From NCBI GenBank assembly GCA_003220475.1, contig QHSO01000027.1:530-64529 (forward strand): 64,000 bases of DNA. The letters are read 5' to 3'. This stretch comes from Candidatus Rokuibacteriota bacterium. GTDB lineage: Bacteria > Methylomirabilota > Methylomirabilia > Rokubacteriales > CSP1-6. The notes below the pieces were generated by a model. It was not told the origin of the DNA, did not search any database, and saw nothing but the letters and a program-made list of their open reading frames with translations. Both the position numbers and the translations under genes were made by a program. Numbering within the stretch: position 1 is the first letter of the stretch; each line of letters opens with the position of its first letter. Shown here one piece after another: positions 1 through 64,000 of this stretch.

Positions 1-146
1 CGCCGCGCCTCGATGCTCGCCACGCGACGCTCGCCGGCGCGACGGTCCCAGATCACCTGGACGTTCTCGGCATCCGCGAATGTTTGGCTGAGGTAACGAT
101 AGAGGTCGGGACGGTCACGCGCCACGATGAAGATCTCACGGGGCAT
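1..146 (-). CDS. hypothetical protein, N-terminal part only (runs off window start)
   Basis: ATG at 146..144. Reads MPREIFIVARDRPDLYRYLSQTFADAENVQVIWDRRAGERRV... with GC-rich third positions. No family recognised. Confidence 0.4.
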   Translation of the reverse strand, partial: MPREIFIVARDRPDLYRYLSQTFADAENVQVIWDRRAGERRVASIEAR

Positions 147-151
147 GGGGT

Positions 152-190
152 GGAGACTGTATCACCCCTCGCGGAGGCTGTATCACCCCT
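152..190. repeat. 18-bp direct repeat x2 with 21-bp period (GGAGACTGTATCACCCCT / GGAGGCTGTATCACCCCT)
   Basis: Copies at 152-169 and 173-190 match at 17/18 positions. The second copy contains the stop codon (183-185) of the DUF4340-like gene. Confidence 0.8.
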
Positions 191-1946
191 TCAGGTCGTC
201 GGGCACCTTTGGCGCCGGGCCGAGCGCGCCCGGATCGACCGCATAAATCGTGGGTCCGGCGCCCGTCCGGACGTAGGCGCGATCCGCCTCTCGCTTGCCG
301 ACGATCAGCCGCGCCAGCTCGCCGCCGTCGCCCTTGAGGAGCACGACCTCCATCGTCGGCGCGTCGAGCCCGTACTTGGCCGGCTCCTCGCCATTGGGCG
401 CGACGATCTGCTTCCAGCGCAGCGCACGCACGCCGTAGATGAGGTCTTCGACACGCGCGCTCTTCGCCCCGCTCTTCGTCGGCTCCAGTAGCTTCCAGTC
501 CGTGTCGCCGCTGCGCTCGAGCACGGCCGTCTGCGCGCCGGATTTCACGCGCAGTCGCGTGATGTCTTTCGGCTCCAGACCGCGGAACAGCGTGTGATCG
601 CGCAGGTCGTCGGCGGAGCGACCAAGATCGTCCACGGCCTTGCCGTCCACCAGCACGACCGGACCGCGGCCGGCCACGGCGGCGTAGGCGCTCGCTGCTC
701 CCGCACGCTGCTCGCCGGATGGCGACAACAGGATTGTCGTCGGGGGCTTGCCTTCCTCCGTGACGGTCACTTTCACCGTCGGCTTGGCCAGCACGCGCGG
801 CACGGCGGAGGCGTCGTCGCTCAAGAAGCCTTGCGCGCGGAGATTCCGCAGGCGGCTGATCAGCGCGCCGGCCTCCACCTGATCGGCGGCAAGCGCCTGC
901 GGCGCGGTGATCGCCCAGCGATCCTTCTCACGCGCGAGGGTGACGGCGCCCTTGGGACTTTCGACCTCGAGGCGCGTGACCTTGTCGCGGTCGACGGCGA
1001 CGAGCTGCTTGTCGCGCACGGCGGCGACCGTGCGCGGAATGGTGTTCACGACGTCTTCGGGCAGGAGCAGCACGCTCGTCTCGCCCTCACGCATGGCGTA
1101 GACGCCCTTCTTCGCCGTGTCCGTGCGGCCCACGAGCAGCGTGCGGCCGGCTCGCTCGTTGTCCTTGCCGGTATAGATCGTGAGACGCAACGGCCGATCG
1201 AGGCCGTAGGCGCTGCGCGACGGCGGCGACTCGGCGACGAACTCCTTGACCTTCGCCGACGTCAGCTTCTCGAACATGTCGCCAATGGCCTCGGTGTCCG
1301 CGGGCAGGGCCACCGGCTTCGTGATGCGCCACGCGTCGGCGGCGTGGGCGACAGTGAGCGTCGTCCCGTCCGCGGCGATGTCGAATCCCGAGACGGCTTT
1401 ACGGTCCAGCGTGAGGATCGTGCGATCGCGAAAATCGGTCGCGGGTTTGGTGGCCTCGCGCAGGACGCTGTCGGGCAGCGCGATGACCGCGGGCTTGCCC
1501 GCCTCTCGCCCGTAGACCCAGACGCCCGTCGGGCTCTTGTTGCCCAACGCCACGCCCACGGTCTTGCCGTCCTTCAGCGTCAGCGTCACCTCCGCCGCCG
1601 GCTTGTCGAGACCGAACGCGCCGGGCGCGGCCGGCTTGGGATCGATCTCGCGATCGACCTTGGCGGTGAGCACGGTCGTGAGCGTCTCGTCGATCCGTGC
1701 GCGGTCGCCGCGCGCCACCACCGGCGCCTTCAGCTCCCAGCCCTCGCCGGCCCGCGCGAAGCGCACGGTGTCCTCGCGGCGCTTGAGCTCGACGGCCGTG
1801 ACGTCGGCCGGCTCGGCCTGGAAGATACGACCCTTGCGCGTCTCCACACGCTCGCGCTCGGGCGCCCAGCGCACCTCGTAGACGTAGTAGAAGCCGCCGA
1901 CGAGCAGCAGGGCGATGGTGAGGACGATGGTGGTCTGCCAGCGCAT
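183..1946 (-). CDS. DUF4340-like protein (accessory to GldG-type ABC transporter)
   Basis: 587-aa ORF with an N-terminal TM helix (TIVLTIALLLVGGFYYVY). Last gene of the ABC/GldG operon, 8 nt after the GldG stop. Repetitive beta-rich body typical of DUF4340. Confidence 0.7.
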   Translation of the reverse strand: MRWQTTIVLTIALLLVGGFYYVYEVRWAPERERVETRKGRIFQAEPADVTAVELKRREDTVRFARAGEGWELKAPVVARGDRARIDETLTTVLTAKVDREIDPKPAAPGAFGLDKPAAEVTLTLKDGKTVGVALGNKSPTGVWVYGREAGKPAVIALPDSVLREATKPATDFRDRTILTLDRKAVSGFDIAADGTTLTVAHAADAWRITKPVALPADTEAIGDMFEKLTSAKVKEFVAESPPSRSAYGLDRPLRLTIYTGKDNERAGRTLLVGRTDTAKKGVYAMREGETSVLLLPEDVVNTIPRTVAAVRDKQLVAVDRDKVTRLEVESPKGAVTLAREKDRWAITAPQALAADQVEAGALISRLRNLRAQGFLSDDASAVPRVLAKPTVKVTVTEEGKPPTTILLSPSGEQRAGAASAYAAVAGRGPVVLVDGKAVDDLGRSADDLRDHTLFRGLEPKDITRLRVKSGAQTAVLERSGDTDWKLLEPTKSGAKSARVEDLIYGVRALRWKQIVAPNGEEPAKYGLDAPTMEVVLLKGDGGELARLIVGKREADRAYVRTGAGPTIYAVDPGALGPAPKVPDDLKG

Positions 1947-1953
1947 CGCGCGA

Positions 1954-3516
1954 CTAGTTCGCGGCGCGCCGCCGGACGAGGGCCACGATCCCGCCCGCGA
2001 GCACGAGACCGGGCAGGATCACCAGCGGCAGCAGCGCGACGACGCGACCCTGCTGGGCGCTGAGGAAGATCGGCGTCTGCTTGGTGTCCTTCGGCCGTAC
2101 CGTGATCTGATCTTCCTCCTCGGCGAGCCAGCTGACCGTGTTCAGGAAGAAGTCGCGGTTGCCCTGCACGTTGAGGAACTGGTTGGTGGCCAGGTTCGAG
2201 GTGCCGTAGACGACGATGCGCGTCTTGTCTTTCGTGACGACCGCGGCGACGGGCAGCGGGCCCTTCGGATCTTGCGGATCCGGCTTGGCCGTCCCCTGCT
2301 CGAGCGCTTGCCGGTCCGTCTCGCCCCACGACTCGGGGCTCGTGCGCGCCAGCGGCTGCACGTTCACGCCGGGCGGCAGTGTCTTCACCGGCGTCACGGT
2401 CCGCGTGAGCGGAAACAGCGTCGTGATACCGGCCAGGTCGCGCGTGATCGGGTGCGGCTCGTACTGCTGGATGATCGGCACCTCCGGCCCGATGCCGAAG
2501 AGCCGGCCGATCGGCGAGAGCTCGACGACGAGGTTGTCGCCAAGGTCGACGCCCCAGCGCGCGAGGAAGCGCTTCATGGCCGCGTCCTGCATCTTCGCCG
2601 GGAACGGCGGGTCCACCATCGCGAGAACCTTGCCGCCTTTCCCGAGGTAGCCGTCCAGGGTGTCCATCTCCGGTGGGAAGAAATCCGTGCGTGGACCGGC
2701 GATCACGATGACGGCGGCGTCCGCGGGAATCGTCGTCGCGCGCGCGAGCACCAGCGGCTTGACCTCGTAGTTGGACTTCTCGAGGGCGCCCTTGGCCTCG
2801 GAGAACCCGGCGCGCTCGGTGTTGCCCAGCTCGTGCTCGCCGTGACCCTGCACGACGTAGACGGACCGCTTGCCCTCGCGGGTCACCTTCAGCAGGCCGT
2901 TGGTGAGCTTCTCCTCCTCGGCGTCGAGCACTTTCTCCGAGCGCGCCTTCGTCTCGAGCACGATCGTGCCGTACGACTCGATGCCGTAGCGGCGCGCCAG
3001 CGCGGGATCGCTGTCGGGATCGACGATCTTCCACGTGAGCTTCTTGCCGGCATAACCCGCGTACTGCTTGAACAGGTCCTCGGCCACGCGCTTGCCGGGC
3101 TGATCGGCGCGGAAGAAGCCGACCATGTTCACGTCGCTCTTGAGGCCTCGCAGCACGGAGACGGTCTGCGGCGAGAGGCTGCGCCGCTTGTTCTCCGTCA
3201 GGTCGACACGATAGCTGTGGCGCGCGGACAGCGCCTCGACGAAGCCGACCACGCCAAGCACGAGCAGGATCGACACGAGGGCATTGAGGCCATAGGACAT
3301 CGTCCGGGCACCGACCTTGCGCCGCGCGCCGGCCAGCCACGGCAGCGCGGACAGCACCACGAGCACGATGCCCGCGGCGACTAGCGGCCACCAGAGCATT
3401 GCGGTCAGGCGCACCGCCCACACCTGCCGACCGTACGTCCCGGTCAGCGTGAGCGCGGTGGCCGCGGCCAGCGCGATCAGCCCCAGATAGAACGCCGCGT
3501 CAGCGAGACGGCGCAT
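1954..3516 (-). CDS. GldG-like ABC transporter auxiliary component
   Basis: Start taken at MRRLADAAFYLG (ATG 3516), 4 nt after the permease stop. N-terminal TM helices, a large periplasmic domain and a C-terminal TM helix. Operon context fits. Confidence 0.8.
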   Translation of the reverse strand: MRRLADAAFYLGLIALAAATALTLTGTYGRQVWAVRLTAMLWWPLVAAGIVLVVLSALPWLAGARRKVGARTMSYGLNALVSILLVLGVVGFVEALSARHSYRVDLTENKRRSLSPQTVSVLRGLKSDVNMVGFFRADQPGKRVAEDLFKQYAGYAGKKLTWKIVDPDSDPALARRYGIESYGTIVLETKARSEKVLDAEEEKLTNGLLKVTREGKRSVYVVQGHGEHELGNTERAGFSEAKGALEKSNYEVKPLVLARATTIPADAAVIVIAGPRTDFFPPEMDTLDGYLGKGGKVLAMVDPPFPAKMQDAAMKRFLARWGVDLGDNLVVELSPIGRLFGIGPEVPIIQQYEPHPITRDLAGITTLFPLTRTVTPVKTLPPGVNVQPLARTSPESWGETDRQALEQGTAKPDPQDPKGPLPVAAVVTKDKTRIVVYGTSNLATNQFLNVQGNRDFFLNTVSWLAEEEDQITVRPKDTKQTPIFLSAQQGRVVALLPLVILPGLVLAGGIVALVRRRAAN

Positions 3517-3520
3517 CGGC

Positions 3521-4285
3521 CTAGCCCTTCCACCGCCGCGCTTCGAGCGAGCGCAGGGCGAGAAACAGCGCAACGAGCGTGAAGTCCATGTAGAAGATGA
3601 TGTCCTTCGTCTCGAACACGCCCTTGGCGAAGCTCTCGTTGTGCTCGGTCAGCGACAGGTGCTGGAGCACCCTGCCCAGCGCCGGGTCCGCGAAGTCGGC
3701 CGACCAGCCGACCACCCAGAACATCAAGAGGATGAGGAAGCTCACGAGCGCGGCGACGATCTGGTTCTCGGTCAGCGACGAGGCGAACACGCCGACGGCG
3801 ATGAACGTCGCGCCCATCAGCAGCAGTCCGACGTAGCCCGTGAGGATCGGCCCCCCCTCGAGCGGCGCGAAGTACCAGATGATGGCCGGGAAGACCAGCG
3901 TCAGGGCGATCATCAGCGCATACAGCGCGAAGGCCGCCAGGAACTTGCCGAGCAGCACGGCGCCGTCGCGCACGGGATAGGTCAGCAGCAGCTCGATGGT
4001 TCCGCTGCGCCGCTCCTCCGCGAACAGCCGCATGGTGAGCAACGGCATCATCAAGAGCAGGATCACGCTGAAGTTCGAGAAGAGCGGCCGCAACACGCCG
4101 TCGGTCACGTTGAGGCCGCCGCCCATCGGGTTCATCGCCGACTGCATCGACACGCGCGCGTAATAGTTGAAGATCGAGTGGAAGAAGTAGCCGGCGATGA
4201 AGATGAAGACGGCCATGATCACCCACGCCACAGGCGAGGTGAAGTAGAGCCGCATCTCCTTCTTGAAGATCGGCCAGACCTTCAC
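3521..4285 (-). CDS. ABC-2 type transporter permease (GldF-like)
   Basis: GTG start at 4285 in a GTGA overlap with the ATPase stop. Begins VKVWPIFKKEMRLYFTSPVAWV. Multi-TM hydrophobic protein of 254 aa. Confidence 0.8.
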   Translation of the reverse strand: MKVWPIFKKEMRLYFTSPVAWVIMAVFIFIAGYFFHSIFNYYARVSMQSAMNPMGGGLNVTDGVLRPLFSNFSVILLLMMPLLTMRLFAEERRSGTIELLLTYPVRDGAVLLGKFLAAFALYALMIALTLVFPAIIWYFAPLEGGPILTGYVGLLLMGATFIAVGVFASSLTENQIVAALVSFLILLMFWVVGWSADFADPALGRVLQHLSLTEHNESFAKGVFETKDIIFYMDFTLVALFLALRSLEARRWKG

Positions 4286-5142
4286 GCGCTCTCTCCGGTG
4301 TGGCTCTGCTCGCCCGCCACGACGTGCAGGAAGACCTCCTCCAGCGTCATGCCGATGCGGCGCAGCTCGCGCAGGTCCCACCGACGCTGGGCCGCGAGCT
4401 GGAACACCTCACCGCGCACGTCGCGCCCACGCGAGGACTCGACGATGTACCGCCCGATCCCGTCGGAGCCCGGCACGTCCGTCACCGAGACGACGCCGGG
4501 GATCACGCCCAGCGCCTCGCGCACGGCGTCCGGCGACGGGCCGGCGATCTCCACCTCCACGCGCGCTGTTGGGAAGAACTGCTCGACCAGCGAGTCGATC
4601 GGCCCCTGGGCGACGATCACACCCTGGTTGATGATGACCACCGAGGAGCAGACCATCGAGACCTCGGGCAGGATGTGCGTCGACAGGATCACCGTGTGGT
4701 CGCCGGCCAGTGACTTGATCAGGTCGCGGATCTCGGTGATCTGCTTGGGATCGAGCCCGATGGTCGGCTCGTCCAGGATGAGCACCGCCGGATCGCTCAC
4801 GATCGCCTGCGCCAGGCCCACCCGCTGACGGTAGCCCTTCGACAGCTTTCCGATCAGGCGGTTCTGGACGTCGAGGATGCGGCAGCGCTCCATGGCCTCG
4901 ACCACGCGCCTCTTGCGGTCGCTGCGCGGCACGCCTTTGATCTCCGCGACGAATTCCAGGTACGGCCCCACGCGCAGGTCCGTGTAGAGCGGCACGTTCT
5001 CCGGCAGGTAGCCGATGCGTCGCCGCACCTCGAGCGACTCGGCGAAGACGTCGTAGCCGGCGACCTTGGCGACGGTGAACGACACGTCACGGATCGCGGT
5101 GATGGGACCGTAGTGTTTCGTGAGGTTGTGAACTTCGATCAT
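4282..5142 (-). CDS. ABC transporter ATP-binding protein (GldA-like) lacking the Walker A segment
   Basis: Q-loop (GYLPE), signature LSKGYRQR, Walker B LILDEP and H-loop STH are present. No GxxGxGK[ST] anywhere: the sequence jumps SFTVAK|VAGYDVF. Confidence 0.85.
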   Translation of the reverse strand: MIEVHNLTKHYGPITAIRDVSFTVAKVAGYDVFAESLEVRRRIGYLPENVPLYTDLRVGPYLEFVAEIKGVPRSDRKRRVVEAMERCRILDVQNRLIGKLSKGYRQRVGLAQAIVSDPAVLILDEPTIGLDPKQITEIRDLIKSLAGDHTVILSTHILPEVSMVCSSVVIINQGVIVAQGPIDSLVEQFFPTARVEVEIAGPSPDAVREALGVIPGVVSVTDVPGSDGIGRYIVESSRGRDVRGEVFQLAAQRRWDLRELRRIGMTLEEVFLHVVAGEQSHTGESA

Positions 5143-5157
5143 CCGGCCGACTCGGGA

Positions 5158-5577
5158 TTATACCGCCGACGGCGACGAGAGCAACGTCACAGGCATGATT
5201 GCCGCCAGCCAGTCGGGGACGGCGATCATCTTCGAGGTCGCCGGGTCCCAGCAGGCGTGCAGCGTCGAGCCCGACGCCACGCGCTCACCGCGCTCGTTCA
5301 CCAGCTCGTAGCCGAAGCGGAACGATGCCCGCTTGCGCTCGGCGATCCAGCAGCGCGCCTCGAGCAGGTCGTCGAGGAGCGCGGGCTTGTGGTAGCGCAC
5401 GACGGCCTCGACGACGGGCATGTGGACCTTCTGGTCGACGTCGGACATCGCCTGGCCCTGTTGACGCAGGAACTCCACGCGCGCCACCTCGAAGTACGTC
5501 AGGTAGTTGCCGTAATAGACGACCTTCATGCAGTCGGTCTCGGCGTAGCGCACCCGGATCTTCGTCGTGGCGATCAC
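5158..5577 (-). CDS. acyl-CoA thioesterase, YbgC/4HBT hotdog family
   Basis: GTG 5577 in a GTGA overlap with the AAA gene stop. IRVRYAETDCMKVVYYGNYLTYFEVAR is a typical 4HBT N-terminus. 139 aa. Confidence 0.8.
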   Translation of the reverse strand: MIATTKIRVRYAETDCMKVVYYGNYLTYFEVARVEFLRQQGQAMSDVDQKVHMPVVEAVVRYHKPALLDDLLEARCWIAERKRASFRFGYELVNERGERVASGSTLHACWDPATSKMIAVPDWLAAIMPVTLLSSPSAV

Positions 5578-6515
5578 AGGTACTGGCCGTAGCGGATCTT
5601 CTCGACCACGCCGCGGACGCGCTTGTAGCGGTCGATGGCCTCGAGGAGATCCTGCGTGCTCACGAGCGAGGCCTCGGCTCCGTCGGCCGCGCGGTGCACC
5701 TTCTCTTCGAGCGCGCGGCGCAGGATCTCGGTGATGTCGGCGCCGCTCATGCCGCCCATCATCGGCAGCGCCTTGCGATAGTCGATCGGCTCGAACAGCT
5801 CGCGGCCGGCCGTCTTTTCCATCCGCGTCTTGAGCAGCTCGAGAATCTCGCGCTGCTCGTCGGCATCCGGCAGTGCCACCTCCACCAGATGATCGAGCCG
5901 CCCGGGCGCGACGAGCGCCGAGTCGACGGCGTCGGTGCGGCTCGTCGAGGCGATCACGAGAACGCGCGCGCTCTCGGCCAAGCCATCCAGCCGCTCGCAC
6001 AGCGTGGCCACCAATCGGGCACTCGCCTCGCGGGCCTGGGGCGGTGGCAGCAGATGCTCGAGCGAGAGCGCCTCCGCCTCGTCCAGGAAGAGCACCGCCT
6101 TGCCCTCCCCGGCGGCGATACGCAGGATCTCCTGGAGCAGCTCGCCGGTGTTGGCGGCGAACTTCGAGGTCAGGTTGAAGAGCTTGACGTGATAGAAGAT
6201 CGCTCCCGCCGAGGCCGCGAGCGCGCGCGCGAGCTTGGACTTGCCGGTGCCGGGCGGTCCGTACAGCAGGACGCCCTTGGGCGGGGTGATCCCCCACTGC
6301 TGATAGAGCTCGGGCTTGGTCAGCGCGTAGGCGAAGCCCCGCAGCGTGGCCTTGGCCTGCGTGAGGCCGCCGACGTCGTCGAAGGACACGCTGGGCTGGA
6401 TGTCGGTCTCGACGCGGCCCGTGAGATCGCCGAACTTCTCGCCGAGCTTGGCAAAGACGTCCTCGATCCGGCGCTGCAGCGCCCAGCGGAGATCGTCGGT
6501 TTCGAGCTTGGACAT
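5574..6515 (-). CDS. AAA+ family ATPase (single AAA module, 313 aa) with C-terminal GQYL
   Basis: Walker A GPPGTGKS, Walker B VLFLDEAE, second region of homology TSRTDAVDSALVAPGRLD. C-terminus is ...KIRYGQYL. Confidence 0.9.
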   Translation of the reverse strand: MSKLETDDLRWALQRRIEDVFAKLGEKFGDLTGRVETDIQPSVSFDDVGGLTQAKATLRGFAYALTKPELYQQWGITPPKGVLLYGPPGTGKSKLARALAASAGAIFYHVKLFNLTSKFAANTGELLQEILRIAAGEGKAVLFLDEAEALSLEHLLPPPQAREASARLVATLCERLDGLAESARVLVIASTSRTDAVDSALVAPGRLDHLVEVALPDADEQREILELLKTRMEKTAGRELFEPIDYRKALPMMGGMSGADITEILRRALEEKVHRAADGAEASLVSTQDLLEAIDRYKRVRGVVEKIRYGQYL

Positions 6516-6539
6516 CGCTCGCCAGTATACCCGGCCGCC

Positions 6540-7724
6540 TCAGGCGCGCGCGGGCGCCGGGCGCGGCAGTCCCATCGACAGGGCGGCGCCGGCGAGCAGC
6601 GAGGAGGCCAGGATCGTCCACATCGAGGCGTAGCCGAGCGCGTGCGCGATCCAGCCGAATGTGAACGCGCCGGCCGCCTGACCCACCAGGAACATCGCGC
6701 TGAACACGCCGACGGCCGTCGCGCGCCGCCGCGCGGGCGCCAGGTCGGTCACGAGCGCGGCGAGGCCGGGATAGAGGAAGCCGTGGGCGCCGCCCGACAG
6801 CAGGCCGGCAAGAAACAGCACGGGCACCACCGGCACCGTGCTGGTCCGCGTGACCAGGATGCCGACGACCGCCAGCAGGGCCGGCGCGCTCGCCTGCAGG
6901 AACATCGACGGGACGATGACGGCGCGTCGGCCATGCGTGTCGATGAGGCGCCCGCCGAACACGCGCACGGCGACGGCGGCGCCCGCGTACGCCGTGTAGA
7001 AGAGCGACAGCGTGGTGACGGCGAGGCTCTGGGCGAACGTCGGCAGGAACGCGAAAATCGTGCCGGAGCCGAGGCCGAAGAACACGCTCACGACCATGTG
7101 GCGCTGCACGACGTCCTCGAGCCCGGCGAGCATCCAGCCGGGCGCGGGCGCGGTGGCGGCGGCGCGCCGGCCGCGGCCGAGCCGCAGGACGAGCGCCAGC
7201 GGCACGGCCCCCAGCAGCGCGGAGATCGCGAACAGCGTCCGGAACCCGAGCCGGCGCACGATCCACTCACCGAAGAGCGGCGCCACCGCAGTCGCCACGA
7301 AGCCGGAGACGCCGAAGATGCCGAGCGCCCAGCCACGCTGCGTCGCGGGCACGAGATCGACGACGAACGAGAACATCGCGACGAAGTACACGGAGAAGCC
7401 GACGCCGTGCAGCGCGCGCACGAGCGCGAAGACGCCGATGGAGTCGAAGAACAGCGGCAGCAAGGAGGCCATGAGCACGAGCGTGGTCCCGGCGATCATG
7501 AACGCGCGCCGGCCCAGCGCGTCGACCCACGGGCCGACCAGCGGCTGGCACACGATGCCGACCGCGCTGAACACCCCCATGACGATGCCGATCGCGATCT
7601 CGGTGCCGCCGAGCGCGTGGATGTGCAGGGGCAGCAGGACATAGCCGTTCAGGCTGAGACTGAAGAAGAAATTGGTCAGCGTCGCCCGCACGAAGGCGTT
7701 GTGTGCGAGAATCGGCGACGGCAC
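6540..7724 (-). CDS. MFS transporter
   Basis: About 12 predicted TM segments. The VDALGRRAFM motif lies between TM2 and TM3. Start assigned to GTG 7724 (VPSPILAHNAFVRATLTNFFF); exact start uncertain. Confidence 0.75.
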   Translation of the reverse strand: MPSPILAHNAFVRATLTNFFFSLSLNGYVLLPLHIHALGGTEIAIGIVMGVFSAVGIVCQPLVGPWVDALGRRAFMIAGTTLVLMASLLPLFFDSIGVFALVRALHGVGFSVYFVAMFSFVVDLVPATQRGWALGIFGVSGFVATAVAPLFGEWIVRRLGFRTLFAISALLGAVPLALVLRLGRGRRAAATAPAPGWMLAGLEDVVQRHMVVSVFFGLGSGTIFAFLPTFAQSLAVTTLSLFYTAYAGAAVAVRVFGGRLIDTHGRRAVIVPSMFLQASAPALLAVVGILVTRTSTVPVVPVLFLAGLLSGGAHGFLYPGLAALVTDLAPARRRATAVGVFSAMFLVGQAAGAFTFGWIAHALGYASMWTILASSLLAGAALSMGLPRPAPARA

Positions 7725-7739
7725 GCGGCCGATTATCGC

Positions 7740-8579
7740 ATGAGGACCATCGACGCCACGCTGCGCGGCGCCGTCGCCGGTGCCGGCGACGACCTCACGC
7801 TCACGCTCGATCCTGCCTTCCAGGGCCTCCCCGACGCCGCCCACGGCGGCTCGGTGCTCGCGCTGTTCGAGACGCTCGCGTCGCGACGCGGCGCGCGCAC
7901 GGTACGCGGCCATTATCTGCGCCGCGTGCCGCTCGGCGTTCCGCTGGTGCTCACGCTGACGCACGAGGCGGATGCGCTCGGCTGCCGTGTCGCGGATCAC
8001 ACCGGCGCCGTGCTCGTGACCGGTCGCGTCGGCGCCGCCGAGAGGACCGACGGCAAATCGTCTGATGCGCCGGGAGCCGACGCGGCCCCGCTGCCCGTCT
8101 CGCTGACCTGCTTCGCGTGCGGCATCGACAATCCCCACGGTCTGCGGGCGCGGCTGACGTTCGATGCGCGCGCCGTCGGCGGCGCGTGGACGCCGCCCGC
8201 GGAGTTCCGGGATCACGACGGCGGGCTCGCCACGATCGCGCTCACGACGCTGCTCGACGAGGCAGCGTTCTGGCTCGGCGCCCTTGCCAGCGGCGAGTCC
8301 GGCATGACGACGGAGCTGACGGTGACGCTCCACGGAGATCCGATCGCCGCCGGCGCCATCGTCGTGGTCGGTGAGCGCGCCGCCACGCGGCCACGCGCGG
8401 ACGACCCGCGCTACTGGGAGACGCGTCTGCACGCGCGCGACCAGGCGGGACGGCCGCTCGCGACGGCCGCGATCACCTTCGCGGCCATGAGGGGCGCCGC
8501 CCGTCGGCTCGTCACCGGCCTGCTCGCGCTCAACCCGCCGGACGTCGTGCGCCGCGTCTTTCCCGCCTACTGCGCGTAA
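7740..8579 (+). CDS. PaaI-like hotdog-fold thioesterase (tandem hotdog)
   Basis: ATG 7740. The C-terminal half carries CFACGIDNPHGLRARLTF, typical of the PaaI/DUF4442-type hotdog. The N-terminal half has a GG-containing hotdog-like segment. 279 aa. Confidence 0.65.
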   Translation: MRTIDATLRGAVAGAGDDLTLTLDPAFQGLPDAAHGGSVLALFETLASRRGARTVRGHYLRRVPLGVPLVLTLTHEADALGCRVADHTGAVLVTGRVGAAERTDGKSSDAPGADAAPLPVSLTCFACGIDNPHGLRARLTFDARAVGGAWTPPAEFRDHDGGLATIALTTLLDEAAFWLGALASGESGMTTELTVTLHGDPIAAGAIVVVGERAATRPRADDPRYWETRLHARDQAGRPLATAAITFAAMRGAARRLVTGLLALNPPDVVRRVFPAYCA

Positions 8580-8679
8580 GCGCACGCGCCGCCCGGCCCG
8601 GCGCAAAAGCTCCGACTCCACGGCTGCGCTTGCTACGCTCGAACGAGGCGCGGCGCCTGCGCCGTGCGGGGAGGCCACG

Positions 8680-9165
8680 ATGGAGGACGAGCGATACGAG
8701 GCGATCGTGCGGCGGGTCGAGCGAGTCGAGCGCGATCTGCGCCGCTGGCGCCGCGTCGCCACCGTGTTGGCGGTGGGCGCCGTCGGGCTCGCGACCGTCG
8801 CGGCCGGCGGCACGCGGGGCCGCGTGGTGGAGGCGCAGAAGTTCGTGGTCAGGGATCTCGCCGGTCGCATCCGTGCGGAGCTCGGCCCGAGCGACAGCGA
8901 CAGGCAGCTCGCGCTGCGCTTTCGGGATCTGACGGGGTCGCCGCGCGTCACGCTCGGCATGGAGGACGAGACCGCGGTGCTCGTGCTCGCGGACAAAACG
9001 GGCCGCCCGCGCGCGGGTCTCGTGACGCTGGCGCAGGGCGTCCCGGGCCTCACGCTCTACGACACCACCGGACGCGCGCGCCTCGAGCTCGGGGTCATCC
9101 GTGAAGGCCAGCCGAGCGTGCGCCTGTTCGACGCGCGCGGCGGCGCGGCGTGGAAGGCGCCGTGA
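8680..9165 (+). CDS. hypothetical membrane-anchored protein with five short repeats
   Basis: GGAGG lies 7 nt upstream of the ATG. N-terminal charged helix, then TM (VATVLAVGAVGLATVAAG), then five repeats of h-x-h-x-D-x-x-G-x-x-R-x-x-L-G. Confidence 0.55.
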   Translation: MEDERYEAIVRRVERVERDLRRWRRVATVLAVGAVGLATVAAGGTRGRVVEAQKFVVRDLAGRIRAELGPSDSDRQLALRFRDLTGSPRVTLGMEDETAVLVLADKTGRPRAGLVTLAQGVPGLTLYDTTGRARLELGVIREGQPSVRLFDARGGAAWKAP

Positions 9166-9181
9166 GACGGAAGAGGACGCG

Positions 9182-10375
9182 CTACACGACGCCGCGCGCG
9201 CGCAGGGCCGCCAGCTCGTCGCGAGTCAGCCCCAGCCGCCCGCAGTAGATCTCCTCGTTGTCGGCGCCGACCTCGAGCGCCCCGGCGTGGCGCACCTCGC
9301 CCGGCGTCAGCGACAGGCGCGGCACGACGCCGACCATGGCGAGCATGCCGCCGAGCGGGCTCGGCAGTGTGAGAATATTGCCGCGCGCGCGCACCTGCGC
9401 GTCCTCGAAGATGTCGCGCACGCTCGCGACGCGCGAGCATGGCACCTCGGCGGCGTCGAGACGCGCCAGCGCCTCGCTCGCGTCGAGGGCCCCGACCCAG
9501 CGTCCGACCGTCGCGTCGACCTCGTCGCGCCGCGCCAGCCGTGCCGCCATCGTCGGAAACTCCGTGACGAGCGCCGGCTGACCCATGGCCTTGACGGCCA
9601 GCCGCTCGAACATGCGATCGTTGGTGCACGCGATCGCGATCCAGCCGGCGTCGCGCGTGGCGTAGTGATTGTGGGGCACGACGTACTCCGTGGCCGAGCC
9701 GATCCGCTCGCGCACGTAGCCGGTCGCGCCGTAGACGGGGATGAGCTCGTCCAGCATGCGCAGCATCGGCTCATAGAGGCCGATGTCGACCACCTGCCCC
9801 TCGCCCGTGCGGTCGCGATGGCGCAGCGCCGTCAGCGTGCCGAAGGCCCCGAACGCGCCCGCGAGATAGTCGGGAATCGTCGGGGTGCCCGGGCTCACCG
9901 GTGGTCGATCGGGATGGCCGGACAGATAGGACGCGCCGCTCACCGCGGCGGCGATGCGGCCGAAGCCCGGGCGTTCTCGCGCCGGCCCCGACTGGCCGAA
10001 TGCGGAGATGCGGACCATCACGAGGCCGCGGTTCACCGCGTGGAGCTCGTCCCACCCGAGGCCCCAGCGCTCCATTGTTCCGGGACGGAAATTCTCGGCG
10101 AGCACGTCGGCGGAGGCGGCGAGACGCTTCAGCAGCGCCTGGCCCTCGGGCACGCGGAGGTTGCAGGTGATCGACTGCTTGTTGCGCGACTCGACCAGCC
10201 ACCAGTCCGGCTGTCCGCTCGCCGCGCGCCGGCCGAGGCGACGCAGATCGTCGCCGATCCCGGGCTGCTCGATCTTGATCACGGAGGCGCCGAACTCGCC
10301 GAGCAGCGTGCAGCAGAACGGCGCGGCGACGAACGTCGCGCAGTCGAGCACGGTCAGCCCGTCGAGCGCTTGCAT
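9182..10375 (-). CDS. CoA transferase, family III (CaiB/BaiF)
   Basis: Starts MQALDGLTVLDCATFVAAPFCCTLLGEFGASVIKIE. 397 aa, typical family III length and N-terminus. Confidence 0.85.
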   Translation of the reverse strand: MQALDGLTVLDCATFVAAPFCCTLLGEFGASVIKIEQPGIGDDLRRLGRRAASGQPDWWLVESRNKQSITCNLRVPEGQALLKRLAASADVLAENFRPGTMERWGLGWDELHAVNRGLVMVRISAFGQSGPARERPGFGRIAAAVSGASYLSGHPDRPPVSPGTPTIPDYLAGAFGAFGTLTALRHRDRTGEGQVVDIGLYEPMLRMLDELIPVYGATGYVRERIGSATEYVVPHNHYATRDAGWIAIACTNDRMFERLAVKAMGQPALVTEFPTMAARLARRDEVDATVGRWVGALDASEALARLDAAEVPCSRVASVRDIFEDAQVRARGNILTLPSPLGGMLAMVGVVPRLSLTPGEVRHAGALEVGADNEEIYCGRLGLTRDELAALRARGVV

Positions 10376-10725
10376 TTCTCGGCGTCCACCCAGGCCTGCC
10401 ACTCTTCCGGCGTGTGACCGATCGTGACCTTCGCGCCGTTGCGGATGAGCGGCGTGCGCAGCAGGCGCGGCGCCGTCAGCGCGCGCTCGAGCAGGCGCTG
10501 GGGTGAGTCGAGCGCGACGCGCAGCCCCATCGCCACGTAGGGAGCGCTCTCCTTGTCGACGACCGCGGCCGGCCCGAAGCGTTCGGCGAAGCGCCGCAGC
10601 TCGCCCTTCGAGGCGGGGCGCTCGTCGAGATCGACGAAATGCACGGCGATCCGGCGCTCCGCGAAAAAGCGCTGCGCTTTGCGGGTGTCCTGACAGTCGT
10701 GAAACCCGAAAATCTGAATGTTCAT
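10354..10725 (-). CDS. ArsC/Spx/YffB-family (glutaredoxin-fold) protein
   Basis: 123 aa. MNIQIFGFHDCQDTRKAQRFFAERRI... has the layout of ArsC-family reductase-like proteins. Confidence 0.75.
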   Translation of the reverse strand: MNIQIFGFHDCQDTRKAQRFFAERRIAVHFVDLDERPASKGELRRFAERFGPAAVVDKESAPYVAMGLRVALDSPQRLLERALTAPRLLRTPLIRNGAKVTIGHTPEEWQAWVDAEKCKRSTG

Positions 10726-10726
10726 T

Positions 10727-10793
10727 GTAGCGGGGTCGGCGAGGCCGGCTTTGACCGTGGGTGGCCTGTTCTAGGCACGACCCGGCTCCGTGC
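10727..10793 (-). repeat. repeat family B copy (core AACAGGCCACCCACGGNCNAAGCCGGCCTCGC)
   Basis: The reverse complement aligns with 26770-26836. A 33-nt core differs at 2 positions and the flanks are partly similar. Overlaps the last codons and stop of the PHP gene. Confidence 0.75.
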
Positions 10794-11652
10794 GCTTCGG
10801 CGTGTGTCCGGGTTGCTGCTCGCTCGCTCGCTGGGCGGCGGCTTTCAATTCTTCCCACACGCTCATCGGGACCGGCGGATGACCGAGCTGGTTCGTTCGG
10901 CCACTGCGCTCGCCGTGATAATCCGAGCCGCCGGTGGCGACGAGACGATGGGCGCGGCAGAGGTCCTTGTAGTGCGCCGTCTGCGCCGCCGAGTGCTCGG
11001 CGTAGATCGCCTCGATGCCCAGCAGCCCCGCCTCGATCAGCTCGGGAATGAGCGCGTCGCGATCCGCCAGCCCGGGATGCGCGAAGACCGGAACGCCGCG
11101 CGCGCGGCGAATCAGCCGAACCGCGTCCGCGGGCGTGAGCCGCCTGCGGGGAACGTTCGCGGGGCCGTTGGTGTGCAGATAGCGGTCGAACGCTTCTCGC
11201 ACGGACGTCACATAGCCGCGCTGCACCATCACCTGCGCCACGTGCGGCCGTCCGGCCGAACCCTCCTTCACGAGCGCGAACACTTCGGCGGGATCGATCG
11301 GCATGCCGAGCTCGGCGAGCCGCGCGGCGATGCGATGCACGCGCGCCGCGCGCTCGACACGCTGCTCACGCAGGAAGTCCTGAAACCAGGCCGCCTCGGT
11401 GTCGACGTAGTAGCCGAGGATGTGCACCTCGGCGCCGGGCACGTCGCAATTGATCTCGAGGCCCGGCACGATGGTCAGCGGCGGGTGCCGCGTGGCCTCG
11501 TCGATGGCGTCGCGCAGCCCGTCGGTCGAATCGTGATCCGTCACCGCGAGCACGCGCACGCCGCGCTGCGCGGCCGCCCGCACCAGCTCGCGCGGCGTCA
11601 GTGTGCCGTCGGACGCCGTCGTGTGCGAGTGCAGGTCTACGCCGCCGGTCAT
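10771..11652 (-). CDS. PHP-domain phosphoesterase (TrpH/YciV-like)
   Basis: The VDLHSHTTASDG motif is followed by VLAVTDHDS. 293 aa. Confidence 0.85.
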   Translation of the reverse strand: MTGGVDLHSHTTASDGTLTPRELVRAAAQRGVRVLAVTDHDSTDGLRDAIDEATRHPPLTIVPGLEINCDVPGAEVHILGYYVDTEAAWFQDFLREQRVERAARVHRIAARLAELGMPIDPAEVFALVKEGSAGRPHVAQVMVQRGYVTSVREAFDRYLHTNGPANVPRRRLTPADAVRLIRRARGVPVFAHPGLADRDALIPELIEAGLLGIEAIYAEHSAAQTAHYKDLCRAHRLVATGGSDYHGERSGRTNQLGHPPVPMSVWEELKAAAQRASEQQPGHTPKRTEPGRA

Positions 11653-11658
11653 GTGTAC

Positions 11659-11835
11659 TGGGGGCCCCGAAATGGCCCCCAGACCCCCAGACGCTCGGAA
11701 CCGCGCCGGCGCAGCCGTCGCGGTCCTCGGTCACGGCGTGCGCGACATCGGGGGCCCCGAAATGGCCCCCAGACCCCCCACTGCTCGGAACCGCGCCGGC
11801 GCAGCCGTCGCGGTCCTCGGTCACGGTGTGTTGCG
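11659..11835 (+). repeat. repeat family A, two tandem copies (90-bp period)
   Basis: TGGGGGCCCCGAAATGGCCCCCAGACCCCC...CGCGCCGGCGCAGCCGTCGCGGTCCTCGG occurs at 11659-11730 and 11749-11820. Nearly identical copies, between the pepA stop and the PHP start. Confidence 0.9.
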
Positions 11836-11878
11836 CCCGTGCGCAGCCGTGGCGCGGCTCGGGCTGAGGCCGGACGTA

Positions 11879-13366
11879 TCATTCCCGCGACATCAGATAG
11901 CAGAGCATCGTGCGCACAGGCGCGCCGGTGGCGCCCTTGGGGCCCATCGCCGTGTCCTTCTCGACGAACGCGGGGCCCGCGATGTCCAGGTGCACCCACG
12001 GCCGGTCGGCCGCGAACTCCTTGAGGAAGAGTCCCGCGGTGATGGCGCCGCCGCCGCGCGGGCCGACGTTGTTGAAGTCGGCGACGTCGCTCTTGAGGTT
12101 CTCGCGATACTCGTCGATGAGCGGCAGCTGCCAGACCCGCTCGCCGGCGTTCTCGGCCGCGGCCAGGATACGGTCCGCGAGCGCCTGATCGTTCGCGAAG
12201 AGGCCGGAGCACAACGGGCCGAGGGCGACGACGCAGGCACCGGTGAGCGTCGCCATGTCGACCATCTCCTCGGCGTCGACCTTCTCGGCCGCATAGCACA
12301 TCGCGTCGGCGAGCGTCAGGCGTCCCTCGGCGTCGGTGTTGCCGATCTCCACGGTGGTGCCGTTCATCGCGCGCAGCACGTCGCCGGGGCGGACGGCCCC
12401 ACCTGAGGGCATGTTCTCGGTGGCCGCGATGAGACCGTGCACCTCGACCGGCGGCGACAATCGAGGCAGCGCGCGCATGATCGCGAGGACGGCGGCGGCG
12501 CCCGACATGTCGTTCTTCATCCGCAGCATCCCCTCGGCCGACTTGAGGTCGAGGCCCCCCGAGTCGAACGTGATGCCCTTGCCGATCACGGCCACGCGCC
12601 GGCGCCGGCGGCCCGAGGGCGTGTACGAGAGGTGGATGAACTTCGGCGGCTGCTCGCTGCCCGCGGCCACGCCGAGGAACAGCCCCATGCCCATCTTCTG
12701 GCATTCGGCGCGGTCGAACACCTTGAGCCCGAGCTTCGCCTCTTTCGCGATGTCGGCCGCCACCTTCGCGAGATATGTGGGATGCACGTCGTTGGCGGGG
12801 CTGTTGATCAGATCGCGCGCGAAGCACGTGGCGTCCGCGAAGACCTCGCCGGTGCGCGCGCCGTCGGTGACCTCGCGCCGCCGGCGGGCGTCGGGTTCCA
12901 CGACGCTCAGCGACTCGACGCGTTTTTCGGCCTTCTCGCGCTTGTAGCGGTCGAACGTGTACGCGCCGAGCAGCGCGCCTTCGGTCACCGAGTGCGCGCG
13001 CGAGCGGGCGGGCAGTCGGTCACCCAGCACGTCGATGGCGACGGCCTTCGCGCCGAGGTCGCGCGCACGGCGCAGCCCGCCCGACGCCGCGCGACGCACG
13101 GTCTCGAGCGTCAGGTCCGTGCGCTTGCCGAGGCCGACCACGACGACACGGCCGGCGGGAATGCGGCCGGCGGTGTGCAGATGCGTGACGTGCGCGGGCT
13201 TGGCCCCGAAGCGCTCGGCCTCGAGAACGTTGGACACCTGCCCGTCGAGCGCGCGGTCGACGCGCGCGGCGACGTCGCGCAGCTTGCCCTCCTCCGCGTA
13301 CACACCGATGACGATCGCGTCGGTCCGGCACGTCTCGAGCGGTCCCGCAACAACGTCGATCTTCAC
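11879..13366 (-). CDS. pepA: leucyl aminopeptidase (M17)
   Basis: NTDAEGRL signature and M17 catalytic region. 495 aa. The start overlaps the NUDIX stop (GTGA). Confidence 0.9.
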   Translation of the reverse strand: MKIDVVAGPLETCRTDAIVIGVYAEEGKLRDVAARVDRALDGQVSNVLEAERFGAKPAHVTHLHTAGRIPAGRVVVVGLGKRTDLTLETVRRAASGGLRRARDLGAKAVAIDVLGDRLPARSRAHSVTEGALLGAYTFDRYKREKAEKRVESLSVVEPDARRRREVTDGARTGEVFADATCFARDLINSPANDVHPTYLAKVAADIAKEAKLGLKVFDRAECQKMGMGLFLGVAAGSEQPPKFIHLSYTPSGRRRRRVAVIGKGITFDSGGLDLKSAEGMLRMKNDMSGAAAVLAIMRALPRLSPPVEVHGLIAATENMPSGGAVRPGDVLRAMNGTTVEIGNTDAEGRLTLADAMCYAAEKVDAEEMVDMATLTGACVVALGPLCSGLFANDQALADRILAAAENAGERVWQLPLIDEYRENLKSDVADFNNVGPRGGGAITAGLFLKEFAADRPWVHLDIAGPAFVEKDTAMGPKGATGAPVRTMLCYLMSRE

Positions 13367-13860
13367 GACGCACCTCCCGCGGCGAGCGCGGCGGCGCGCC
13401 GGATCATGTCCATGAGCCCGTCCGTCGTGAGCAGCCGCTCCACCTCGTCGATCGGCACCCAGCGCACCTCCGCCGCGTCGTCGCCGGCCGTGATCGTGTC
13501 GTCATCGGACTCCGGGAAGGCCAGGTAATCCACCAGCACCCAATGATAGCGAACGCGTCCGTCGGCATCGTGCGTGACGCGATCGACCACGCCCGCGAGT
13601 CCCACGACGCGCACCTTGATGCCACACTCCTCCTCGACCTCCCGGCGCGCGGCGGCCACCGACGTCTCGCCGAGCTCCACGAGCCCGCCGGGCAGGCTCC
13701 AGCGTCCTTCCGCCGGCGGCTTGCCCCGGCGCACGAGCAGCACGCGCTCGCGCGAGAGCACGACGGCGCCCACACCGACGCGGGGATAGTCGGGATACTC
13801 ACGGCTCACGCGACGGCCCCTATGGGTGCGCGGGCGCAGCGAGGAACGTCTCGCGCCCAT
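13363..13860 (-). CDS. NUDIX hydrolase
   Basis: Nudix box GGLVELGETSVAAARREVEEECG. An alternative GTG start at 13809 would avoid the 41-nt overlap with the upstream gene. Confidence 0.8.
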   Translation of the reverse strand: MGARRSSLRPRTHRGRRVSREYPDYPRVGVGAVVLSRERVLLVRRGKPPAEGRWSLPGGLVELGETSVAAARREVEEECGIKVRVVGLAGVVDRVTHDADGRVRYHWVLVDYLAFPESDDDTITAGDDAAEVRWVPIDEVERLLTTDGLMDMIRRAAALAAGGAS

Positions 13861-14620
13861 AGCGCTCGGCGACCAGTGTCTCCACGCGCGCGCTCTCGTC
13901 CGCCGTCAGCCCACCCGGCTCCAGCGTCAGTCCGTGCTCGTCCTCGAACGCGCGCGCAAGCGCATCGGCGACCGCGTCGAACGTCGGCCGACTCCCGAGG
14001 GCGGCCTCGAGCGTGGTGAGTGTCGCGAGCGGATCACGGGTGGTCGGAAACAGCGCGCGCAGGCGCGCGGCATCCGCGCCGAGCAGCACGGCGCCGTGCT
14101 GCAGGAACGACGTGCCGAGCCGCCGCTGCGCGCTGCCGACCAGCTTGCGGCCGCCGACCTCGATCTCGAAGGCGCCGGTGCGCGCGAAACAGAACGCCGG
14201 ATCGGGGCCGAGCCCGCGGCCCGTCGGGACCATCTCCGCGTTCGCGCCCAGGGCATTGATCCCGCGCACGAGCGCACGCGCGATCCAGCGATACGTCTCG
14301 AGCAGATCGGCGCCGACGCCGAGGTCGTCGGCGGTCGCCGTCACGCAATACGTGAGCTCACGCTCCGGGCCGTCGTGGTAAATCGCGCTGCCGCCCGTCG
14401 GCCGGCGCACGAGGCCGACGCCGAAGCGGCGGCACGCGTCGACGTCCACGTGGCGATCGAGCGGCTGGCCGTAGCCGATCGACACCGTCGGCGGATCCCA
14501 GGCGAAGAAGCGCACGGTGGGCGGCGAAGTGCCGGCGTGGCGGCCGCGCCACAGCGTCTCGTCAATCGCCATGTTGGTGGCCCCGTCGCACGGCTCGGTG
14601 ATGAGAAGCCGCCAATTCAT
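13820..14620 (-). CDS. lipoate-protein ligase / octanoyltransferase family protein (BPL/LPL catalytic domain)
   Basis: Begins MNWRLLITEPCDGATNMAIDETLW...VRFFAWDPPTVSIGYGQ. Sits just downstream of the gcv operon. Confidence 0.8.
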   Translation of the reverse strand: MNWRLLITEPCDGATNMAIDETLWRGRHAGTSPPTVRFFAWDPPTVSIGYGQPLDRHVDVDACRRFGVGLVRRPTGGSAIYHDGPERELTYCVTATADDLGVGADLLETYRWIARALVRGINALGANAEMVPTGRGLGPDPAFCFARTGAFEIEVGGRKLVGSAQRRLGTSFLQHGAVLLGADAARLRALFPTTRDPLATLTTLEAALGSRPTFDAVADALARAFEDEHGLTLEPGGLTADESARVETLVAERYGRETFLAAPAHP

Positions 14621-14622
14621 GT

Positions 14623-14692
14623 TGGGGGCCCCGAAATGGCCCCCAAACCCCCAACGCTCGGGACGCCCCGGGAAACCCGTGGCGCCCCTCGG
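14623..14692 (+). repeat. repeat family A copy
   Basis: TGGGGGCCCCGAAATGGCCCCCAAACCCCC...CGCCCCGGGAAACCCGTGGCG...CCTCGG fills the gap between the gcvPB stop (14700) and the ligase start (14620). Confidence 0.9.
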
Positions 14693-14699
14693 TCTCGCG

Positions 14700-16157
14700 C
14701 TAGCGCTTGGGGCTCCACGTGAGGTTCGGCTCGCGGGCGGCGCGCGTCTGGTCGAGACGTCGTACGGGCGTCGTCACCGGCGCCGCGGTGGCGATGGCGG
14801 GGTTCTCCTGCGCTTCGCGGGCGATCTGGATCATCGCATCGCAGAACGCGTCGAGCGTCTCCTTGGACTCGGTTTCCGTCGGCTCGATCATCAGCGCCTC
14901 CTCGACGATCAGCGGGAAGTACGTCGAGGGCGCGTAGAAGCCAAGGTCGAGCAGTCGCTTGGCGATGTCCGTGGCCGTGACGCCCTGCTTCTTCTGCCGC
15001 CGCGCCGACAACACGCACTCGTGCATGCAGGGGCCGGGCACCGAGACGTCGTAGTCCGCCTCGAGCCGCTTCATGATGTAGTTGGCGTTGAGCACGGCAT
15101 TGTCCGAGACGCTGCGCAGGCCGTCAGCGCCCATCGTGCGGATATAGGTGTAGGCGCGCACGAGCATGCCGAAGTTGCCCCAGAAGGCCTGCAGCTTGCC
15201 GATCGACTTCGGCCGCTTGTCGTCGAGCGCGTAGGCGTCGCCGTTCTTGACCACCACGGGCGTCGGCAGGAACGGCTCGAGGTGCGCCTTGATGCCGACC
15301 GGCCCCGCCCCCGGCCCGCCGCCGCCGTGCGGCGTCGTGAACGTCTTGTGCAGGTTGAAGTGGCAGACGTCGAAGCCGAGGTCGCCCGGCCGCGTGATGC
15401 CGAGGATGGCGTTGAGGTTGGCCCCGTCCATGTAGACCTGCACGCCCTTGGCGTGACAGATCTCGGTGATCTCCATGATGCGCGGCTCGAACATTCCCAG
15501 TGTGTTCGGCACCGTGATCATGAAGGCGGCGACGTCCGGCCCCACTTCGCGCGCGAGCGCCTCCAGGTCGACCTCGCCGTTCGGCAGCGACTTCACCTCC
15601 ACGACCTCGTACCCGGCGATCGCGGTGGACGCCGGATTCGTGCCGTGCGCGGAGTCGGGGATGAGGACCTTCGTGCGCTTCTCGCTGCGCGAGGCGTGGT
15701 AGGCGCGGATCATCAGGACGCCGGCGAACTCGCCCTGCGCGCCGGCCGCCGGCTGCAGCGAGACCGCGTCCATGCCGGCGATCTCGGCCAGCATCTGCGC
15801 GAGCTCGTGCATCAGCTGGAGCGCGCCCTGCGCGTCCTCCGGCCGGGTCAGCGGGTGCAGCCGGGCGAAGCCCGGCACGCGCGCCATGTCCTCGTTGATC
15901 TTCGGGTTGTACTTCATCGTGCACGAGCCCAGCGGATAGAAGTGCGTGTCGACGCCGTAGTTCATGCGCGACAGGCGCGAGTAGTGGCGCACGACGTCGA
16001 ACTCCGAGACCTCGGGCAGCGCGGGGGCGGCGCCGCGCAGGAATTTCTTGGGCAGCACATCGGCCAGCGGCCGGCCCGGCACGTCGCTCTCCGGCAGCGA
16101 GAAGCCGATGCGCCCCGGCGACGACAGCTCGAAGACCAGCTTGTCGTAGGCGCTCAT
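14700..16157 (-). CDS. gcvPB: glycine dehydrogenase (aminomethyl-transferring) subunit 2
   Basis: 485 aa, typical GcvPB sequence ([21 protein letters not shown]...). ATGA overlap with gcvPA. Confidence 0.95.
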
Positions 16158-17503
16158 TTGAGCACCTCAGCGAGCGCCGCGGCGTAGGCGTCGATCTCCT
16201 CGCGCGTGCGCTGCTCGGTCACGGCCACCAGCAGGCAATCGGCGAGCGCGCGGTCGTAGGTCCTGAGCGGCACGCCCGGCAGGATCCGCTTGCGCGCCAG
16301 CTTGCCCACGACGGTCGTCGGTGACTTCGGCAGCCTGAGCGTGAACTCCTTGAAGAACGGACTCGCGAAGCGCAGCGACACGCCCGGCACCTTCGTCAGC
16401 TGCTCGGCCGCGTAGTGCGCCTTGGCGGCGGACAGCTCGCCCACGCGCTGCAGCCCCTGCTTGCCGAGCGTCGCCATGTAGATGGTCGCCATCAGCGCAC
16501 AGAGCGCCACGTTGGTGCAGATGTTCGACGTCGCCTTGGCGCGGCGGATATGCTGCTCGCGCGTCTGCAGCGTCAGCACGAAGCCACGCTGGCCGTCGCG
16601 GTCGACCGTCGCGCCGACCAGTCGACCCGGCATCCGGCGCACGAGCTCGTTCTTGGCGGCGAACACGCCGAGGTTCGGGCCGCCGAACGACATCGGCACG
16701 CCGAGCCCCTGCCCCTCGCCGACCACGATGTCCGCGCCCAGGCGTCCCGGCGCCTCCAACACGCCGAGGTTCACGGGGTCGGCGACGACGATCAGCAGCG
16801 CACCCGCCGCGTGCGCGATCTCGGCGGCGGCCGCCACGTCCTCGAGGCACCCGTAGAAGTTCGGCGACTGGACGACGAGCGCGGCCGTCTTCTTGCCGAT
16901 GAGCTTCGTCGCCGCCTCGACGTCGAGCACGCCCTCCGGCGCGGGCACGTCGCGCAGACGGATCGCCGGGCCGTCACAGTAGGTCGCGGTCACCCGGCGG
17001 TAGAGCGGATGGACGCCGCGGGCCAGCACGACCTCCGTGCGCTCGGTGACGGCGTGCGCCATCAGCGCGGCCTCGGCCAGCGAGCTGGCGCCATCGTAGA
17101 TCGACGCGTTGGCCACGTCCATGCCGGTGAGCTCGGCGATCATCGTCTGGTACTCGTAGATGGTCCGCAGCGTGCCCTGGCTCGCCTCCGGCTGGTACGG
17201 CGTGTACGCGGTGAAGAACTCGCCCCGCGAGATCAGATGGTTGATCGGGCTCGGCACGTAATGGTCGTAGGAGCCGCCGCCCTGGAAGCACGCGTAGCGG
17301 TCCGCGTCGGCGTTCCTGGCGGCGAGCGCGCGCAGGTGACGGATCAGGTCCGCCTCGGCCAGCGCCGGCGCCAGCGCGAGCGGCCGCGAGAGCCGCGCCT
17401 TCGGTGGAATCCTGACGAGCAGGTCCTCGATCGAAGCGGCGCCGATCGTCCGCAGCATGTCGCGCTGCTCGGCCGACGTATTCGCGATGTAGCGACTCGT
17501 CAT
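16154..17503 (-). CDS. gcvPA: glycine dehydrogenase (aminomethyl-transferring) subunit 1
   Basis: Starts [21 protein letters not shown] (ATG 17503). 449 aa. The longer ORF in the track is an upstream read-through. Confidence 0.95.
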
Positions 17504-17895
17504 CAATGCGCGCCCTGCGCCACGAACTCCTCGTACTGCTGCGACGTCAGGAGCTGGTCGAGCTCGCCGGCGTTCGAGGGTTTGACCACGATCATCCAGC
17601 CCTTGCCATAGGGATCCTTGTTGACCGTTTCGGGCTTCTGCGGCAGCTCGGCGTTGATCTCGAGGACCTCGCCCGAGATCGGCGCGAACAGGTCGGACAC
17701 GGCCTTGACCGACTCGACGACGCCGAACGCCTGGTGTGCGGTGACCTTTGCGCCGACCTTCGGGAGCTCCACGAACACCACGTCGCCCAGCTGCTCCTGC
17801 GCGAAGTGCGTGATCCCGACGCGCACGCGGTCGCCCTCGCGCTTGGCCCACTCGTGCTCGCGCGTGTACTTGAGGTCGCCTGGAACGTTGGCCAT
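17503..17895 (-). CDS. gcvH: glycine cleavage system protein H
   Basis: 130 aa with the lipoyl-lysine motif VESVKAVSD. Confidence 0.95.
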   Translation of the reverse strand: MANVPGDLKYTREHEWAKREGDRVRVGITHFAQEQLGDVVFVELPKVGAKVTAHQAFGVVESVKAVSDLFAPISGEVLEINAELPQKPETVNKDPYGKGWMIVVKPSNAGELDQLLTSQQYEEFVAQGAH

Positions 17896-17906
17896 GCGCT
17901 AGGTCC

Positions 17907-19046
<1,140 letters not shown>

Positions 19047-19106
19047 GGCCCGGGCCTCCGCCTCGCAAGCGCATACCCGGCATCCCGCTTGCTATTCCTG
19101 AGGGGC

Positions 19107-19526
19107 ATGAGCGATGCGATGCGGCCGGGACGCAATCGGTTGCGGGTTCTCCTCGTCGAGGATTCACAGGACATCCGTGAAGTCTTTACGCTCCTGCTCC
19201 GCGCCGAGGGGGCCGAGGTGGTCGCGACGGCGAGCGGGCGGGAGGCCATCGAGCAGACCGCGAAGCGCGACTTCGACGTCGTGCTGACGGACCTCGGGCT
19301 GCCCGATATCCCCGGCGATACGGTGATCCGCCGCGTCCTCGCGAACTCCCGGCGACGTCCGCGCATCATCGTCGTGACGGGCTATGACGAGCCGTTCAAG
19401 AGCCGCGCGCGCGAGGCCGGCGCGGACGTTGTCTTCAACAAGCCGATCGTCTGGTCGACGCTCGCCCGCGCGCTGGCCGAGACGGCGCGCAAACAGCAAG
19501 GCGCCGACCACTTCGCCGCCGCCTAG
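19107..19526 (+). CDS. single-domain response regulator (CheY-like receiver)
   Basis: RVLLVEDSQD...DVVLTDLGLPD...VVTGY...KP receiver pattern. 139 aa, no output domain. Confidence 0.85.
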   Translation: MSDAMRPGRNRLRVLLVEDSQDIREVFTLLLRAEGAEVVATASGREAIEQTAKRDFDVVLTDLGLPDIPGDTVIRRVLANSRRRPRIIVVTGYDEPFKSRAREAGADVVFNKPIVWSTLARALAETARKQQGADHFAAA

Positions 19527-19556
19527 GTTGTAAGTTCTTCCCGTTGCCGGGAAGCC

Positions 19557-19976
19557 TCAGCGCACCTGGTAACCCTTGTGCGACATGCAGGTCGCATACG
19601 CCTGCTCGTACCCTTCTTTCGACTTTGAATACTTGTACCCTCCGCCGACCGCCGCGCCGCCGACCGCGCCTGTGGCGGCGCCGATAGCCGCGCCGGTTCC
19701 CGCGCTACCCGTCGCGGCACCGATCGCGGCGCCTGCCGCCGCGCCGCCGAGCGCGCCGAGCGCGGCCCCGATGCCGGCGCCTTTCGCGGTCTCCGTGGCC
19801 GGGTCATAGCCAGTCTGTTGCTTTGCCGCGAACTGGCACTCGTTCGTGTCGCGCGCATGCTGCTCGGCGCTCTGACCCTGGACTGGCGTGGTGAACGTCG
19901 AGGGCCGCGGCGGCTCCGACGTGGCACAGGCGGACACTGCGAGCATCACCAGGACGACTCCAACCGCTCGCTTCAT
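19557..19976 (-). CDS. glycine-zipper lipoprotein
   Basis: Signal peptide with lipobox (LAVSAC). Long GxxxG/A-rich glycine-zipper segment. 139 aa. Confidence 0.7.
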   Translation of the reverse strand: MKRAVGVVLVMLAVSACATSEPPRPSTFTTPVQGQSAEQHARDTNECQFAAKQQTGYDPATETAKGAGIGAALGALGGAAAGAAIGAATGSAGTGAAIGAATGAVGGAAVGGGYKYSKSKEGYEQAYATCMSHKGYQVR

Positions 19977-20052
19977 CCGACGTCTCCTCTGGACATCCGG
20001 TGTGAACCGCGAGCCGGGGTCGCCCTCCCGGAAGGGTGCTAACGGCGCGGCA

Positions 20053-21060
20053 TTATGCCATGAGGAACGGCAAGACCTCGTCGCCGAGCAGCCGGATGCT
20101 ACGGAGCACGCGCGCCGGATCCATGCCCGGCCACTGCACGCGCACGATCAGATCGGTAATGCCGAGCCGCTCTTGATAGCGGGCGATCTCCTCGCGCACG
20201 CGCTCAGGGTCGCCGATGAGGAAGCGGTCGCGCGTGAGCGTGTCGAAGTCGTGCGCGAAGCTCTCGCCCGCGGGCAGCGCCTTGTCCTGCTCCCACGCGC
20301 GATACGCGGCGTACTTGCCCTCGAGGAATGGCCGCGCCTCCGCAAGCGCCGTCTTCGCGTCGGGCGCCACGTAGCACTCGCGGATCAGCGGGATCGCGCG
20401 CGCGGGCGGACGCCCGAGCGCGTCGCGGGTCTCGTGGAAGCGCGCCAGCTGCCGCTCGAGGGTCGACAGCGTCGAGTGCGGATTCATCAGCCATGCGTCG
20501 GCCAGCCGCGCCGCGCGCTTGACGCCGGCGTCGGCGTTCGCGGCGAGCCAGATCGGCGGTCGCGGCTGCTGCAACGGCCGCAGCGAGATGCGCACGTCGC
20601 GCAGCTGGAAGTGCTTGCCCTGGTAGACCACAGGCTCGCCGCTCCAGAGCCGCTCGAGCACCTCGATCCCCTCCTCGAGCCGTCCAACCCGCGCGCGCGG
20701 ATCGACGCCGAGCGCCGCGTTCTCGACGTCGCGATACCCGAGCCCGACACCGAAGATGAAGCGCCCGCCCGTGATGACGTCGAGCGTCGCGATCTGCTCG
20801 GCCACGTCCACCGGCGCGTGCAGCGGCAGCAGCAACACGCCGGTGCCGAGCGACATCTCGCCCGCCTCCGCCGCCACCCGCCCCAGCGTCGGCAACGGCT
20901 GGAAGTAGGTGTAGGGCGCGGCCACATAGTGCTGGCTGGCCCAGACGTGGGAGAAGCCGGCCGCGCGCGCCGCCCGCACCTGCGCGAGATGCTCCGCGAA
21001 CCGCGTGGCCTGCGGGTCCTCGGGCGGGTGCTGGACCGACAGCCCGAGCCCGAGCCGCAT
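20053..21060 (-). CDS. LLM-class flavin-dependent oxidoreductase
   Basis: 335 aa. Luciferase-like pattern (GFSHVWASQHY..., GGRFIFGVGLGY). The start abuts the upstream stop. Confidence 0.85.
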   Translation of the reverse strand: MRLGLGLSVQHPPEDPQATRFAEHLAQVRAARAAGFSHVWASQHYVAAPYTYFQPLPTLGRVAAEAGEMSLGTGVLLLPLHAPVDVAEQIATLDVITGGRFIFGVGLGYRDVENAALGVDPRARVGRLEEGIEVLERLWSGEPVVYQGKHFQLRDVRISLRPLQQPRPPIWLAANADAGVKRAARLADAWLMNPHSTLSTLERQLARFHETRDALGRPPARAIPLIRECYVAPDAKTALAEARPFLEGKYAAYRAWEQDKALPAGESFAHDFDTLTRDRFLIGDPERVREEIARYQERLGITDLIVRVQWPGMDPARVLRSIRLLGDEVLPFLMA

Positions 21061-22386
21061 CTACTGGCGCGCGAGCACGCGCGCGAGCGCGTTCACGAAG
21101 CGATCCACGTCGTCATCGCTGGTCGCCAGCGCGATGGCGCCGAGCCCGCGCTGGGTCATTAGGATGCCTTCGTTGAGCAGCCCCATGAACACGCGCAGCG
21201 GGACCTCGAGATCTTTTGGACGCGCGGAGCGATAGTCGGTGAGCTTCTCCGTCGTCCAGTGCAGCCAGAACAGCGACCCCACGCCGCTCACCTGTCCGCG
21301 GCGACGCGTGGCGGCGAGCAGACGCGAGATGCCGCCGCGCAACCGCTCGCCGAGCGCATCCAGCCGCCCGTAGGCCTCGGGCGTGAGCGCGTTGAGCGTG
21401 GCGAGCCCGGCGGCCATCGTGACGGGATTCGCGTTGAACGTCCCGCCCTGGCTGATGCGGGCTGCGCCCTGCCGCGGATCGTAGAACGCCATGATGTCGC
21501 GTCGCCCGCCGAACGCGCCGACAGGCAGCCCGCCGCCGATGATCTTGCCGAGCGTGGTGAGATCGGGCCGCACGCCGAACAGCTCTTGCGCACCGCCCCA
21601 CGCCACGCGGAAAGAGATCACCTCGTCGAAGATCAGCACGATCCCGCGGCGCTGCGTCTCCTCGCGCAGCCACGCCAGAAAGCCGTCGGCGGGCGGAATG
21701 AGGCCAGCGTTGCACAGGATCGGATCGACGATCAGCGCGGCGATCTGCTCGCCGTCGCGCGCGAGGATCTCGCCGCACGCCTCCTGGTCGTTCCACGGCA
21801 GGACGACGACGTGCTTGAGCACCGCGGGCGGGATGCCCGCCGACCCCGCGATCGGCTTGGGCCGCTTGCGATTGCCAGCGGCCTTGGGATCCGGCGAGAC
21901 GCTCACCATCACCCAGTCGTGCGTGCCGTGGAAGGCGCCCTCGAACTTTGCGATCTTCGCGCGACCGGTGAACGCGCGCGCCAGCCGCACGGCGTTCATC
22001 GTGGCTTCCGTGCCGGAATTCGTGAAGCGGATGCTCTCGAGCGACGGCATGCGTCGCGTCAGCGCCTCGGCCAGACGAATCTCGTGCTCCGTCGGTCCGG
22101 GGAACGACAGGCCGTTCTCGGCGACGCCCTGCACGGCCTTCACGACGTCGCCGTGCGCGTGGCCCAGCACGAGGCTGGTGTAGTTGCCGTTGAAATCCAG
22201 CCGCTCGATCCCGTCGGCATCCCAGATGTGCGCGCCCTGGCCGCGCTGGAAGTAGAACGGGTATGGGTCGAAGAAGGTCGTGGTGCGGCTGTTGCCGCCC
22301 GGCATGACGGCCAGCGCTTCTTCGTGCAACGTCCGCGAGCGGGCGGTCTTCGACGCGTACTCGGTGAGTTCCTTATCCAGACTCAT
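21061..22386 (-). CDS. class-III aminotransferase (glutamate-1-semialdehyde aminomutase-like)
   Basis: Starts MSLDKELTEY (ATG 22386). Contains FTNSGTEATMNAVRLAR and DEVISFR...TLGKIIGGG (PLP lysine region). 441 aa. Confidence 0.85.
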   Translation of the reverse strand: MSLDKELTEYASKTARSRTLHEEALAVMPGGNSRTTTFFDPYPFYFQRGQGAHIWDADGIERLDFNGNYTSLVLGHAHGDVVKAVQGVAENGLSFPGPTEHEIRLAEALTRRMPSLESIRFTNSGTEATMNAVRLARAFTGRAKIAKFEGAFHGTHDWVMVSVSPDPKAAGNRKRPKPIAGSAGIPPAVLKHVVVLPWNDQEACGEILARDGEQIAALIVDPILCNAGLIPPADGFLAWLREETQRRGIVLIFDEVISFRVAWGGAQELFGVRPDLTTLGKIIGGGLPVGAFGGRRDIMAFYDPRQGAARISQGGTFNANPVTMAAGLATLNALTPEAYGRLDALGERLRGGISRLLAATRRRGQVSGVGSLFWLHWTTEKLTDYRSARPKDLEVPLRVFMGLLNEGILMTQRGLGAIALATSDDDVDRFVNALARVLARQ

Positions 22387-23321
22387 CAGGCGATCTCCTG
22401 TAGCTCGACGGCCGCGAGGGCGGCGTCGGACTCTCTGAGCAGGCGGTGGGCGGCGGCGACGTCCACGGCTGTGAAGCGCAGTCGCTGGCCGGGCTTGGCC
22501 TGGCCGACGCGCGCGATGTCGAAGGAGCATACGGTGGCGATCTTCGTATAGCCACCGGTGGACTGGCGGTCCACCAGCAGCACGATGGGCTGGCCATCGC
22601 CCGGCACCTGCACGGCGCCGAGCGCGATGCCGTCGGAGATGATGTCGTGCCCGCCGGCGTGGGCGATGCGCGGGCCGTTCAGTCGCGCGCCCATGCGGTC
22701 CGACTGCGGCAGCACCTCGTACGCCGAGTCGAGGAACGTGACCACGCCTTCATTGGTGAAGCGATCGGCCTGCGGACCCAGCACGACGCGCAGGACGGTT
22801 TCGCCGCCCCAGCGCGGACGCGCGGCCTCGGGCACGGTGCGCGGCCTGGCCGTGCGCGCATGTCCGAGCGGCAGGCGGTCGTCGCGCGCCAGCGCGCGGC
22901 CGTGCACGCCACCCATCCGCCCGCGCAGGTACGTGGCGCGCGAGCCGAGGACCGGCGCCACGTCGATGCCGCCCGCGACGGCGATGTAGCCGCGCACGCC
23001 GGCGCGCGCGGCGCCGATCTTCATGACGTCGCCGGCCTCGAGGGCGAGCGTCGTCCACGTCGGCGCCGGCGCGTCGTTGATGGTCACGGGCGCGTCGGCG
23101 CCGCTGACCGCGAGCGTGCACGGCGTCTCCGCGCGCAGCCGCGGGCCCATCAGCGTGAATTCGAGCGCGGCCGCGCCATCGAGGTTCCCCACGAGCCGAT
23201 TGGCCAGGACGAACGACGAGCGGTCGACGGGACCGGAGGGCGGGATGCCGTAACGCATCTGGCCGGTGCGACCGACGTCCTGCACCGTCGTCTGCGGGCC
23301 GGGCTCGAGGACGCGGATCAT
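22386..23321 (-). CDS. pxpC: 5-oxoprolinase subunit C-like / biotin-dependent carboxyltransferase family (KipA-like)
   Basis: True start MIRVLEPGPQTTVQDVGR at ATG 23321. The 13 extra codons of the track ORF are repeat-A sequence. Confidence 0.85.
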   Translation of the reverse strand: MIRVLEPGPQTTVQDVGRTGQMRYGIPPSGPVDRSSFVLANRLVGNLDGAAALEFTLMGPRLRAETPCTLAVSGADAPVTINDAPAPTWTTLALEAGDVMKIGAARAGVRGYIAVAGGIDVAPVLGSRATYLRGRMGGVHGRALARDDRLPLGHARTARPRTVPEAARPRWGGETVLRVVLGPQADRFTNEGVVTFLDSAYEVLPQSDRMGARLNGPRIAHAGGHDIISDGIALGAVQVPGDGQPIVLLVDRQSTGGYTKIATVCSFDIARVGQAKPGQRLRFTAVDVAAAHRLLRESDAALAAVELQEIA

Positions 23322-23328
23322 CTGTAAC

Positions 23329-23399
23329 TGGGGGCCCCGACATGGCCCCCAGACCCCCAACTCTCGGACGCGCCCCGGCGTAGCCGTGTCGCGCCTCGG
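23329..23399 (+). repeat. repeat family A copy
   Basis: TGGGGGCCCCGACATGGCCCCCAGACCCCC...CCGGCGTAGCCG...CCTCGG lies between pxpB and pxpC. Confidence 0.9.
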
Positions 23400-23415
23400 G
23401 ATCGCGCCACCCGAA

Positions 23416-24123
23416 TCATCGGATCACCGGCGAAAAGCGGCCGGCCGCCACACGCGAAGCGATATCGTCGAACTCGCCGCGCTCGATCCGACGAAAGCGA
23501 ACGCGATCACCGGGCTTCAACAGAATGGGCTCAGCAGCCTCGGGATCGTAGAGCCGCACCGGCGTGCGTCCGAGCAGCCAGAAGCCGCCGGGACTGTCCA
23601 CGGAGTAGACGCAGCACTGGATGCCGCCGATGGCCACGCTACCCGCGGGGACCTTCACCCGCGGTGTGTCCAGGCGCGGGATCGTCAAGCGCTCGGGCGC
23701 GCCGGTCATGTACGGCAGGCCCGGCGTGAAGCCGATGAAGTACACGAGGTACTCCGCGCCCGCGTGCAACCGCACGAGCTCGTCCATCGACAGCTCGAGC
23801 CGCCGCGCGGCGGCCTCGAGGTCGAGCCCGAGCTCGCCGCCGTAACAGCACGGCAACTCCACCTCGCGCGCGGGCGGCATGGCCGTCGTCGTCGTCTGCT
23901 CGGAGAGCGTCGCGAGCTGCGCGCAGAGCGCCTCGTAGCCGACGACCGACGGATCGTAGTAGACGAGCAGCGAGCGGTACGTGGGGACGGTCTCGACGAC
24001 GCCGGGCAGCGCCTTGTGCTCGATCAGGTACTCGAGGGCGCGGACGCGCGTGTTGACCTGCACGCTGATCTCCTCGCCGAGCTCGATGGACACCGCGAGG
24101 TCGCCGGCGGGGAGAAACCTCAA
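23416..24123 (-). CDS. pxpB: 5-oxoprolinase subunit B-like (KipI-like)
   Basis: Begins MRFLPAGDLAVSIELGEEIS...VVETVPTYRSLLVYYDP. 235 aa. Confidence 0.85.
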   Translation of the reverse strand: MRFLPAGDLAVSIELGEEISVQVNTRVRALEYLIEHKALPGVVETVPTYRSLLVYYDPSVVGYEALCAQLATLSEQTTTTAMPPAREVELPCCYGGELGLDLEAAARRLELSMDELVRLHAGAEYLVYFIGFTPGLPYMTGAPERLTIPRLDTPRVKVPAGSVAIGGIQCCVYSVDSPGGFWLLGRTPVRLYDPEAAEPILLKPGDRVRFRRIERGEFDDIASRVAAGRFSPVIR

Positions 24124-24127
24124 CGGC

Positions 24128-24756
24128 CTAGAACGCGGCGAGCGCGGAGTTGGGGAGATCGGTGATGAACATGTGACCGGGGCTGTGCGTGAGCATGAAG
24201 GGCGGCTTGCTCGCGAGGGCCACCGCCTGCGGCGTCACACCGCACGCCCAGAACACCGGCACGTCGCCGGCGCGGAACGGCTGCGCGTCGCCCCAGTCGG
24301 GCTTGCTGATGTCCTTGATGCCGAGCGCGGCCGGATCGCCGATGTGCACCGGCGCGCCGTGGGCGTTCGGAAAGCGCGCGCTCGCCGTGACGGCCTTGGA
24401 CAGCTGCGTCGACGGGATCGGCCGCATCGAGACCACCATCGGACCGTGGAACACGCCGGCCGGTCGGCACGGCGTGGACGTCTTCCACATGGCGACGTTC
24501 TTGCCGTGCTTGACGTGCCAGAGATCGATGCCCGCCTCCAGCAGCGCCCATTCGAACGTGAACGAGCAGCCGAGGAGAAACGCGACGAAGTCGTCGCGCC
24601 AGTACGGCGTCGCATCCGTGACCTCGCATAGTCCTTCGGCAGCACGGCGAGGTTGGCCTGCACGTAGCCCTCGCCCAATCCGGCCGTCACGCTGCTGAGC
24701 TTGCTGCTGCGGATATCGGCGCGAATCTCGCGCGGATGGCGTCGATCGATCGCCAT
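24128..24756 (-). pseudogene. DUF1445 putative hydro-lyase (D-glutamate cyclase-like), internally deleted and frameshifted
   Basis: The N-terminal 44 aa (MAIDRRHPREIRADIRS...QANLAVLPKDYA) are in one frame. The C-terminal ~165 aa (EVTDATPYWRDDFVAFLLGCSFTFE...FWACGVTPQ...THSPGHMFITD) are in another. Junction near 24623-24628. The conserved middle segment is absent. Confidence 0.7.
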
Positions 24757-24765
24757 GGGGGGATT

Positions 24766-25749
24766 CTACCTGATTCCCACCCGCGGCCAGACCTCGGGGT
24801 TGGCGAGCACGTGCGGCCGCTCGCCGCGCAGCACGCGCAGCATCTCGCTCGTCACCTGGATCGTCGCCGTGTGCGTGGCCTCGGCGGTGACGCCGGCCAC
24901 GTGCGACGAGACGACGACGTTGTCGAGGTTGAGCAGCGGGTTGTCGCGGGGCGTCGGCTCCTGCTCGAAGACGTCGAGACCGGCCGCGCCGAGCTGACCC
25001 TTGACGAGCGCCTCGAAGACTGCGCGCTCCTGCTGCACGCCGCCGCGCGACGTGTTCACGAAGATCGCGCCGCGCTTCATGAGGCCGAGCGTGCGCTCGT
25101 TGATCATGCCGCGCGTCTCGTCGGTGAGCGGCGTGTGGCACGTGAGCAGATCGGCCTGCGGCAGCAACGCGTCCAGGCTGCGCACCGGCTCGGCGCCGCG
25201 CCGGCGGATCTCATCGTCGGCGACATACGGGTCGAAGGCGAGCACGCGCATGCCCAGCGCGCCGGCGAACTTCGCCACGAGGCGCCCGATATTGCCGATG
25301 CCGACGATGCCGAGCGTCTTGCCCTTCAGCTCGGCGTTGCCGCCCTGCCGCGCGCTCCAGTTGCCCTCGCGCGTCCAGCGGTCGACCTGGCGCGCGCGCT
25401 TGGCGCACATGAGCATGAGCATCAGCGCGTGCTCGGCGACGGACTGCGAGTTGCTGCCGGGTGCGTGCACCACCGCCACCCCGAGCTTCGTTGCGGCCGG
25501 AATGTCGACCGTGTCGAGGCCAACTCCATGTCGCCCGACGACCTTGAGCCGCTTGCAGGCAACCATCAGGCTCGCCGTGCACATCGGCTTGGTCCGGAAC
25601 AGCAACCCATCGGCCTCCGCGGCCATCTTCAGAAATCCGGCTTCGGTCTCGTCGTCGCACACGACCACGCGCGCTTCGGTCTCGAGGTTGGCGCGGCCGG
25701 CGGGATGGATGGGGCCGGCGAGGACGACGAGGGGACGATCGATGGCCAT
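24766..25749 (-). CDS. D-isomer-specific 2-hydroxyacid dehydrogenase (phosphoglycerate dehydrogenase-like)
   Basis: Starts MAIDRPLVVL (ATG 25749). NAD motif GIVGIGNIGRLVA, then NTSRGG and SSHVAG. 327 aa, intact. Confidence 0.85.
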   Translation of the reverse strand: MAIDRPLVVLAGPIHPAGRANLETEARVVVCDDETEAGFLKMAAEADGLLFRTKPMCTASLMVACKRLKVVGRHGVGLDTVDIPAATKLGVAVVHAPGSNSQSVAEHALMLMLMCAKRARQVDRWTREGNWSARQGGNAELKGKTLGIVGIGNIGRLVAKFAGALGMRVLAFDPYVADDEIRRRGAEPVRSLDALLPQADLLTCHTPLTDETRGMINERTLGLMKRGAIFVNTSRGGVQQERAVFEALVKGQLGAAGLDVFEQEPTPRDNPLLNLDNVVVSSHVAGVTAEATHTATIQVTSEMLRVLRGERPHVLANPEVWPRVGIR

Positions 25750-25777
25750 GACGAACGCTCTCCTTTGGGGTGCCGGA

Positions 25778-26530
25778 TTACTTGCGCGCCACGAGCACCA
25801 GCCGTGGCGCATCGAGCGAGAACGGCGTGCCGTCGAGACCGCCGTAGAGGTCGACGTGGCTCCAGCGCTCGGGCCGCAGCATGGCGGACAGCTCGTGCGC
25901 GGAGTAGAGACGGATATCGGTCTCGCCGAGGAACTCGCCGGCATCGAGCGGCGCCGGCACGGGCGAGGCCACACGGAACCAGCGCGCGCGCCAGCGACTG
26001 GTGGCCGGATCGAAGAGGTTCTCGATCCGCAGCGTCCAGTCGTCGAACTGACGGCGCTCCTCCGCGGGCAGGGACTTCACACACTGGTCGCGGTTCTTCG
26101 TGTCCAGCACGAAGGCGCCGCCCGGCACCAGCGCGCGCCAGAAGCGGTCGATGAGCTGGCGGTCCTCGTCGTCGGTGAAGTAGCCGATCGACTGCTCGAG
26201 GTTGACGGCCAGATCGAACTCCGACGCGAAATCCGTGTCGCGCATGTCGGCGCCCACGAACTCGGCGACCACGCCGGCCCCACGCGCGGCGTCGTGCGCG
26301 CGGCCGAGCTCGGTCTCGTTGAAGTCGACGCCGGTCACCTTGTAGCCGAGGCGCGCGAACGCGACGGCGTGGCGGCCGAAGCCGCACGGCGAGTCCAGCA
26401 CGCGCGCGCCCGGCTTGAGGCCGGTGACGCCGATCATCCAGCGCACGGCGCCGCGCGCGCCCGCCTCGGGCTCGAGCGCCTGCGAGATCGTCGGCCACGT
26501 TTCGCGGAAGAAGCGTTCGCTCTGGAACAC
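25778..26530 (-). CDS. class I SAM-dependent methyltransferase
   Basis: Motif I VLDSPCGFGRH. 250 aa. Confidence 0.8.
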   Translation of the reverse strand: MFQSERFFRETWPTISQALEPEAGARGAVRWMIGVTGLKPGARVLDSPCGFGRHAVAFARLGYKVTGVDFNETELGRAHDAARGAGVVAEFVGADMRDTDFASEFDLAVNLEQSIGYFTDDEDRQLIDRFWRALVPGGAFVLDTKNRDQCVKSLPAEERRQFDDWTLRIENLFDPATSRWRARWFRVASPVPAPLDAGEFLGETDIRLYSAHELSAMLRPERWSHVDLYGGLDGTPFSLDAPRLVLVARK

Positions 26531-26601
26531 CGCGGCTATTATAGTCGCTGCATGAGCACGCTCGTGTCGGCGGCGCGCCGGCGTTCGTAAGCGCGTACCG
26601 A

Positions 26602-27135
26602 GTGCGCGCCGCCGCCGAGGCGGATGCCGCGGCGATCTGCGAGATCTACAACCAGGGCATCGAGGATCGACTGGCCACGCTCGAAACCGAGCTACGCACG
26701 CCCGAGGAGCGGCGGCAGTGGCTCAAGTCGCGCGCCCCGCGCCATCCCGTGATCGTCGCCGAAACGACGCAGCCGGATCCCATCTCGAACAGGCCACCCA
26801 CGGCCCAAGCCGGCCTCGCGGCACCCGTTACAGTAGGCTGGGGCAGCCTCAACCCGTACAACCCGCGCGAGGCGTACCGTCACGTCGCCGACTTCTCGAT
26901 CTACGTCGAGCGTGCGTATCGCGGCCGCGGCGTCGGCAAGCTGGTGCTCACGCGTCTGATCGAGCTCGCGCGCGAGCTCGGCTATCACAAGCTGGTGCTC
27001 TCCGCGTTTCCGTTCAACGCCGCGGGCATGGCGCTCTACGTGCGCCAGGGCTTCCGCACCGTCGGCATCTTCAAGGAGCAGGGACTGCTCGACGGCCGCT
27101 GGGTCGACACGATCGTGATGGAGAAGCTGCTCTAG
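26602..27135 (+). CDS. GNAT N-acetyltransferase (phosphinothricin/MSO acetyltransferase-like) with in-frame repeat insertion
   Basis: GTG start. Contains ICEIYNQGI and the acetyl-CoA motif RGRGVGKLVL. About 20 extra residues (QPDPISNRPPTAQAGLAAPVTV) are encoded by repeat B. Confidence 0.85.
   Translation: MRAAAEADAAAICEIYNQGIEDRLATLETELRTPEERRQWLKSRAPRHPVIVAETTQPDPISNRPPTAQAGLAAPVTVGWGSLNPYNPREAYRHVADFSIYVERAYRGRGVGKLVLTRLIELARELGYHKLVLSAFPFNAAGMALYVRQGFRTVGIFKEQGLLDGRWVDTIVMEKLL
26770..26836 (+). repeat. repeat family B copy (inside GNAT coding sequence)
   Basis: Aligns with the reverse complement of 10727-10793. A local cluster of A/T-ending rare codons (AGG, CCA, CAA, GCA, GTT, ACA, GTA) sits in an otherwise GC3-rich gene. 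Confidence 0.75.
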
Positions 27136-27138
27136 TCC

Positions 27139-28083
27139 TCAGCGGTTGAGATGGGCCAGCGCCAGGCCGGGGCGCGGCCAGTCGAACGACACCAGCCGGC
27201 CGCTCATCGAGAGCGTCGCGAACGCCGTCGTCAGCTCGCGCCCGCCGAAGCACACGTTCGTCACCATCATATCGGGCAGCACGTACTGATCGACACGCCT
27301 GCCGTCGGGCCAGATGTCGGTGACGGCGCCGGTGATGAGCGTGGCCACGCACACGTGCCCCTCGGCGTCGACGGCGAGTGAGTCGAACATCTGATATCCG
27401 CCGAGGCCGATGACGACGCGACCCTTCTCGCCGCGGTAGGCCCCGTTGGCCGACTCGATCTGACCGGGCGCCGAGAGACTGAACGACCAGCAGCGCGCGG
27501 TCGGCGTTTCCACAACATAGAGCGTGCGGCCGTCGGGCGACAGCCCGATGCCGTTGGGCCGCTCCAGCGGGAAAATCGCCTCGCGGATCGACGAGCCGTC
27601 GGCCTTGGCATAGTAGACGGCGCCGCGGTCGGCATCACGCTCGCGCGTCTTGCCGAGGTCGGTGAACCAGAACCCGCCCGCATCGTCGAACACGAGATCG
27701 TTCGGGCCGCAGAGACGGCGGCCGTCGCAGCGGTCGTACAGCGTCTCGAATTTCCCGCTCTCGGGATCGACTACCTGGATGCTGCCGGTCGTGTAGTCGT
27801 CGGCCTGCGCCACCGGAAAGAGTTTGCCCGGCCGCTCGATGAACTTCAGCCCGCCGTTGTTGGTGACGTACATCTTGCCGCCGGGGCCCATCGCCGCGCC
27901 GTTGGGGCCGCCGCCGAGGCGTGCGATGACGTGGATCTTACCGTCAGGCGTCACGCGCGACAGCGTGCGGCGCTCGATCTCGACGAGCACGACCGAGCCG
28001 TCGGGCATGGCCACCGGGCCTTCGGGAAAGCGCAGACCGGTCGCCAGCTCGTGAAATCGCGGGGTGAAACTCGTGACGTTCAT
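27139..28083 (-). CDS. SMP-30/gluconolactonase/LRE family protein
   Basis: Starts MNVTSFTPRFHELATGLRFPEGP (ATG 28083, ATGA overlap). Six-bladed propeller-type repeats. 314 aa. Confidence 0.85.
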   Translation of the reverse strand: MNVTSFTPRFHELATGLRFPEGPVAMPDGSVVLVEIERRTLSRVTPDGKIHVIARLGGGPNGAAMGPGGKMYVTNNGGLKFIERPGKLFPVAQADDYTTGSIQVVDPESGKFETLYDRCDGRRLCGPNDLVFDDAGGFWFTDLGKTRERDADRGAVYYAKADGSSIREAIFPLERPNGIGLSPDGRTLYVVETPTARCWSFSLSAPGQIESANGAYRGEKGRVVIGLGGYQMFDSLAVDAEGHVCVATLITGAVTDIWPDGRRVDQYVLPDMMVTNVCFGGRELTTAFATLSMSGRLVSFDWPRPGLALAHLNR

Positions 28084-28832
28084 CGCGCCGCCCCCACCGC
28101 CGCCGGCGCGGCAAGCTCGAAGAGTCGGCCGAAGCCGCGGACCGGCTCGCTGACGCCGATCGCTCCAAGCGCCATCCAGATCGTGGCCTGGTTGGAGGTG
28201 ACCACCGGCTTGCCCGTGCGCCGCTCGAGTGCGTCGACGGCCTCGACGGCGCGCCACGCGGTACACGAGCAGAGCAGCGCGTCGGCCTCGGCGCGGCAGA
28301 CCCGGGACGCAAACGCGACGACGGATTCCGGGCTCTGGTCGTTGATGCCTTGATTGCCCGACGCCGCCGCGTCCGGCTCGCCGTCGACGTTGAGCACGTC
28401 GAAGCCCTCGGCCTCGAGATACGCGCGCAGTCGCTGGTTGTTCCAGTCGGGGTACGGCGTCGCCACCGAGATGCGACGTACGCCGAACGCGCGCAGCGCG
28501 GCCACGACGGACGGCGTCGTCGCCACCGCCGGAACGCCGGCGGCGCGCTCGATGAGCGCGAGCATCTCGCGGTCCCAGCCCGGTCCTTTATAGAAGGACC
28601 CCGTCGTGCAGCCGTACGCGATGACGTCCACCCGCGCGGTGGCCAGATAGCGCGCGCCCGTCTCGATCTCGCCGTTCATGCGGGCATAGGCGCCGTCCCC
28701 GTTGGCATCGTTCGTCATCCACAGCCGCTGCCCGTGCACGGTGACGCCACGGGGCACGACCATGGCGAAGTCGGCCTCGCAGGTCGTGTTCGTCGACGGC
28801 ACCATCACGCCGATGCGCTTGCGCACGCTCAT
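28080..28832 (-). CDS. maleate cis-trans isomerase / Asp-Glu racemase superfamily protein
   Basis: Starts MSVRKRIGVMVPSTNTT. Two catalytic-type Cys contexts (YGCTTGS, CSCTAW). 250 aa. Confidence 0.8.
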   Translation of the reverse strand: MSVRKRIGVMVPSTNTTCEADFAMVVPRGVTVHGQRLWMTNDANGDGAYARMNGEIETGARYLATARVDVIAYGCTTGSFYKGPGWDREMLALIERAAGVPAVATTPSVVAALRAFGVRRISVATPYPDWNNQRLRAYLEAEGFDVLNVDGEPDAAASGNQGINDQSPESVVAFASRVCRAEADALLCSCTAWRAVEAVDALERRTGKPVVTSNQATIWMALGAIGVSEPVRGFGRLFELAAPAAVGAAR

Positions 28833-28873
28833 GGTCCGGCCCCTCCTGTGCCACAATCTACGCGACCCGCGAC

Positions 28874-29575
28874 ATGACGGCCATCGCGATTCTCGGCGAA
28901 TACAGCGCGACGTTCGCCCCCCATCGGGCGACGACGGCAGCCATCGCGCACGCGCGCGCGCGACTGGGCATCGCCGTCGAGGCAACGTGGGTCTCCACGG
29001 CCGCCGTCGACGAGCGCCTCTTCGAGCGCTTCGACGCCGTGTGGGTCGCCCCCGGCAGCCCCTACAAGGACCTCGAGCTCACACTCTGGGCGATCCGCGC
29101 GGCGCGCGAGCGCGGTGTGCCGTGCTTGGGCACATGCGGCGGATTCCAGCACATGGTGCTCGAGTACGCACGCAACGTGCTCGGCTTCCGCGACGCGCAG
29201 CACGCCGAGTACGATCCGTATGCCTCGCGCCTCTTCGTCACGCCGCTCGCCTGCTCGCTGGCCGGCCGGGAGATGCGGCTGACGTTCACGCCCGGCTCCC
29301 GCGTGGCGAGCATCTACGGAGCGACGGCAGCGATCGAGCAGTACTACTGCGACTTCGGGGTGAATCCGGAGTGTGTGCCGCTGCTCGCGGGCGGCCCGCT
29401 GCGCATCACGGGATCCGACGCCGAGGGCGAGGTGCGGGTGCTCGAGCTGCCGAGCCATCCGTTCTTTCTCGGCACGTTGTTCGTGCCGCAGACGCGCTCG
29501 ACGCCCGAGCGGCCACATCCGCTGGTGATAGCGTTCGTGCGCGCCGGGGCGGACTCGAAAACGACGACGGCATGA
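28874..29575 (+). CDS. stand-alone CTP-synthase-type class I glutamine amidotransferase domain, degenerate triad
   Basis: GTCGGFQ nucleophile elbow. The C-terminus LELPSHPFFLGTLFVPQTRSTPERPHPLVIAFV parallels PyrG ...[13 protein letters not shown]..., but His and Glu are replaced (VPQ). Confidence 0.75.
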   Translation: MTAIAILGEYSATFAPHRATTAAIAHARARLGIAVEATWVSTAAVDERLFERFDAVWVAPGSPYKDLELTLWAIRAARERGVPCLGTCGGFQHMVLEYARNVLGFRDAQHAEYDPYASRLFVTPLACSLAGREMRLTFTPGSRVASIYGATAAIEQYYCDFGVNPECVPLLAGGPLRITGSDAEGEVRVLELPSHPFFLGTLFVPQTRSTPERPHPLVIAFVRAGADSKTTTA

Positions 29576-29934
29576 AGCTCGACGTCACCACGCTGACAAA
29601 GGGCCTGCAGTTCCACGGCGAGGTTCAGGGCAAGCGGCAGCGGTATTTCGTGCTGTCCAGCCCGCGCCAGTACTTCGTCATGTCGCTATCGCGCAGCAAG
29701 CGGGGCGCCGGCAACTTCAATCTCGTGGGCAAGACGGCGGTGGAGCGGCTGCACCGGCGGCTGCGCGGGCGTCGCAATCTCACCGCGCGCATCGTCTACG
29801 AGCGGTCCCGGCGCGGCGTGCCCTCTGCGCTCGTGGCGCTCAACATGCTCTACGTGCTCGTCGCCACGGGCCGGGCGAGCATCGACTCGCGACGAGCGGC
29901 CGCGCGCGAAATCTTCTTCAACGTCAGGGGCTGA
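29572..29934 (+). CDS. hypothetical basic protein (120 aa)
   Basis: The ATG overlaps the GATase stop (ATGA). GC3-rich codon usage. No family recognised. Confidence 0.55.
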   Translation: MKLDVTTLTKGLQFHGEVQGKRQRYFVLSSPRQYFVMSLSRSKRGAGNFNLVGKTAVERLHRRLRGRRNLTARIVYERSRRGVPSALVALNMLYVLVATGRASIDSRRAAAREIFFNVRG

Positions 29935-29938
29935 AACC

Positions 29939-30785
29939 ATGAAGATCCTCTACACGCCGATCTCGACGCTCGTCGCCTCCCTCACGCCCGAGCAGAGCGC
30001 GGAGATTCTCGCGGCGGCCGGCAAGGAGTCGGTGCTGGTCGTGGCGAAGACGCCGGAGCGCCAGCGCGAGGAGATCGTCGACGCCGACGTGCTGTTCGGG
30101 CGCGTGAGCCCCGAGACCTTCACCCAGGCGCACCGGCTCCGCTATTACCACTGTCTCGGCGCTGGCGTGGACTCCATCCTCACGCCCGAGCTGATCGAGA
30201 GCGACGTGATCCTGGCCTCCGAGAAGGGCGAGGTCGGCATCCATCTGGCCGAGCACGCGTTCGCGCTGCTGCTGGCCCTCACCCGCGGCGTGCACACGGC
30301 GCTGCGCGAGCCCGACTTCCGACTGCGCGAGCCGATCCGCCGCGAGCAGCGCGAGCTGTGGGAGCAGACGATGGGGATCGTCGGCTTCGGCGGCACCGGG
30401 CGCGCCGTCGCCCGGCGCGCGCTCGGCTTCGGGATGAAGGTGCTCGCGGTGGACATCGAGAACGTCCCCCCCGAGCCCGAGGTCACGCTGTGGAAGGCAG
30501 ACCGACTCCACGACCTGCTCGCCGCCTCCGACGTCGTGGTCATCGCGCTGCCGCTCACCAAGGCCACGCACCACCTCTTCACGCGCGACCTCTTCCGCCG
30601 CATGCAGCGCCACGCGAGCCGGGCATCCACTCTGGCGTCATCCGCGGGTGGTGGTCACACCGCACACCGCCGGCGGCTCCCCGCGGCGGGCCGGCCGTGC
30701 GATCGCCACATTGTGTGAGAACTTGCGACGTCTCGCCGACGGCCGGCCTCTCTTGGCGCTGATCGACAAGCGCAAGGGGTACTAG
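29939..30785 (+). pseudogene. D-isomer-specific 2-hydroxyacid dehydrogenase, internally deleted and frameshifted
   Basis: Frame 1 is normal through the NAD motif GIVGFGGTGRAVA to ...FRRMQRHA. The conserved C-terminus HPLWRHPRVVVTPHTAGGSPRR...LIDKRKGY continues in another frame. The segment that normally carries the catalytic Arg/Glu is missing. Confidence 0.7.
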
Positions 30786-30788
30786 CCG

Positions 30789-32381
30789 CTACTCCACCGC
30801 GGAGGGCAGACCTTCCACGCGCTCGCCGCCGGCGGGGCCCGGCTCCGAGCGCACGCGCCGCATGAGCGGCAGCACGACCAGCACCACGAAGAAGAACGTC
30901 GAGAGAATCCAGAACTCGTCGGCGTAGGCGAGAACCTGCGCCTGCGTGACCGTGTCGTGATAGAGCATGGCGGTCGCGCGGCGGCTCGCGGTGTACGTAT
31001 CGGCGCCGTGCTCCGTGAAGTGACGCGCCCAGTCCGAGAGCCGCTGCGTCGTCTCCGGGCTCCAGACGTCCACGTGGCCGACGAGCGTGGCCTGGTGATG
31101 CTGACTGCGACGCACCAGGTACGTCGTCGCCAGCGCGATGCCGATCGAGCCGCCGATGTTGCGCACCACGTTGAAGGCGGCGGTGGCGTTGCCGAGGCGG
31201 TCCTTCGCCACCGTGGCGAGCGCCAGCGTGGTGAGCGGCACGAACGTGAAGCCCAGGCCGAGGCCCTGCACGAACCGCGGCCAGACGAGCGACCAGTAAT
31301 CGACCGACAGCGTGAGCGACGACATCATGAAGAGCCCGACGCCGTTGAGCACGAGCCCGATCGCCAGCAGCCAGCGCTGGTCGACGTGGGCGATGAGCCG
31401 GCCGGCGATGACGAGTGAGATCATGTTCCCCACACCGCCCGGCGCGAGCACGAGGCCGGCGTTCCAGGCGTCGTAGCCGAGGACCTGCTGCGTGTAGAGC
31501 GCCACCAGCAGCATGCTCGCGTAGAGACCGAAGGCGCTCAGCGAGACCAGCGCGGCGCCCAGCGTGAAGTTGCGGTCGCCGAACACCGAGAAGTCGAGGA
31601 TCGGATGGTCGGTGGTCACCTCACGCGCGACGAAACCGGCCAGCGCGCACACCGCGATCACCGCGAGGGTCACCATCCAGCCGGACTCGAACCAGTCTTC
31701 TCGCTCGCCGCGGTCGAGCACGTACTGCATGGCGCTGAAGCCCACCACCATCAGAGCGAGCCCCAGCCCGTCGATGCGCGCGGGGCGGCGGATGTGCGCG
31801 GGGTCGAACAGGAACGCGCTGGCGGCGAGGAACCCGAGCACGCCGATCGGCAGGTTGATATAGAAGATCCAGCGCCACGACCAGTTGTCGGCGATCCAGC
31901 CGCCGAGCGTGGGCCCGAAGATCGGCCCCATCATGATGCCGATGCCCCACACCGCCATCGCCATCCCGCGCTGCCGCAGCGGAAAGATCTCCCACATGAT
32001 CGCCTGCGAGATCGGAATCATCGGCCCGCCGCCGATGCCCTGAAAGATCCGCATGGCCACCAGGAACTCGAGGCTCGGCGCGATCCCGGAGAGAAACGAC
32101 GACAGCGTGAAGAGCAGCGTGCAGATCAGAAAGAAACGCTTGCGGCCGAGCAGACCCGAGAGCCATCCGGTGGCCGGGATGATCACGGCGTTCGCGGCGA
32201 GGTACGAGGTCAGCACCCACGCGATCTCGTCCACGCTGGCCGAGAGCGAACCCTGCATGTGCGGCAGGGCGACGTTGGTGACGCTCGTGTCGACGACCTG
32301 CATCACCGTCACGAGCATGACCGAGACCGTAATGGCCCATTTGCGGGCGCTGGACAGCTCCGCCGTCGGCGGCGGGGACAT
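30789..32381 (-). CDS. MFS drug-efflux transporter, DHA2 (EmrB/QacA) family
   Basis: Starts MSPPPTAELSSARKW (ATG 32381). About 14 TM segments. 530 aa. Overlaps the HlyD-family gene stop by 1 nt. Confidence 0.9.
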   Translation of the reverse strand: MSPPPTAELSSARKWAITVSVMLVTVMQVVDTSVTNVALPHMQGSLSASVDEIAWVLTSYLAANAVIIPATGWLSGLLGRKRFFLICTLLFTLSSFLSGIAPSLEFLVAMRIFQGIGGGPMIPISQAIMWEIFPLRQRGMAMAVWGIGIMMGPIFGPTLGGWIADNWSWRWIFYINLPIGVLGFLAASAFLFDPAHIRRPARIDGLGLALMVVGFSAMQYVLDRGEREDWFESGWMVTLAVIAVCALAGFVAREVTTDHPILDFSVFGDRNFTLGAALVSLSAFGLYASMLLVALYTQQVLGYDAWNAGLVLAPGGVGNMISLVIAGRLIAHVDQRWLLAIGLVLNGVGLFMMSSLTLSVDYWSLVWPRFVQGLGLGFTFVPLTTLALATVAKDRLGNATAAFNVVRNIGGSIGIALATTYLVRRSQHHQATLVGHVDVWSPETTQRLSDWARHFTEHGADTYTASRRATAMLYHDTVTQAQVLAYADEFWILSTFFFVVLVVLPLMRRVRSEPGPAGGERVEGLPSAVE

Positions 32382-33643
32382 CAGCGCAGGCGGATGGTGA
32401 CGACCGCCGACATGCCCGCGCGCAGCGGCTGCGGGTTGCCGACCTCCTTCTGCTCGAGAAGGATCTTGACGGGCACGCGCTGCACGACCTTCACCCAGTT
32501 GCCCGTCGCGTTCTCGGGCGGCAGCAGCGAGAAGCGGGCGCCGGTGCCGGCGCTGAGCGAGTCCACGGTTCCGTGGAAGATCTTGCCCGGAAAGCCGTCG
32601 ATCTCGACGTCGGCGCGCATGCCGGGATGCACACGCGCCAGCTGCGTCTCTTTGAAGTTCGCGAGCACCCACACCTCGTGCAGCGGCACGATCGCGAGCA
32701 GCGGCTGGCCGGGCTGCACGACCTGTCCGATCTCGACGGTGCGCTTGGAGACCACGCCGTCGGCGGGCGCTCGCACTTCCGTGTAGGCGAGCTGCAGCTC
32801 GGCCACCGCGAGCTCGGCCTGCGCCTGCTTGAGCGTCGCCTCGGCCCGCGCAACCTCCGCCTGCTTCACCGTCACCTGCCCCTGCTGGCCCTCGGCGCGC
32901 GCGACGGTCCCGCGCGCTTCGACCACCTTCTGCTTGGCGACGTCCACCGCGTGCAGGCGCGCCGCGAGCTCCGCGTCCGCCTGCTGGACTTCCTGCTCGG
33001 TTTGGGCGAGCCGCCGCCGGGTCGCCTCGTGCATGGCCACCGCGTTCTCGTAGGCCGCCTGCGCATCGTCGTGCTCGCGGCGCGACACGTAGTCGTTCTT
33101 CATGAGCTGGCGCATGCGCTCGATCTCGAGGCGCGTCTTGCGCACGGTGGACTCGGCGGCCGCCACCTCCGCGGTGACGGCGCCCACCGCAGCGCGTCGC
33201 GCCTCGAGACGCGCGCGCGACTCGGCCACATTGGCCTCGCCGGATTTCACGGACACGACGGAGCCCTCGAAGTTGGCGCGCGCCTCGTCCGTTTGCGCCC
33301 GCGTGACGTCGCGAGCCAGCGGCACCTCGGACCGCGCGGCCCTCAGATTGGCCTCGGCCACCGCCACCGCCGCCCGCGCCTGCGCCCCGCGCGCCTCGAA
33401 GTCGCGCGGGTCCACGCGCAACAGCAGGTCGCCGCGCTTGACGGCCTGGTTGTCGCGCACGTTCATCTCGACGATGTGACCGCTCACCTTGGCGCTGACC
33501 GGCGCGATCACGCCCTCGACATAGGCGTCGTCGGTGCTGATGCGCGTGGAGCTGCGGTACCAGACGGCCGCCCCCCAGACGATGGCGGCGAGGGCGGCCA
33601 CGCCCGCGAGAACGAGAACGAGGCGCCGGCCTCCGAGGTTCAC
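32381..33643 (-). CDS. HlyD-family membrane fusion protein (EmrA-like)
   Basis: N-terminal TM helix, long coiled-coil hairpin, barrel-sandwich segments. 420 aa. Upstream of the EmrB-like gene. Confidence 0.9.
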   Translation of the reverse strand: MNLGGRRLVLVLAGVAALAAIVWGAAVWYRSSTRISTDDAYVEGVIAPVSAKVSGHIVEMNVRDNQAVKRGDLLLRVDPRDFEARGAQARAAVAVAEANLRAARSEVPLARDVTRAQTDEARANFEGSVVSVKSGEANVAESRARLEARRAAVGAVTAEVAAAESTVRKTRLEIERMRQLMKNDYVSRREHDDAQAAYENAVAMHEATRRRLAQTEQEVQQADAELAARLHAVDVAKQKVVEARGTVARAEGQQGQVTVKQAEVARAEATLKQAQAELAVAELQLAYTEVRAPADGVVSKRTVEIGQVVQPGQPLLAIVPLHEVWVLANFKETQLARVHPGMRADVEIDGFPGKIFHGTVDSLSAGTGARFSLLPPENATGNWVKVVQRVPVKILLEQKEVGNPQPLRAGMSAVVTIRLR

Positions 33644-33685
33644 GGGACGACCGCCGCTACGCGCGGCACGGCCGGACGCCGCGCC

Positions 33686-34927
33686 TCAGCGCGACGCCAG
33701 TCGACCCGCGGCGTCGAACGTCAGCGGGACCGGCTCGCCGAGCGGCGTCAGATCGGGGCGCTTGGCCAGGTCCGGCGAAAACGCCTCGGACACCTCGATC
33801 TCACCGAGCATGAGCGTGTTCTTGATGCGGATCACCCGCGCGCGCTCGGGCGGCGTGAGGCCGATGCACGACAGCGCCGTCTCGATCGCCTCGCGCTCGG
33901 TATCGTAGGTCGGCGGGATCTTGGCGCCGTTGGGCGCGCAGGCGGTGATCGCGTTGATCAGGGTGGGCTTCATGTCGATCTTCTCGACCAGGCGTCGCGT
34001 GGTGAAATCCGCGTTGCCGATGCCGACGGCGTTGCCGTAGCTGTCCTCGGTGAGATCGAGCGCGACGATCCAGAGGATCTTCGGATCCGCCGGGAACGGC
34101 TCGTGCGGATTCGACGGTCGGCCGATGACGTTGGTGTCCATCCCGGCGCCTGAGATGTTCTTGCCCATCTCCTCGACGATCAGCACGTCGATCGGCGAGA
34201 AGGGCAGGCGCGCCATCCACTCGCGCGCGTTCTTGAGAAGCCGACGCTCTCCGGACTCGAGGGCCTCTGGCGAGAACGCCTCGACGTGCGCCGTCTCGTC
34301 GTGGCCGTTCTCGACGATGCCGAGACCGAAGCCGATGCGCGCTTTTGACAACATCTCGCGTCCGACGGCGGTGATGACCGTCTCGTAGCCGTGGTTGACG
34401 TTGGCGCGGTGGTACTGCACCGCGCCCTTCCACTTGCCGAGCCCGATCGTCATCATCTTGAAGAGTCCCGACTCGATCGAGCCCTTGAAGTCGGTGTGCA
34501 GCTTCACGCGGTTGACGACTCCGATCCAGGTCGCCTCCGCGGCATAGGCGTCGAGCCACACCGGCAGCCCGAGCGCCTCGCCGACCTGCACGACCTCCAT
34601 CGTGGCGCGGATCGGGCACCCCATGGTGGCCTCGGTGATGCCGTAGTGCTCGAGCACCGACAGCTGCCCGTCCGCGGTTCCGCCGCCGTGGCTGCCCATC
34701 GCGGGAAAGACGAACGGCCGAGCGCCGAGATCCTTGAGCCAGCGCACGGTAGCGCCGACGATCGTGTCGATGTTCGCGATGCCGCGGCTGCCAGCGCCGA
34801 CGGCGACCGTGTCGCCGGGCTTGATCTGCAGCGCGGCCTCGCCCAGGGTGGCGGCGACGGCGCGGGGAATGTCCGCGACGCGGGGCCGGGGGAACGTCTG
34901 ACGAACGCGGATCATCCGGGGCAGCAT
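33686..34927 (-). CDS. lactate racemase (LarA) N-terminal-domain family protein (DUF2088-like)
   Basis: 413 aa. Contains GSRGIANI...FPAMGSHGGGT and NISGAGMD patterns seen in the DUF2088/LarA-like family. Function unknown. Confidence 0.6.
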   Translation of the reverse strand: MLPRMIRVRQTFPRPRVADIPRAVAATLGEAALQIKPGDTVAVGAGSRGIANIDTIVGATVRWLKDLGARPFVFPAMGSHGGGTADGQLSVLEHYGITEATMGCPIRATMEVVQVGEALGLPVWLDAYAAEATWIGVVNRVKLHTDFKGSIESGLFKMMTIGLGKWKGAVQYHRANVNHGYETVITAVGREMLSKARIGFGLGIVENGHDETAHVEAFSPEALESGERRLLKNAREWMARLPFSPIDVLIVEEMGKNISGAGMDTNVIGRPSNPHEPFPADPKILWIVALDLTEDSYGNAVGIGNADFTTRRLVEKIDMKPTLINAITACAPNGAKIPPTYDTEREAIETALSCIGLTPPERARVIRIKNTLMLGEIEVSEAFSPDLAKRPDLTPLGEPVPLTFDAAGRLASR

Positions 34928-35060
34928 CTTCAGGCCTCCAGCGGTTGTTACCCGACCGCCGGGCGCACGGGTCCGGCGGAGCCACCATGGTCATACCGGC
35001 CCAGGCCTCCGAAGTCAAAGGATTTTTCCGCTGGAAAATGTGCTATATCCTTTGCCCACG

Positions 35061-35801
35061 ATGTTCCGGGCGCTCCTCATCGTGCTCCTCCTGATCGCAA
35101 CCGGCTGCTCGTGGCTCAAGCCGCAGCCAACCCCGATTCTTCCCGCCGAAGAGCTCTATCAGCTCGGCGAGTCCGAGCTCGACAAGAAACGCTACGCGGA
35201 GGCGCGGGAGCAGTTCCGCAAGGTCGTCGAGCGGCATCCCAACTCGTCCTACGCGCCGCGCGCGCGCTTCCTGATCGGCGAGTCGTACTATCGCGAGCCC
35301 GACTTCGACAAGGCCGCGAAGGAGTTCGAGGCGTTCCTCGCCTTCTATCCGCGGCACCAGATCGCGGACCTCGTGCAATTCCGCCTCGCGATGTCTTACT
35401 ACGATCAGATCAAACCCATCGAGCAGGAGCAGGCGTTCGCGCAGAAGGCGATGGAGCAGTTCAAGAAGCTCGTGAAGGAGTATCCGGAGTCGCGCTACGC
35501 CACCGACGCGCTCGCGAAGCTCGAGGTGTGCCGCGGACGCCTCGCGCAAAAAGAGGTGTGGGTCGCCGCGTATTACATGAACCAGGGCAACCGGAGTGGA
35601 GCGCGGCAACGGCTGGAGAAGGTCATCAAGGATTATCCGCGCGCGCCGGTCATGCCGGAGGCGCTCTCGCTGCTCGCCGACGTGAACTTCAGCGAGGGAC
35701 GCGACAAGGAAGCCGTCGAGCTGCTGCGCCAGGTCGCCACCGACTACTCGTACACCGAGTGGGGCAAGCGCGCCGCGCAGCGGCTGCGCGCGCAACGCTG
35801 A
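35061..35801 (+). CDS. bamD: outer membrane protein assembly factor BamD
   Basis: Lipoprotein signal [19 protein letters not shown]-like repeats ([24 protein letters not shown]). The track ORF starts 7 codons earlier at GTG 35040. Confidence 0.85.
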
Positions 35802-36841
35802 TGCACGACTTCGTCGATCTGCGCTCCGACACCCTCACGCAGCCCACGCCCGAGATGCGCGAGGCGATGGCGCGCGCCGAGGTCGGCGACGACGTCTGGG
35901 GCGAGGACCCCACCGTCCAGCGGCTCGAAGCGCTGTCCGCCGAGCGCCTGGGCAAGGCCGCGGGCCTGTTCGTGACCTCGGGCACGCAGGGCAACCTGAT
36001 TTCGGTGCTGACGCACACGCGGCCCGGCCAGGAAGTCGTGGTCGACTACGACTCGCACGTCTTCAACAACGAGGTCGCGGGCGCGCCCATCATCGGCCAG
36101 GTGCAGATGCGGCCGACGAAAACCGAGCGCGGGTTCCTCACGCCCGAGCAGGTGCGCGACGCGATCCGCCCGGCGAACATCCACGTGCCGCCCACGGGGC
36201 TCGTCTGCATCGAGAACACACACAATCGTCACGGCGGCACGTGCTGCACGCCCGAGGAGACGGCCGCGGTGGCCGCCGTCGCCCACGAGGCCGGTGTGCC
36301 CGTGCATCTCGACGGCGCGCGGCTCTTCAACGCGGCCGTCGCGCTGGGACGTCCCGCGGCGGATTTCGCGCGTCCGGTCGATTCGGTCACCTTCTGCGTC
36401 TCGAAGGGCCTGTCCGCACCCGTCGGCTCCGTAATCTGTGGCTCGGCGGAATTCATCGAGCGCGCGCGCCGCTGGCGCAAGCTGCTCGGCGGCGGCATGC
36501 GGCAGGTCGGCGTGCTGGCGGCGGCGGGCATCGTCGCGCTGGAGCGCATGGTCGAGCGACTGGCCGAGGATCACGCGAACGCGCGGCGTCTCGGTGAGGG
36601 CCTGGCGAAGCTGCCGGGACTGCGCGTCGATCTCGCGAGCGTGCAGACCAACATCGTGATCCTGCGTGTCGAGCGGGGCGCGGCCGCCACCGCCGAGCTG
36701 GTCGCGGGATGCGCGGCCCGCAAGGTCAAGGTGCACGCGATGGGCCCCGCCGCCATGCGCTGCGTCACCCACAAGGACGTGGACGCCGAAGATATCTCGC
36801 GGGCGCTGCAAGCGTTCCGCGAGCTGACGAGTCGCTGGTAG
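35801..36841 (+). CDS. ltaE: low-specificity L-threonine aldolase
   Basis: Starts [26 protein letters not shown]-lysine context [12 protein letters not shown]. 346 aa. The ATG overlaps the bamD stop. Confidence 0.85.
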
Positions 36842-36858
36842 GTCGGACGGGAGGCTCA

Positions 36859-37836
36859 ATGGCCGAACGGCTCCTCGAGGTCAAAGGACTCAAGACGCAC
36901 TTCTTCACCGACGAGGGCGTCGTGCGCGCCGTCGACGGGATCAGTCTCTATATCAACAAGGGCGAGACGCTCGGCATCGTGGGCGAGTCGGGCTCCGGCA
37001 AGTCGGTCACCGCGCTCAGCGTCATGCGGCTCATTCCGCAGCCGCCCGGGCGCATCGTGCAGGGCGAGATCATCTACAACGGCAAGAACCTCCTCAGCCT
37101 GTCGCCCTCGCAGATGCGGAAGATCCGCGGCAAAGAGATCGCGATGATCTTCCAGGAGCCCATGACCTCGCTGAATCCGGTCTTCACCGTCGGCGAGCAG
37201 ATCGCGGAGGCCATCCGGCTGCACGAGGGCCTCGGCCGCCGCGACGCCATGGACAAGACCGTCGAGATGCTGAAGATCGTGCACATCCCGAACGCCGAGC
37301 GCCGCGTGAAGGAGTATCCGCATCAGCTCTCGGGTGGCATGCGGCAGCGCGTGATGATCGCGATGGCGCTGTCGTGCAATCCGAACCTTCTCATCGCCGA
37401 CGAGCCCACCACCGCCCTCGACGTCACCATCCAGGCGCAGATCCTCGAGCTGCTGAACGAGCTGAAGGCCAAGCTCGGCATGGCGATCATGCTGATCACC
37501 CACGACATGGGCGTCATTGCCGAGACCGCGCAGCGCGTGGTCGTCATGTACGGCGCGCAGGTGGTCGAGGAAGCGCCCGTCGGCGAGCTGTTCAAGGAGC
37601 CGCTGCATCCCTACACGCAGGGCCTGCTGCGCTCGATTCCGAGAATCGACGTGGCCGCGACGAGCAAGAAGAAGCTCGAGCCGATTCCGGGGACGGTCCC
37701 GACCCTGCGTGGTCCCGAGAAGCCGGGCTGCCGCTTCGCGCCGCGCTGCGCGCTGGCCAAACCCATGCACTTCGAGAACACGCCGCCGCTCAAGGAAGTG
37801 CGGCCGGGCCACAAGGTGGCCTGCTTCCTGTACTGA
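36859..37836 (+). CDS. peptide/nickel ABC transporter ATP-binding protein (DppD/OppD-like)
   Basis: Walker A GESGSGKS, signature LSGGMRQR, Walker [13 protein letters not shown]-terminal oligopeptide-type extension. 325 aa. Confidence 0.9.
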
Positions 37837-37846
37837 GAGGCCACCC

Positions 37847-38681
<835 letters not shown>

Positions 38682-38685
<4 letters not shown>

Positions 38686-39494
38686 GGCCACCGCTGCCCA
38701 CGCTGCCCGTCCGCGACATCGAGATGTTCTATCTCGAGGCGGGCGCCGGCGACCCGCTGGTGCTCGTCATGGGCTTCGGCGGCGACCATCTCGCGTGGGG
38801 GCTGCAGATTCCGGCGCTCGCCGCGAAGTATCGCGTCATAGCCTTCGACAATCGCGGCGTCGGGCAGAGCGACGCGCCGGACGTGCCGTACAGCACGGCC
38901 ATGATGGCCGACGACACGGTGGGCCTCATGGACGCCCTCGGCATCGACCGCGCGCACGTCTGCGGCGTGTCGATGGGCGGCATGATCGCGCAGGAGATCG
39001 CGCTCCGGCATCCCGCGCACGTGCGCACGCTGCAGCTGCACGCGACGCTCGCGCGCCCCGACGCGTACATGCGCGCGCTCGTCGAAGGTTGGCGCAAGAC
39101 GCGCATCGCGCTCGGCCGCGAGGACGCGCTGCGCGTGATCGCGCTCTGGCTCTTTGCGCCGTGCACGTACGAGGAGCGCGCGGAGTTCGTCGAGCTCGTG
39201 CTGCAAAACGCCATCGCCAACCCGTATCCGCAGTCGCTGACGGGTTTCTTGCGCCAGGGCGACGCCGTGCTGGGCCATGACACGCTCGAGCGGCTCGAGC
39301 GGCTGCGTTGCCCGACGCTCGTGAGCGTGGCCGATCAGGACATCCTCGTGCCGCCGCGCTTCTCGCACGCGATCGCGCAGCGCGTGGCGGGCGCCGAGTT
39401 CAAGACGATCGCCAATGCCGGCCACGCCTACCTGTGGGAGGAACCGGAGGCATTCAACGCGATGTGTCTCGAGTTCCTCGCGCGCCGCGGCTGA
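38682..39494 (+). CDS. alpha/beta hydrolase
   Basis: Contains LVLVMGFGG and the nucleophile elbow GVSMGG. No ATG/GTG/TTG lies upstream of the conserved N-terminal strand except GTG 38598 (88-nt overlap). An in-frame CTG at 38682 overlaps the upstream TGA. The first ATG is at 38724. Confidence 0.75.
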
Positions 39495-39691
39495 CGGGCG
39501 CGCGTTTTCCAAATCGCAACGACGTCGTGCAACTTCTTCCGCGCCCAACATCACTGACAGCATCGGTCCGACCGAGCACGGACCGTGCGACGCGCGCTTG
39601 GGCGACACCACTGCGCGTGCCGGTACTGGCGCCCCGCTTGCACACCTCCGCGCGGTTCGCGCCGGCGAGGCGCGGATGCAGGAGGGGGCAC

Positions 39692-39982
39692 ATGCAGGGA
39701 CCGGATCGTCTGCTCGAGCTCTGTCGCGGCGGCCGCATGAGATGGAGTGGCGAAGGCTGGCTTGCCGAACCCGACGAAGTCGTCGACGCGCTCGCGAGCG
39801 AGGGATTTCAGGAGTGCAAGCGCGAGGTCGCGCGTCATCCTGCGAGCCACGCGCAGTCGGGCGGTGTGTGGCAGGGACTCAACACGCAGACGGGCGCGGT
39901 GGCTTCAGCCGTCTGGGTTCGTGGCGGCGACCGCTCACTCGTCTTCATCGAGATCGACGGCCGCCGCGTCGACGAGAGCTAG
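39692..39982 (+). CDS. hypothetical protein (96 aa)
   Basis: GGAGG lies 6 nt upstream of the ATG. Third-position GC is lower than in neighbouring genes. No family recognised. Confidence 0.4.
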   Translation: MQGPDRLLELCRGGRMRWSGEGWLAEPDEVVDALASEGFQECKREVARHPASHAQSGGVWQGLNTQTGAVASAVWVRGGDRSLVFIEIDGRRVDES

Positions 39983-40067
39983 GAGAGTAACGATCGAGCG
40001 AAACGAGCGGTCTGTTACGGTTGTAGGTTCGAAACGGTGCCGTTACGCGACGTGAATCGGGGAGTTA

Positions 40068-40095
40068 TTAGAGGGGGCCGTCCAGCCCCCTCTAA
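40068..40095. terminator. perfect 11-bp stem hairpin between convergent genes
   Basis: TTAGAGGGGGC-CGTCCA-GCCCCCTCTAA. Overlaps the stop codon of the M23 peptidase gene. No clear U-tract. Confidence 0.45.
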
Positions 40096-41135
40096 TCCCA
40101 AAGATACGCGCGCGGATTGACCGCGTGGCCCTTGACGAGGATCTCGTAGTGCAGGTGCGGACCGGATGAGCGGCCCGTATTGCCGGTGTAGGCGAGCAGC
40201 GTGCCGCGCTCCACCTTCTGACCGGCTTTCACGTTGATCTGCGCGAGATGGCCGTACCGGCTCTTGATGTCCTGGCCGTGGTCCACGATCACTGTCGTGC
40301 CGTACTCCGGCGCGGTGCCCGCGAAGACGACCGTGCCTGCGGCCGGCGCTTGCACCGCCGTGCCGCGGTTGGCGCCGATGTCCATGCCGGCATGGAACTC
40401 GGGCTCGTTCGTCCACGGCGACTTGCGGTTGCCGAATTCGGAGTTCACCGAGCCACGCACGGGCCAGCGCGAGGGCAGCGCGGCGAGGGCCTTGCCCGCG
40501 CGCCCCATCAGCCGGTCGAGCGCGCGAAGGTTCTCGCCCTCCTGCATGATCGTGTCGGTCAAACGATTCAGCTCGTCGCTGGCGGAGATGCCGGGGGTCG
40601 GCCGATCCGACGGGGTCGTCGCGCCGCCCATGCCGCGATCGCGACTGCCGCGGCCGGCCTCGGGACCGAACGGCTCCTGGATGCGGGCGTGCATCTCACG
40701 CCACGCGCCCACTTCCTTGCGAAGGTCGGCCACGCGGCGGTTGAAGTCGTCGATCGTCCTGCGCTGCTCGGCGATCTGCGAGGCGAAGGTCGTTGACTCG
40801 CGGGTGAGCTCGCGCAGCTGCAGCCAGTCGCCGACGAGGGCGCCGACGAGCGACACGGAGGCGGCCACCGCGACGAAGCCTGCGACGGCGAGCGGACGCG
40901 CGAAGTTGAATCGCACGACCCTCACGCCATCGCCGCGCACGACGAGCAGGCTGAACTGACCACGCCGTCGGTTCACGCTGCGGCGGCGCGGGGCGGGATA
41001 GGCCGGCGTCGCCGGCGCCGATCCGCGATGCAGCCAGCCACGCCGCACGTCGGGCTTCGGCGCTATGAATGATGCACTGCTGACGCTGTCAACCGAGGTT
41101 TGCGGCTCGCCGACAGACTGCGCAGTCTCGTTCAT
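40092..41135 (-). CDS. M23 family metallopeptidase (LytM domain)
   Basis: HAGMDI and GNTGRSSGPHLHYE motifs. N-terminal TM and coiled-coil. Start taken at MNETAQSV (ATG 41135). Confidence 0.85.
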   Translation of the reverse strand: MNETAQSVGEPQTSVDSVSSASFIAPKPDVRRGWLHRGSAPATPAYPAPRRRSVNRRRGQFSLLVVRGDGVRVVRFNFARPLAVAGFVAVAASVSLVGALVGDWLQLRELTRESTTFASQIAEQRRTIDDFNRRVADLRKEVGAWREMHARIQEPFGPEAGRGSRDRGMGGATTPSDRPTPGISASDELNRLTDTIMQEGENLRALDRLMGRAGKALAALPSRWPVRGSVNSEFGNRKSPWTNEPEFHAGMDIGANRGTAVQAPAAGTVVFAGTAPEYGTTVIVDHGQDIKSRYGHLAQINVKAGQKVERGTLLAYTGNTGRSSGPHLHYEILVKGHAVNPRAYLWD

Positions 41136-41301
41136 GACGCGCCCTATTGCGCAAGTGACGTGCCGAAGCCCGCACACATAGAATCAACTACTTCGATCCA
41201 TCGCCGAGACAGTCCGACACGCAAGACGTCACGACGTCGGAGAACTGACCGGGCACCACGCGTCGATGACGACGCGTAAGTTCGCGTCGCGGCTCGATTC
41301 G

Positions 41302-41331
41302 TTGACACTCTCCGCGACGCTTCGGTATGAT
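41302..41331 (+). promoter_or_regulatory. sigma70-like promoter upstream of the aminotransferase-hom-thrC genes
   Basis: TTGACA (41302-41307), 18-nt spacer, TATGAT (41326-41331). GAGGGGG lies 8 nt before ATG 41359. Confidence 0.45.
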
Positions 41332-41358
41332 CGCGAAACACTCCGAGGGGGTCGCGCG

Positions 41359-42528
41359 ATGGAGGAGTTCTACCGGATCAAGCGCCTGCCGCCGTACGTC
41401 TTCGCGATCGTCAACGATCTGAAGACGAAGGCACGCGCCCGGGGCGAGGACGTCATCGATCTCGGCATGGGCAACCCGGACATGCCGACGCCCAAGCACA
41501 TCGTCGACAAGCTCGTCGAAGCCGCCAAGAACCCCAAGAACCACCGCTACTCCGCGTCCCGCGGCATCACGCGACTGCGCCGGGCGATGTCCACGTGGTA
41601 CCGCGACCGCTACGCCGTCGACGTCGATCCGGACTCCGAAGTCATCGCGACCATCGGGGCCAAAGAGGGCATGGCGCATCTCGCGCTGGCGGTCCTGCAG
41701 CCCGGCGACGGCGCGCTGGTACCGAATCCGACGTATCCCATCCACTCGTACTCGGTCGTCATCGCCGACGGCGACCTGCGCTCCGTGCCGCTCACACCCG
41801 ATGGCGACTTCTTCACCCGACTGCAAGAGACCGCGAAGCTGGCGTGGCCGAAAGCGAAGCTGCTGATCCTCTCGTTCCCGCACAACCCGACGACGATGTG
41901 CGTCGAGCGCGATTTCTTCGTGAAGGTCGTGGACTTCGCGCGCGAGCACCGCCTGATGGTCGTCCACGACTTCGCGTACGCGGACTTCACGTTCGACGGC
42001 TACAAGCCGCCGTCGTTCCTCGCCGTGCCTGGCGCCAAGGAGGTCGGCGTCGAGATCTTCTCGCTCTCGAAGTCGTACAACATGCCGGGCTGGCGCATGG
42101 GGTTCGTGTGCGGCAACGCGCGCATGATCGCGGCCCTGGCGCGGATCAAGTCCTATCTCGACTACGGCGCGTTCCAGCCGATCCAGATCGCGAGCATCAT
42201 CGCGCTGGAGGGCGACCAGAAAGTCGTCGACCAGATCGTCGAGGTGCACCGAAAGCGCCGCGACGTGCTGGTGGACGGCCTCAACAAGCTCGGCTGGCAG
42301 GTCGCCAAGCCAAAGGGCACGATGTTCGTGTGGGCCCCGATCCCCGAGCCGTTCCGCGCCATGGGCTCCCTGGAGTTCGCCAAGCTGTGCATCCAGGAGG
42401 CGAAGGTGGCGGTGTCACCCGGCATCGGGTTCGGCGAGTACGGCGAAGGCTACGTGCGCTTCGCGCTCGTCGAGAACGAGCAGCGGATCAAGCAAGCGCT
42501 GCGCGGCCTCAAGCACGTTCACCGGTGA
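41359..42528 (+). CDS. class I/II PLP-dependent aminotransferase (alanine transaminase-like)
   Basis: Starts [25 protein letters not shown]-lysine context [14 protein letters not shown]. 389 aa. Confidence 0.85.
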
Positions 42529-42529
42529 G

Positions 42530-42598
42530 CGGGGGCCCCGACATGGCCCCCGCACCCCCTATGCTCGTCGCGCTCCGGCGTAGCCGTGGCGCTCCTCG
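42530..42598 (+). repeat. repeat family A copy
   Basis: CGGGGGCCCCGACATGGCCCCCGCACCCCC...CCGGCGTAGCCG...CTCCTCG occupies the whole gap between the aminotransferase stop and the hom ATG. Confidence 0.9.
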
Positions 42599-43915
42599 AT
42601 GACGCGCGTCGACGACGTTCGAATCGGACTGCTGGGCCTGGGCACCGTCGGCGCCGGCGTCGTGAAGATTCTCGCCGCGCAGCGACCGATGCTCGAAGAG
42701 CGCGCCGGGTGTCGGCTCACCCTGGCGGCCATCGCCGACACCGACCTCGTCCGGGCGCGTGAAGGTCTGGATCTCAAGGCGCTGCCGATGGTCGGTGACG
42801 CGGCGAAGGTGCTGGCGGACCCGGCGATCCACGTCGTCATCGAGCTCATGGGCGGCCTCGAGCCGGCGCGCACCTTCATCCTGCGCGCGCTCGCCGCCGG
42901 TAAGCACGTCGTCACTGCCAACAAGGCGCTGCTCGCGCATCACGGCGCCGAGCTCTACGAGGAGGCGCGCCGGCGCGGCGTGACGCTGGCGTTCGAGGCG
43001 GCCGTCGCCGGCGGCATTCCGCTCATCCGCTCGGTGAAGGAAGGCCTCGCGGCCAACTCCATCCTGTCGCTGGCCGGCATCGTCAACGGGACGTGCAACT
43101 ACATCCTGTCGAAGATGACCGACGAGAACCTCGACTTCGCGCTCGTCCTCAAGGAGGCGCAGACCCACGGCTACGCGGAGACCGACCCGACGCTCGACAT
43201 CGAGGGCATGGACTCCGCCCACAAGCTGCAGATCCTCGTCTCGCTGGCATTCCGCACGTTCATCGAGCTGAAGGACATCCACACCGAAGGCATCACGCGC
43301 GTCACCGCCGCGGACATCGCGTACGCGCGAGAGCTCGGCTATCGCATCAAGCTGCTGGCGATCGCCAAGGCGGTCGAGGGTGGCGTGGAGGTGCGGGTGC
43401 ACCCCACGATGATTCCCGCCACCTCGCCGCTGGCCGCCGTCTCCGGCGTGTTCAACGCGGTGTTCATCACCGGCGACGCCGTCGGTGATCTCATGTTCTA
43501 CGGGCGCGGCGCGGGCCAGATGCCGACGGCGTCCGCGGTCTGGTCCGATGCGCTCGAAATCGCGCGGCGCATCGCGCACGGCATTCCGTCGCTCGCAATC
43601 GAGCTGCCGTCGGTCGGGCCGGCCGCGCTGCCGCTGCGGCCGATGGACGCCATCCGCTGCTGCTACTACCTGCGCGTGATGGCGCAGGACAAGCCCGGCG
43701 TGCTCTCGCGCGTGGCCGGCATCCTCGGCGAAAACGACATCTCGATCGCGAACGTCATCCAGAAGGGTCGCGGCACGCGCGAGGCGGTGCCGGTCGTGAT
43801 CGTGACCCACGAGGCGCGCGAGCGCGACATGCGCGTGGCGCTGGCGAAGATCGATCGGCTGCGCGACGTCGCGGGCGCCACCACGATGATTCGCGTCGAA
43901 GGCGGACCGGCATGA
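42599..43915 (+). CDS. hom: homoserine dehydrogenase
   Basis: N-terminal GLLGLGTVG NAD fold, catalytic domain and C-terminal ACT domain. 438 aa. Confidence 0.95.
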   Translation: MTRVDDVRIGLLGLGTVGAGVVKILAAQRPMLEERAGCRLTLAAIADTDLVRAREGLDLKALPMVGDAAKVLADPAIHVVIELMGGLEPARTFILRALAAGKHVVTANKALLAHHGAELYEEARRRGVTLAFEAAVAGGIPLIRSVKEGLAANSILSLAGIVNGTCNYILSKMTDENLDFALVLKEAQTHGYAETDPTLDIEGMDSAHKLQILVSLAFRTFIELKDIHTEGITRVTAADIAYARELGYRIKLLAIAKAVEGGVEVRVHPTMIPATSPLAAVSGVFNAVFITGDAVGDLMFYGRGAGQMPTASAVWSDALEIARRIAHGIPSLAIELPSVGPAALPLRPMDAIRCCYYLRVMAQDKPGVLSRVAGILGENDISIANVIQKGRGTREAVPVVIVTHEARERDMRVALAKIDRLRDVAGATTMIRVEGGPA

Positions 43916-45054
43916 ATGCCTCGAAGGGGGGCTCCGCCCCCCTCCGAGCCGCCCCCGCGGATTGCGCCGGCGAAGCCGGCGCTCGAAAGGACCTTCCAAC
44001 GGCGTGGCCGGGAATCATCGAGCGTTACCGGCGATACCTGCCCGTGACCGACAAGACGCCGGTCGTGACGCTGCTCGAGGGGAATACGCCGCTCCTGCCG
44101 GCGCCGCGGCTGGCCGAGGCGACCGATCCGAGCCTGTCCATCTATCTCAAGTGCGAGGGCTTCAACCCGACCGGGTCCTTCAAGGACCGCGGGATGACGC
44201 TGGCGATGAGCAAGGCCGTCGAGGCGGGCTCGCGCGCGGTCATCTGCGCCTCGACCGGCAACACCTCGGCGTCGGCGGCGGCCTTTGCCGCGAGGGCGGG
44301 ACTGCGCGCGTTCGTCATGGTGCCGCGCGGCTCGGTGGCCCTCGGCAAGCTCTCGCAGGCGGCGATCCACGGCGCGCGCGTGCTCATGGTCGAAGGCACC
44401 TTCGACCAGGCCCTCGACATCGTGCGACGTATCGCGGAGTCGCATCCGGTCACCCTGGTGAACTCCGTGAACCCCTTCCGTCTCGAAGGGCAGAAGACCG
44501 GCGCGTTCGAGGTCGTGGATCAGCTCGGTCGCGCGCCCGACTATCACCTGATCCCCGTCGGCAACGCGGGCAACATCACGGCGTACTGGCGCGGCTATCG
44601 CGAGTACCACCGCGACGGCAAGATCGACAGCCTGCCGCGCATGGTCGGCTTCCAGGCCGCGGGGGCGGCGCCGATGTACGAGAATCGCATCATCGAAGAG
44701 CCACGCACGGTTGCGACAGCGATCAAGATCGGCAACCCCGCCTCGTGGGGCCCGGCGCTGGAGGCGGTGAAAGACAGCCGCGGCTGGATCGACATCGTCA
44801 CCGACGAGGAAATCCTCCGCGCCTACCGGATGCTCGCTCGCGAGGAAGGCATCTTCATGGAGCCGGCGTCGGCGGCCACCGTGGCGGGCCTCGTCAAGAT
44901 CGTGAAGGCCGGCCGCATCGAATCGGGCTCGACGCTCGTGCTGACGCTGACGGGCCACGGGCTCAAGGATCCCGAAACCGCGCTCGAGTCCGCGTCGCGG
45001 CCGACGTCCGTCCCTGCCTCGCTCGACGCCGTCCTGGCGCAGCTGGGCCTCTGA
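43912..45054 (+). CDS. thrC: threonine synthase
   Basis: PLP-lysine motif FNPTGSFKDRG. The ATG is in an ATGA overlap with hom. The first ~27 codons are a divergent repeat-A copy. Confidence 0.9.
   Translation: MNASKGGSAPLRAAPADCAGEAGARKDLPTAWPGIIERYRRYLPVTDKTPVVTLLEGNTPLLPAPRLAEATDPSLSIYLKCEGFNPTGSFKDRGMTLAMSKAVEAGSRAVICASTGNTSASAAAFAARAGLRAFVMVPRGSVALGKLSQAAIHGARVLMVEGTFDQALDIVRRIAESHPVTLVNSVNPFRLEGQKTGAFEVVDQLGRAPDYHLIPVGNAGNITAYWRGYREYHRDGKIDSLPRMVGFQAAGAAPMYENRIIEEPRTVATAIKIGNPASWGPALEAVKDSRGWIDIVTDEEILRAYRMLAREEGIFMEPASAATVAGLVKIVKAGRIESGSTLVLTLTGHGLKDPETALESASRPTSVPASLDAVLAQLGL
43925..43990 (+). repeat. divergent repeat family A copy inside the thrC 5' coding region
   Basis: GGGGGGC-TCC-GCCCCCC, then a second C-run (GCCCCC), then the perfect hairpin GCGCCGGC-GAA-GCCGGCGC. 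Same module order as the other copies. Confidence 0.65.
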
Positions 45055-46049
45055 GCCAGCGGCTGCGCGTCGGCATCGGCATCGCGATCAGCGCCGCGCT
45101 GGTCGCCTACCTGCTCGCCAGCGTCGATCTGCGTGAGCTCGGCCGCCAGCTGCTCGCGACGAACTGGGCGTGGGTGACGCTCGCGGTGGTCGCCGGTCTC
45201 GCCGGCGTCTTGGCGCGCGCGCGTCGCTGGCGCTGGCTGTTTCCGCCGGGGCCGGAGCCGCCCGGCATCGTCGCTGCCACGATGATCGGCTACATGGCCA
45301 ACAACGTGCTGCCGCTGCGCGCGGGCGAGTTCGTGCGCATCTACGTGCTCGCGCGCAAGCTACGCGAAGCCGAGCGGATGAGCAGCGCGCAGAGCTTCTG
45401 GCTCGTCACGGCCACGCTCGTCGTCGAGCGCGTGCTCGACAGCCTCGCGATCGTGCTCATGCTGGGTGTGCTCGTCCTCACGATCCCGGTGCCGCGCATC
45501 GTCGAATGGGCGGCCGGTGTGCTGTTCGCGATCGACGTCGTCGGCGTGTCCATGCTCATCGCGCTCGCGCGCGCCCCCGACACATGCCGCCGGCTGCTGC
45601 TGCGCGTGATCGGTCGCTGGCCCGCGGCCGCGCGACGGGTCGGGTCCGTCTTCGATATTGGTTTGCGCGGGCTCGACGGCATCCGAAGCGCTTCCCACCT
45701 GCCGCCACTGGCACTGTGGACCGCGCTCGTGTGGCTGCTGCCCGCGACGGCGGCGTGGGCGATGCTGCGCGCCGTGCATCTCGACCTGTCGTTCGGCGCC
45801 GGCTGGACGGTGCTCGCGTTCGTCGGCGTCGGCATCAGCGTGCCGTCGGCGCCGGGCTACGTCGGCGTGTTTCACGCCGCCGCCACCGCGGCCCTCGAGG
45901 TCTTCGGCGTGGCACGCTCGGCGGCGCTCGCCTACGCGGTGCTCTATCACGCGAGCGCGGTGGTCCCGCTCACGATCGTCGGCTGGCTCTTCCTGCTGCG
46001 CGAGCACGTCTCGCTCGGCGAGGTGCGCCGCGCGCCGTCGGCCGCGTGA
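45051..46049 (+). CDS. UPF0104 / lysylphosphatidylglycerol-synthase-TM-domain-like membrane protein
   Basis: Multi-TM protein (RLRVGIGIAISAALVAYLL...RARRWRWLF...). No canonical start before TM1. An in-frame CTG at 45051 overlaps the thrC TGA. The first GTG is at 45174. Confidence 0.7.
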   Translation: MSQRLRVGIGIAISAALVAYLLASVDLRELGRQLLATNWAWVTLAVVAGLAGVLARARRWRWLFPPGPEPPGIVAATMIGYMANNVLPLRAGEFVRIYVLARKLREAERMSSAQSFWLVTATLVVERVLDSLAIVLMLGVLVLTIPVPRIVEWAAGVLFAIDVVGVSMLIALARAPDTCRRLLLRVIGRWPAAARRVGSVFDIGLRGLDGIRSASHLPPLALWTALVWLLPATAAWAMLRAVHLDLSFGAGWTVLAFVGVGISVPSAPGYVGVFHAAATAALEVFGVARSAALAYAVLYHASAVVPLTIVGWLFLLREHVSLGEVRRAPSAA

Positions 46050-46103
46050 GGCCGCGCCGCGCGCTTGCCTGAGCGCGCGCGGCTCATGTAGATTGCGGAA
46101 TCG

Positions 46104-47318
46104 ATGGCGCTAATCGTGCAAAAGTACGGCGGCTCGTCGGTCGCCGACACGGAGAAGATCAAGAACGTCGCGCGCCGCGTGGCCGAGAGTGCCGCGCAGC
46201 ACCAGCTGGTCGTCGTCGTCTCGGCGATGGGCAAGACGACCGACAGCCTCGTCAATCTCGCCTCGAAGATCACGCCGAACCCCGACCCGCGCGAGGTGGA
46301 CATGCTGCTCGCCACGGGTGAGCAGGTCACCATCGCGTTGCTCGCCATGGCGCTGCACGGGCTCGGGCTCAAGGCGCGCTCGCTGACGGGACCACAGGCC
46401 GGGCTGCGCACCGATCGCGCGCACACCAAGGCCCGCATCACGCGCATCACCCCGGAGCGCGCACGCGCGGCGCTGGACGCGGGTGAGATCGTGATCGTCG
46501 CGGGCTTCCAGGGGTTGTCGGATGCCGACGAGCTCACCACGCTCGGCCGCGGCGGCTCGGATCTCACCGCGGTGGCGCTGGCCGCCGCGCTCGAGGCCGA
46601 CGTGTGCGAGATCTACACCGACGTCGACGGCGTGTACACGGCCGATCCCAACATCGTGCCCGACGCGCGCAAGCTTCCGCGCGTCGCCTACGACGAGATG
46701 CTCGAGATGGCCAGCCTCGGCGCCAAGGTGCTCCAGGCCCGCTCCGTGGAGTTCGCCAAGAAGTATGGGGTAGCCGTCCACGTACGCTCGACGTTCAAGC
46801 CGGGCCCCGGCACGCTCGTGACGAGGGAGGAGAGCGGCATGGAAGAGGTGGTCGTCACCGGCATCACGCACGACCGGAGCCAGGCGAAGATCTCCCTGCT
46901 CCGCGTGCCCGACCGGCCCGGCATCGCCGCGCAGGTCTTCGGCGCGGTGGCCGCCAAGAACATCGTGGTCGACATGATCGTGCAGAACATCAGCCGCGAC
47001 GGCTTCACCGACATCTCCTTCACCGTCCCCCGGGGCGATCACCTCCGCGCGCAGACGGCGCTGCAGGAAATCGGCCACACGGTCGGCGCCGAGAAGGTCG
47101 TGCACGACGAGCGGGTGGCCAAGGTCTCCATCGTCGGCGTGGGCATGCGCAGCCACTCCGGCGTCGCCGCGCTCATGTTCGGCGCGCTATCGAAGGAAGG
47201 CATCAACATCCAGATGATCTCGACGTCCGAGATCGCCGTGTCCTGCGTGATCGAGGACAAGTACGCCGAGCTCGCCGTCCGCGCCCTGCACGACACATTC
47301 GAGCTCGGACGCGAGTAA
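46104..47318 (+). CDS. lysC: aspartate kinase
   Basis: Starts [13 protein letters not shown]. Two C-terminal ACT domains. Internal MEEVVVTGI is typical of a beta-subunit start. 404 aa. Confidence 0.95.
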
Positions 47319-47425
47319 CCGGTCCGCGGAGCCGCGGCAGTCGCCGCCTTGCGGTGATCGCCCGACCGTCGGGCGGCGGAGCCCTGCGAAGCCGCCCCGA
47401 CGGCATATATAAAGGAGCCAGTTCC

Positions 47426-48541
47426 ATGCCCTCAACTGGTAAGGCGGCGGTCTTCTTCGGCCCGGGCAAACCGTTCGAGATCCGCGAGCTGCCGCTGCCC
47501 GACATCGAGCCCGACGCCGTCCTCATCAAGGTCACCCTCGCCAACGTGTGCGGCTCCGACCTGCACTTCTGGCGCGGCGATGCCCCCCTGCGCCTGCCGG
47601 AAGACGGCTGGATCTTCGGCCACGAGATGACCGGGCGGGTGGCCAAGCTGGGCCGCAACGTGAAGACCGACTCGCTCGGCCGGCCGCTGCGCGAGGGCGA
47701 CCGTGTCGCCTACACGTATTTCTATCCGTGCGGCCGCTGCTACGTCTGCCTCAACAAGCAGCCGGCAGCGTGCCCGGCCAAGATCGAGCGCCCGCGTGGG
47801 CCGCGCGACTTCCCGCACTTCCACGGCGCCTTCGCGGAGTACTACTACCTGCGTCCGGGTGGCGCCCTCTTCGCCGTGCCCGACGCACTGAGCGATGAGC
47901 TGGTCTCGCCGGTGAACTGCGCGCTGTCGCAGGTCATCTTCGGGCTGCAAGAGGCTGCACTGCACTTCGGCGGCAGCATCGTGATCCAGGGCGCCGGCGG
48001 CCTCGGCGTGCAGGCGGCGGCCGTGGCCAAGGACATGGGAGCGGCGTGTGTGATCGTCGTCGACCAGCTGCCGGGACGGCTGGAGCTCGCCCGCGCCTTC
48101 GGCGCCGATCACGTGATCAACGTGAAGGAGGTCACCGAGCGTAAAGAGCGCGTCGCCCTCGTGCGCACGTGGACGGGCGGGCTGGGCGCCGACATCGCGT
48201 GCGACTTCGTCGGCTTTCCACAGGTGATTCCCGAGGGCATCGAGATGCTTCGGCCGGGCGGCACCTATCTCGAGATCGGCACCATCAGCCGCGGCGCGAA
48301 GGTCGAGCTCGAGCCGGCCACGCTGGTGTGGGGCGCGAAGAAGATCATCGGCGTGATCATGTACGATGCCGTGGTCATTCCCCGTGCGCTCGACTTCCTC
48401 GTGCGCAACCAGCGTCGCTTCCCGTTCGATCGGCTGATCTCACACAAGTATCCGCTCGAGGCGATCAATCAGGCGTTCGCCGATTCGGAGTGGCACAACC
48501 GGGAGACGACGAAGATCAGCCGGGCCGCGCTGGTCCCCTGA
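47426..48541 (+). CDS. zinc-binding alcohol dehydrogenase family (MDR) protein
   Basis: AAAGGAG RBS. Contains GHEMTG, structural Zn Cys cluster CGRCYVC and NAD fold GAGGLG. 371 aa. Confidence 0.85.
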   Translation: MPSTGKAAVFFGPGKPFEIRELPLPDIEPDAVLIKVTLANVCGSDLHFWRGDAPLRLPEDGWIFGHEMTGRVAKLGRNVKTDSLGRPLREGDRVAYTYFYPCGRCYVCLNKQPAACPAKIERPRGPRDFPHFHGAFAEYYYLRPGGALFAVPDALSDELVSPVNCALSQVIFGLQEAALHFGGSIVIQGAGGLGVQAAAVAKDMGAACVIVVDQLPGRLELARAFGADHVINVKEVTERKERVALVRTWTGGLGADIACDFVGFPQVIPEGIEMLRPGGTYLEIGTISRGAKVELEPATLVWGAKKIIGVIMYDAVVIPRALDFLVRNQRRFPFDRLISHKYPLEAINQAFADSEWHNRETTKISRAALVP

Positions 48542-48738
48542 CGGCGCGCCGCACCTGCTGCAACGACGTGCGCAGACTGGGCACGGATGGTGAGGGCAGC
48601 GATGCGTGAGCGGCACGCCGACGTCCGCGCCACCCTCGTCTCATAGCGAGATACAAAGCGCAGGCGCTTTTACAATCGCACGTGTCGCCATGGCATCCGT
48701 GGCACGTGGCTTGCGATTTCCGCTCCGGCAACGGTCCC

Positions 48739-50844
48739 ATGACTGACGACGGTCCGCACCGCACCGGAGTAATAGAAGCTGCCGAGCGCCGGTTCCGTGA
48801 TCTCGTGCACGGCGTCGACGCGATCGTCTGGGAGGCCGATGCCGTCTCGCTGGCCTGCACGTTCGTGAGCCAGCGGGCCGAGGAGCTGCTCGGCTATCCC
48901 ATCGAGCGCTGGCTCGGCTCCACCGACATCTGGACGGAGATCATCGATCCGCGCGATCGCGATCGGGTGCTCGCGCGATACGCCGACGCCCTCACCGCCG
49001 AGCGTCCGCTCGAGCACGAGTTCCGCGCGAACACCGCCGACGGCCGCCAGGTCTGGCTGCGCGATCGCGTGCATCCCGCGGAGCGCGGGCGGCTGCGCGG
49101 CCTCATGATCGACGTCACGGAGCACAAGCGCCTGGAGCAGGAGCGGGACGAGCTGCTGCTCCGCGAGCAGGTCGCGCGCAACGAAATGGAGTCGGCCGCC
49201 GAGATGGTGCAGCGGCTGGAGCGGATCACCGAGGCCGCGCTGACGGACCTCTCGCAGGAGACGCTCCTGCGCCGCGTGCTCGAGCGCATCCGTGACGTGC
49301 TGGAGGCCGACATCACGCTGATTCTGCTCCCGACCGAGGACGGGGAATATCTGAGAGTGGTCGGCGCGGTCGGCCTCGAAACCGACGACGACATGCGCGT
49401 GCCGATGGCCGCGAGCCTCAGCGGCCGCATCGCCACCACGCGCCGGGCGCTGCTCGTGGAAGACGCGACGCGCGCCGACGTCGACCTGCCCGCGCTGCGA
49501 CGTGCCCAGGTTCGCTCACTCGTTGGCGTACCGCTCTCGGTCGACGGCCGCATGATCGGCGTCATGCACGCCGCGCGCGTGGCCCGCCGCCGCTTCAGCG
49601 CCGACGATGCGCGCCTGCTCCAGCTGGTCGGCGACCGCCTGGGTATCGCGATCCGCAACGTCCGCCTCTACGAAGCCGAGCGTCGCGCGCGGCTCGCCCT
49701 CGAAGCCGCCGCCCGGCGCGCCGCGTTCCTGGCCGACGCCGTTACGGCACTCGCCGCCGCCGTCGACCCCGCCGACGGCTTGCGCTCCGTGGCACGGCTG
49801 GCGGCGCCGTTGCTCGCCGATTGGTGCGCAGTCGATCTGCGGGATCCTGACGGCGGATTCCGGCGCGTCGCCGTCGTGCATCGCGATCCGGCCGCCGAGG
49901 CGCGCGCGGCGGTACTGCTCGGGCCCGTGGCCGCGCCGACAGCCGTGGGTGTGACGCGCGCGCTCGACACCGGCGCATCCGAGTGGGTCGCCGCCGATGC
50001 CGACGCCGCCGATCTCGTCGTGCGCGGCGAGCCCGACGAGCGCCTCGCCGTGGCGGGCCTGGGTGTCGACGGCTATGTCATCGCCCCCCTCGCCGTCGGC
50101 GGCCGCGTGTTGGGGGCGATCACGTTCGTGGCCGCGCCGGGCCGTAACCTCGGTGAGAGCGAGGCGCGGCTGGCGCAAGATCTCGCACGGCGCGCGGCGC
50201 TCGCCCTGGACGCCGAGCGTCGCCGTGGCCTGACGCGCGAGCTGCTGCAGATGGTCGGCGGCGAATTGCGCGCCCCGCTGGCGTCGCTCGGCCGCGCGTT
50301 GCGCGCGACCGCCGATCCGGCGAAAGCGGGTGCGGTGCGCACCGCGGCGCGGGCGCTGTCGGCGGTTGCCCGCGATGCGCGCGTGGCTGCGCGTTTCGTC
50401 GCCGTCACCCCCGACGCCAACGCACGGCGTGTCGATCTCGGGCACCTCGTGGACGCCGCGGTCAACGCCGTCGCGGACGAGGCGCGTGCCAAAGGCGTCG
50501 ATGTCGAGAGCGCCGTCGAGCGCGACATCGTGGAGGTCACCGGCGATCGTCGCCGTCTACGTCAGGCCGCGCAGCGGTTGCTCGAGACGGCGGTGCGCTC
50601 GACGCCCGCCGGCGGCCGCGTGCGGGCGCGGCTGTCGCGGGCCGGCGCGCACGCGGTGCTCGCGGTCAGCATGGTCGGCGCCAGTGTCGCGCCGACCGTG
50701 GGGCTCCGCTTGAGCGTGGCGCGTCAGCTGGTCGAGTACCACGGCGGGACGCTGACGGCGGTGAGCGAAGGCCCCGGCCCGACGCTGACCGTTTCGCTCC
50801 CACTCGCAGACTGGATCGCTCCCGCTCGCGCGTCCATCTCTTAG
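48739..50844 (+). CDS. PAS-GAF-GAF sensor protein with degenerate histidine-kinase core
   Basis: PAS domain (RFRDLVHGVDAIVWEAD...), two GAF-like regions, then a DHp-like helix and a short HATPase_c-like end (...VEYHGGTL...). The track ORF begins at GTG 48682; ATG 48739 is chosen because TACAAT lies at 48671-48676. Confidence 0.8.
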   Translation: MTDDGPHRTGVIEAAERRFRDLVHGVDAIVWEADAVSLACTFVSQRAEELLGYPIERWLGSTDIWTEIIDPRDRDRVLARYADALTAERPLEHEFRANTADGRQVWLRDRVHPAERGRLRGLMIDVTEHKRLEQERDELLLREQVARNEMESAAEMVQRLERITEAALTDLSQETLLRRVLERIRDVLEADITLILLPTEDGEYLRVVGAVGLETDDDMRVPMAASLSGRIATTRRALLVEDATRADVDLPALRRAQVRSLVGVPLSVDGRMIGVMHAARVARRRFSADDARLLQLVGDRLGIAIRNVRLYEAERRARLALEAAARRAAFLADAVTALAAAVDPADGLRSVARLAAPLLADWCAVDLRDPDGGFRRVAVVHRDPAAEARAAVLLGPVAAPTAVGVTRALDTGASEWVAADADAADLVVRGEPDERLAVAGLGVDGYVIAPLAVGGRVLGAITFVAAPGRNLGESEARLAQDLARRAALALDAERRRGLTRELLQMVGGELRAPLASLGRALRATADPAKAGAVRTAARALSAVARDARVAARFVAVTPDANARRVDLGHLVDAAVNAVADEARAKGVDVESAVERDIVEVTGDRRRLRQAAQRLLETAVRSTPAGGRVRARLSRAGAHAVLAVSMVGASVAPTVGLRLSVARQLVEYHGGTLTAVSEGPGPTLTVSLPLADWIAPARASIS

Positions 50845-51060
50845 CGTCGCGATTCGACGTTAGGTTGGGGGGCCCCGAAATGGCCCCCCAAACCCCCCAG
50901 CGTTCGTCGCGTCCCGGCGAAGCCGGGACGCTCCTCGGTCCTAGCGTCGCGATTCGTCGACTCGAGGTTGGGGGGCCCGAAATGGCCCCCCAAACCCCCC
51001 AGCGTTCGTCGCGTCCCGGCGAAGCCGGGCGCTCCTCGGTCTTCGCGTCAGGATTCGTCC
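50841..51060 (+). repeat. repeat family A, two tandem copies within a ~100-103-bp unit plus a partial third leader
   Basis: The unit is TAGCGTCGCGATTCG...AGGTT followed by GGGGGGCCCCGAAATGGCCCCCCAAACCCCCC...GCGTCCCGGCGAAGCCGGGACGC...CCTCGG. G-runs start at 50867 and 50970. The first unit includes the sensor-gene stop codon. Confidence 0.9.
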
Positions 51061-51099
51061 ACTCTAGCGATGCCGCGGGGCGCGTGCGATCGTCGGCGC

Positions 51100-51585
51100 A
51101 TGCTCGCGTATACGCGCCGCCAGATCGTGCTGCTGTTCGTCGTCGTTGCGGTTGGTGCCGGCGGCCTCGCCATCGATCGCTGGCGTCGCGGCAATCCCGA
51201 CGTCGTCGCCTATCTCGAGTCGCTCGATCGCGCCCCGGCGGCGACGGCGGCCGCGCACGAGCCGGTCGCACAACAACCGCGGCCGCGCACTCGCGCCGAG
51301 CCGCCCACGAGCGCGCCCGTGTCACGCCGGGCGGCGGCGCGCCCCGAGAGCGCGCGCTCGCCGCATGCCCGCGTCGACGACGGCATGCCGCTCGACCTCA
51401 ATCTTGCGAGCGCCGCGGATTTCGCGCGCTTGCCGGGCGTCGGTCGCGCGCTCGCCGCACGCATCGTCGACGTGCGTACGCGCGACGGACCGTTCGGTTC
51501 GGTCGACGATCTCCGGCGCGTGCGCGGCGTCGGCGAGGCCACCCTCGAGCGCCTCAGGCCGCGCCTGGCCGTGAACACGCCGTGA
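51100..51585 (+). CDS. comEA: ComEA-family helix-hairpin-helix DNA-binding protein
   Basis: N-terminal TM helix. C-terminal HhH LNLASAADFARLPGVGRALAARIV...VRGVGEATLERL. 161 aa, or 171 aa from ATG 51070. Confidence 0.8.
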   Translation: MLAYTRRQIVLLFVVVAVGAGGLAIDRWRRGNPDVVAYLESLDRAPAATAAAHEPVAQQPRPRTRAEPPTSAPVSRRAAARPESARSPHARVDDGMPLDLNLASAADFARLPGVGRALAARIVDVRTRDGPFGSVDDLRRVRGVGEATLERLRPRLAVNTP

Positions 51586-53864
51586 CCTCGGGCGCGACTG
51601 AAACGAGTCGGCTCGCGATGCCGCTGGCGCCGCCGGCGCTGGCGTTTGCGGTTGGCATCGCGCTCGCCCCGTGGATGGCGCCGCGCGCCGCGTGGGCGCT
51701 GCTGGCGGCGGCGCTCGCCGCGGGCGTCGTGGTGCTCGCGCTCGGTCAGGCGGCGCACGCACTCGCCCCGCTGCTCGCCGCGGTGGCGATGCTGGGCGTG
51801 CTGCGCGCGGAGCCGCCGCCGCTGCCGCCCGAGCACGTCGGCCGGCTGCCGCTACCGCTCACCGCGCGTCTCGAGGCGCGGCTCGACGGGGAGCCGATCG
51901 TCTGGGCGGCGGATCGGGCGCGGCTCGTCCTCGATGTCGAGCGCGTCGACGGCGTTGTGCGCACCGGCCGCGTGGCGCTGACCGTCTACGGTCCGCCGCC
52001 GTCACTGGCCGACGGTCAGCGCATCGCCGTCGAGGCGCGACTCGACCGGCCCGTCGGCTTCCGGGATCCAGGCGTGTTCGACGCGACGGTGCGGATGGCG
52101 CGCGAGGGCGTCTTCGTGATGGGCAGCGCGCCGTCCACGCGCGTCGTCCCACTCGAGCCGGCGGCGCCGTCATGGCCGGCGCGCGTGCGCCGCTTCGCGC
52201 TGGCCGCGTTCGCCGAGCGGCTGCCGCCGGTGTCGGCCGGACTGCTGAGCGGGCTCGTGCTCGGCAGCCGGACCGCGCTGCCGGCGGACGTACAGGACGC
52301 CTTCCGCGGCGCCGGCGTCTTTCACGTCCTCGCCGTCTCCGGATTCAACGTGGCGTTGCTCGCGGCCGCCGTGTGGACGGTGACCCGCGCCGCCGGCGGC
52401 GGACGGCGCGCGGCCGCGGCCGCGGGAATCATCGCGGTGCTCGGTTTCGCCGCCGTCGTGGGCCCCGAGCCGTCCGTCGTCCGCGCGACGATCATGGCCG
52501 TGCTCGTGCTGGCCGCCGTTCTCCTCGACCGCGAGGCGTCCGTTACGAACGGCCTCGCGCTCGCAGCGGTGGCGATCCTCGCGGCGCGCCCGGCCGACCT
52601 TTTCGATCCGGGCTTCCAGCTCTCTTTCGCGGCCACGGCCGGCATTGTCGCGGCGCCGATGCCACGCAACGGGCTCGCGGCCGCGCTCGCCGTCAGTCTC
52701 GCCGCGCAGCTCGCGGTCTTGCCCGTGACGCTCGTGCACTTCAATCAGGTCTCGACCGTGGGCATCATCGCCAATCTTGCCGCGGTCCCGCTCGCCGCCG
52801 GCGCCACCGTGCTCGGTCTGCTCGCCGTGGTCGCGGCGGCCGCCGCCGACGTGGCGGCTGCGGCCGTCTTCGGCGCCGTCTGGCCACTGCTACTCCTGCT
52901 CCGCGCGGTCGCCGCGCTGGCGGCGGCGGTGCCAGGGGCGGTGATTCACCTGCCGGCGCCCGGCCCGGCGGCCATCGTCGCGTACGTCGGCGCCCTCGGC
53001 TGCGGGCTCGTGGCGTGGCACCAGCGTGCGCGTCGCGGTCGGTGCGCGGCGCTCGGCGGCGGCGCCGCGGTGGCGATGCTGACCGCCGTCGTGCTGGCCG
53101 CGCTGCCGATGCTCACACGCGGCGACGGCAAGCTACGCATCGCGGTGCTGGACGTCGGCCAGGGCGACGCGATCGTCGTCGAGGCGCCCGACGGGCGTGC
53201 CGTGGTCGTCGATGCCGGCGCCGGCGGGCCGTGGCGGCTCGACGCAGGCGAGCGCGCCGTCGCGCCGTTTCTGTGGAATCGCGGCGTGCTGAGGCTGCAC
53301 GCGACGCTGACGACACATTCCGATATCGACCATGCGGGCGGGATGGCCGCACTTCGCCGTCTGTTCCGGCCCGCGGAGACGTGGGACGACGTGGCGGGCG
53401 CCCGCACGCTCGGCGGCGTCCTGCTCACGTCGATGGCGCCCGACGTTCCCGGTGGTCGCCGCAACGACCGCGCGACCGTGCTCCGCATCGAGCTGGGGCT
53501 CGCGAGCGTGCTGCTCGCCTCCGACGTCGAGGCCGCCGGCGAGCGGGCGCTGCTCGCGGCGAACGTTCCGCTCGGCGCGACGGTGCTGAAGGTCGGCCAT
53601 CACGGGGCGGCGGGATCGACGACGCTGCCATTTCTCGCCGCCGTGCGGCCAGCGGTGGCCATCGTCTCCGTCGGCGCGCGCAATCCCTACGGTCATCCCG
53701 ACGCCGGCACGCTCGCGCGCCTGGCGGCGGTCGGCGCACGCGTCTATCGCACCGACCGCGACGGCGCGGTGCTCATGGAGACCGACGGGCGGACGCTCAC
53801 GGTGATGCGCTGGCGCGACCGATCCGTCGAGCGCGTGTGTCTCGACCCCGAGACGATCTGCTAG
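51582..53864 (+). CDS. comEC: DNA internalization-related competence protein ComEC/Rec2
   Basis: GTG in a GTGA overlap with comEA. Competence TM domain and C-terminal metallo-beta-lactamase motif TLTTHSDIDHAGG. 760 aa. Confidence 0.9.
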   Translation: MTSGATETSRLAMPLAPPALAFAVGIALAPWMAPRAAWALLAAALAAGVVVLALGQAAHALAPLLAAVAMLGVLRAEPPPLPPEHVGRLPLPLTARLEARLDGEPIVWAADRARLVLDVERVDGVVRTGRVALTVYGPPPSLADGQRIAVEARLDRPVGFRDPGVFDATVRMAREGVFVMGSAPSTRVVPLEPAAPSWPARVRRFALAAFAERLPPVSAGLLSGLVLGSRTALPADVQDAFRGAGVFHVLAVSGFNVALLAAAVWTVTRAAGGGRRAAAAAGIIAVLGFAAVVGPEPSVVRATIMAVLVLAAVLLDREASVTNGLALAAVAILAARPADLFDPGFQLSFAATAGIVAAPMPRNGLAAALAVSLAAQLAVLPVTLVHFNQVSTVGIIANLAAVPLAAGATVLGLLAVVAAAAADVAAAAVFGAVWPLLLLLRAVAALAAAVPGAVIHLPAPGPAAIVAYVGALGCGLVAWHQRARRGRCAALGGGAAVAMLTAVVLAALPMLTRGDGKLRIAVLDVGQGDAIVVEAPDGRAVVVDAGAGGPWRLDAGERAVAPFLWNRGVLRLHATLTTHSDIDHAGGMAALRRLFRPAETWDDVAGARTLGGVLLTSMAPDVPGGRRNDRATVLRIELGLASVLLASDVEAAGERALLAANVPLGATVLKVGHHGAAGSTTLPFLAAVRPAVAIVSVGARNPYGHPDAGTLARLAAVGARVYRTDRDGAVLMETDGRTLTVMRWRDRSVERVCLDPETIC

Positions 53865-53876
53865 AATTCGTGGGCC

Positions 53877-55112
53877 ATGGCGAGGATCAACGACAACTAT
53901 CTGCGGCTCAAGAGCGGTTATCTGTTCAGCGAGATCGCGCGGCGCGTGAAGGAATTCCAGGCGGCGCATTCCGACGCGAAGCTGATCCGGCTCGGCATCG
54001 GCGACGCGACGCGGCCGCTGCCGCCGGCGATCGTGCAGGCGCTGCACGCGGCCGTCGACGAGATGGGGCGCGCCGAGACGTTCCGCGGTTACGGCCCCGA
54101 GACGGGCTACGACTTCCTCACCGAGCTCATCGCGAAGCATGAGTACGGCGCGCGCGGCGTGACGATCGCGCCCGACGAGATCTTCGTCAGCGATGGCAGC
54201 AAGAGTGACGCGGCGAACTTCCAGGAGCTCTTCAGCCCCGACGCCGTCGTCGCGCTGACCGATCCGGTCTATCCGGTCTATCTCGACAGCAACGTGATGG
54301 CGGGCCGTGCCGGCGCGCCCGACGCGCGTGGCGGATACGAGCGCATCGTCTATCTGCCGTGCACCGCGGAAAACGGTTTCGATCCGCCGCTGCCCGACCG
54401 TCCCGCCGACATGGTCTATCTCTGCTTTCCGAACAATCCGACCGGCGCCGTGCTCGACCGCGGCGCCCTCAAGCGCTGGGTGGACTGGGCGCGCGACGCC
54501 GGCGCCGTGCTCCTCTACGACGCCGCATACGAGAGCTACATCCAGGATCCGGACATTCCGCACTCGATCTACGAGGTCCCGGGCGCGCGGCAGGTCGCGG
54601 TCGAGTTCCGCTCGTACTCGAAGACGGCCGGCTTCACCGGCACGCGCTGCGCGTACACCGTGGTGCCGCGCGACGTGACCGCGCGGTCATCCAGCGGCGA
54701 AGGGGTGGCGCTGCACGGGCTGTGGTTCCGTCGTCAATCGACCAAGTTCAACGGCGCGCCCTACGTCATCCAGCGCGCGGCGGCGGCGGTCTACACGCCC
54801 GAGGCCCAGAAGCAGGTCCGCGCGGTGATCGACTTCTATATGGAGAACGCCCGGCTGATCCGCGAGGGGCTCGAGGCCGCGGGGCTCAGCGTGTACGGCG
54901 GTCGCAACGCGCCATACATCTGGGTCAAGACGCCGGCGGGACTCGACTCGTGGGGATTTTTCGACAAGCTGCTCAACGAGGCGCACGTCGTGGGCACGCC
55001 GGGCGCGGGCTTCGGGCGCAGCGGCGAGGGCTACTTCCGGCTCACGGGCTTCGGCGACCGCGCCTCGACCGAAGAGGCCGTCGCCCGCATCAAGTCGCGT
55101 CTGAAGCGCTGA
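53877..55112 (+). CDS. dapL: LL-diaminopimelate aminotransferase
   Basis: Starts [27 protein letters not shown]-lysine context [13 protein letters not shown]. 411 aa. Confidence 0.9.
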
Positions 55113-55164
55113 CGGCTGGGCGGGGCGCCGGCGAGGCCTCCGCCGGCGTCGCGATCAGACGCGG

Positions 55165-56169
55165 CTAGCTCTCGTACGCGCGCTCGTACTGCGAGCGCAG
55201 CCGCTCCAACTCCTCCGGGTCCAGCCGCATGCCGAGCGACAGCCCCATCTCGCCCAGGATGGTCTTGATCTCGTTCAGCGACTTCTTGCCGAAGTTCTTC
55301 GTCTTGAGCAGCTCGGCCTCGGTCTTCTGCACGAGATCGGCGATCGTCCGGATGTTGGCCGTCTTGAGGCAGTTCGACGCGCGCACCGAGAGCTCGAGCT
55401 CGTCGACGTTGCGGAAGAGATTGTCGTTGAGCTCGGCGCCGGGCCGCGTCTCCGCGTGGTCGGCATCGTCCTCCTGCGTCGTCGTCTCCGGAAAGTCGGT
55501 CAGGAGATTGAAGTGGTCCTGCAGGATGCGCGAGGCCTCGCCCACCGCCGCCTGCGGCGCCACACTGCCGTCGGTCCACACCTCGAGCGCGAGGCGCTCA
55601 CGCGGCGCGCCGTCCGCCGTCTCGCTGCCCGGCACCGGCTCCACGTGAAAGTTCACGCGCTTGATGGGCGAGAAGTCCGAGTCGAGCAGGATCGCGTTGA
55701 TCGGCAGGGCCTCGGGCTCCCGTTTCTCGGCCGACTGGTAGCCGCGCCCGCGCTCGATGCATACCTCCATCTCGAGCACGCCGTCCTTGTCGAGCGTGGC
55801 CAGCACCACGTCCGGCGTCAGGATCTGCACGTCGGCGTCGGGCTCGAAGTCACCGGCCTTCACCACGCGCGTGCCCTGCGCCTTCAGCCGCAAGATCTTG
55901 GGCCGGTTCACGTTGAGCGCGAACACGACCTTGCGGAGGTTCATCATGATGTCGAGGGTGTCTTCCTGCACGCCGGGCAGATGCGAGAACTCGTGCAGCA
56001 CGTTCTCGATCTTCACCCAGGTCGGGGCGGCGCCGTGGATCGCGGAGAGCAAGGCGCGGCGATAAGCGATGCCGACGGTGAGCGCGAAGCCCGGCTCGAA
56101 CGTATCGATGGCGATCTTGCCGTAGGCGGTGTCGGACCCGCTCCAGTCCCGCGGTAGACTCGAAGAATC
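55165..56169 (-). CDS. rpoA: DNA-directed RNA polymerase alpha subunit, start codon unresolved
   Basis: N-terminal domain ([47 protein letters not shown]) and a canonical alpha-CTD ([21 protein letters not shown]...[12 protein letters not shown]). No in-frame ATG/GTG/TTG near the N-terminus. No flanking ribosomal protein genes. Confidence 0.8.
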
Positions 56170-57165
56170 ATGCGCCTGCGATGGCTCGTCGTCGCGCTCG
56201 CCCTCGCGACCGCCGGTTTCGCCTGGCTCGTGCTGACCCCGTCGGCGGCCGTGCGCCAGGGGCCGCTCATGGTCACGATCCCGCCTCACGAGGGACTGCT
56301 GGGCATCGCCGACCGCCTGGCGCGAGCCCAGGTGATCCGCAGCCGGCCCGCGTTCGTCGTGGCCGCGCTGGTGCGCGGCGTGCCGCGCAGCCTGAAGGCC
56401 GGCGAGTACGAGATCCCGCGCGATGCCACCACCCTGGACATCGTGGTGCTGCTGGAGAGCGGTCGGGTGCGCCAGCACGCCATCCTGCATCCCGAGGGCG
56501 CGACGGTGGCCGAGCTGGCGCGGGCGCTGGAGGCGGAGAATCTGGCGAGCGCCGACGCGGTCGCGCGGGCCGCCATGGACCGCAAGTTCCTCGACGCCAA
56601 CGGCATCGAGGCGGCCAGCGTGGAAGGCTACCTCTTCCCCGACACCTATCAGTTCGTTCGCGGGATGACGCCGGAGGAGATCCTCGGCAAGATGGCGCAG
56701 CGCATGCGCGCGAAGCTCACCCCCGAGATCCACGGCCGCGCGCGCGAGCTCGGGCTCAGCATGCACCAGCTGCTCACGCTCGCCTCGATCATCGAGCGCG
56801 AGGCGATCGTCAAGGACGAGCAGCGTCTGATCGCGGCCGTGTTCTGGAACCGGATGAAGATCGGCATGCCGCTGCAGGCCGATCCCACCGTGCAGTACGC
56901 GGTGGCCAAAGAGCGACGCGCGCTCAGCCGCGCGGACCTCGCCGTCGATCATCCGTACAACACGTACGTGCGTCCGGGGCTGCCGCCGGGACCGATCGCC
57001 AGTCCCGGGCTCGACGCGATTCACGCCGCGCTCGAGCCGGCGCCGGTCAAGTACCTCTACTTCGTCGCGCGCGACGATCGCCGCCACCACTTCTCGACGA
57101 CCATGCAGGAGCACAACTCCGCGGTCACGCGTTACCGGCTCTCGCGCCGTCTCTCGCGTCGCTAG
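56170..57165 (+). CDS. mltG: endolytic murein transglycosylase MltG (YceG-like)
   Basis: N-terminal TM helix, EGYLFPDTY motif and LASIIEREA. 331 aa. Confidence 0.9.
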
Positions 57166-57208
57166 TCGGCGGTAGAACGGCCTCGGGGAGCGTGCTATAA
57201 ATCCCGCA

Positions 57209-57877
57209 ATGTCGCGCTCGACCGCGCTGCCCGCCAGCCCCCGCGTCGGCCGCGTGTGGTCCGAGTTTCCCTTCCTCTACCGTGCGCTGCGAGCGCCCGT
57301 GCGCGGCGTGCTCGCGCGGTGGTTCGGCCTGCACGTGGAGGGCACCGAGCACCTTCCCGACCGGGGCCCCTATCTCGTGGCGGCGAATCATCACAACTAC
57401 CTCGACGCCATCGTGCTCGGCGTGAGTGTCCCGGCCCCCATCGCGTTCCTCGTCATGCCACGCGTCTGGCGTGCGACGCCGCTGCATCCGGCCTTTCATC
57501 GGCACGTCGGCTCCATTCCGCTGCAGGTCGATCGTGCCGACGTCGGCGCGCTGCGCCGCGCCCTGGCCGCCCTCGAGCGGGGGCGCGTCGTCGGCATTTT
57601 TCCCGAAGGGCCCTTCAGCGTGCGCGGCCGGCTCGAGCGCGGGCTGCCCGGCGTCGCTCTGCTGGCGCTCCGCTCAGGCGCGCCGGTGGTGCCGGTGGGG
57701 ATCCAGGGCACGTGGGAAGCGCTGCGCGCCCGCCGCTTCTATATCCCGCGTCCGACACCGATCACCGTGCGCTTCGGTCGTCCTCGACGGTTTTCGTCCA
57801 ACGGCGGCTCGGCGCGCGCCGCCCGGCGCGACGTGACCGAGCACATCATGGCCGACATCGCCGCCCTGCTGCCGTGA
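57209..57877 (+). CDS. plsC: 1-acyl-sn-glycerol-3-phosphate acyltransferase family protein
   Basis: HX4D motif NHHNYLD and the FPEG motif. 222 aa. Confidence 0.8.
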
Positions 57878-59246
57878 GTAAGACCTGGGGCGGCCGGTTC
57901 TCGCAAGGGACCGACGCCGCCGCCGAGCGGTTCACGGCCTCCCTCGCCTTCGATCGTCGGCTCTGGCCGCAGGACGTCGCCGGCAGCATCGCGTGGACGC
58001 GCGCGCTGGCGCGGGCGCGCGTGCTGACCGACGCTGAGCGCGACGCGATCGTGAAAGGGCTCGAGGCCGTGCGCGGCGAGCTCGAGGCCGGCACGTTTTC
58101 GTTTCGGCCGGAGCTCGAGGACATCCACACCAACATCGAGCGTCGGCTCGTGGAGCTGATCGGCGAGGTGGGCGGCAAGCTCCACACCGGACGCTCACGC
58201 AACGATCAGATCGCGCTGGACGAGCGGATGTACCTCAAGGACGCGGTCGCGCGGGCTCGCGACGGCCTGCGCGCCGTGCAGGCAGCGCTCGTCGCGCGCG
58301 CGGGCGAGACGTCGGCGGCGCCGATGCCCGGCTACACGCACCTGCAGCGCGCGCAGCCGATCGTGCTCGCGCACCACCTGCTCGCCTACGTCTTCATGCT
58401 CGAGCGCGATCGCGAGCGGCTCGCCGGCTGCGCGGCCCGCGCCGACCGACTGCCACTCGGAGCCGCCGCGCTGGCCGGCACGGCGTTCCCGATCGATCGC
58501 GAGGCGCTCGCGCGCGAGCTGGGATTCGGCGGCGTGACGTCGAACAGCCTCGACGCGGTGAGCGACCGCGACTACGTCCTCGAATACCTGGCGGCCGCGG
58601 CCATCACAGGCATGCACTTCTCGCGTCTGGCCGCCGATCTCACGCTGTGGGCGACCGCGGAATTCGGGTTCGTCGAGTTCTCCGATGCGTTCGCCACCGG
58701 CTCGTCGATCATGCCGCAGAAGAAGAATCCCGACGTGGCCGAGCTCGTGCGCGGCAAGAGCGGGCGCCTGTACGGCAATCTCGTCGCGGTCCTCACGACG
58801 ATGAAAGGCCTGCCCCTCGCGTACAACTCCGACATGCAGGAGGACAAGCAGCCGTTCTTCGACTCGGTGGACACGCTCGAGGCGGTCCTCGGCGTGCTGC
58901 CTCCGCTGCTGGCCTCGCTGACGTTTCGCACGGAGCGCATGCGCGCCGCCGCGGGCGAGCACTACGCGACGGCCACCGACCTCGCCGATTACCTCGTCCG
59001 CAAGGGGCTGCCGTTCAGGCAGGCGCACGAGATCGTCGGCAAGATCGTGCGCTTGGCACTGGAGCGCGGCGTGGCGCTCGAGGCGCTGCCGCTCGATGCA
59101 CTTCGCGGCTTCTCGCCGCTCATCGAGGCCGACGTCCTCGAGGCGCTGACGGTCGACGCATCGCTCAGGGCGCGGGCCGTGACAGGCGGCACCGCGCCCG
59201 CCGCCGTCGCCCGGGCGCTGGCCGAGGCGCGCGCCCTCCTGGGCTC

Positions 59247-59250
<4 letters not shown>
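57874..59250 (+). CDS. argH: argininosuccinate lyase
   Basis: GTG in a GTGA overlap. Starts SKTWGGRFS. Signature GSSIMPQKKNPD. 458 aa. Confidence 0.95.
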
Positions 59251-60332
<1,082 letters not shown>

Positions 60333-60345
60333 CTTCGCGCCCGCC

Positions 60346-61626
60346 GTGAGCAACGATTTCCTGCACATGATCCCCACCACCTACTACCCCTATCGTCACG
60401 GCCAGCTCTGCTGCGAGTCGGTGCCGCTGACGAAGCTCGCCGACGCCGTCGGCACGCCCGCGTACGTGTACTCGAAAGCCGCGCTGCTCGACAGCTATCG
60501 CGCGTACGACCACGCCTTCAAGGACGTGCCGCATCTCATCTGCTATTCGATCAAGGCCAATTCGAACCTGGCGGTGATCGCGACGCTCGCGCGCGCCGGG
60601 GCCGGCGCCGATATCGTCTCGGGCGGCGAGCTGCAGCGCGCGCTGCGCGCGGGCGTGCCGGCGAAGAAAATCATCTTCTCCGGCGTCGGCAAGACGCGCG
60701 ACGAGATGCGCGACGCGCTGAAGGCGGAGATCCTACTCTTCAACGTGGAGTCGGTGGGCGAGCTGCGCGCGCTCGACGAGGTGGCGCGCGAGCTGGGCAC
60801 GCGCGCGCCGGTCGCGCTGCGCGTGAATCCCGACGTGGACCCGCAGACGCACAAGTACATCGCCACCGGCCTCAAGAGCGCGAAGTTCGGCATCCCGCAC
60901 ACCCATGCGCTCGCCGCCTACGAGGAGGCCGCCGGCCTGCGCGGCCTCCAGGTCGTCGGCGCCGACATGCACATCGGCTCGCAGCTCACGAAGGCGCTGC
61001 CACTGGGCGACGCGGTGGCCCGCGTGGCCGCGCTCGTCAAGCAGCTGCGCGAGCGGGGCGTCGAGATCACGACCATCGACGTAGGCGGCGGTCTCGGCAT
61101 CCGCTATCGCGACGAGACGCCGCCGACCCACGCCGAGTACGCCACGGTGCTGCTGCCCGCGCTCAAGGAGCTCGGCGTGACGGTACTGCTGGAGCCCGGG
61201 CGCTCGATCGTCGGCAACGCCGGCGCGCTGCTCACGCGCGTGCTCTACCACCAGCCGACCGACGCCAAGACGTTCGTCGTCGTCGACGCGGCGATGAACG
61301 ATCTCGTGCGGCCCGCGTTCTACGACTCGTATCACGCCATCGTGCCGGTGGCGGAGGCGCGCGCCGCTGCACCGGTGGAAACCGCCGACGTCGTCGGACC
61401 GATCTGCGAGTCCGGCGACTTCTTCGCCAAGGATCGCGCGCTGCCGCGGCCGGAGGAGGGCGACCTGCTCGCCATTCTGAGCGCCGGCGCCTACGGCTTC
61501 GCGATGGCCTCCAACTACAACACGAGACCCCGCCCGGTCGAGGTGCTCGTGGACGGTGATCGCTACACCATCGTGCGCCGCCGGGAGACCTTCGAAGACC
61601 TGGTGGCCGGGGAGACGATCGTATGA
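60346..61626 (+). CDS. lysA: diaminopimelate decarboxylase
   Basis: PLP-lysine context CYSIKANSN. Fold-III decarboxylase layout. 426 aa. Confidence 0.95.
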   Translation: MSNDFLHMIPTTYYPYRHGQLCCESVPLTKLADAVGTPAYVYSKAALLDSYRAYDHAFKDVPHLICYSIKANSNLAVIATLARAGAGADIVSGGELQRALRAGVPAKKIIFSGVGKTRDEMRDALKAEILLFNVESVGELRALDEVARELGTRAPVALRVNPDVDPQTHKYIATGLKSAKFGIPHTHALAAYEEAAGLRGLQVVGADMHIGSQLTKALPLGDAVARVAALVKQLRERGVEITTIDVGGGLGIRYRDETPPTHAEYATVLLPALKELGVTVLLEPGRSIVGNAGALLTRVLYHQPTDAKTFVVVDAAMNDLVRPAFYDSYHAIVPVAEARAAAPVETADVVGPICESGDFFAKDRALPRPEEGDLLAILSAGAYGFAMASNYNTRPRPVEVLVDGDRYTIVRRRETFEDLVAGETIV

Positions 61627-62510
61627 ACCCCATCTTCACCGGTTCGTTCGTCGCGCTGGTCACGCCGTTCAAGAACGGCAAGGTGGACGAGGCGAAGCTG
61701 CGCGAGCTCGTCGAGCTGCACGTGGCCAACGGCACCGACGGCTTGGTGCCATGCGGCACCACCGGCGAGTCGCCGACGCTCTCGCACGACGAGCACAAGC
61801 GCGTGGTCGAAGTCGTCGTGGAGGCCACACGCAAGCGCATCAAGGTGGTCGCCGGCACCGGCTCGAACTGCACGACCGAGGCGCTCGACCTCACCAAGCA
61901 CGCCGAGCGCGTGGGCGCCGACGGCGCGCTGGTCGTGAATCCGTACTACAACAAGCCGACGCAGGAGGGCCTCTACCGGCACTTCCGGGCCGTCGCCGAG
62001 TCGGTGGCCATGCCGATCGTCGTGTACAACATCCAGAGCCGCACCGCTGTGAACGTCGAAACCGCCACGCTGGCGCGACTGGCCCGCGACGTGAAGAACG
62101 TGCGCGGCGTCAAGGAAGCCTCCGGCAACCTCGATCAGATGACGCAGGTGGTGCTGTCGTGCGGTCCTGGCTTCTCCGTGCTGTCGGGCGACGACAGCCT
62201 CACGTGGCCACTGATGGCCGTCGGCGGTCACGGCGTGATCTCCGTCATCGCCAACATCGTGCCGAAGGACGTCGCCGAGATGGTCCACGCGGCGCTCGAC
62301 AACGACGGCAAGCGCGCACGAGAGCTGCATCATCGGCTCTTCCCGCTGGCGCGCGCGGCGTTCCTCGAGACCAATCCCATCCCCATCAAGGAAGCGATGG
62401 CGATGGCCGGAATGATCGAGCCGGAGTTCCGGCTGCCGATGTGTCGCATGGGCGATGCGAATCGCGAAACGCTGCGCGGGGTGCTCAAGCAGTACGGCCT
62501 CGTGAAGTAG
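61623..62510 (+). CDS. dapA: 4-hydroxy-tetrahydrodipicolinate synthase
   Basis: ATGA overlap with lysA. Contains VPCGTTGESPTLS and the catalytic Lys region. 295 aa. Confidence 0.95.
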   Translation: MNPIFTGSFVALVTPFKNGKVDEAKLRELVELHVANGTDGLVPCGTTGESPTLSHDEHKRVVEVVVEATRKRIKVVAGTGSNCTTEALDLTKHAERVGADGALVVNPYYNKPTQEGLYRHFRAVAESVAMPIVVYNIQSRTAVNVETATLARLARDVKNVRGVKEASGNLDQMTQVVLSCGPGFSVLSGDDSLTWPLMAVGGHGVISVIANIVPKDVAEMVHAALDNDGKRARELHHRLFPLARAAFLETNPIPIKEAMAMAGMIEPEFRLPMCRMGDANRETLRGVLKQYGLVK

Positions 62511-62535
62511 CGCCCGCGGCGGCCACGATTCTGCG

Positions 62536-62685
62536 ATGACGGACGTCCGCCCGACCGCCGCGGCGCCGGAGCCCAGCGAAGGCGCCCCGGCGGCAAATCT
62601 GAGTCGGCGATGACGGACGTCCGCCCGACCGCCGCGGCGCCGGAGCCCGGCGAAGGCGCCCCGGCGGCAAATATAGTAGTCGGCG
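62536..62685 (+). repeat. 74-bp tandem duplication covering the dapB start codon and first ~21 codons
   Basis: Units at 62536-62609 and 62610-62685 differ at 1 position in the first 63 nt, then diverge (CTGAGTCGGCG versus ATAGTAGTCGGCG). Confidence 0.9.
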
Positions 62686-63464
62686 GCGCCGCCGGACGGA
62701 TGGGCTCGCGCATCGTCGCCCTGCACCGCGAGGCCGGGTTGCGGCTGGCCGCCGCGCTGGAGGCGCCCGGCCATCGTGCGCTCGGCCGCGACGCGGGCGA
62801 AGTCGCCGGCGCCGGCGTGCTCGGCGTGCCGCTCACGGGGGACGCCGCCGCCGCCATCACGCGTGACCGCGTCCTGATCGAGTTCTCCGTGCCGGAGGCT
62901 TCGCTCGAGCACCTGCGTCTGGTCGCCCGCGCCGGCGCGCGCGCCGTCATCGGCACCACGGGCTTCTCGGCCGCGCAGCGCGAAGAGATCGCGACGCTCG
63001 CGCGCCAGGCGGCGATCCTGGTGGCGCCCAACATGTCGGTGGCGGTCACGCTCGCCTTCTCACTGCTCAGGACGATGGCGAAAGCGCTCGGCGACGACTA
63101 CGACGTGGAGATCACCGAGGTCCATCACCGCTACAAGAAGGACGCGCCGAGCGGCACCGCCGTGCGGATGGCCGAGATTGTCGCCGAGGCGCTGGGCCGC
63201 GATCTGCGCAAGGTCGGCGTGTACGGGCGCGAGGGCTTGCCGGGCGAGCGCAGCGGCAAGGAGATCGGCGTGATGTCGCTTCGCTCCGGTGACGTGGTGG
63301 GCGAGCACACCGTCTCGTTCGGCACGCTCGGCGAGCGGTTGGAGCTCACCCACCGCGCGCACAGCCGCGACACGTTCGCGCGCGGCGCGCTGCGGGCGGT
63401 GCGCTGGATCGCCGGGCGTGGACCGGGCCTCTACTCGATGCACGACGTGCTGGGGATCGCGTGA
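62610..63464 (+). CDS. dapB: 4-hydroxy-tetrahydrodipicolinate reductase
   Basis: Contains VVGGAAGRMG and EVHHRYKKDAPSGTA. 284 aa including an unusual 21-aa N-terminal extension encoded by the duplicated unit. Confidence 0.9.
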   Translation: MTDVRPTAAAPEPGEGAPAANIVVGGAAGRMGSRIVALHREAGLRLAAALEAPGHRALGRDAGEVAGAGVLGVPLTGDAAAAITRDRVLIEFSVPEASLEHLRLVARAGARAVIGTTGFSAAQREEIATLARQAAILVAPNMSVAVTLAFSLLRTMAKALGDDYDVEITEVHHRYKKDAPSGTAVRMAEIVAEALGRDLRKVGVYGREGLPGERSGKEIGVMSLRSGDVVGEHTVSFGTLGERLELTHRAHSRDTFARGALRAVRWIAGRGPGLYSMHDVLGIA

Positions 63465-64000
63465 TGCTGATCGTCCGCTGTCGCGTCGGCGACGCCACGC
63501 GCTACGGCGCCCTCGAGGGCAACACGGTGATCGAGCACGCCGGGACGCCGTGGACCACGTTCCGGCGCGGCCGAAAACGGCACTCCCTGCATCAGGTCGT
63601 GTTGCTGGCGCCCGCCCTGCCGTCCAGGATCGTCGCAGTCGGGTTGAATTACCGCGCGCGCGCCGCGGAGCTGGCGGAAGCCCTGCCGGACCTGCCGGTG
63701 CTCGCGCTCAAGCCGCCCAGCGCGGTGATCGGTCCCGACGATCCCATCGTCCTGCCGCCGCAGAGCGACTTCGTCGAGCACGAGGCCGAGCTGGCCATCG
63801 TCCTCAAGCGACGCTGTCATAAGGTATCCCCGGTGCGCGCGCGCGACTACGTGCTGGGCTACACCGCGCTCAACGACGTGACCGCGCGCGACGTGCGCGC
63901 GCGCGACGGGCTGGCCGCGCGCGCCAAAGGGTTCGACACGTTCTGTCCGCTCGGTCCGTGCACCGCCACCGACCTGGACCCGATCGCGCTCACCGTCGAG
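63464..64000 (+). CDS. fumarylacetoacetate hydrolase (FAH) family protein, N-terminal part (runs off window end)
   Basis: ATG 63464 overlaps the dapB stop. Contains IVAVGLNYRARAAE, LALKPPSAVIGP and HEAELAIVL. The frame stays open to 64000. Confidence 0.8.
   Translation, partial: MLIVRCRVGDATRYGALEGNTVIEHAGTPWTTFRRGRKRHSLHQVVLLAPALPSRIVAVGLNYRARAAELAEALPDLPVLALKPPSAVIGPDDPIVLPPQSDFVEHEAELAIVLKRRCHKVSPVRARDYVLGYTALNDVTARDVRARDGLAARAKGFDTFCPLGPCTATDLDPIALTVE

Follow-up and report, generated by a model that had tools for sequence, protein, structure and literature searches.

RIME and the other intergenic mosaic elements of alpha-proteobacteria are units of about 100 bp with two large palindromes, strictly intergenic and confined to one lineage, and we know of no report of coupling ORFs or long duplications for elements of this type. 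MITEs such as Correia/NEMIS and ERIC are small, non-autonomous and structured, show insertion polymorphism and can supply gene-expression signals; they have terminal inverted repeats and a short target duplication of constant length. The minimal elements derived from IS200/IS605 (PATE-like) have two subterminal hairpins, insert 3′ of a fixed tetra- or pentanucleotide with a strand bias, and make no target duplication. A REP is defined as a single imperfect palindrome of 20–40 bp with a GTAG (or CGTC) tag at one end (PMC3733652). The REPs and BIMEs of Enterobacteria, Pseudomonas and Stenotrophomonas are high-copy, GC-rich elements associated with RAYT transposases that lie between co-directional and convergent genes, often touch or supply stop codons, and form mosaic clusters and lineage-specific families with occasional intragenic copies (PMC3733652). 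The palindromic elements of Rickettsia (RPE) are about 100–150 bp long, CGTC-tagged (PMC3733652) and mostly intragenic, and can sit in frame in genes. The MIRU of mycobacteria are GC-rich units of 40–100 bp in the intercistronic spacers of operons; as far as the work of Supply et al. (1997) is summarised in PMC12548453 and PMC3184786, they insert at start codons, where an ORF with a −4 overlap keeps the genes coupled. In this study, we analysed a two-hairpin repeat of Rokubacteria, the best reading of which is a MIRU/REP-like non-autonomous repeat, terms such as 'REP/BIME/MITE-like' denoting behaviour here and not membership.

Rokubacteria, which are uncultured and abundant in soil, have unusually large genomes, of which 8–17% is reported to be non-coding (PMC5712423). 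The whole stretch of DNA analysed here (the window) is 64 kb long with a GC content of about 70%, and it is itself Rokubacterial, since its proteins are 77–87% identical to proteins of metagenome-assembled genomes (MAGs) labelled Rokubacteria or Methylomirabilota. Its 59 genes, predicted by a crude codon-usage scheme of our own and all annotated by Pfam, form an ordinary housekeeping set that includes gcvT-H-PA-PB, lplA, a NUDIX gene, pepA and a PHP-domain gene, pxpB (CT_C_D) and pxpC (CT_A_B), an aminotransferase gene, hom and thrC, and comEA- and comEC-like genes after a PAS/GAF histidine-kinase gene. None of the 59 predicted genes carries a transposase, integrase or reverse-transcriptase Pfam domain, which bears out the statement of an earlier first-pass annotation that no transposase lies in the window.

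The first-pass annotation had proposed a dispersed repeat with eight copies, and the repeat is real and non-random. The 21-nt motif of hairpin 1, GGGGGCCCCGAMATGGCCCCC, has seven matches at no more than one mismatch in the 64-kb window, all on the + strand (positions 11660, 11750, 14624, 23330, 42531, 50868 and 50970), against 0.01 expected from dinucleotide shuffles. A covariance model as proposed there (R1, 83 nt), built from 104 copies out of many genomes (alignment A2), recovers seven full copies at 70–89 bits, the next best matches in the window scoring 20–21 bits. These seven lie where they had been placed, whereas the eighth (43925–43990) is a sibling variant that scores 20 bits.

Two of the full copies form a tandem pair between pepA and the PHP gene, at 11654–11737 (+; core 11659–11730; 83.6 bits, exact 21-mer) and 11744–11827 (+; 83.4 bits); they are 94% identical, have a period of 90 bp and are antisense to the pepA-to-PHP operon. 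Comparison of filled with empty pepA/PHP junctions placed a partial third copy and a decayed duplicate of the PHP start region at 11832–11881 (+). The partial copy (about 11832–11862), overlooked previously, is a hairpin-2-like remnant ending in CTCGG that is also found in the related metagenome locus L120, and the decayed duplicate beside it now provides the pepA stop codon (TCA, 11879–11881). Single copies fill the gcvPB-to-lplA spacer (14618–14699, +; 89.1 bits) and the spacer between pxpB and pxpC (23324–23406, +; 79.5 bits, flanking genes assigned by Pfam), both antisense to their operons, and another lies in sense orientation between the aminotransferase gene and hom (42525–42606, +; 76 bits). 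A second tandem pair, with a period of 102 bp, is located 3′ of the PAS/GAF histidine-kinase gene and 5′ of the comEA/comEC-like genes (Pfam), at 50862–50945 (+; 86.5 bits) and 50964–51046 (+; 70 bits); in the latter copy, hairpin 1 has a single mismatch and hairpin 2 has lost 1 nt.

The unit is about 70–85 bp in length and begins with a short leader, after which comes the layout that the first-pass annotation had given correctly: hairpin 1 (9–10 bp, GC), a second C-run, a linker ending in CTCG(G/T), hairpin 2 with a GNA loop, and a terminal CCTCGR, that is CCTCG(G/A), over an alignment of about 70 nt. Hairpin 1 is almost invariant with the loop CCGAMAT, an invariance that arises by construction, the search having used the hairpin-1 core. 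Its stem is extended by 2–3 variable covarying pairs (ATG/CAT, GTG/CAC, CTG/CAG, CT/AG), on average by 2.05 covarying pairs compared with 0.76 in shuffled pairings; ATG, GTG, CTG or TTG precedes hairpin 1 in 66 of 142 copies because it is paired with CAN on the opposite side of the stem. Hairpin 2 has a 13-bp stem of variable sequence in which pairing is kept. In the 104-copy alignment 93.2% of the cells are paired, double (pair-keeping) changes occur at 10 of the 13 pairs, and compensatory cells number 124, against 32 ± 4.4 in column shuffles (0 of 500 reached 124) and 5–16 in slid controls. A C·T mismatch in the middle of this stem is itself conserved (57 of 104 copies). The non-Watson-Crick cells comprise 11 G·T and 27 A·C against 1198 Watson-Crick cells, and pairs of the G·U type are rare on either strand; the excess of A·C (27) over G·T (11) was too weak to serve as a guide to the strand that folds as RNA and was dropped. 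Both strands fold into two stable hairpins (−38 to −47 kcal/mol), with z-scores (−1.6 to −3.0) that are unremarkable at this GC content.

The leader contains TGA in 44% of copies and TTGA in about 19%, CGTC precedes hairpin 2 in only some subfamilies of alignment A2, and the length of the G/C runs varies by 1–2 nt between copies, which shifts the reading frame. No terminal inverted repeats were found, the ends TGGGGGCC... and ...CCTCGR not being mutual inverted copies. The copied unit lacks sharp ends: extra modules specific to subfamilies adjoin the core in non-orthologous loci, and flank fragments such as GATTCGTTCACGGGCTCTGA, GGTTGACACAGGATGTCTCAY and CCCGCGTGCTCAT recur there. These modules look like old flanks carried along, and because they recur in non-orthologous loci, the ends of the copied unit seem imprecise. 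For the AT-rich 12 nt to the left of hairpin 1 the evidence is mixed, and neither a wholly element nor a wholly target origin was retained: a leader with TCGA/TTGA recurs, and at pepA/PHP the duplicated target directly abuts the stem.

A scan of other genomes, which the first-pass annotation had suggested along with a comparison to Rfam, found at least 118 further stretches with the exact 21-mer, which come from at least 45 MAG assemblies at species level (one genome per species). Among the matches listed, nearly all assemblies are labelled Candidatus Rokubacteria, Rokuibacteriota or Methylomirabilota, and a few contigs lie in bins labelled Acidoferrum, Nitrosotalea, Binatia and Anaerolineaceae, where they are probably mis-binned. 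The element had no match in viral contigs or in plasmids. For the 64 kb, Rfam 15 gave no match at the gathering threshold, the best relaxed E-value (at least 1.2) being at chance level, and a literature search found mention neither of the sequence nor of such repeats in Rokubacteria. These results support the earlier view that this is not a described family; the two-hairpin repeat family is real and, it appears, undescribed.

Comparison of 80 metagenome loci syntenic with gcvPB-lplA-nudix-pepA-PHP showed that copies are gained and lost at orthologous gene junctions and are multiplied locally into tandem arrays of one to four units. Over these loci the gcvPB/lplA junction holds 0, 1, 2 or 3 copies (it is empty in L138, L139, L146, L166 and others) and the pepA/PHP junction 0, 1, 2 or 4; the lplA/nudix junction is filled in L129, L130 and L172 and empty in the window. 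Empty junctions are overlapping stop and start codons (ATGA, GTGA), as in the empty GTGA overlap between the aminotransferase gene and hom in L058 (6540–6570), or, for lplA, have the start inside the end of gcvPB. Copies are found chiefly in the clade whose LplA identity is at least 76%. Locus L120, whose proteins are 100% identical to those of the window, carries two copies against one in the window, and four against two; the copy-number comparison rests on short-read assemblies, and this difference could reflect either real VNTR behaviour or the collapse of repeats during short-read assembly. Orthologous gcvPB/lplA copies are 82–93% identical, while the four-fold sites of lplA in the same lineages are 46–70% identical, near saturation. 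Since the non-orthologous window copies likewise reach a similarity of about 80%, the effects of selection, of gene conversion and of re-insertion are inseparable here.

Most of the 125 copies with a classifiable context, 80 in number, have co-directional neighbours (48 copies antisense, 32 sense); 40 are flanked by convergent genes and only 5 by divergent ones, so divergent promoter regions are avoided. The copies occur inside predicted transcription units of ordinary housekeeping operons, with the hairpin-1 end lying 1–15 nt away from either a stop codon or an opposite-strand start codon; the spacing between the other end and the genes is loose. Tandem arrays are all head-to-tail, with periods of 77–136 bp, and one close inverted pair was noted (L037, 4939− and 5161+). 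Because neighbouring sites in other loci have the same orientation about 10 times and opposite orientations 9 times, the uniform + orientation of the window copies is most simply explained by chance, which is probably its cause. A replication-strand bias was rejected on these counts and on the mixed orientations at loci of the same contigs.

The sibling variant (43921–43993, +; covariance-model score 20 bits, E = 0.034) lies in frame after the first codons of thrC. It has no hairpin 1 proper; its first hairpin is GGGGGGC-TCC-GCCCCCC, followed by hairpin 2 and a TCGA end. Given that this first hairpin is its own and occurs elsewhere as an extra module of composite copies (L016, L103, L129), we regard it as a related variant and not as a plain copy. 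It follows the ATGA overlap of hom and thrC and encodes approximately residues 4–28 of the 380-aa ThrC, and it must be read in frame, as there is no other start codon before the conserved WPGIIERY motif. Most Rokubacteria ThrC proteins are 352 aa long and start with MSAWPG...; an N-terminal insertion of 18–34 residues, in variants that differ in length but stay in frame, is found only in the ThrC subclade that is 87–100% identical to the window protein.

Long target duplications, of about 12–68 bp, bracket the recent insertions. The duplication measures about 26 bp at pepA/PHP, about 12–21 bp at pxpB/pxpC, 13 bp in L094, 46 bp (exact) in L009 and about 68 bp in L086. At the kinase site of the window (50839–51063) it measures 21 bp and is present in three copies around the two elements: local alignment of the flanks located the direct repeat TCTTAGCGTCGCGATTCGACG at 50839–50859 (+), where it includes the kinase stop codon, and again at about 50939–50959 and about 51043–51063, each element being bracketed. 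Such duplications are detectable at only about 10% of sites; in the local-alignment comparison 8 of 126 sites exceeded the 99th percentile of control pairings, and nothing was detectable at the others. A general short fixed target duplication was rejected by an exact-match test on 39 single copies (5.85 versus 5.60). The very variable length of the duplications fits no standard transposase; nevertheless, the duplications alone demand no new mechanism, since DDE transposases of the IS1634/IS1549 type make long variable ones. A tblastn search of 119 sources (about 0.92 Mb) for a Y1/HUH transposase, with the TnpA of IS608 and the RAYT of E. coli as queries, gave only matches with E > 1 and is a weak test. 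Between oppositely oriented copies (L034, L058, L087), where transposase genes were sought, only ordinary metabolic genes are present, and the apparently large gaps beside elements in L026, L032 and L017 proved to be artefacts of the gene caller.

Three-frame translation revealed bridging ORFs at all four co-directional window sites at which both flanking gene ends are clear. They span one to two and a half copies, start at the upstream stop codon (ATGA/GTGA) or at the ancestral lplA start, and end in a TGA that overlaps the downstream ATG. The pepA/PHP ORF (11649–11882, −; 78 codons), flagged as coupled, starts with an ATG overlapping the pepA stop (ATGA), reads through the remnant and both copies, and ends with a TGA overlapping the PHP start (ATGA). 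The gcvPB/lplA ORF (14617–14718, −) crosses the element; it begins inside the end of gcvPB, with a GTG that serves empty-site relatives as the start of lplA, and finishes in a TGA overlapping the new lplA ATG at 14620. The ORF between pxpB and pxpC (23318–23419, −) extends between two ATGA overlaps, one with the stop of pxpB and one with the start of pxpC, and its first residues, MIRV, repeat the N-terminus of pxpC as a result of the target duplication of about 12–21 bp. The ORF between the aminotransferase gene and hom (42525–42602, +; 25 codons) has a GTG overlapping the upstream TGA and a TGA overlapping the hom ATG at 42599. No Shine-Dalgarno sequence was found between the stable hairpin and the downstream ATG, whereas clear Shine-Dalgarno sequences are present at other genes of these genomes.

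For an ORF to bridge a site in this way, the inserted length must be 2 mod 3. The corresponding frame relation was shown by 29 of 55 spacers with an element and by 35 of 118 equally long spacers without one (binomial p = 0.002, chi-square p = 0.0125), a moderate enrichment that rests on our own crude codon-usage gene caller. Coupling in the strict sense is present at about 16 of 50 co-directional sites, and stop-free frames are expected by chance in DNA of 75% GC. Judging from the sequence, the element seems to be tolerated at junctions as a short ORF hands ribosomes to the next gene. The first-pass annotation had taken the peptides of the repeat (GGPEMAP...) for shadow ORFs; given the four bridging ORFs in the window and the variant translated within ThrC, that description is too simple.

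Taking these data together, we think it fairly probable that the repeats are a lineage-specific family of small non-autonomous elements of Rokubacteria (Methylomirabilota) that combine MIRU-like insertion at gene junctions with coupling. Insertion would hit compact junctions with overlapping stop and start codons (ATGA/GTGA), the target duplication would regenerate both gene ends, and a copy would persist when its length frames an ORF from the upstream stop onto the downstream start. Ribosomes on the bridging ORF may melt the hairpins and re-initiate, as has been proposed for the mycobacterial MIRU (PMC12548453, PMC3184786). Between convergent genes, the hairpins are probably transcript-end or stability structures, and a putative trans-acting protein that copies the element most likely recognises the near-invariant hairpin 1.

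Among the other explanations, a strict REP/BIME system, with hairpin 1 (or 2) as the single-stranded DNA REP of a RAYT (IS200/IS605-type Y1 HUH) that is encoded once per genome and would excise and insert the units, appears unlikely. It would account for the GC-rich imperfect hairpins with their conserved C·T mismatch in hairpin 2 (57/104), for the few G-U pairs, which fit a DNA hairpin or use in both orientations, and for the co-directional and convergent locations near stop codons known for REPs (PMC3733652); a subset of hairpin-2 stems also begins with CGTC, and the near-invariant loop and stem of hairpin 1 suggest recognition by a protein. However, GTAG flanks neither stem and CGTC is limited to some subfamilies, the unit joins two unlike hairpins in a fixed arrangement over 70–85 bp and is not a palindrome of 20–40 bp, and the arrays are direct repeats where REPINs are inverted pairs. 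Furthermore, single-strand transposition by Y1 enzymes does not yield long target duplications, neighbouring copies do not share an orientation, which would argue against a strong strand bias, and no Y1 transposase was detected near any copy by the weak tblastn test described above. We give equally little credence to a primarily host-owned cis-acting element, either a double hairpin that stabilises or terminates mRNA or a protein-binding site, which would be kept by selection site by site and would have spread only incidentally. The 82–93% identity of orthologous copies beside four-fold lplA sites of 46–70%, the pairing kept by compensatory change, the avoidance of divergent promoter regions and the folding of both strands (−38 to −47 kcal/mol) are what such an element would predict. 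Nevertheless, copies vary in presence at every site examined, with related species doing without them, and the nearly equal use of both orientations together with an invariant hairpin-1 loop is hard to square with a single RNA function; closeness to the consensus is no proof of site-specific selection when non-orthologous window copies are about 80% alike, and the fold z-scores are unremarkable.

The repeats might instead be copied and inserted by an unconventional route that dispenses with a classical transposase, through target-primed reverse transcription of hairpin-protected mRNA or template switching at the hairpins. The long and very unequal target duplications (12 to about 68 bp), the absence of terminal inverted repeats, the imprecise unit ends with old flanks recurring in non-orthologous loci, and the position of the elements inside predicted transcribed operons are consistent with this route, but it is purely inferential, with no reverse transcriptase linked to the element and no donor-recipient pair identified, and IS1634/IS1549-type DDE transposases also make long variable duplications; we consider it improbable. 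A bolder version, in which a bacterial SINE-like operon repeat spreads across a candidate phylum by a mechanism new for small bacterial repeats, seems to us likewise improbable; imprecise copy-and-insert (reverse transcription of hairpin-protected operon RNA or template switching) would produce the target duplications of tens of bp, and survival would be filtered by the coupling ORF. It is highly improbable that the selected product is a functional small protein or peptide module (GGPEMAP...) encoded by the repeats. ORFs cross the element, NTG precedes hairpin 1 in 66 of 142 copies and the variant is translated within ThrC, but the element is used in both orientations and in different frames, which comes close to refuting a peptide function; the frame changes between copies where the G/C runs differ by 1–2 nt, pairing with CAN in the stem accounts for the NTG, and the bridging peptides differ from site to site.

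On the preferred reading, a non-autonomous junction repeat with coupling, the MIRU are the nearest counterpart, compared here by description and not by alignment. Both are GC-rich units in intercistronic operon spacers, both have empty and filled orthologous sites with a variable tandem copy number (here 0–3 at gcvPB/lplA and 0–4 at pepA/PHP), and both carry an ORF that overlaps the stop and start codons of the genes on either side (here at four window sites, and strictly at 16 of 50). In contrast to the MIRU, the element of Rokubacteria, in a different phylum, has two strong hairpins of which the first is near-invariant, occurs in both orientations (48 antisense, 32 sense) and also between convergent genes, and makes target duplications of tens of bp where the MIRU has a tetranucleotide; its density is also far higher, with 7 copies per 64 kb against about 40–50 per mycobacterial genome. 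With REPs and BIMEs it shares the high copy number, the GC-rich imperfect hairpins, the location between co-directional and convergent genes (80 + 40 versus 5 divergent) in contact with stop codons, the occasional intragenic copy, the mosaic clusters and the lineage restriction, and differs from them also in the target duplications that flank its insertions. RIME is similar in its two-palindrome, intergenic unit within one lineage but is unrelated in sequence and host. MITEs resemble the family in size, structure and insertion polymorphism, but the Rokubacteria element has neither terminal inverted repeats nor a short fixed target duplication, its duplications ranging from about 12 to about 68 bp. 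RPEs are likewise palindromic and can be read in frame, as is the thrC variant, but intragenic copies are the exception here. The two hairpins recall the IS200/IS605-derived minimal elements, which differ from the present family in its duplications, mixed orientation and leader (TGA in 44%, TTGA in about 19%). A CRISPR array, a riboswitch, a tRNA-like element and an integron attC were set aside on anatomy: the context is housekeeping, both orientations are used, and there is no spacer-repeat regularity and no cassette array.

In summary, the family is a concrete, high-density part of the non-coding fraction of Rokubacteria, and in MAGs of these bacteria it is likely to break contigs and to make repeats collapse. 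As a lineage marker, the 21-mer and the covariance model can also point out contigs that have probably been mis-binned, and the tandem arrays might be used as VNTR-type strain markers. The long variable duplications and the near-invariant hairpin 1 point to a trans-acting factor or mechanism. As read from these genomes, the solution known from the MIRU would have arisen a second time, independently, in an unrelated phylum: a repeat may invade ATGA-type overlaps without silencing the downstream gene because a disposable ORF takes ribosomes over it, and termination-reinitiation coupling across very stable hairpins is directly testable.

A sibling variant of the repeat, with an alternative first hairpin, lies at 43921-43993 within the thrC ORF (43912-45054), and its translation accounts for the N-terminal insertion of the threonine synthase. 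In most relatives, the enzyme is 352 aa in length and lacks this repeat-derived insertion. The threonine synthases of one subclade have 18-34 additional residues; the insertion occurs in in-frame length variants, one of which, in P0004, comprises an internal duplication.

At the pepA/PHP junction, the interval 11832-11881, between the tandem pair of copies and the pepA stop codon, contains a hairpin-2-only remnant of the repeat together with a duplicated, decayed start of the PHP gene. This duplicate now provides the stop codon of pepA. The number of assembled tandem copies also differs between contigs. In the metagenome contig L120, whose proteins are 98-100% identical to those of the window, four copies (3081-3434) correspond to the two at 11654-11827 of the window, and two copies (154-319) to the single one at 14618-14699. 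This difference reflects either rapid, VNTR-like change or the collapse of repeats during short-read assembly.

The gcvPB/lplA junction is occupied in other lineages by unrelated insertions other than the repeat, found in L134 (2641-2721), L131 (3801-4001), L126, L128-L130, L135, L142, L156, L179, L193, and L196. Among them are a segment of 80 nt carrying another type of hairpin (CGCGGACGCG...CGCGTCCGCG), one of 200 nt, and additional DNA of 0.7-1.8 kb. The junction looks like an insertion hot spot.

In the window, no stop codon interrupts the frame of the comEC-like gene (51618-53864, +) upstream of its start, across both copies of the repeat, as far back as a TTG at 50865; the ORF extended to this TTG (50865-53864, +) comprises 999 aa. 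The open frame is probably a side effect of the high GC content; as it spans the repeats, automatic annotation could over-extend the gene over them. Separately, our gene caller assigned 595 aa to the ORF with the RNA polymerase alpha-subunit domains (55165-56952, -), in which these RpoA domains begin only at residue 286; its start may have been mis-called, or an upstream gene may have been fused in.

The Rokubacteria-type repeat was also found on contigs placed in MAGs that are assigned to phyla unrelated to Rokubacteria, including one archaeal MAG: L093 (Nitrosotalea), L009 and L051 (Acidoferrum), L114 (Binatia), and L094 (Anaerolineaceae). These contigs are probably mis-binned, so the 21-mer of the hairpin 1 core could act as a binning check.

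Composite copies of the repeat, at L016 (7761-7882), L103 (from 6390), L006 (from 6000), L073 (6979-7102), L129 (2630-2753), and L130, have a further hairpin module (GAAGGGGGCTNNCGCCCCCCTCGGANTCCCCCGG) inserted in the interval from hairpin 1 to the linker; the thrC variant has this module as its first hairpin. At three loci, L074 (1664-1748), L078 (1930-1997), and L096 (843-916), the second hairpin, downstream of hairpin 1 and the C-run, is of another type (GCGATCGAGC-NNGGG-GCTCGATCGC). Hairpin 1 therefore occurs in combination with more than one partner module.

Follow-up and report, generated by a model that had tools for sequence, protein, structure and literature searches.

The tandem repeat array described here lies in a 64-kb window, as we call the whole stretch of DNA that was analysed, and begins 20 nt 3′ of the TAG stop codon of a PAS/GAF sensor histidine kinase gene (48682-50844; Pfam PAS_3, GAF, HATPase_c). 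It consists of two units of an element of ~75 nt, the first of which had been singled out in a preliminary description of this DNA. The features of the array are as follows:

50842-50844, + strand: TAG stop codon of the histidine kinase gene (ORF list)
50845-50864, + strand: leader/linker module CGTCGCGATTCGACGTTAGG (sequence)
50865-50938, + strand: repeat unit 1, matched in full by covariance model R1 at 91.1 bits
50865-50891, + strand: hairpin H1, TT-GGGGGG-CC / loop CCGAAAT / GG-CCCCCC-AA (sequence, fold)
50893-50898, + strand: second C-run (C6), whose length tracks that of the G-run
50899-50906, + strand: conserved motif AGCGTTCG, unpaired, with CGTTCG in place of CGCTCG (family alignment)
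50909-50931, + strand: hairpin H2, GCGTCCCGGC / GAA / GCCGGGACGC, perfect in unit 1 (sequence, fold, pair counts)
50932-50938, + strand: conserved 3′ tail TCCTCGG, the family CCTCGA/G motif (family alignment)
50968-51039, + strand: repeat unit 2 (72.8 bits), whose H1 loop measures 6 nt and whose H2 3′ arm has lost one base

The leader/linker CGTCGCGATTCGACGTTAGG was seen again between the two units (50943-50967) and in a degenerate form after unit 2 (51043-51066), and is akin to the GCGATTCGTTCACGGGCTCTGA module found next to copies from other genomes (L005, L007, L016, L027, L033, L065, L094). Across the family the order runs from an AT-rich leader, often with stop codons, through H1, a second C-run of matching length and CGCTCG to H2 and CCTCGA. 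H1 takes the form xT-G5/6-CC / GG-C5/6-Ax′ with a G-run/C-run stem of 9-10 bp, and H2 is a stem of ~12 bp that often carries one C·T mismatch; the palindromes measure 27 nt for H1 and 23-29 nt for H2, and their sequences are unrelated. Unit 1 is predicted to fold into the two hairpins both as RNA (−45.6 kcal/mol, z −3.9) and as DNA (−26.9 kcal/mol, z −4.4), and judging by predicted energies both strands fold well in either form. No T-run follows either hairpin on either strand, H1 being followed by ANA and the C-run and H2 by CCTCGA. Intrinsic (Rho-independent) terminators were set aside because of this missing U-tract.

A search of the window with model R1 returned seven strong copies, one divergent copy of type B and one doubtful candidate, and the H1 pattern gave 23 window matches against 0.9 expected. 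Besides the array above, the following copies were located:

11657-11820, + strand: two-unit tandem array (11657-11730 and 11747-11820), with an M17 aminopeptidase stop on one side and a PHP-domain gene start on the other
14621-14692, + strand: single copy, antisense to transcription, in the spacer that runs from the gcvP2 stop to the lplA start (both genes on the − strand)
23327-23399, + strand: single copy, also antisense, bounded by a CT_C_D (PxpB-like) stop codon and by the start of the − strand gene that comes next
42528-42599, + strand: single copy between an aminotransferase stop and the hom start, in sense orientation
43924-43986, + strand: type B copy between hom and thrC (model R1, 22.9 bits, E 0.012)
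40070-40135, + strand: possible distant relative between convergent genes (19.1 bits, E 0.06, not significant)

The array at 11657-11820 is likewise antisense to transcription, since both flanking genes lie on the − strand. At 42528-42599 the G-run follows the aminotransferase TGA at a distance of 2 nt, and the element overlaps the hom ATG at its end. The type B copy is made of H1b (GAAGGGGGGCT-CCG-CCCCCCTC), a C-rich spacer, H2b (GCGCCGGC-GAA-GCCGGCGC) and then TCGAA, and the doubtful candidate of AGAGGGGGC..GCCCCCTCT with another small hairpin after it. The window contains neither tRNA nor tmRNA genes. As all window copies lie on the + strand, a replication-strand bias of the kind left by a lagging-strand single-stranded DNA transposon was considered and discarded: neighbouring arrays elsewhere were on the same strand in 9 cases and on opposite strands in 11, and element strands are mixed within long contigs. 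The all-plus orientation in the window is probably due to chance.

The stems of the family are kept paired by matching base changes. Among 115 canonical copies, 89.4% of the cells were paired and 14 of the 23 pairs had changed on both sides (235 double-change cells); none of 500 shuffles scored as high, and slid structures reached at most 60% pairing and 45 double-change cells. Two independent covariance-model alignments gave 17 and 15 of the 23 pairs (0 of 500 shuffles each), and RNAalifold independently predicted the same two hairpins. What the preliminary description had read from a handful of window copies was borne out by the sequence. Specifically, its H2 arms at 11.7, 14.6, 50.9 and 43.9 kb are as quoted, the first two differing by two double substitutions with a shared central C·T mismatch and the third being perfectly paired, as confirmed by the unit 1 arms; the H1 arms lengthen together to G6/C6 in the copy at 43.9 kb and in the two units at 50.9 kb; and the closing pair at 42.5 kb does differ from T-A, this copy closing GC/GC (gCGGGGG..CCCCCGc). 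The changes are mostly swaps from one Watson-Crick pair to another, and H1 variants with different inner stems and loops keep the G-run/C-run hairpin. Compensatory changes were also seen in place at orthologous copies: the closing pair at one and the same site is C-G in the window and T-A in L126. In L195/L198, where a TAG stop codon lies within the stem, the synonymous codons GAC and GAT are accompanied by G and A in the 3′ arm. Swaps, variant hairpins and in-place compensation together argue against simple neutral decay, and to this extent the earlier interpretation stood. A functional RNA tied to its locus was not supported, the element being interspersed and gained or lost between relatives as detailed below.

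Wobble pairs are rare on both strands, with G·U in less than 1% of cells, and mismatches are most often pyrimidine-pyrimidine on the C-rich strand, so that RNA of the given strand is not identified as the folding species. Some correlated changes fall outside base pairs (CGCTCG..CCTCGA versus CGTTCG..CCTCTA, p = 7e-13), and subfamily linkage therefore contributes to some of the correlated signal. One way in which mutation by itself could generate complementarity is that a stable G/C hairpin promotes template switching (quasi-palindrome correction), by which mutations are known to arise in E. coli, or gene conversion between copies, with one arm copied onto the other and the stem extended into the flank. 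The L195/L198 case fits such a process, as the 5′ closing bases there are the host TAG stop and the last base of an Asp codon, both matched by the 3′ arm. Stop codons also come as near as 1-2 nt to the G-run, in which case the closing bases form part of, or abut, the stop codon. Almost all changes are full Watson-Crick swaps with very few wobble intermediates, the stem is extended by 2 to 3 bp depending on the copy, and a single additional end pair on a 9-bp G/C stem would seem to offer selection too little to act on across hundreds of copies. However, the H2 mismatch persists in about half of the copies (77 C·T versus 66 C-G), internal array units are uncorrected, and H1 subfamilies with quite different inner stems and loops imply that a hairpin shape rather than one sequence has been retained. 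The matching of closing bases is moreover uneven, an outer A being matched by T in 22 of 49 copies and G and C being matched in 38 of 41, which fits selection for stability better than blind copying. Overall, we regard templated mutation as an unlikely source of the pairing.

The observation that the second C-run lengthens with the G-run was upheld (Cramér's V 0.63, p = 1e-7, against V ≤ 0.13 at three other variable sites). The alternative fold that had been proposed from it, in which the G-run pairs with this second C-run, fared less well: such a helix is energetically possible (−13 to −17 kcal/mol), but its flanking bases do not covary: those after the second C-run match the 5′ closing bases in 17 of 102 copies (17.1 expected), whereas those after C-run 1 match them in 76 of 102 (23.7 expected). 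The helix was rejected on the grounds of this missing covariation.

Placement relative to neighbouring genes was counted by a flank-frame test. With reference to the orientation of the element, 41 copies among the matches listed are co-directional and sense, 19 lie between convergent genes, 15 are co-directional and antisense and 7 lie between divergent genes; about a quarter of the placeable copies, including three window loci, are antisense to the flanking genes. A stop codon is found 1-10 nt upstream of the G-run in 50 of 60 cases (full range 1-29 nt), and the three stops are used 35:17:8, roughly as would be expected for a 70% G+C genome. AT-rich sequence, often TTGA/TGA-like, flanks the element at variable distance, and downstream starts usually follow 10-35 nt after it, several with a visible Shine-Dalgarno sequence. 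One copy (L061) lies in frame inside the gene of a ThDP-dependent enzyme and is translated. We inspected 19 apparent cases of read-through, most of which were frame miscalls. A coded peptide or small ORF was rejected: the sense frame is open, yet the element occurs in both orientations and changes length in non-triplet steps (run lengths 5,5,6 / 6,6,7).

The position directly after stop codons and between convergent genes, together with very stable G/C hairpins, would also suit lineage-specific terminators that lack a U-tract and are similar enough to one another to resemble a repeat family. We consider this improbable, as conservation covers loops and unpaired motifs over more than 70 nt, tandem arrays occur, and antisense, divergent and intragenic copies exist with no T-run after either hairpin; copies inside operons, at junctions that ancestrally overlapped (GTGA), would moreover break co-transcription.

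Among the at least 118 genome loci, which are sparsely sampled, no orthologous filled sites with both flanks matching were found, and orthologous junctions were compared through a hom-anchored metagenome scan. The aminotransferase|hom site is filled only in the window and its closest relatives L122 and L126, holds a deletion remnant in L123/L124, and is empty in all other orthologues. Presence at hom|thrC is patchy, the site being filled, empty, H1b-only or H2b-only, and the site after an M23 peptidase gene is either empty or carries an element of type A, B or C or a deletion derivative; two further pairs of filled and empty sites were found. The modules are separable, occurring as H1-only, H2-only and H1 with a foreign second hairpin. 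Arrays are direct and head-to-tail, with 1-4 units at periods of 77-136 nt and linkers of 10-30 nt that are themselves repeated, and copies are also dispersed singly. Substitutions that break the stems are present in the orthologous copies of L122 and L126, and internal units of arrays show damage in the form of a truncated 5′ arm; as single copies thus decay, constraint on each of them is weak. At the filled/empty pairs the alleles are too divergent for a clean target-site duplication or an exact insertion boundary to be made out. The element is an interspersed, mobile-like mosaic repeat rather than a locus-specific regulatory RNA. Its turnover remodels gene junctions within operons, splitting overlapping stop and start codons and placing new starts at the edge of the element.

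These results bear on the idea that the copies are functional cis-regulatory RNAs or sRNAs, each kept by purifying selection on its fold and possibly switching the G-run between C-run 1 and C-run 2. The strong stem covariation, the coupled run lengths and the energetically possible second helix would be in keeping with it, as would the preference for sense orientation (41 to 15 in co-directional contexts, among the matches listed) and the location of H1 within the footprint of a terminating ribosome. There is also a weak hint that wobble pairs go with the transcribed strand, sense-only copies having 17 G·T and 19 A·C and antisense-only copies 2 and 9 (estimated p ~0.1, not significant). The antisense quarter of the copies, their patchy presence among close relatives, the separable modules and the copy translated in frame within a gene are hard to reconcile with RNAs maintained one by one, and the scarcity of G·U, the lack of covariation in the second helix and the absence of an Rfam relative point the same way. 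We therefore judge this reading quite unlikely.

An exact-motif scan of a one-genome-per-species collection gave at least 118 loci; the matches listed are spread over dozens of MAG isolates with different names, almost all labelled Rokubacteria/Methylomirabilota. The whole window had no Rfam match at gathering thresholds, the best relaxed matches scoring at most 20 bits against thresholds of 34-100, and known RNA families were rejected accordingly. Our literature search found no paper linking Rokubacteria to REPs and nothing on the repeat content of Rokubacteria. A phage origin was dismissed, the H1 motif being missing from 2.9 million viral contigs, and a G-quadruplex on the G-rich strand, which would require the inner GGGG that H1 loop variants lack, was set aside. 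CRISPR arrays were excluded on account of linkers that are repeated rather than unique spacers, arrays of 1-4 units and single dispersed copies, and MITEs on account of unrelated ends (leader and H1 versus H2 and CCTCGA) with no duplication visible at the filled/empty pairs, whose alleles are divergent. The repeat family is previously undescribed and is specific to Rokubacteria (Methylomirabilota). These are abundant uncultured soil bacteria with large genomes, for which a phylum-wide, high-copy structured repeat offers a marker for binning, and array copy number a means of strain typing.

The family might be a non-autonomous HUH/Y1 derivative (RAYT/REP-like or IS200/IS605), with H1 and H2 bound by the transposase and the 2-3 bases 3′ of H1 pairing with the target flank in the manner of the IS608 guide and target. 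Guide-target base pairing and target-specific insertion without duplication are known for IS200/IS605, and the covariation of element and flank (the 76 of 102 copies above), two different subterminal hairpins of which one has a conserved mismatch, insertion beside AT-rich TTGA/TGA-like sequence and gain or loss between relatives are all compatible with such an origin. In ~1.4 Mb of Rokubacterial DNA, a small sample, no Y1 transposase gene was seen: no ORF carries an HUH..Y motif, and tblastn with E. coli RayT gave nothing at E < 1. The reading frames enclosed by inverted copies or adjoining H1-only copies, considered as a RAYT/IS partner, proved to be atpC and a histidine kinase only. The variable distance between stop and G-run (1-29 nt) and the use of all three stops (35:17:8) indicate no fixed target motif, H1 and H2 are unrelated in sequence, and the 9:11 strand count lacks the contig strand bias often expected of a replication-coupled single-strand transposon. 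We hold this derivation to be doubtful.

We favour, at a probability of roughly 0.55, the view that the family works like REP/BIME elements, combining hairpin-dependent spread with the role of an RNA hairpin pair once inserted. The hairpins would be recognised by a spreading or copying machinery or by the host, most likely as folded single-stranded DNA, and propagation would be limited to the copies or subfamilies that keep them. After insertion, the transcribed double hairpin (predicted at −38 to −49 kcal/mol) would form an intercistronic or 3′-end structure that may block 3′ exonucleases and dampen read-through. As H1 starts within the footprint of the ribosome, a terminating ribosome would have to melt the hairpin. 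The tight length coupling of the G-run with both C-runs is left unexplained by this REP/BIME-like model.

A more speculative alternative, to which we give little credence, is a structure-guided mobile or self-templating repeat, in which H1 is completed by 2-3 of its own bases pairing with host nucleotides, often a stop codon, and the matched G(n)/C(n)/C(n) runs come together in a three-stranded or two-state fold that is read by terminating ribosomes or by a dedicated protein. If true, this would be a structure-guided mechanism distinct from REP/RAYT, MITEs and IS200/IS605. The hundreds of hairpins also provide a natural data set for weighing selection against templated mutation as the source of “compensatory” change, a matter for every covariation-based RNA discovery pipeline since such repeats can masquerade as structured RNA.

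Among known systems, REP/BIME elements of Enterobacteria and Pseudomonas share with the family described here short, G+C-rich imperfect palindromes in high copy number (seven strong copies per 64 kb, at least 118 loci), extragenic placement, composite mosaic clusters, an occasional intragenic copy and a lineage-specific sequence. E. coli REPs stabilise upstream mRNA, and Liang, Rudd and Deutscher reportedly found in 2015 that REPs within ~15 nt of a stop codon interfere with translation termination. REPs are found between co-directional and convergent genes, downstream of ORFs and in some cases within genes, and the REP palindrome carries an unpaired GTAG or CGTC tag at one end (Di Nocera 2013, PMC3733652). 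Here, in contrast, GTAG/CGTC is absent, H1 being preceded by a variable base and T and H2 flanked by CGCTCG/CGTTCG and CCTCGA; units run head-to-tail rather than inverted or alternating as in REP/BIME/REPIN; and, unlike in REPIN/RAYT systems, no RAYT gene was found in ~1.4 Mb of Rokubacterial DNA. The missing tag, the direct unit orientation, the absence of a transposase partner from this small sample, the lack of a readable target-site duplication and the decay of individual copies weigh against the REP/BIME-like model. The element further differs from REPs in joining a fixed pair of unrelated hairpins and a C-run, with coupled G/C/C run lengths, in ~75 nt as against 20-40 nt.

MIRUs, which belong to a high-G+C genome, are units of 46-101 bp repeated directly in tandem and in varying numbers; they occupy intercistronic operon spacers with a bias towards operon orientation, and their units supply or overlap stop and start codons. 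The direct arrays, the intercistronic placement, the stop-codon-rich leader and the hom ATG overlapping the end of the element recall them, although the orientation bias is only 41:15 and codon overlap is confined to some copies. MIRUs are not known to contain conserved hairpins or covarying stems, and the present element is also found in antisense and convergent settings. In common with Rickettsia palindromic elements (RPE), a palindromic repeat is translated in frame within a protein gene (L061), but this is the single intragenic copy seen in an overwhelmingly intergenic family. Hairpins with a conserved mismatch and covariation of element and flank bases resemble those of IS200/IS605-derived elements, unlike which no fixed target oligonucleotide, no contig strand bias and, in ~1.4 Mb of Rokubacterial DNA, no tnpA/tnpB could be seen. 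Lastly, the BOX elements of Streptococcus pneumoniae, although unrelated in sequence, from another phylum and of other module structure, are likewise made of separable boxes in varying combinations and numbers.

A gene for a PAS/GAF sensor histidine kinase ends in a TAG stop codon at 50842-50844, and the repeat at 50865-50938, the first unit of a two-unit tandem array, starts 20 nt past it. Its first hairpin (H1) reads TT-GGGGGG-CC / CCGAAAT / GG-CCCCCC-AA and is followed by an A, a second C-run (CCCCCC) and AGCGTTCG; the second hairpin (H2) reads GCGTCCCGGC / GAA / GCCGGGACGC, followed by TCCTCGG. Between the two units lies a 28-nt linker whose sequence recurs 5' of unit 1. The window, with a G+C content of ~70%, was searched without filters using a covariance model (R1) built from 115 canonical copies. 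Seven strong matches of 73-91 bits were obtained, all on the + strand, together with one divergent (type B) and one doubtful copy:

11657 (start), + strand, strong copy
11747 (start), + strand, strong copy
14621 (start), + strand, strong copy
23327 (start), + strand, strong copy
40070-40135, doubtful copy, R1 E 0.06
42528 (start), + strand, strong copy
43924-43986, divergent copy, R1 E 0.012
50865-50938, + strand, strong copy, unit 1 of the array
50968-51039, + strand, strong copy, unit 2 of the array

The base-level claims of the preliminary description on the copies at 11.7, 14.6, 42.5, 43.9 and 50.9 kb were all found to be correct when checked against the sequence. The doubtful copy lies between convergent genes and carries a type B-like hairpin pair (AGAGGGGGC-CGTCCA-GCCCCCTCT, then CGCGCGG-ATTGA-CCGCGTG), yet scored below significance. 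The genes flanking the window copies are housekeeping genes (M17 aminopeptidase/PHP-domain protein, gcvP2/lplA, a pxpB-like gene/next gene and aminotransferase/hom/thrC), three loci being antisense and three sense relative to the operon. Three other regions of the window were also noted. The interval 51100-54100 has 75% G+C, a strongly negative AT skew (-0.19 to -0.22) and overlapping long ORFs of up to 999 codons on both strands; the one ORF searched there, of 823 codons, had no Pfam match. The interval 62497-62644 holds a tandem pair of 74-nt direct repeats that are 80% identical, share ...GATGACGGACGTCCGCCCGACCGCCGCGGCGCCGGA and are unrelated to the two-hairpin repeat. The interval 19643-19805, presumably a low-complexity coding stretch, contains G+C-rich direct repeats of short period that resemble CGCCGACCGCCGCGCC (offsets 12 and 24 nt).

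Covariation in the stems, as claimed in the preliminary description, was borne out by shuffle and slide controls, by two further alignments and by RNAalifold, which that description had proposed and which independently predicted the same two hairpins. In our alignment of repeat copies (A1), standard pairs filled 89.4% of cells, 14 of the 23 pairs changed on both sides and double changes occupied 235 cells, values reached by 0 of 500 shuffles; when the 3' partners were slid by 1-3 columns, pairing was 36-60% and double changes numbered at most 45 cells. Two independent model-based alignments, which take in copies outside the H1-seed selection, agreed (17/23 and 15/23 pairs). Of 150 copies, 123 had an H1 whose G-run and C-run were equally long (61 with 5/5, 60 with 6/6). 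As inner closing pair, 105 copies had T-A, nine C-G and three A-T; the outer pair took all four Watson-Crick forms (G-C 28, A-T 24, C-G 21, T-A 16), with pairing ending at the third position beyond the runs. Non-seed copies still formed the G-run/C-run hairpin with different inner stems and loops (GGCGGC/GCCGCC; GGGGACGG/CCGTCCCC; GGGGGGCGC/GCGCTCCCC; G6-ACTATCGAAG-C6).

The main rival explanation for the origin of the compensatory pattern is templated correction of the palindrome. It would fit the descent of 5' closing bases from the host and the fact that wobble intermediates are rare (G.T 30 and A.C 73 in ~3600 cells). The commonest mismatches were C.T and T.C (purine-purine on the opposite strand), among them a C.T at a fixed H2 position, carried by 77 copies vs 66 with C-G. 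The persistence of this C.T speaks against correction, as does the contrast between closing G/C bases, matched in 38/41 copies, and A, matched in 22/49. Structural constraint on the stems is real, while the further suggestion of a locus-specific functional RNA was left unsupported. The split of wobbles by context (G.T 17 and A.C 19 in sense-only copies; G.T 2 and A.C 9 in antisense-only copies) gives at best a faint indication of a role for the transcript. Subfamily descent adds to the correlated signals, since closing-base type and H2 type were moderately linked (V = 0.43) and two changes that do not form a base-pair swap were strongly linked to each other (CGCTCG..CCTCGA vs CGTTCG..CCTCTA, 16/24 against 1/92, p = 7e-13). 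The latter joins two unpaired sites (50899-50906 and 50932-50938 in the window) and holds across H2 types and genomes.

The length of the second C-run tracks that of the G-run, as had been stated (Cramer's V 0.63): the G-run, C-run and second C-run measured 5,5,5 in 36 copies, 5,5,6 in 17, 6,6,6 in 32 and 6,6,7 in 13, and G-run length showed no linkage to the loop base, the H2 mismatch state or the CGCTCG/CGTTCG state. The proposed alternative fold, in which the G-run pairs with the second C-run, is feasible (-13 to -17 kcal/mol, vs -18 to -23.5 for H1) but found no covariation support in the flanks: bases 3' of the second C-run paired with the 5' closing bases about as often as expected (17/102, 17.1 expected), whereas those 3' of the first did so far more often (76/102, 23.7 expected). 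The three-run coupling is real and may reflect a triplex, slippage of one C-run against its neighbour or a protein footprint. One copy, in comparison locus L074 (~5705-5796, - strand), shows such slippage: it has four CCCCCCACA units, the C-run unit occurring four times (CCCCCACA CCCCCCACA CCCCCCACA CCCCCC).

With the element set to + and flanking reading frames classified, 41 contexts were co-directional sense, 19 convergent, 15 co-directional antisense and seven divergent. Among genes reading into H1, the stop codon (TGA 35, TAG 17, TAA 8) ended 1-10 nt 5' of the G-run in 50/60. The 12 nt 5' of the element are AT-rich and TTGA-like in many copies; downstream genes mostly start 10-35 nt past it, several with a visible Shine-Dalgarno sequence. 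In transcripts, the double hairpin (predicted folding energy -38 to -49 kcal/mol as RNA, -27 to -31 as DNA) may act as a 3'-end or intercistronic barrier inside the stretch covered by a terminating ribosome. Spread of the element would depend on recognition of the hairpins, probably in the form of folded single-stranded DNA.

Arrays run head to tail without exception; in most internal units the G-run is shortened and the closing bases do not match. Strand choice goes with the neighbouring gene and not with the replichore, adjacent arrays lying on the same strand in nine cases and on opposite strands in 11. Modules recombine between copies: variants include an extra GAAGGGGGCT..CCCCCCTC hairpin between H1 and H2, GCGATCGAGCC..GGCTCGATCGC in place of H2, hairpins nested within the H2 loop and a third module, GCGATTCGTTCACGGGCTCTGA, 3' of H2. 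The last, with a stop codon at its end, stands 3' of H2 or 5' of H1 in many copies and serves as linker in some arrays (comparison loci L005, L007, L016, L027, L029, L033, L065 and L094; window 50845-50864, 50943-50967 and 51043-51066). In locus L061 (942-1015, - strand, and ~100 nt adjoining), a copy with two partial H2 units sits in frame within a gene for a ThDP-dependent enzyme, in the linker that joins its N-terminal domain (TPP_enzyme_N) to the central one (TPP_enzyme_M), and adds ~55 residues (VGGPEMAPHTPQRSERPGTPGALLDRLADAGTPGALLD...) to an intact ORF.

Gain and loss were followed in 80 orthologous hom loci (83-100% identity) recovered by a metagenome scan with the window Hom protein. 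The aminotransferase/hom junction was filled only in the window and in L119/L121 (identical to the window copy), L120 (two unpaired substitutions), L122 (96%) and L126 (92%); L123/L124 retained a remnant (TGAG-TGGG-CGGCGCTCCGCG-ATGACG), and the remaining junctions had a ~19-nt spacer or an overlapping GTGA. The closing pair is C-G in the window and T-A in L126, and single stem-breaking changes also occur in L122 and L126. At junctions lacking the element (e.g. L061 6548-6564), the hom start either overlaps the aminotransferase stop (GTGA) or is a GTG ~19 nt from it; at the filled site (window 42596-42601), the hom ATG straddles the element's 3' end (CCTCGATG). The hom start codon has been remodelled by the insertion. 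At hom/thrC, the type B element was present, duplicated in its 5' part, diverged, reduced to its second (H2b; L144/L145) or first (H1b; L147) hairpin, or absent, a pattern not in step with Hom identity. Depending on the genome, the site 3' of an M23 peptidase gene was empty or held type A, type B, type C (ATCGGGGGGAGCG..CGCTCCCCCCGAT-T-GCCCCCC), a deletion derivative or H2 alone. On the - strand of L195 (~34-106) and L198 (~44-116), the H1 stem has the TAG stop of this gene as its base, and a synonymous GAC/GAT difference in the gene's last codon is matched by a G/A difference in the H1 3' arm. Loci L075 and L021 are another filled/empty pair. Stop-codon-based stems, the three-run coupling and the linked non-pairing sites are unexplained features that merit follow-up.

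An exact scan of one genome per species found at least 118 stretches with the H1 core. Among the matches listed, almost all came from soil and groundwater MAGs of Candidatus Rokubacteria/Rokuibacteriota/Methylomirabilota. A few contigs belonged to bins named Acidoferrum (L010, L054), Nitrosotalea (L096) and Anaerolineaceae (L097), MAGs placed in other phyla, one an archaeon. Mis-binning is the probable cause, which would make the repeat usable as a marker of contamination. The H1 motif was absent from the 2.9 million viral contigs scanned, no Rfam family matched at gathering or relaxed thresholds, and a literature search found no paper tying Rokubacteria to REP-like repeats. The repeat is a previously undescribed REP-like mosaic family of Rokubacteria.

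REP sequences are described downstream of ORFs, between co-directional or convergent genes and occasionally within genes (Di Nocera 2013, PMC3733652). The Rokubacterial repeat shares these placements, and resembles REP/BIME elements in its high copy number, G+C-rich palindromes, mosaic clustering and rapid turnover. It lacks, however, the REP hallmarks of a GTAG/CGTC tag and inverted pairing of units, and the ~1.4 Mb of Rokubacterial DNA searched, a small sample, yielded no RAYT. The in-frame, ORF-preserving copy of L061 recalls Rickettsia palindromic elements, and the direct tandem, intercistronic habit that of mycobacterial MIRUs. The Rokubacterial repeat is therefore classed here as a variant form of interspersed palindrome, outside REP/REPIN.
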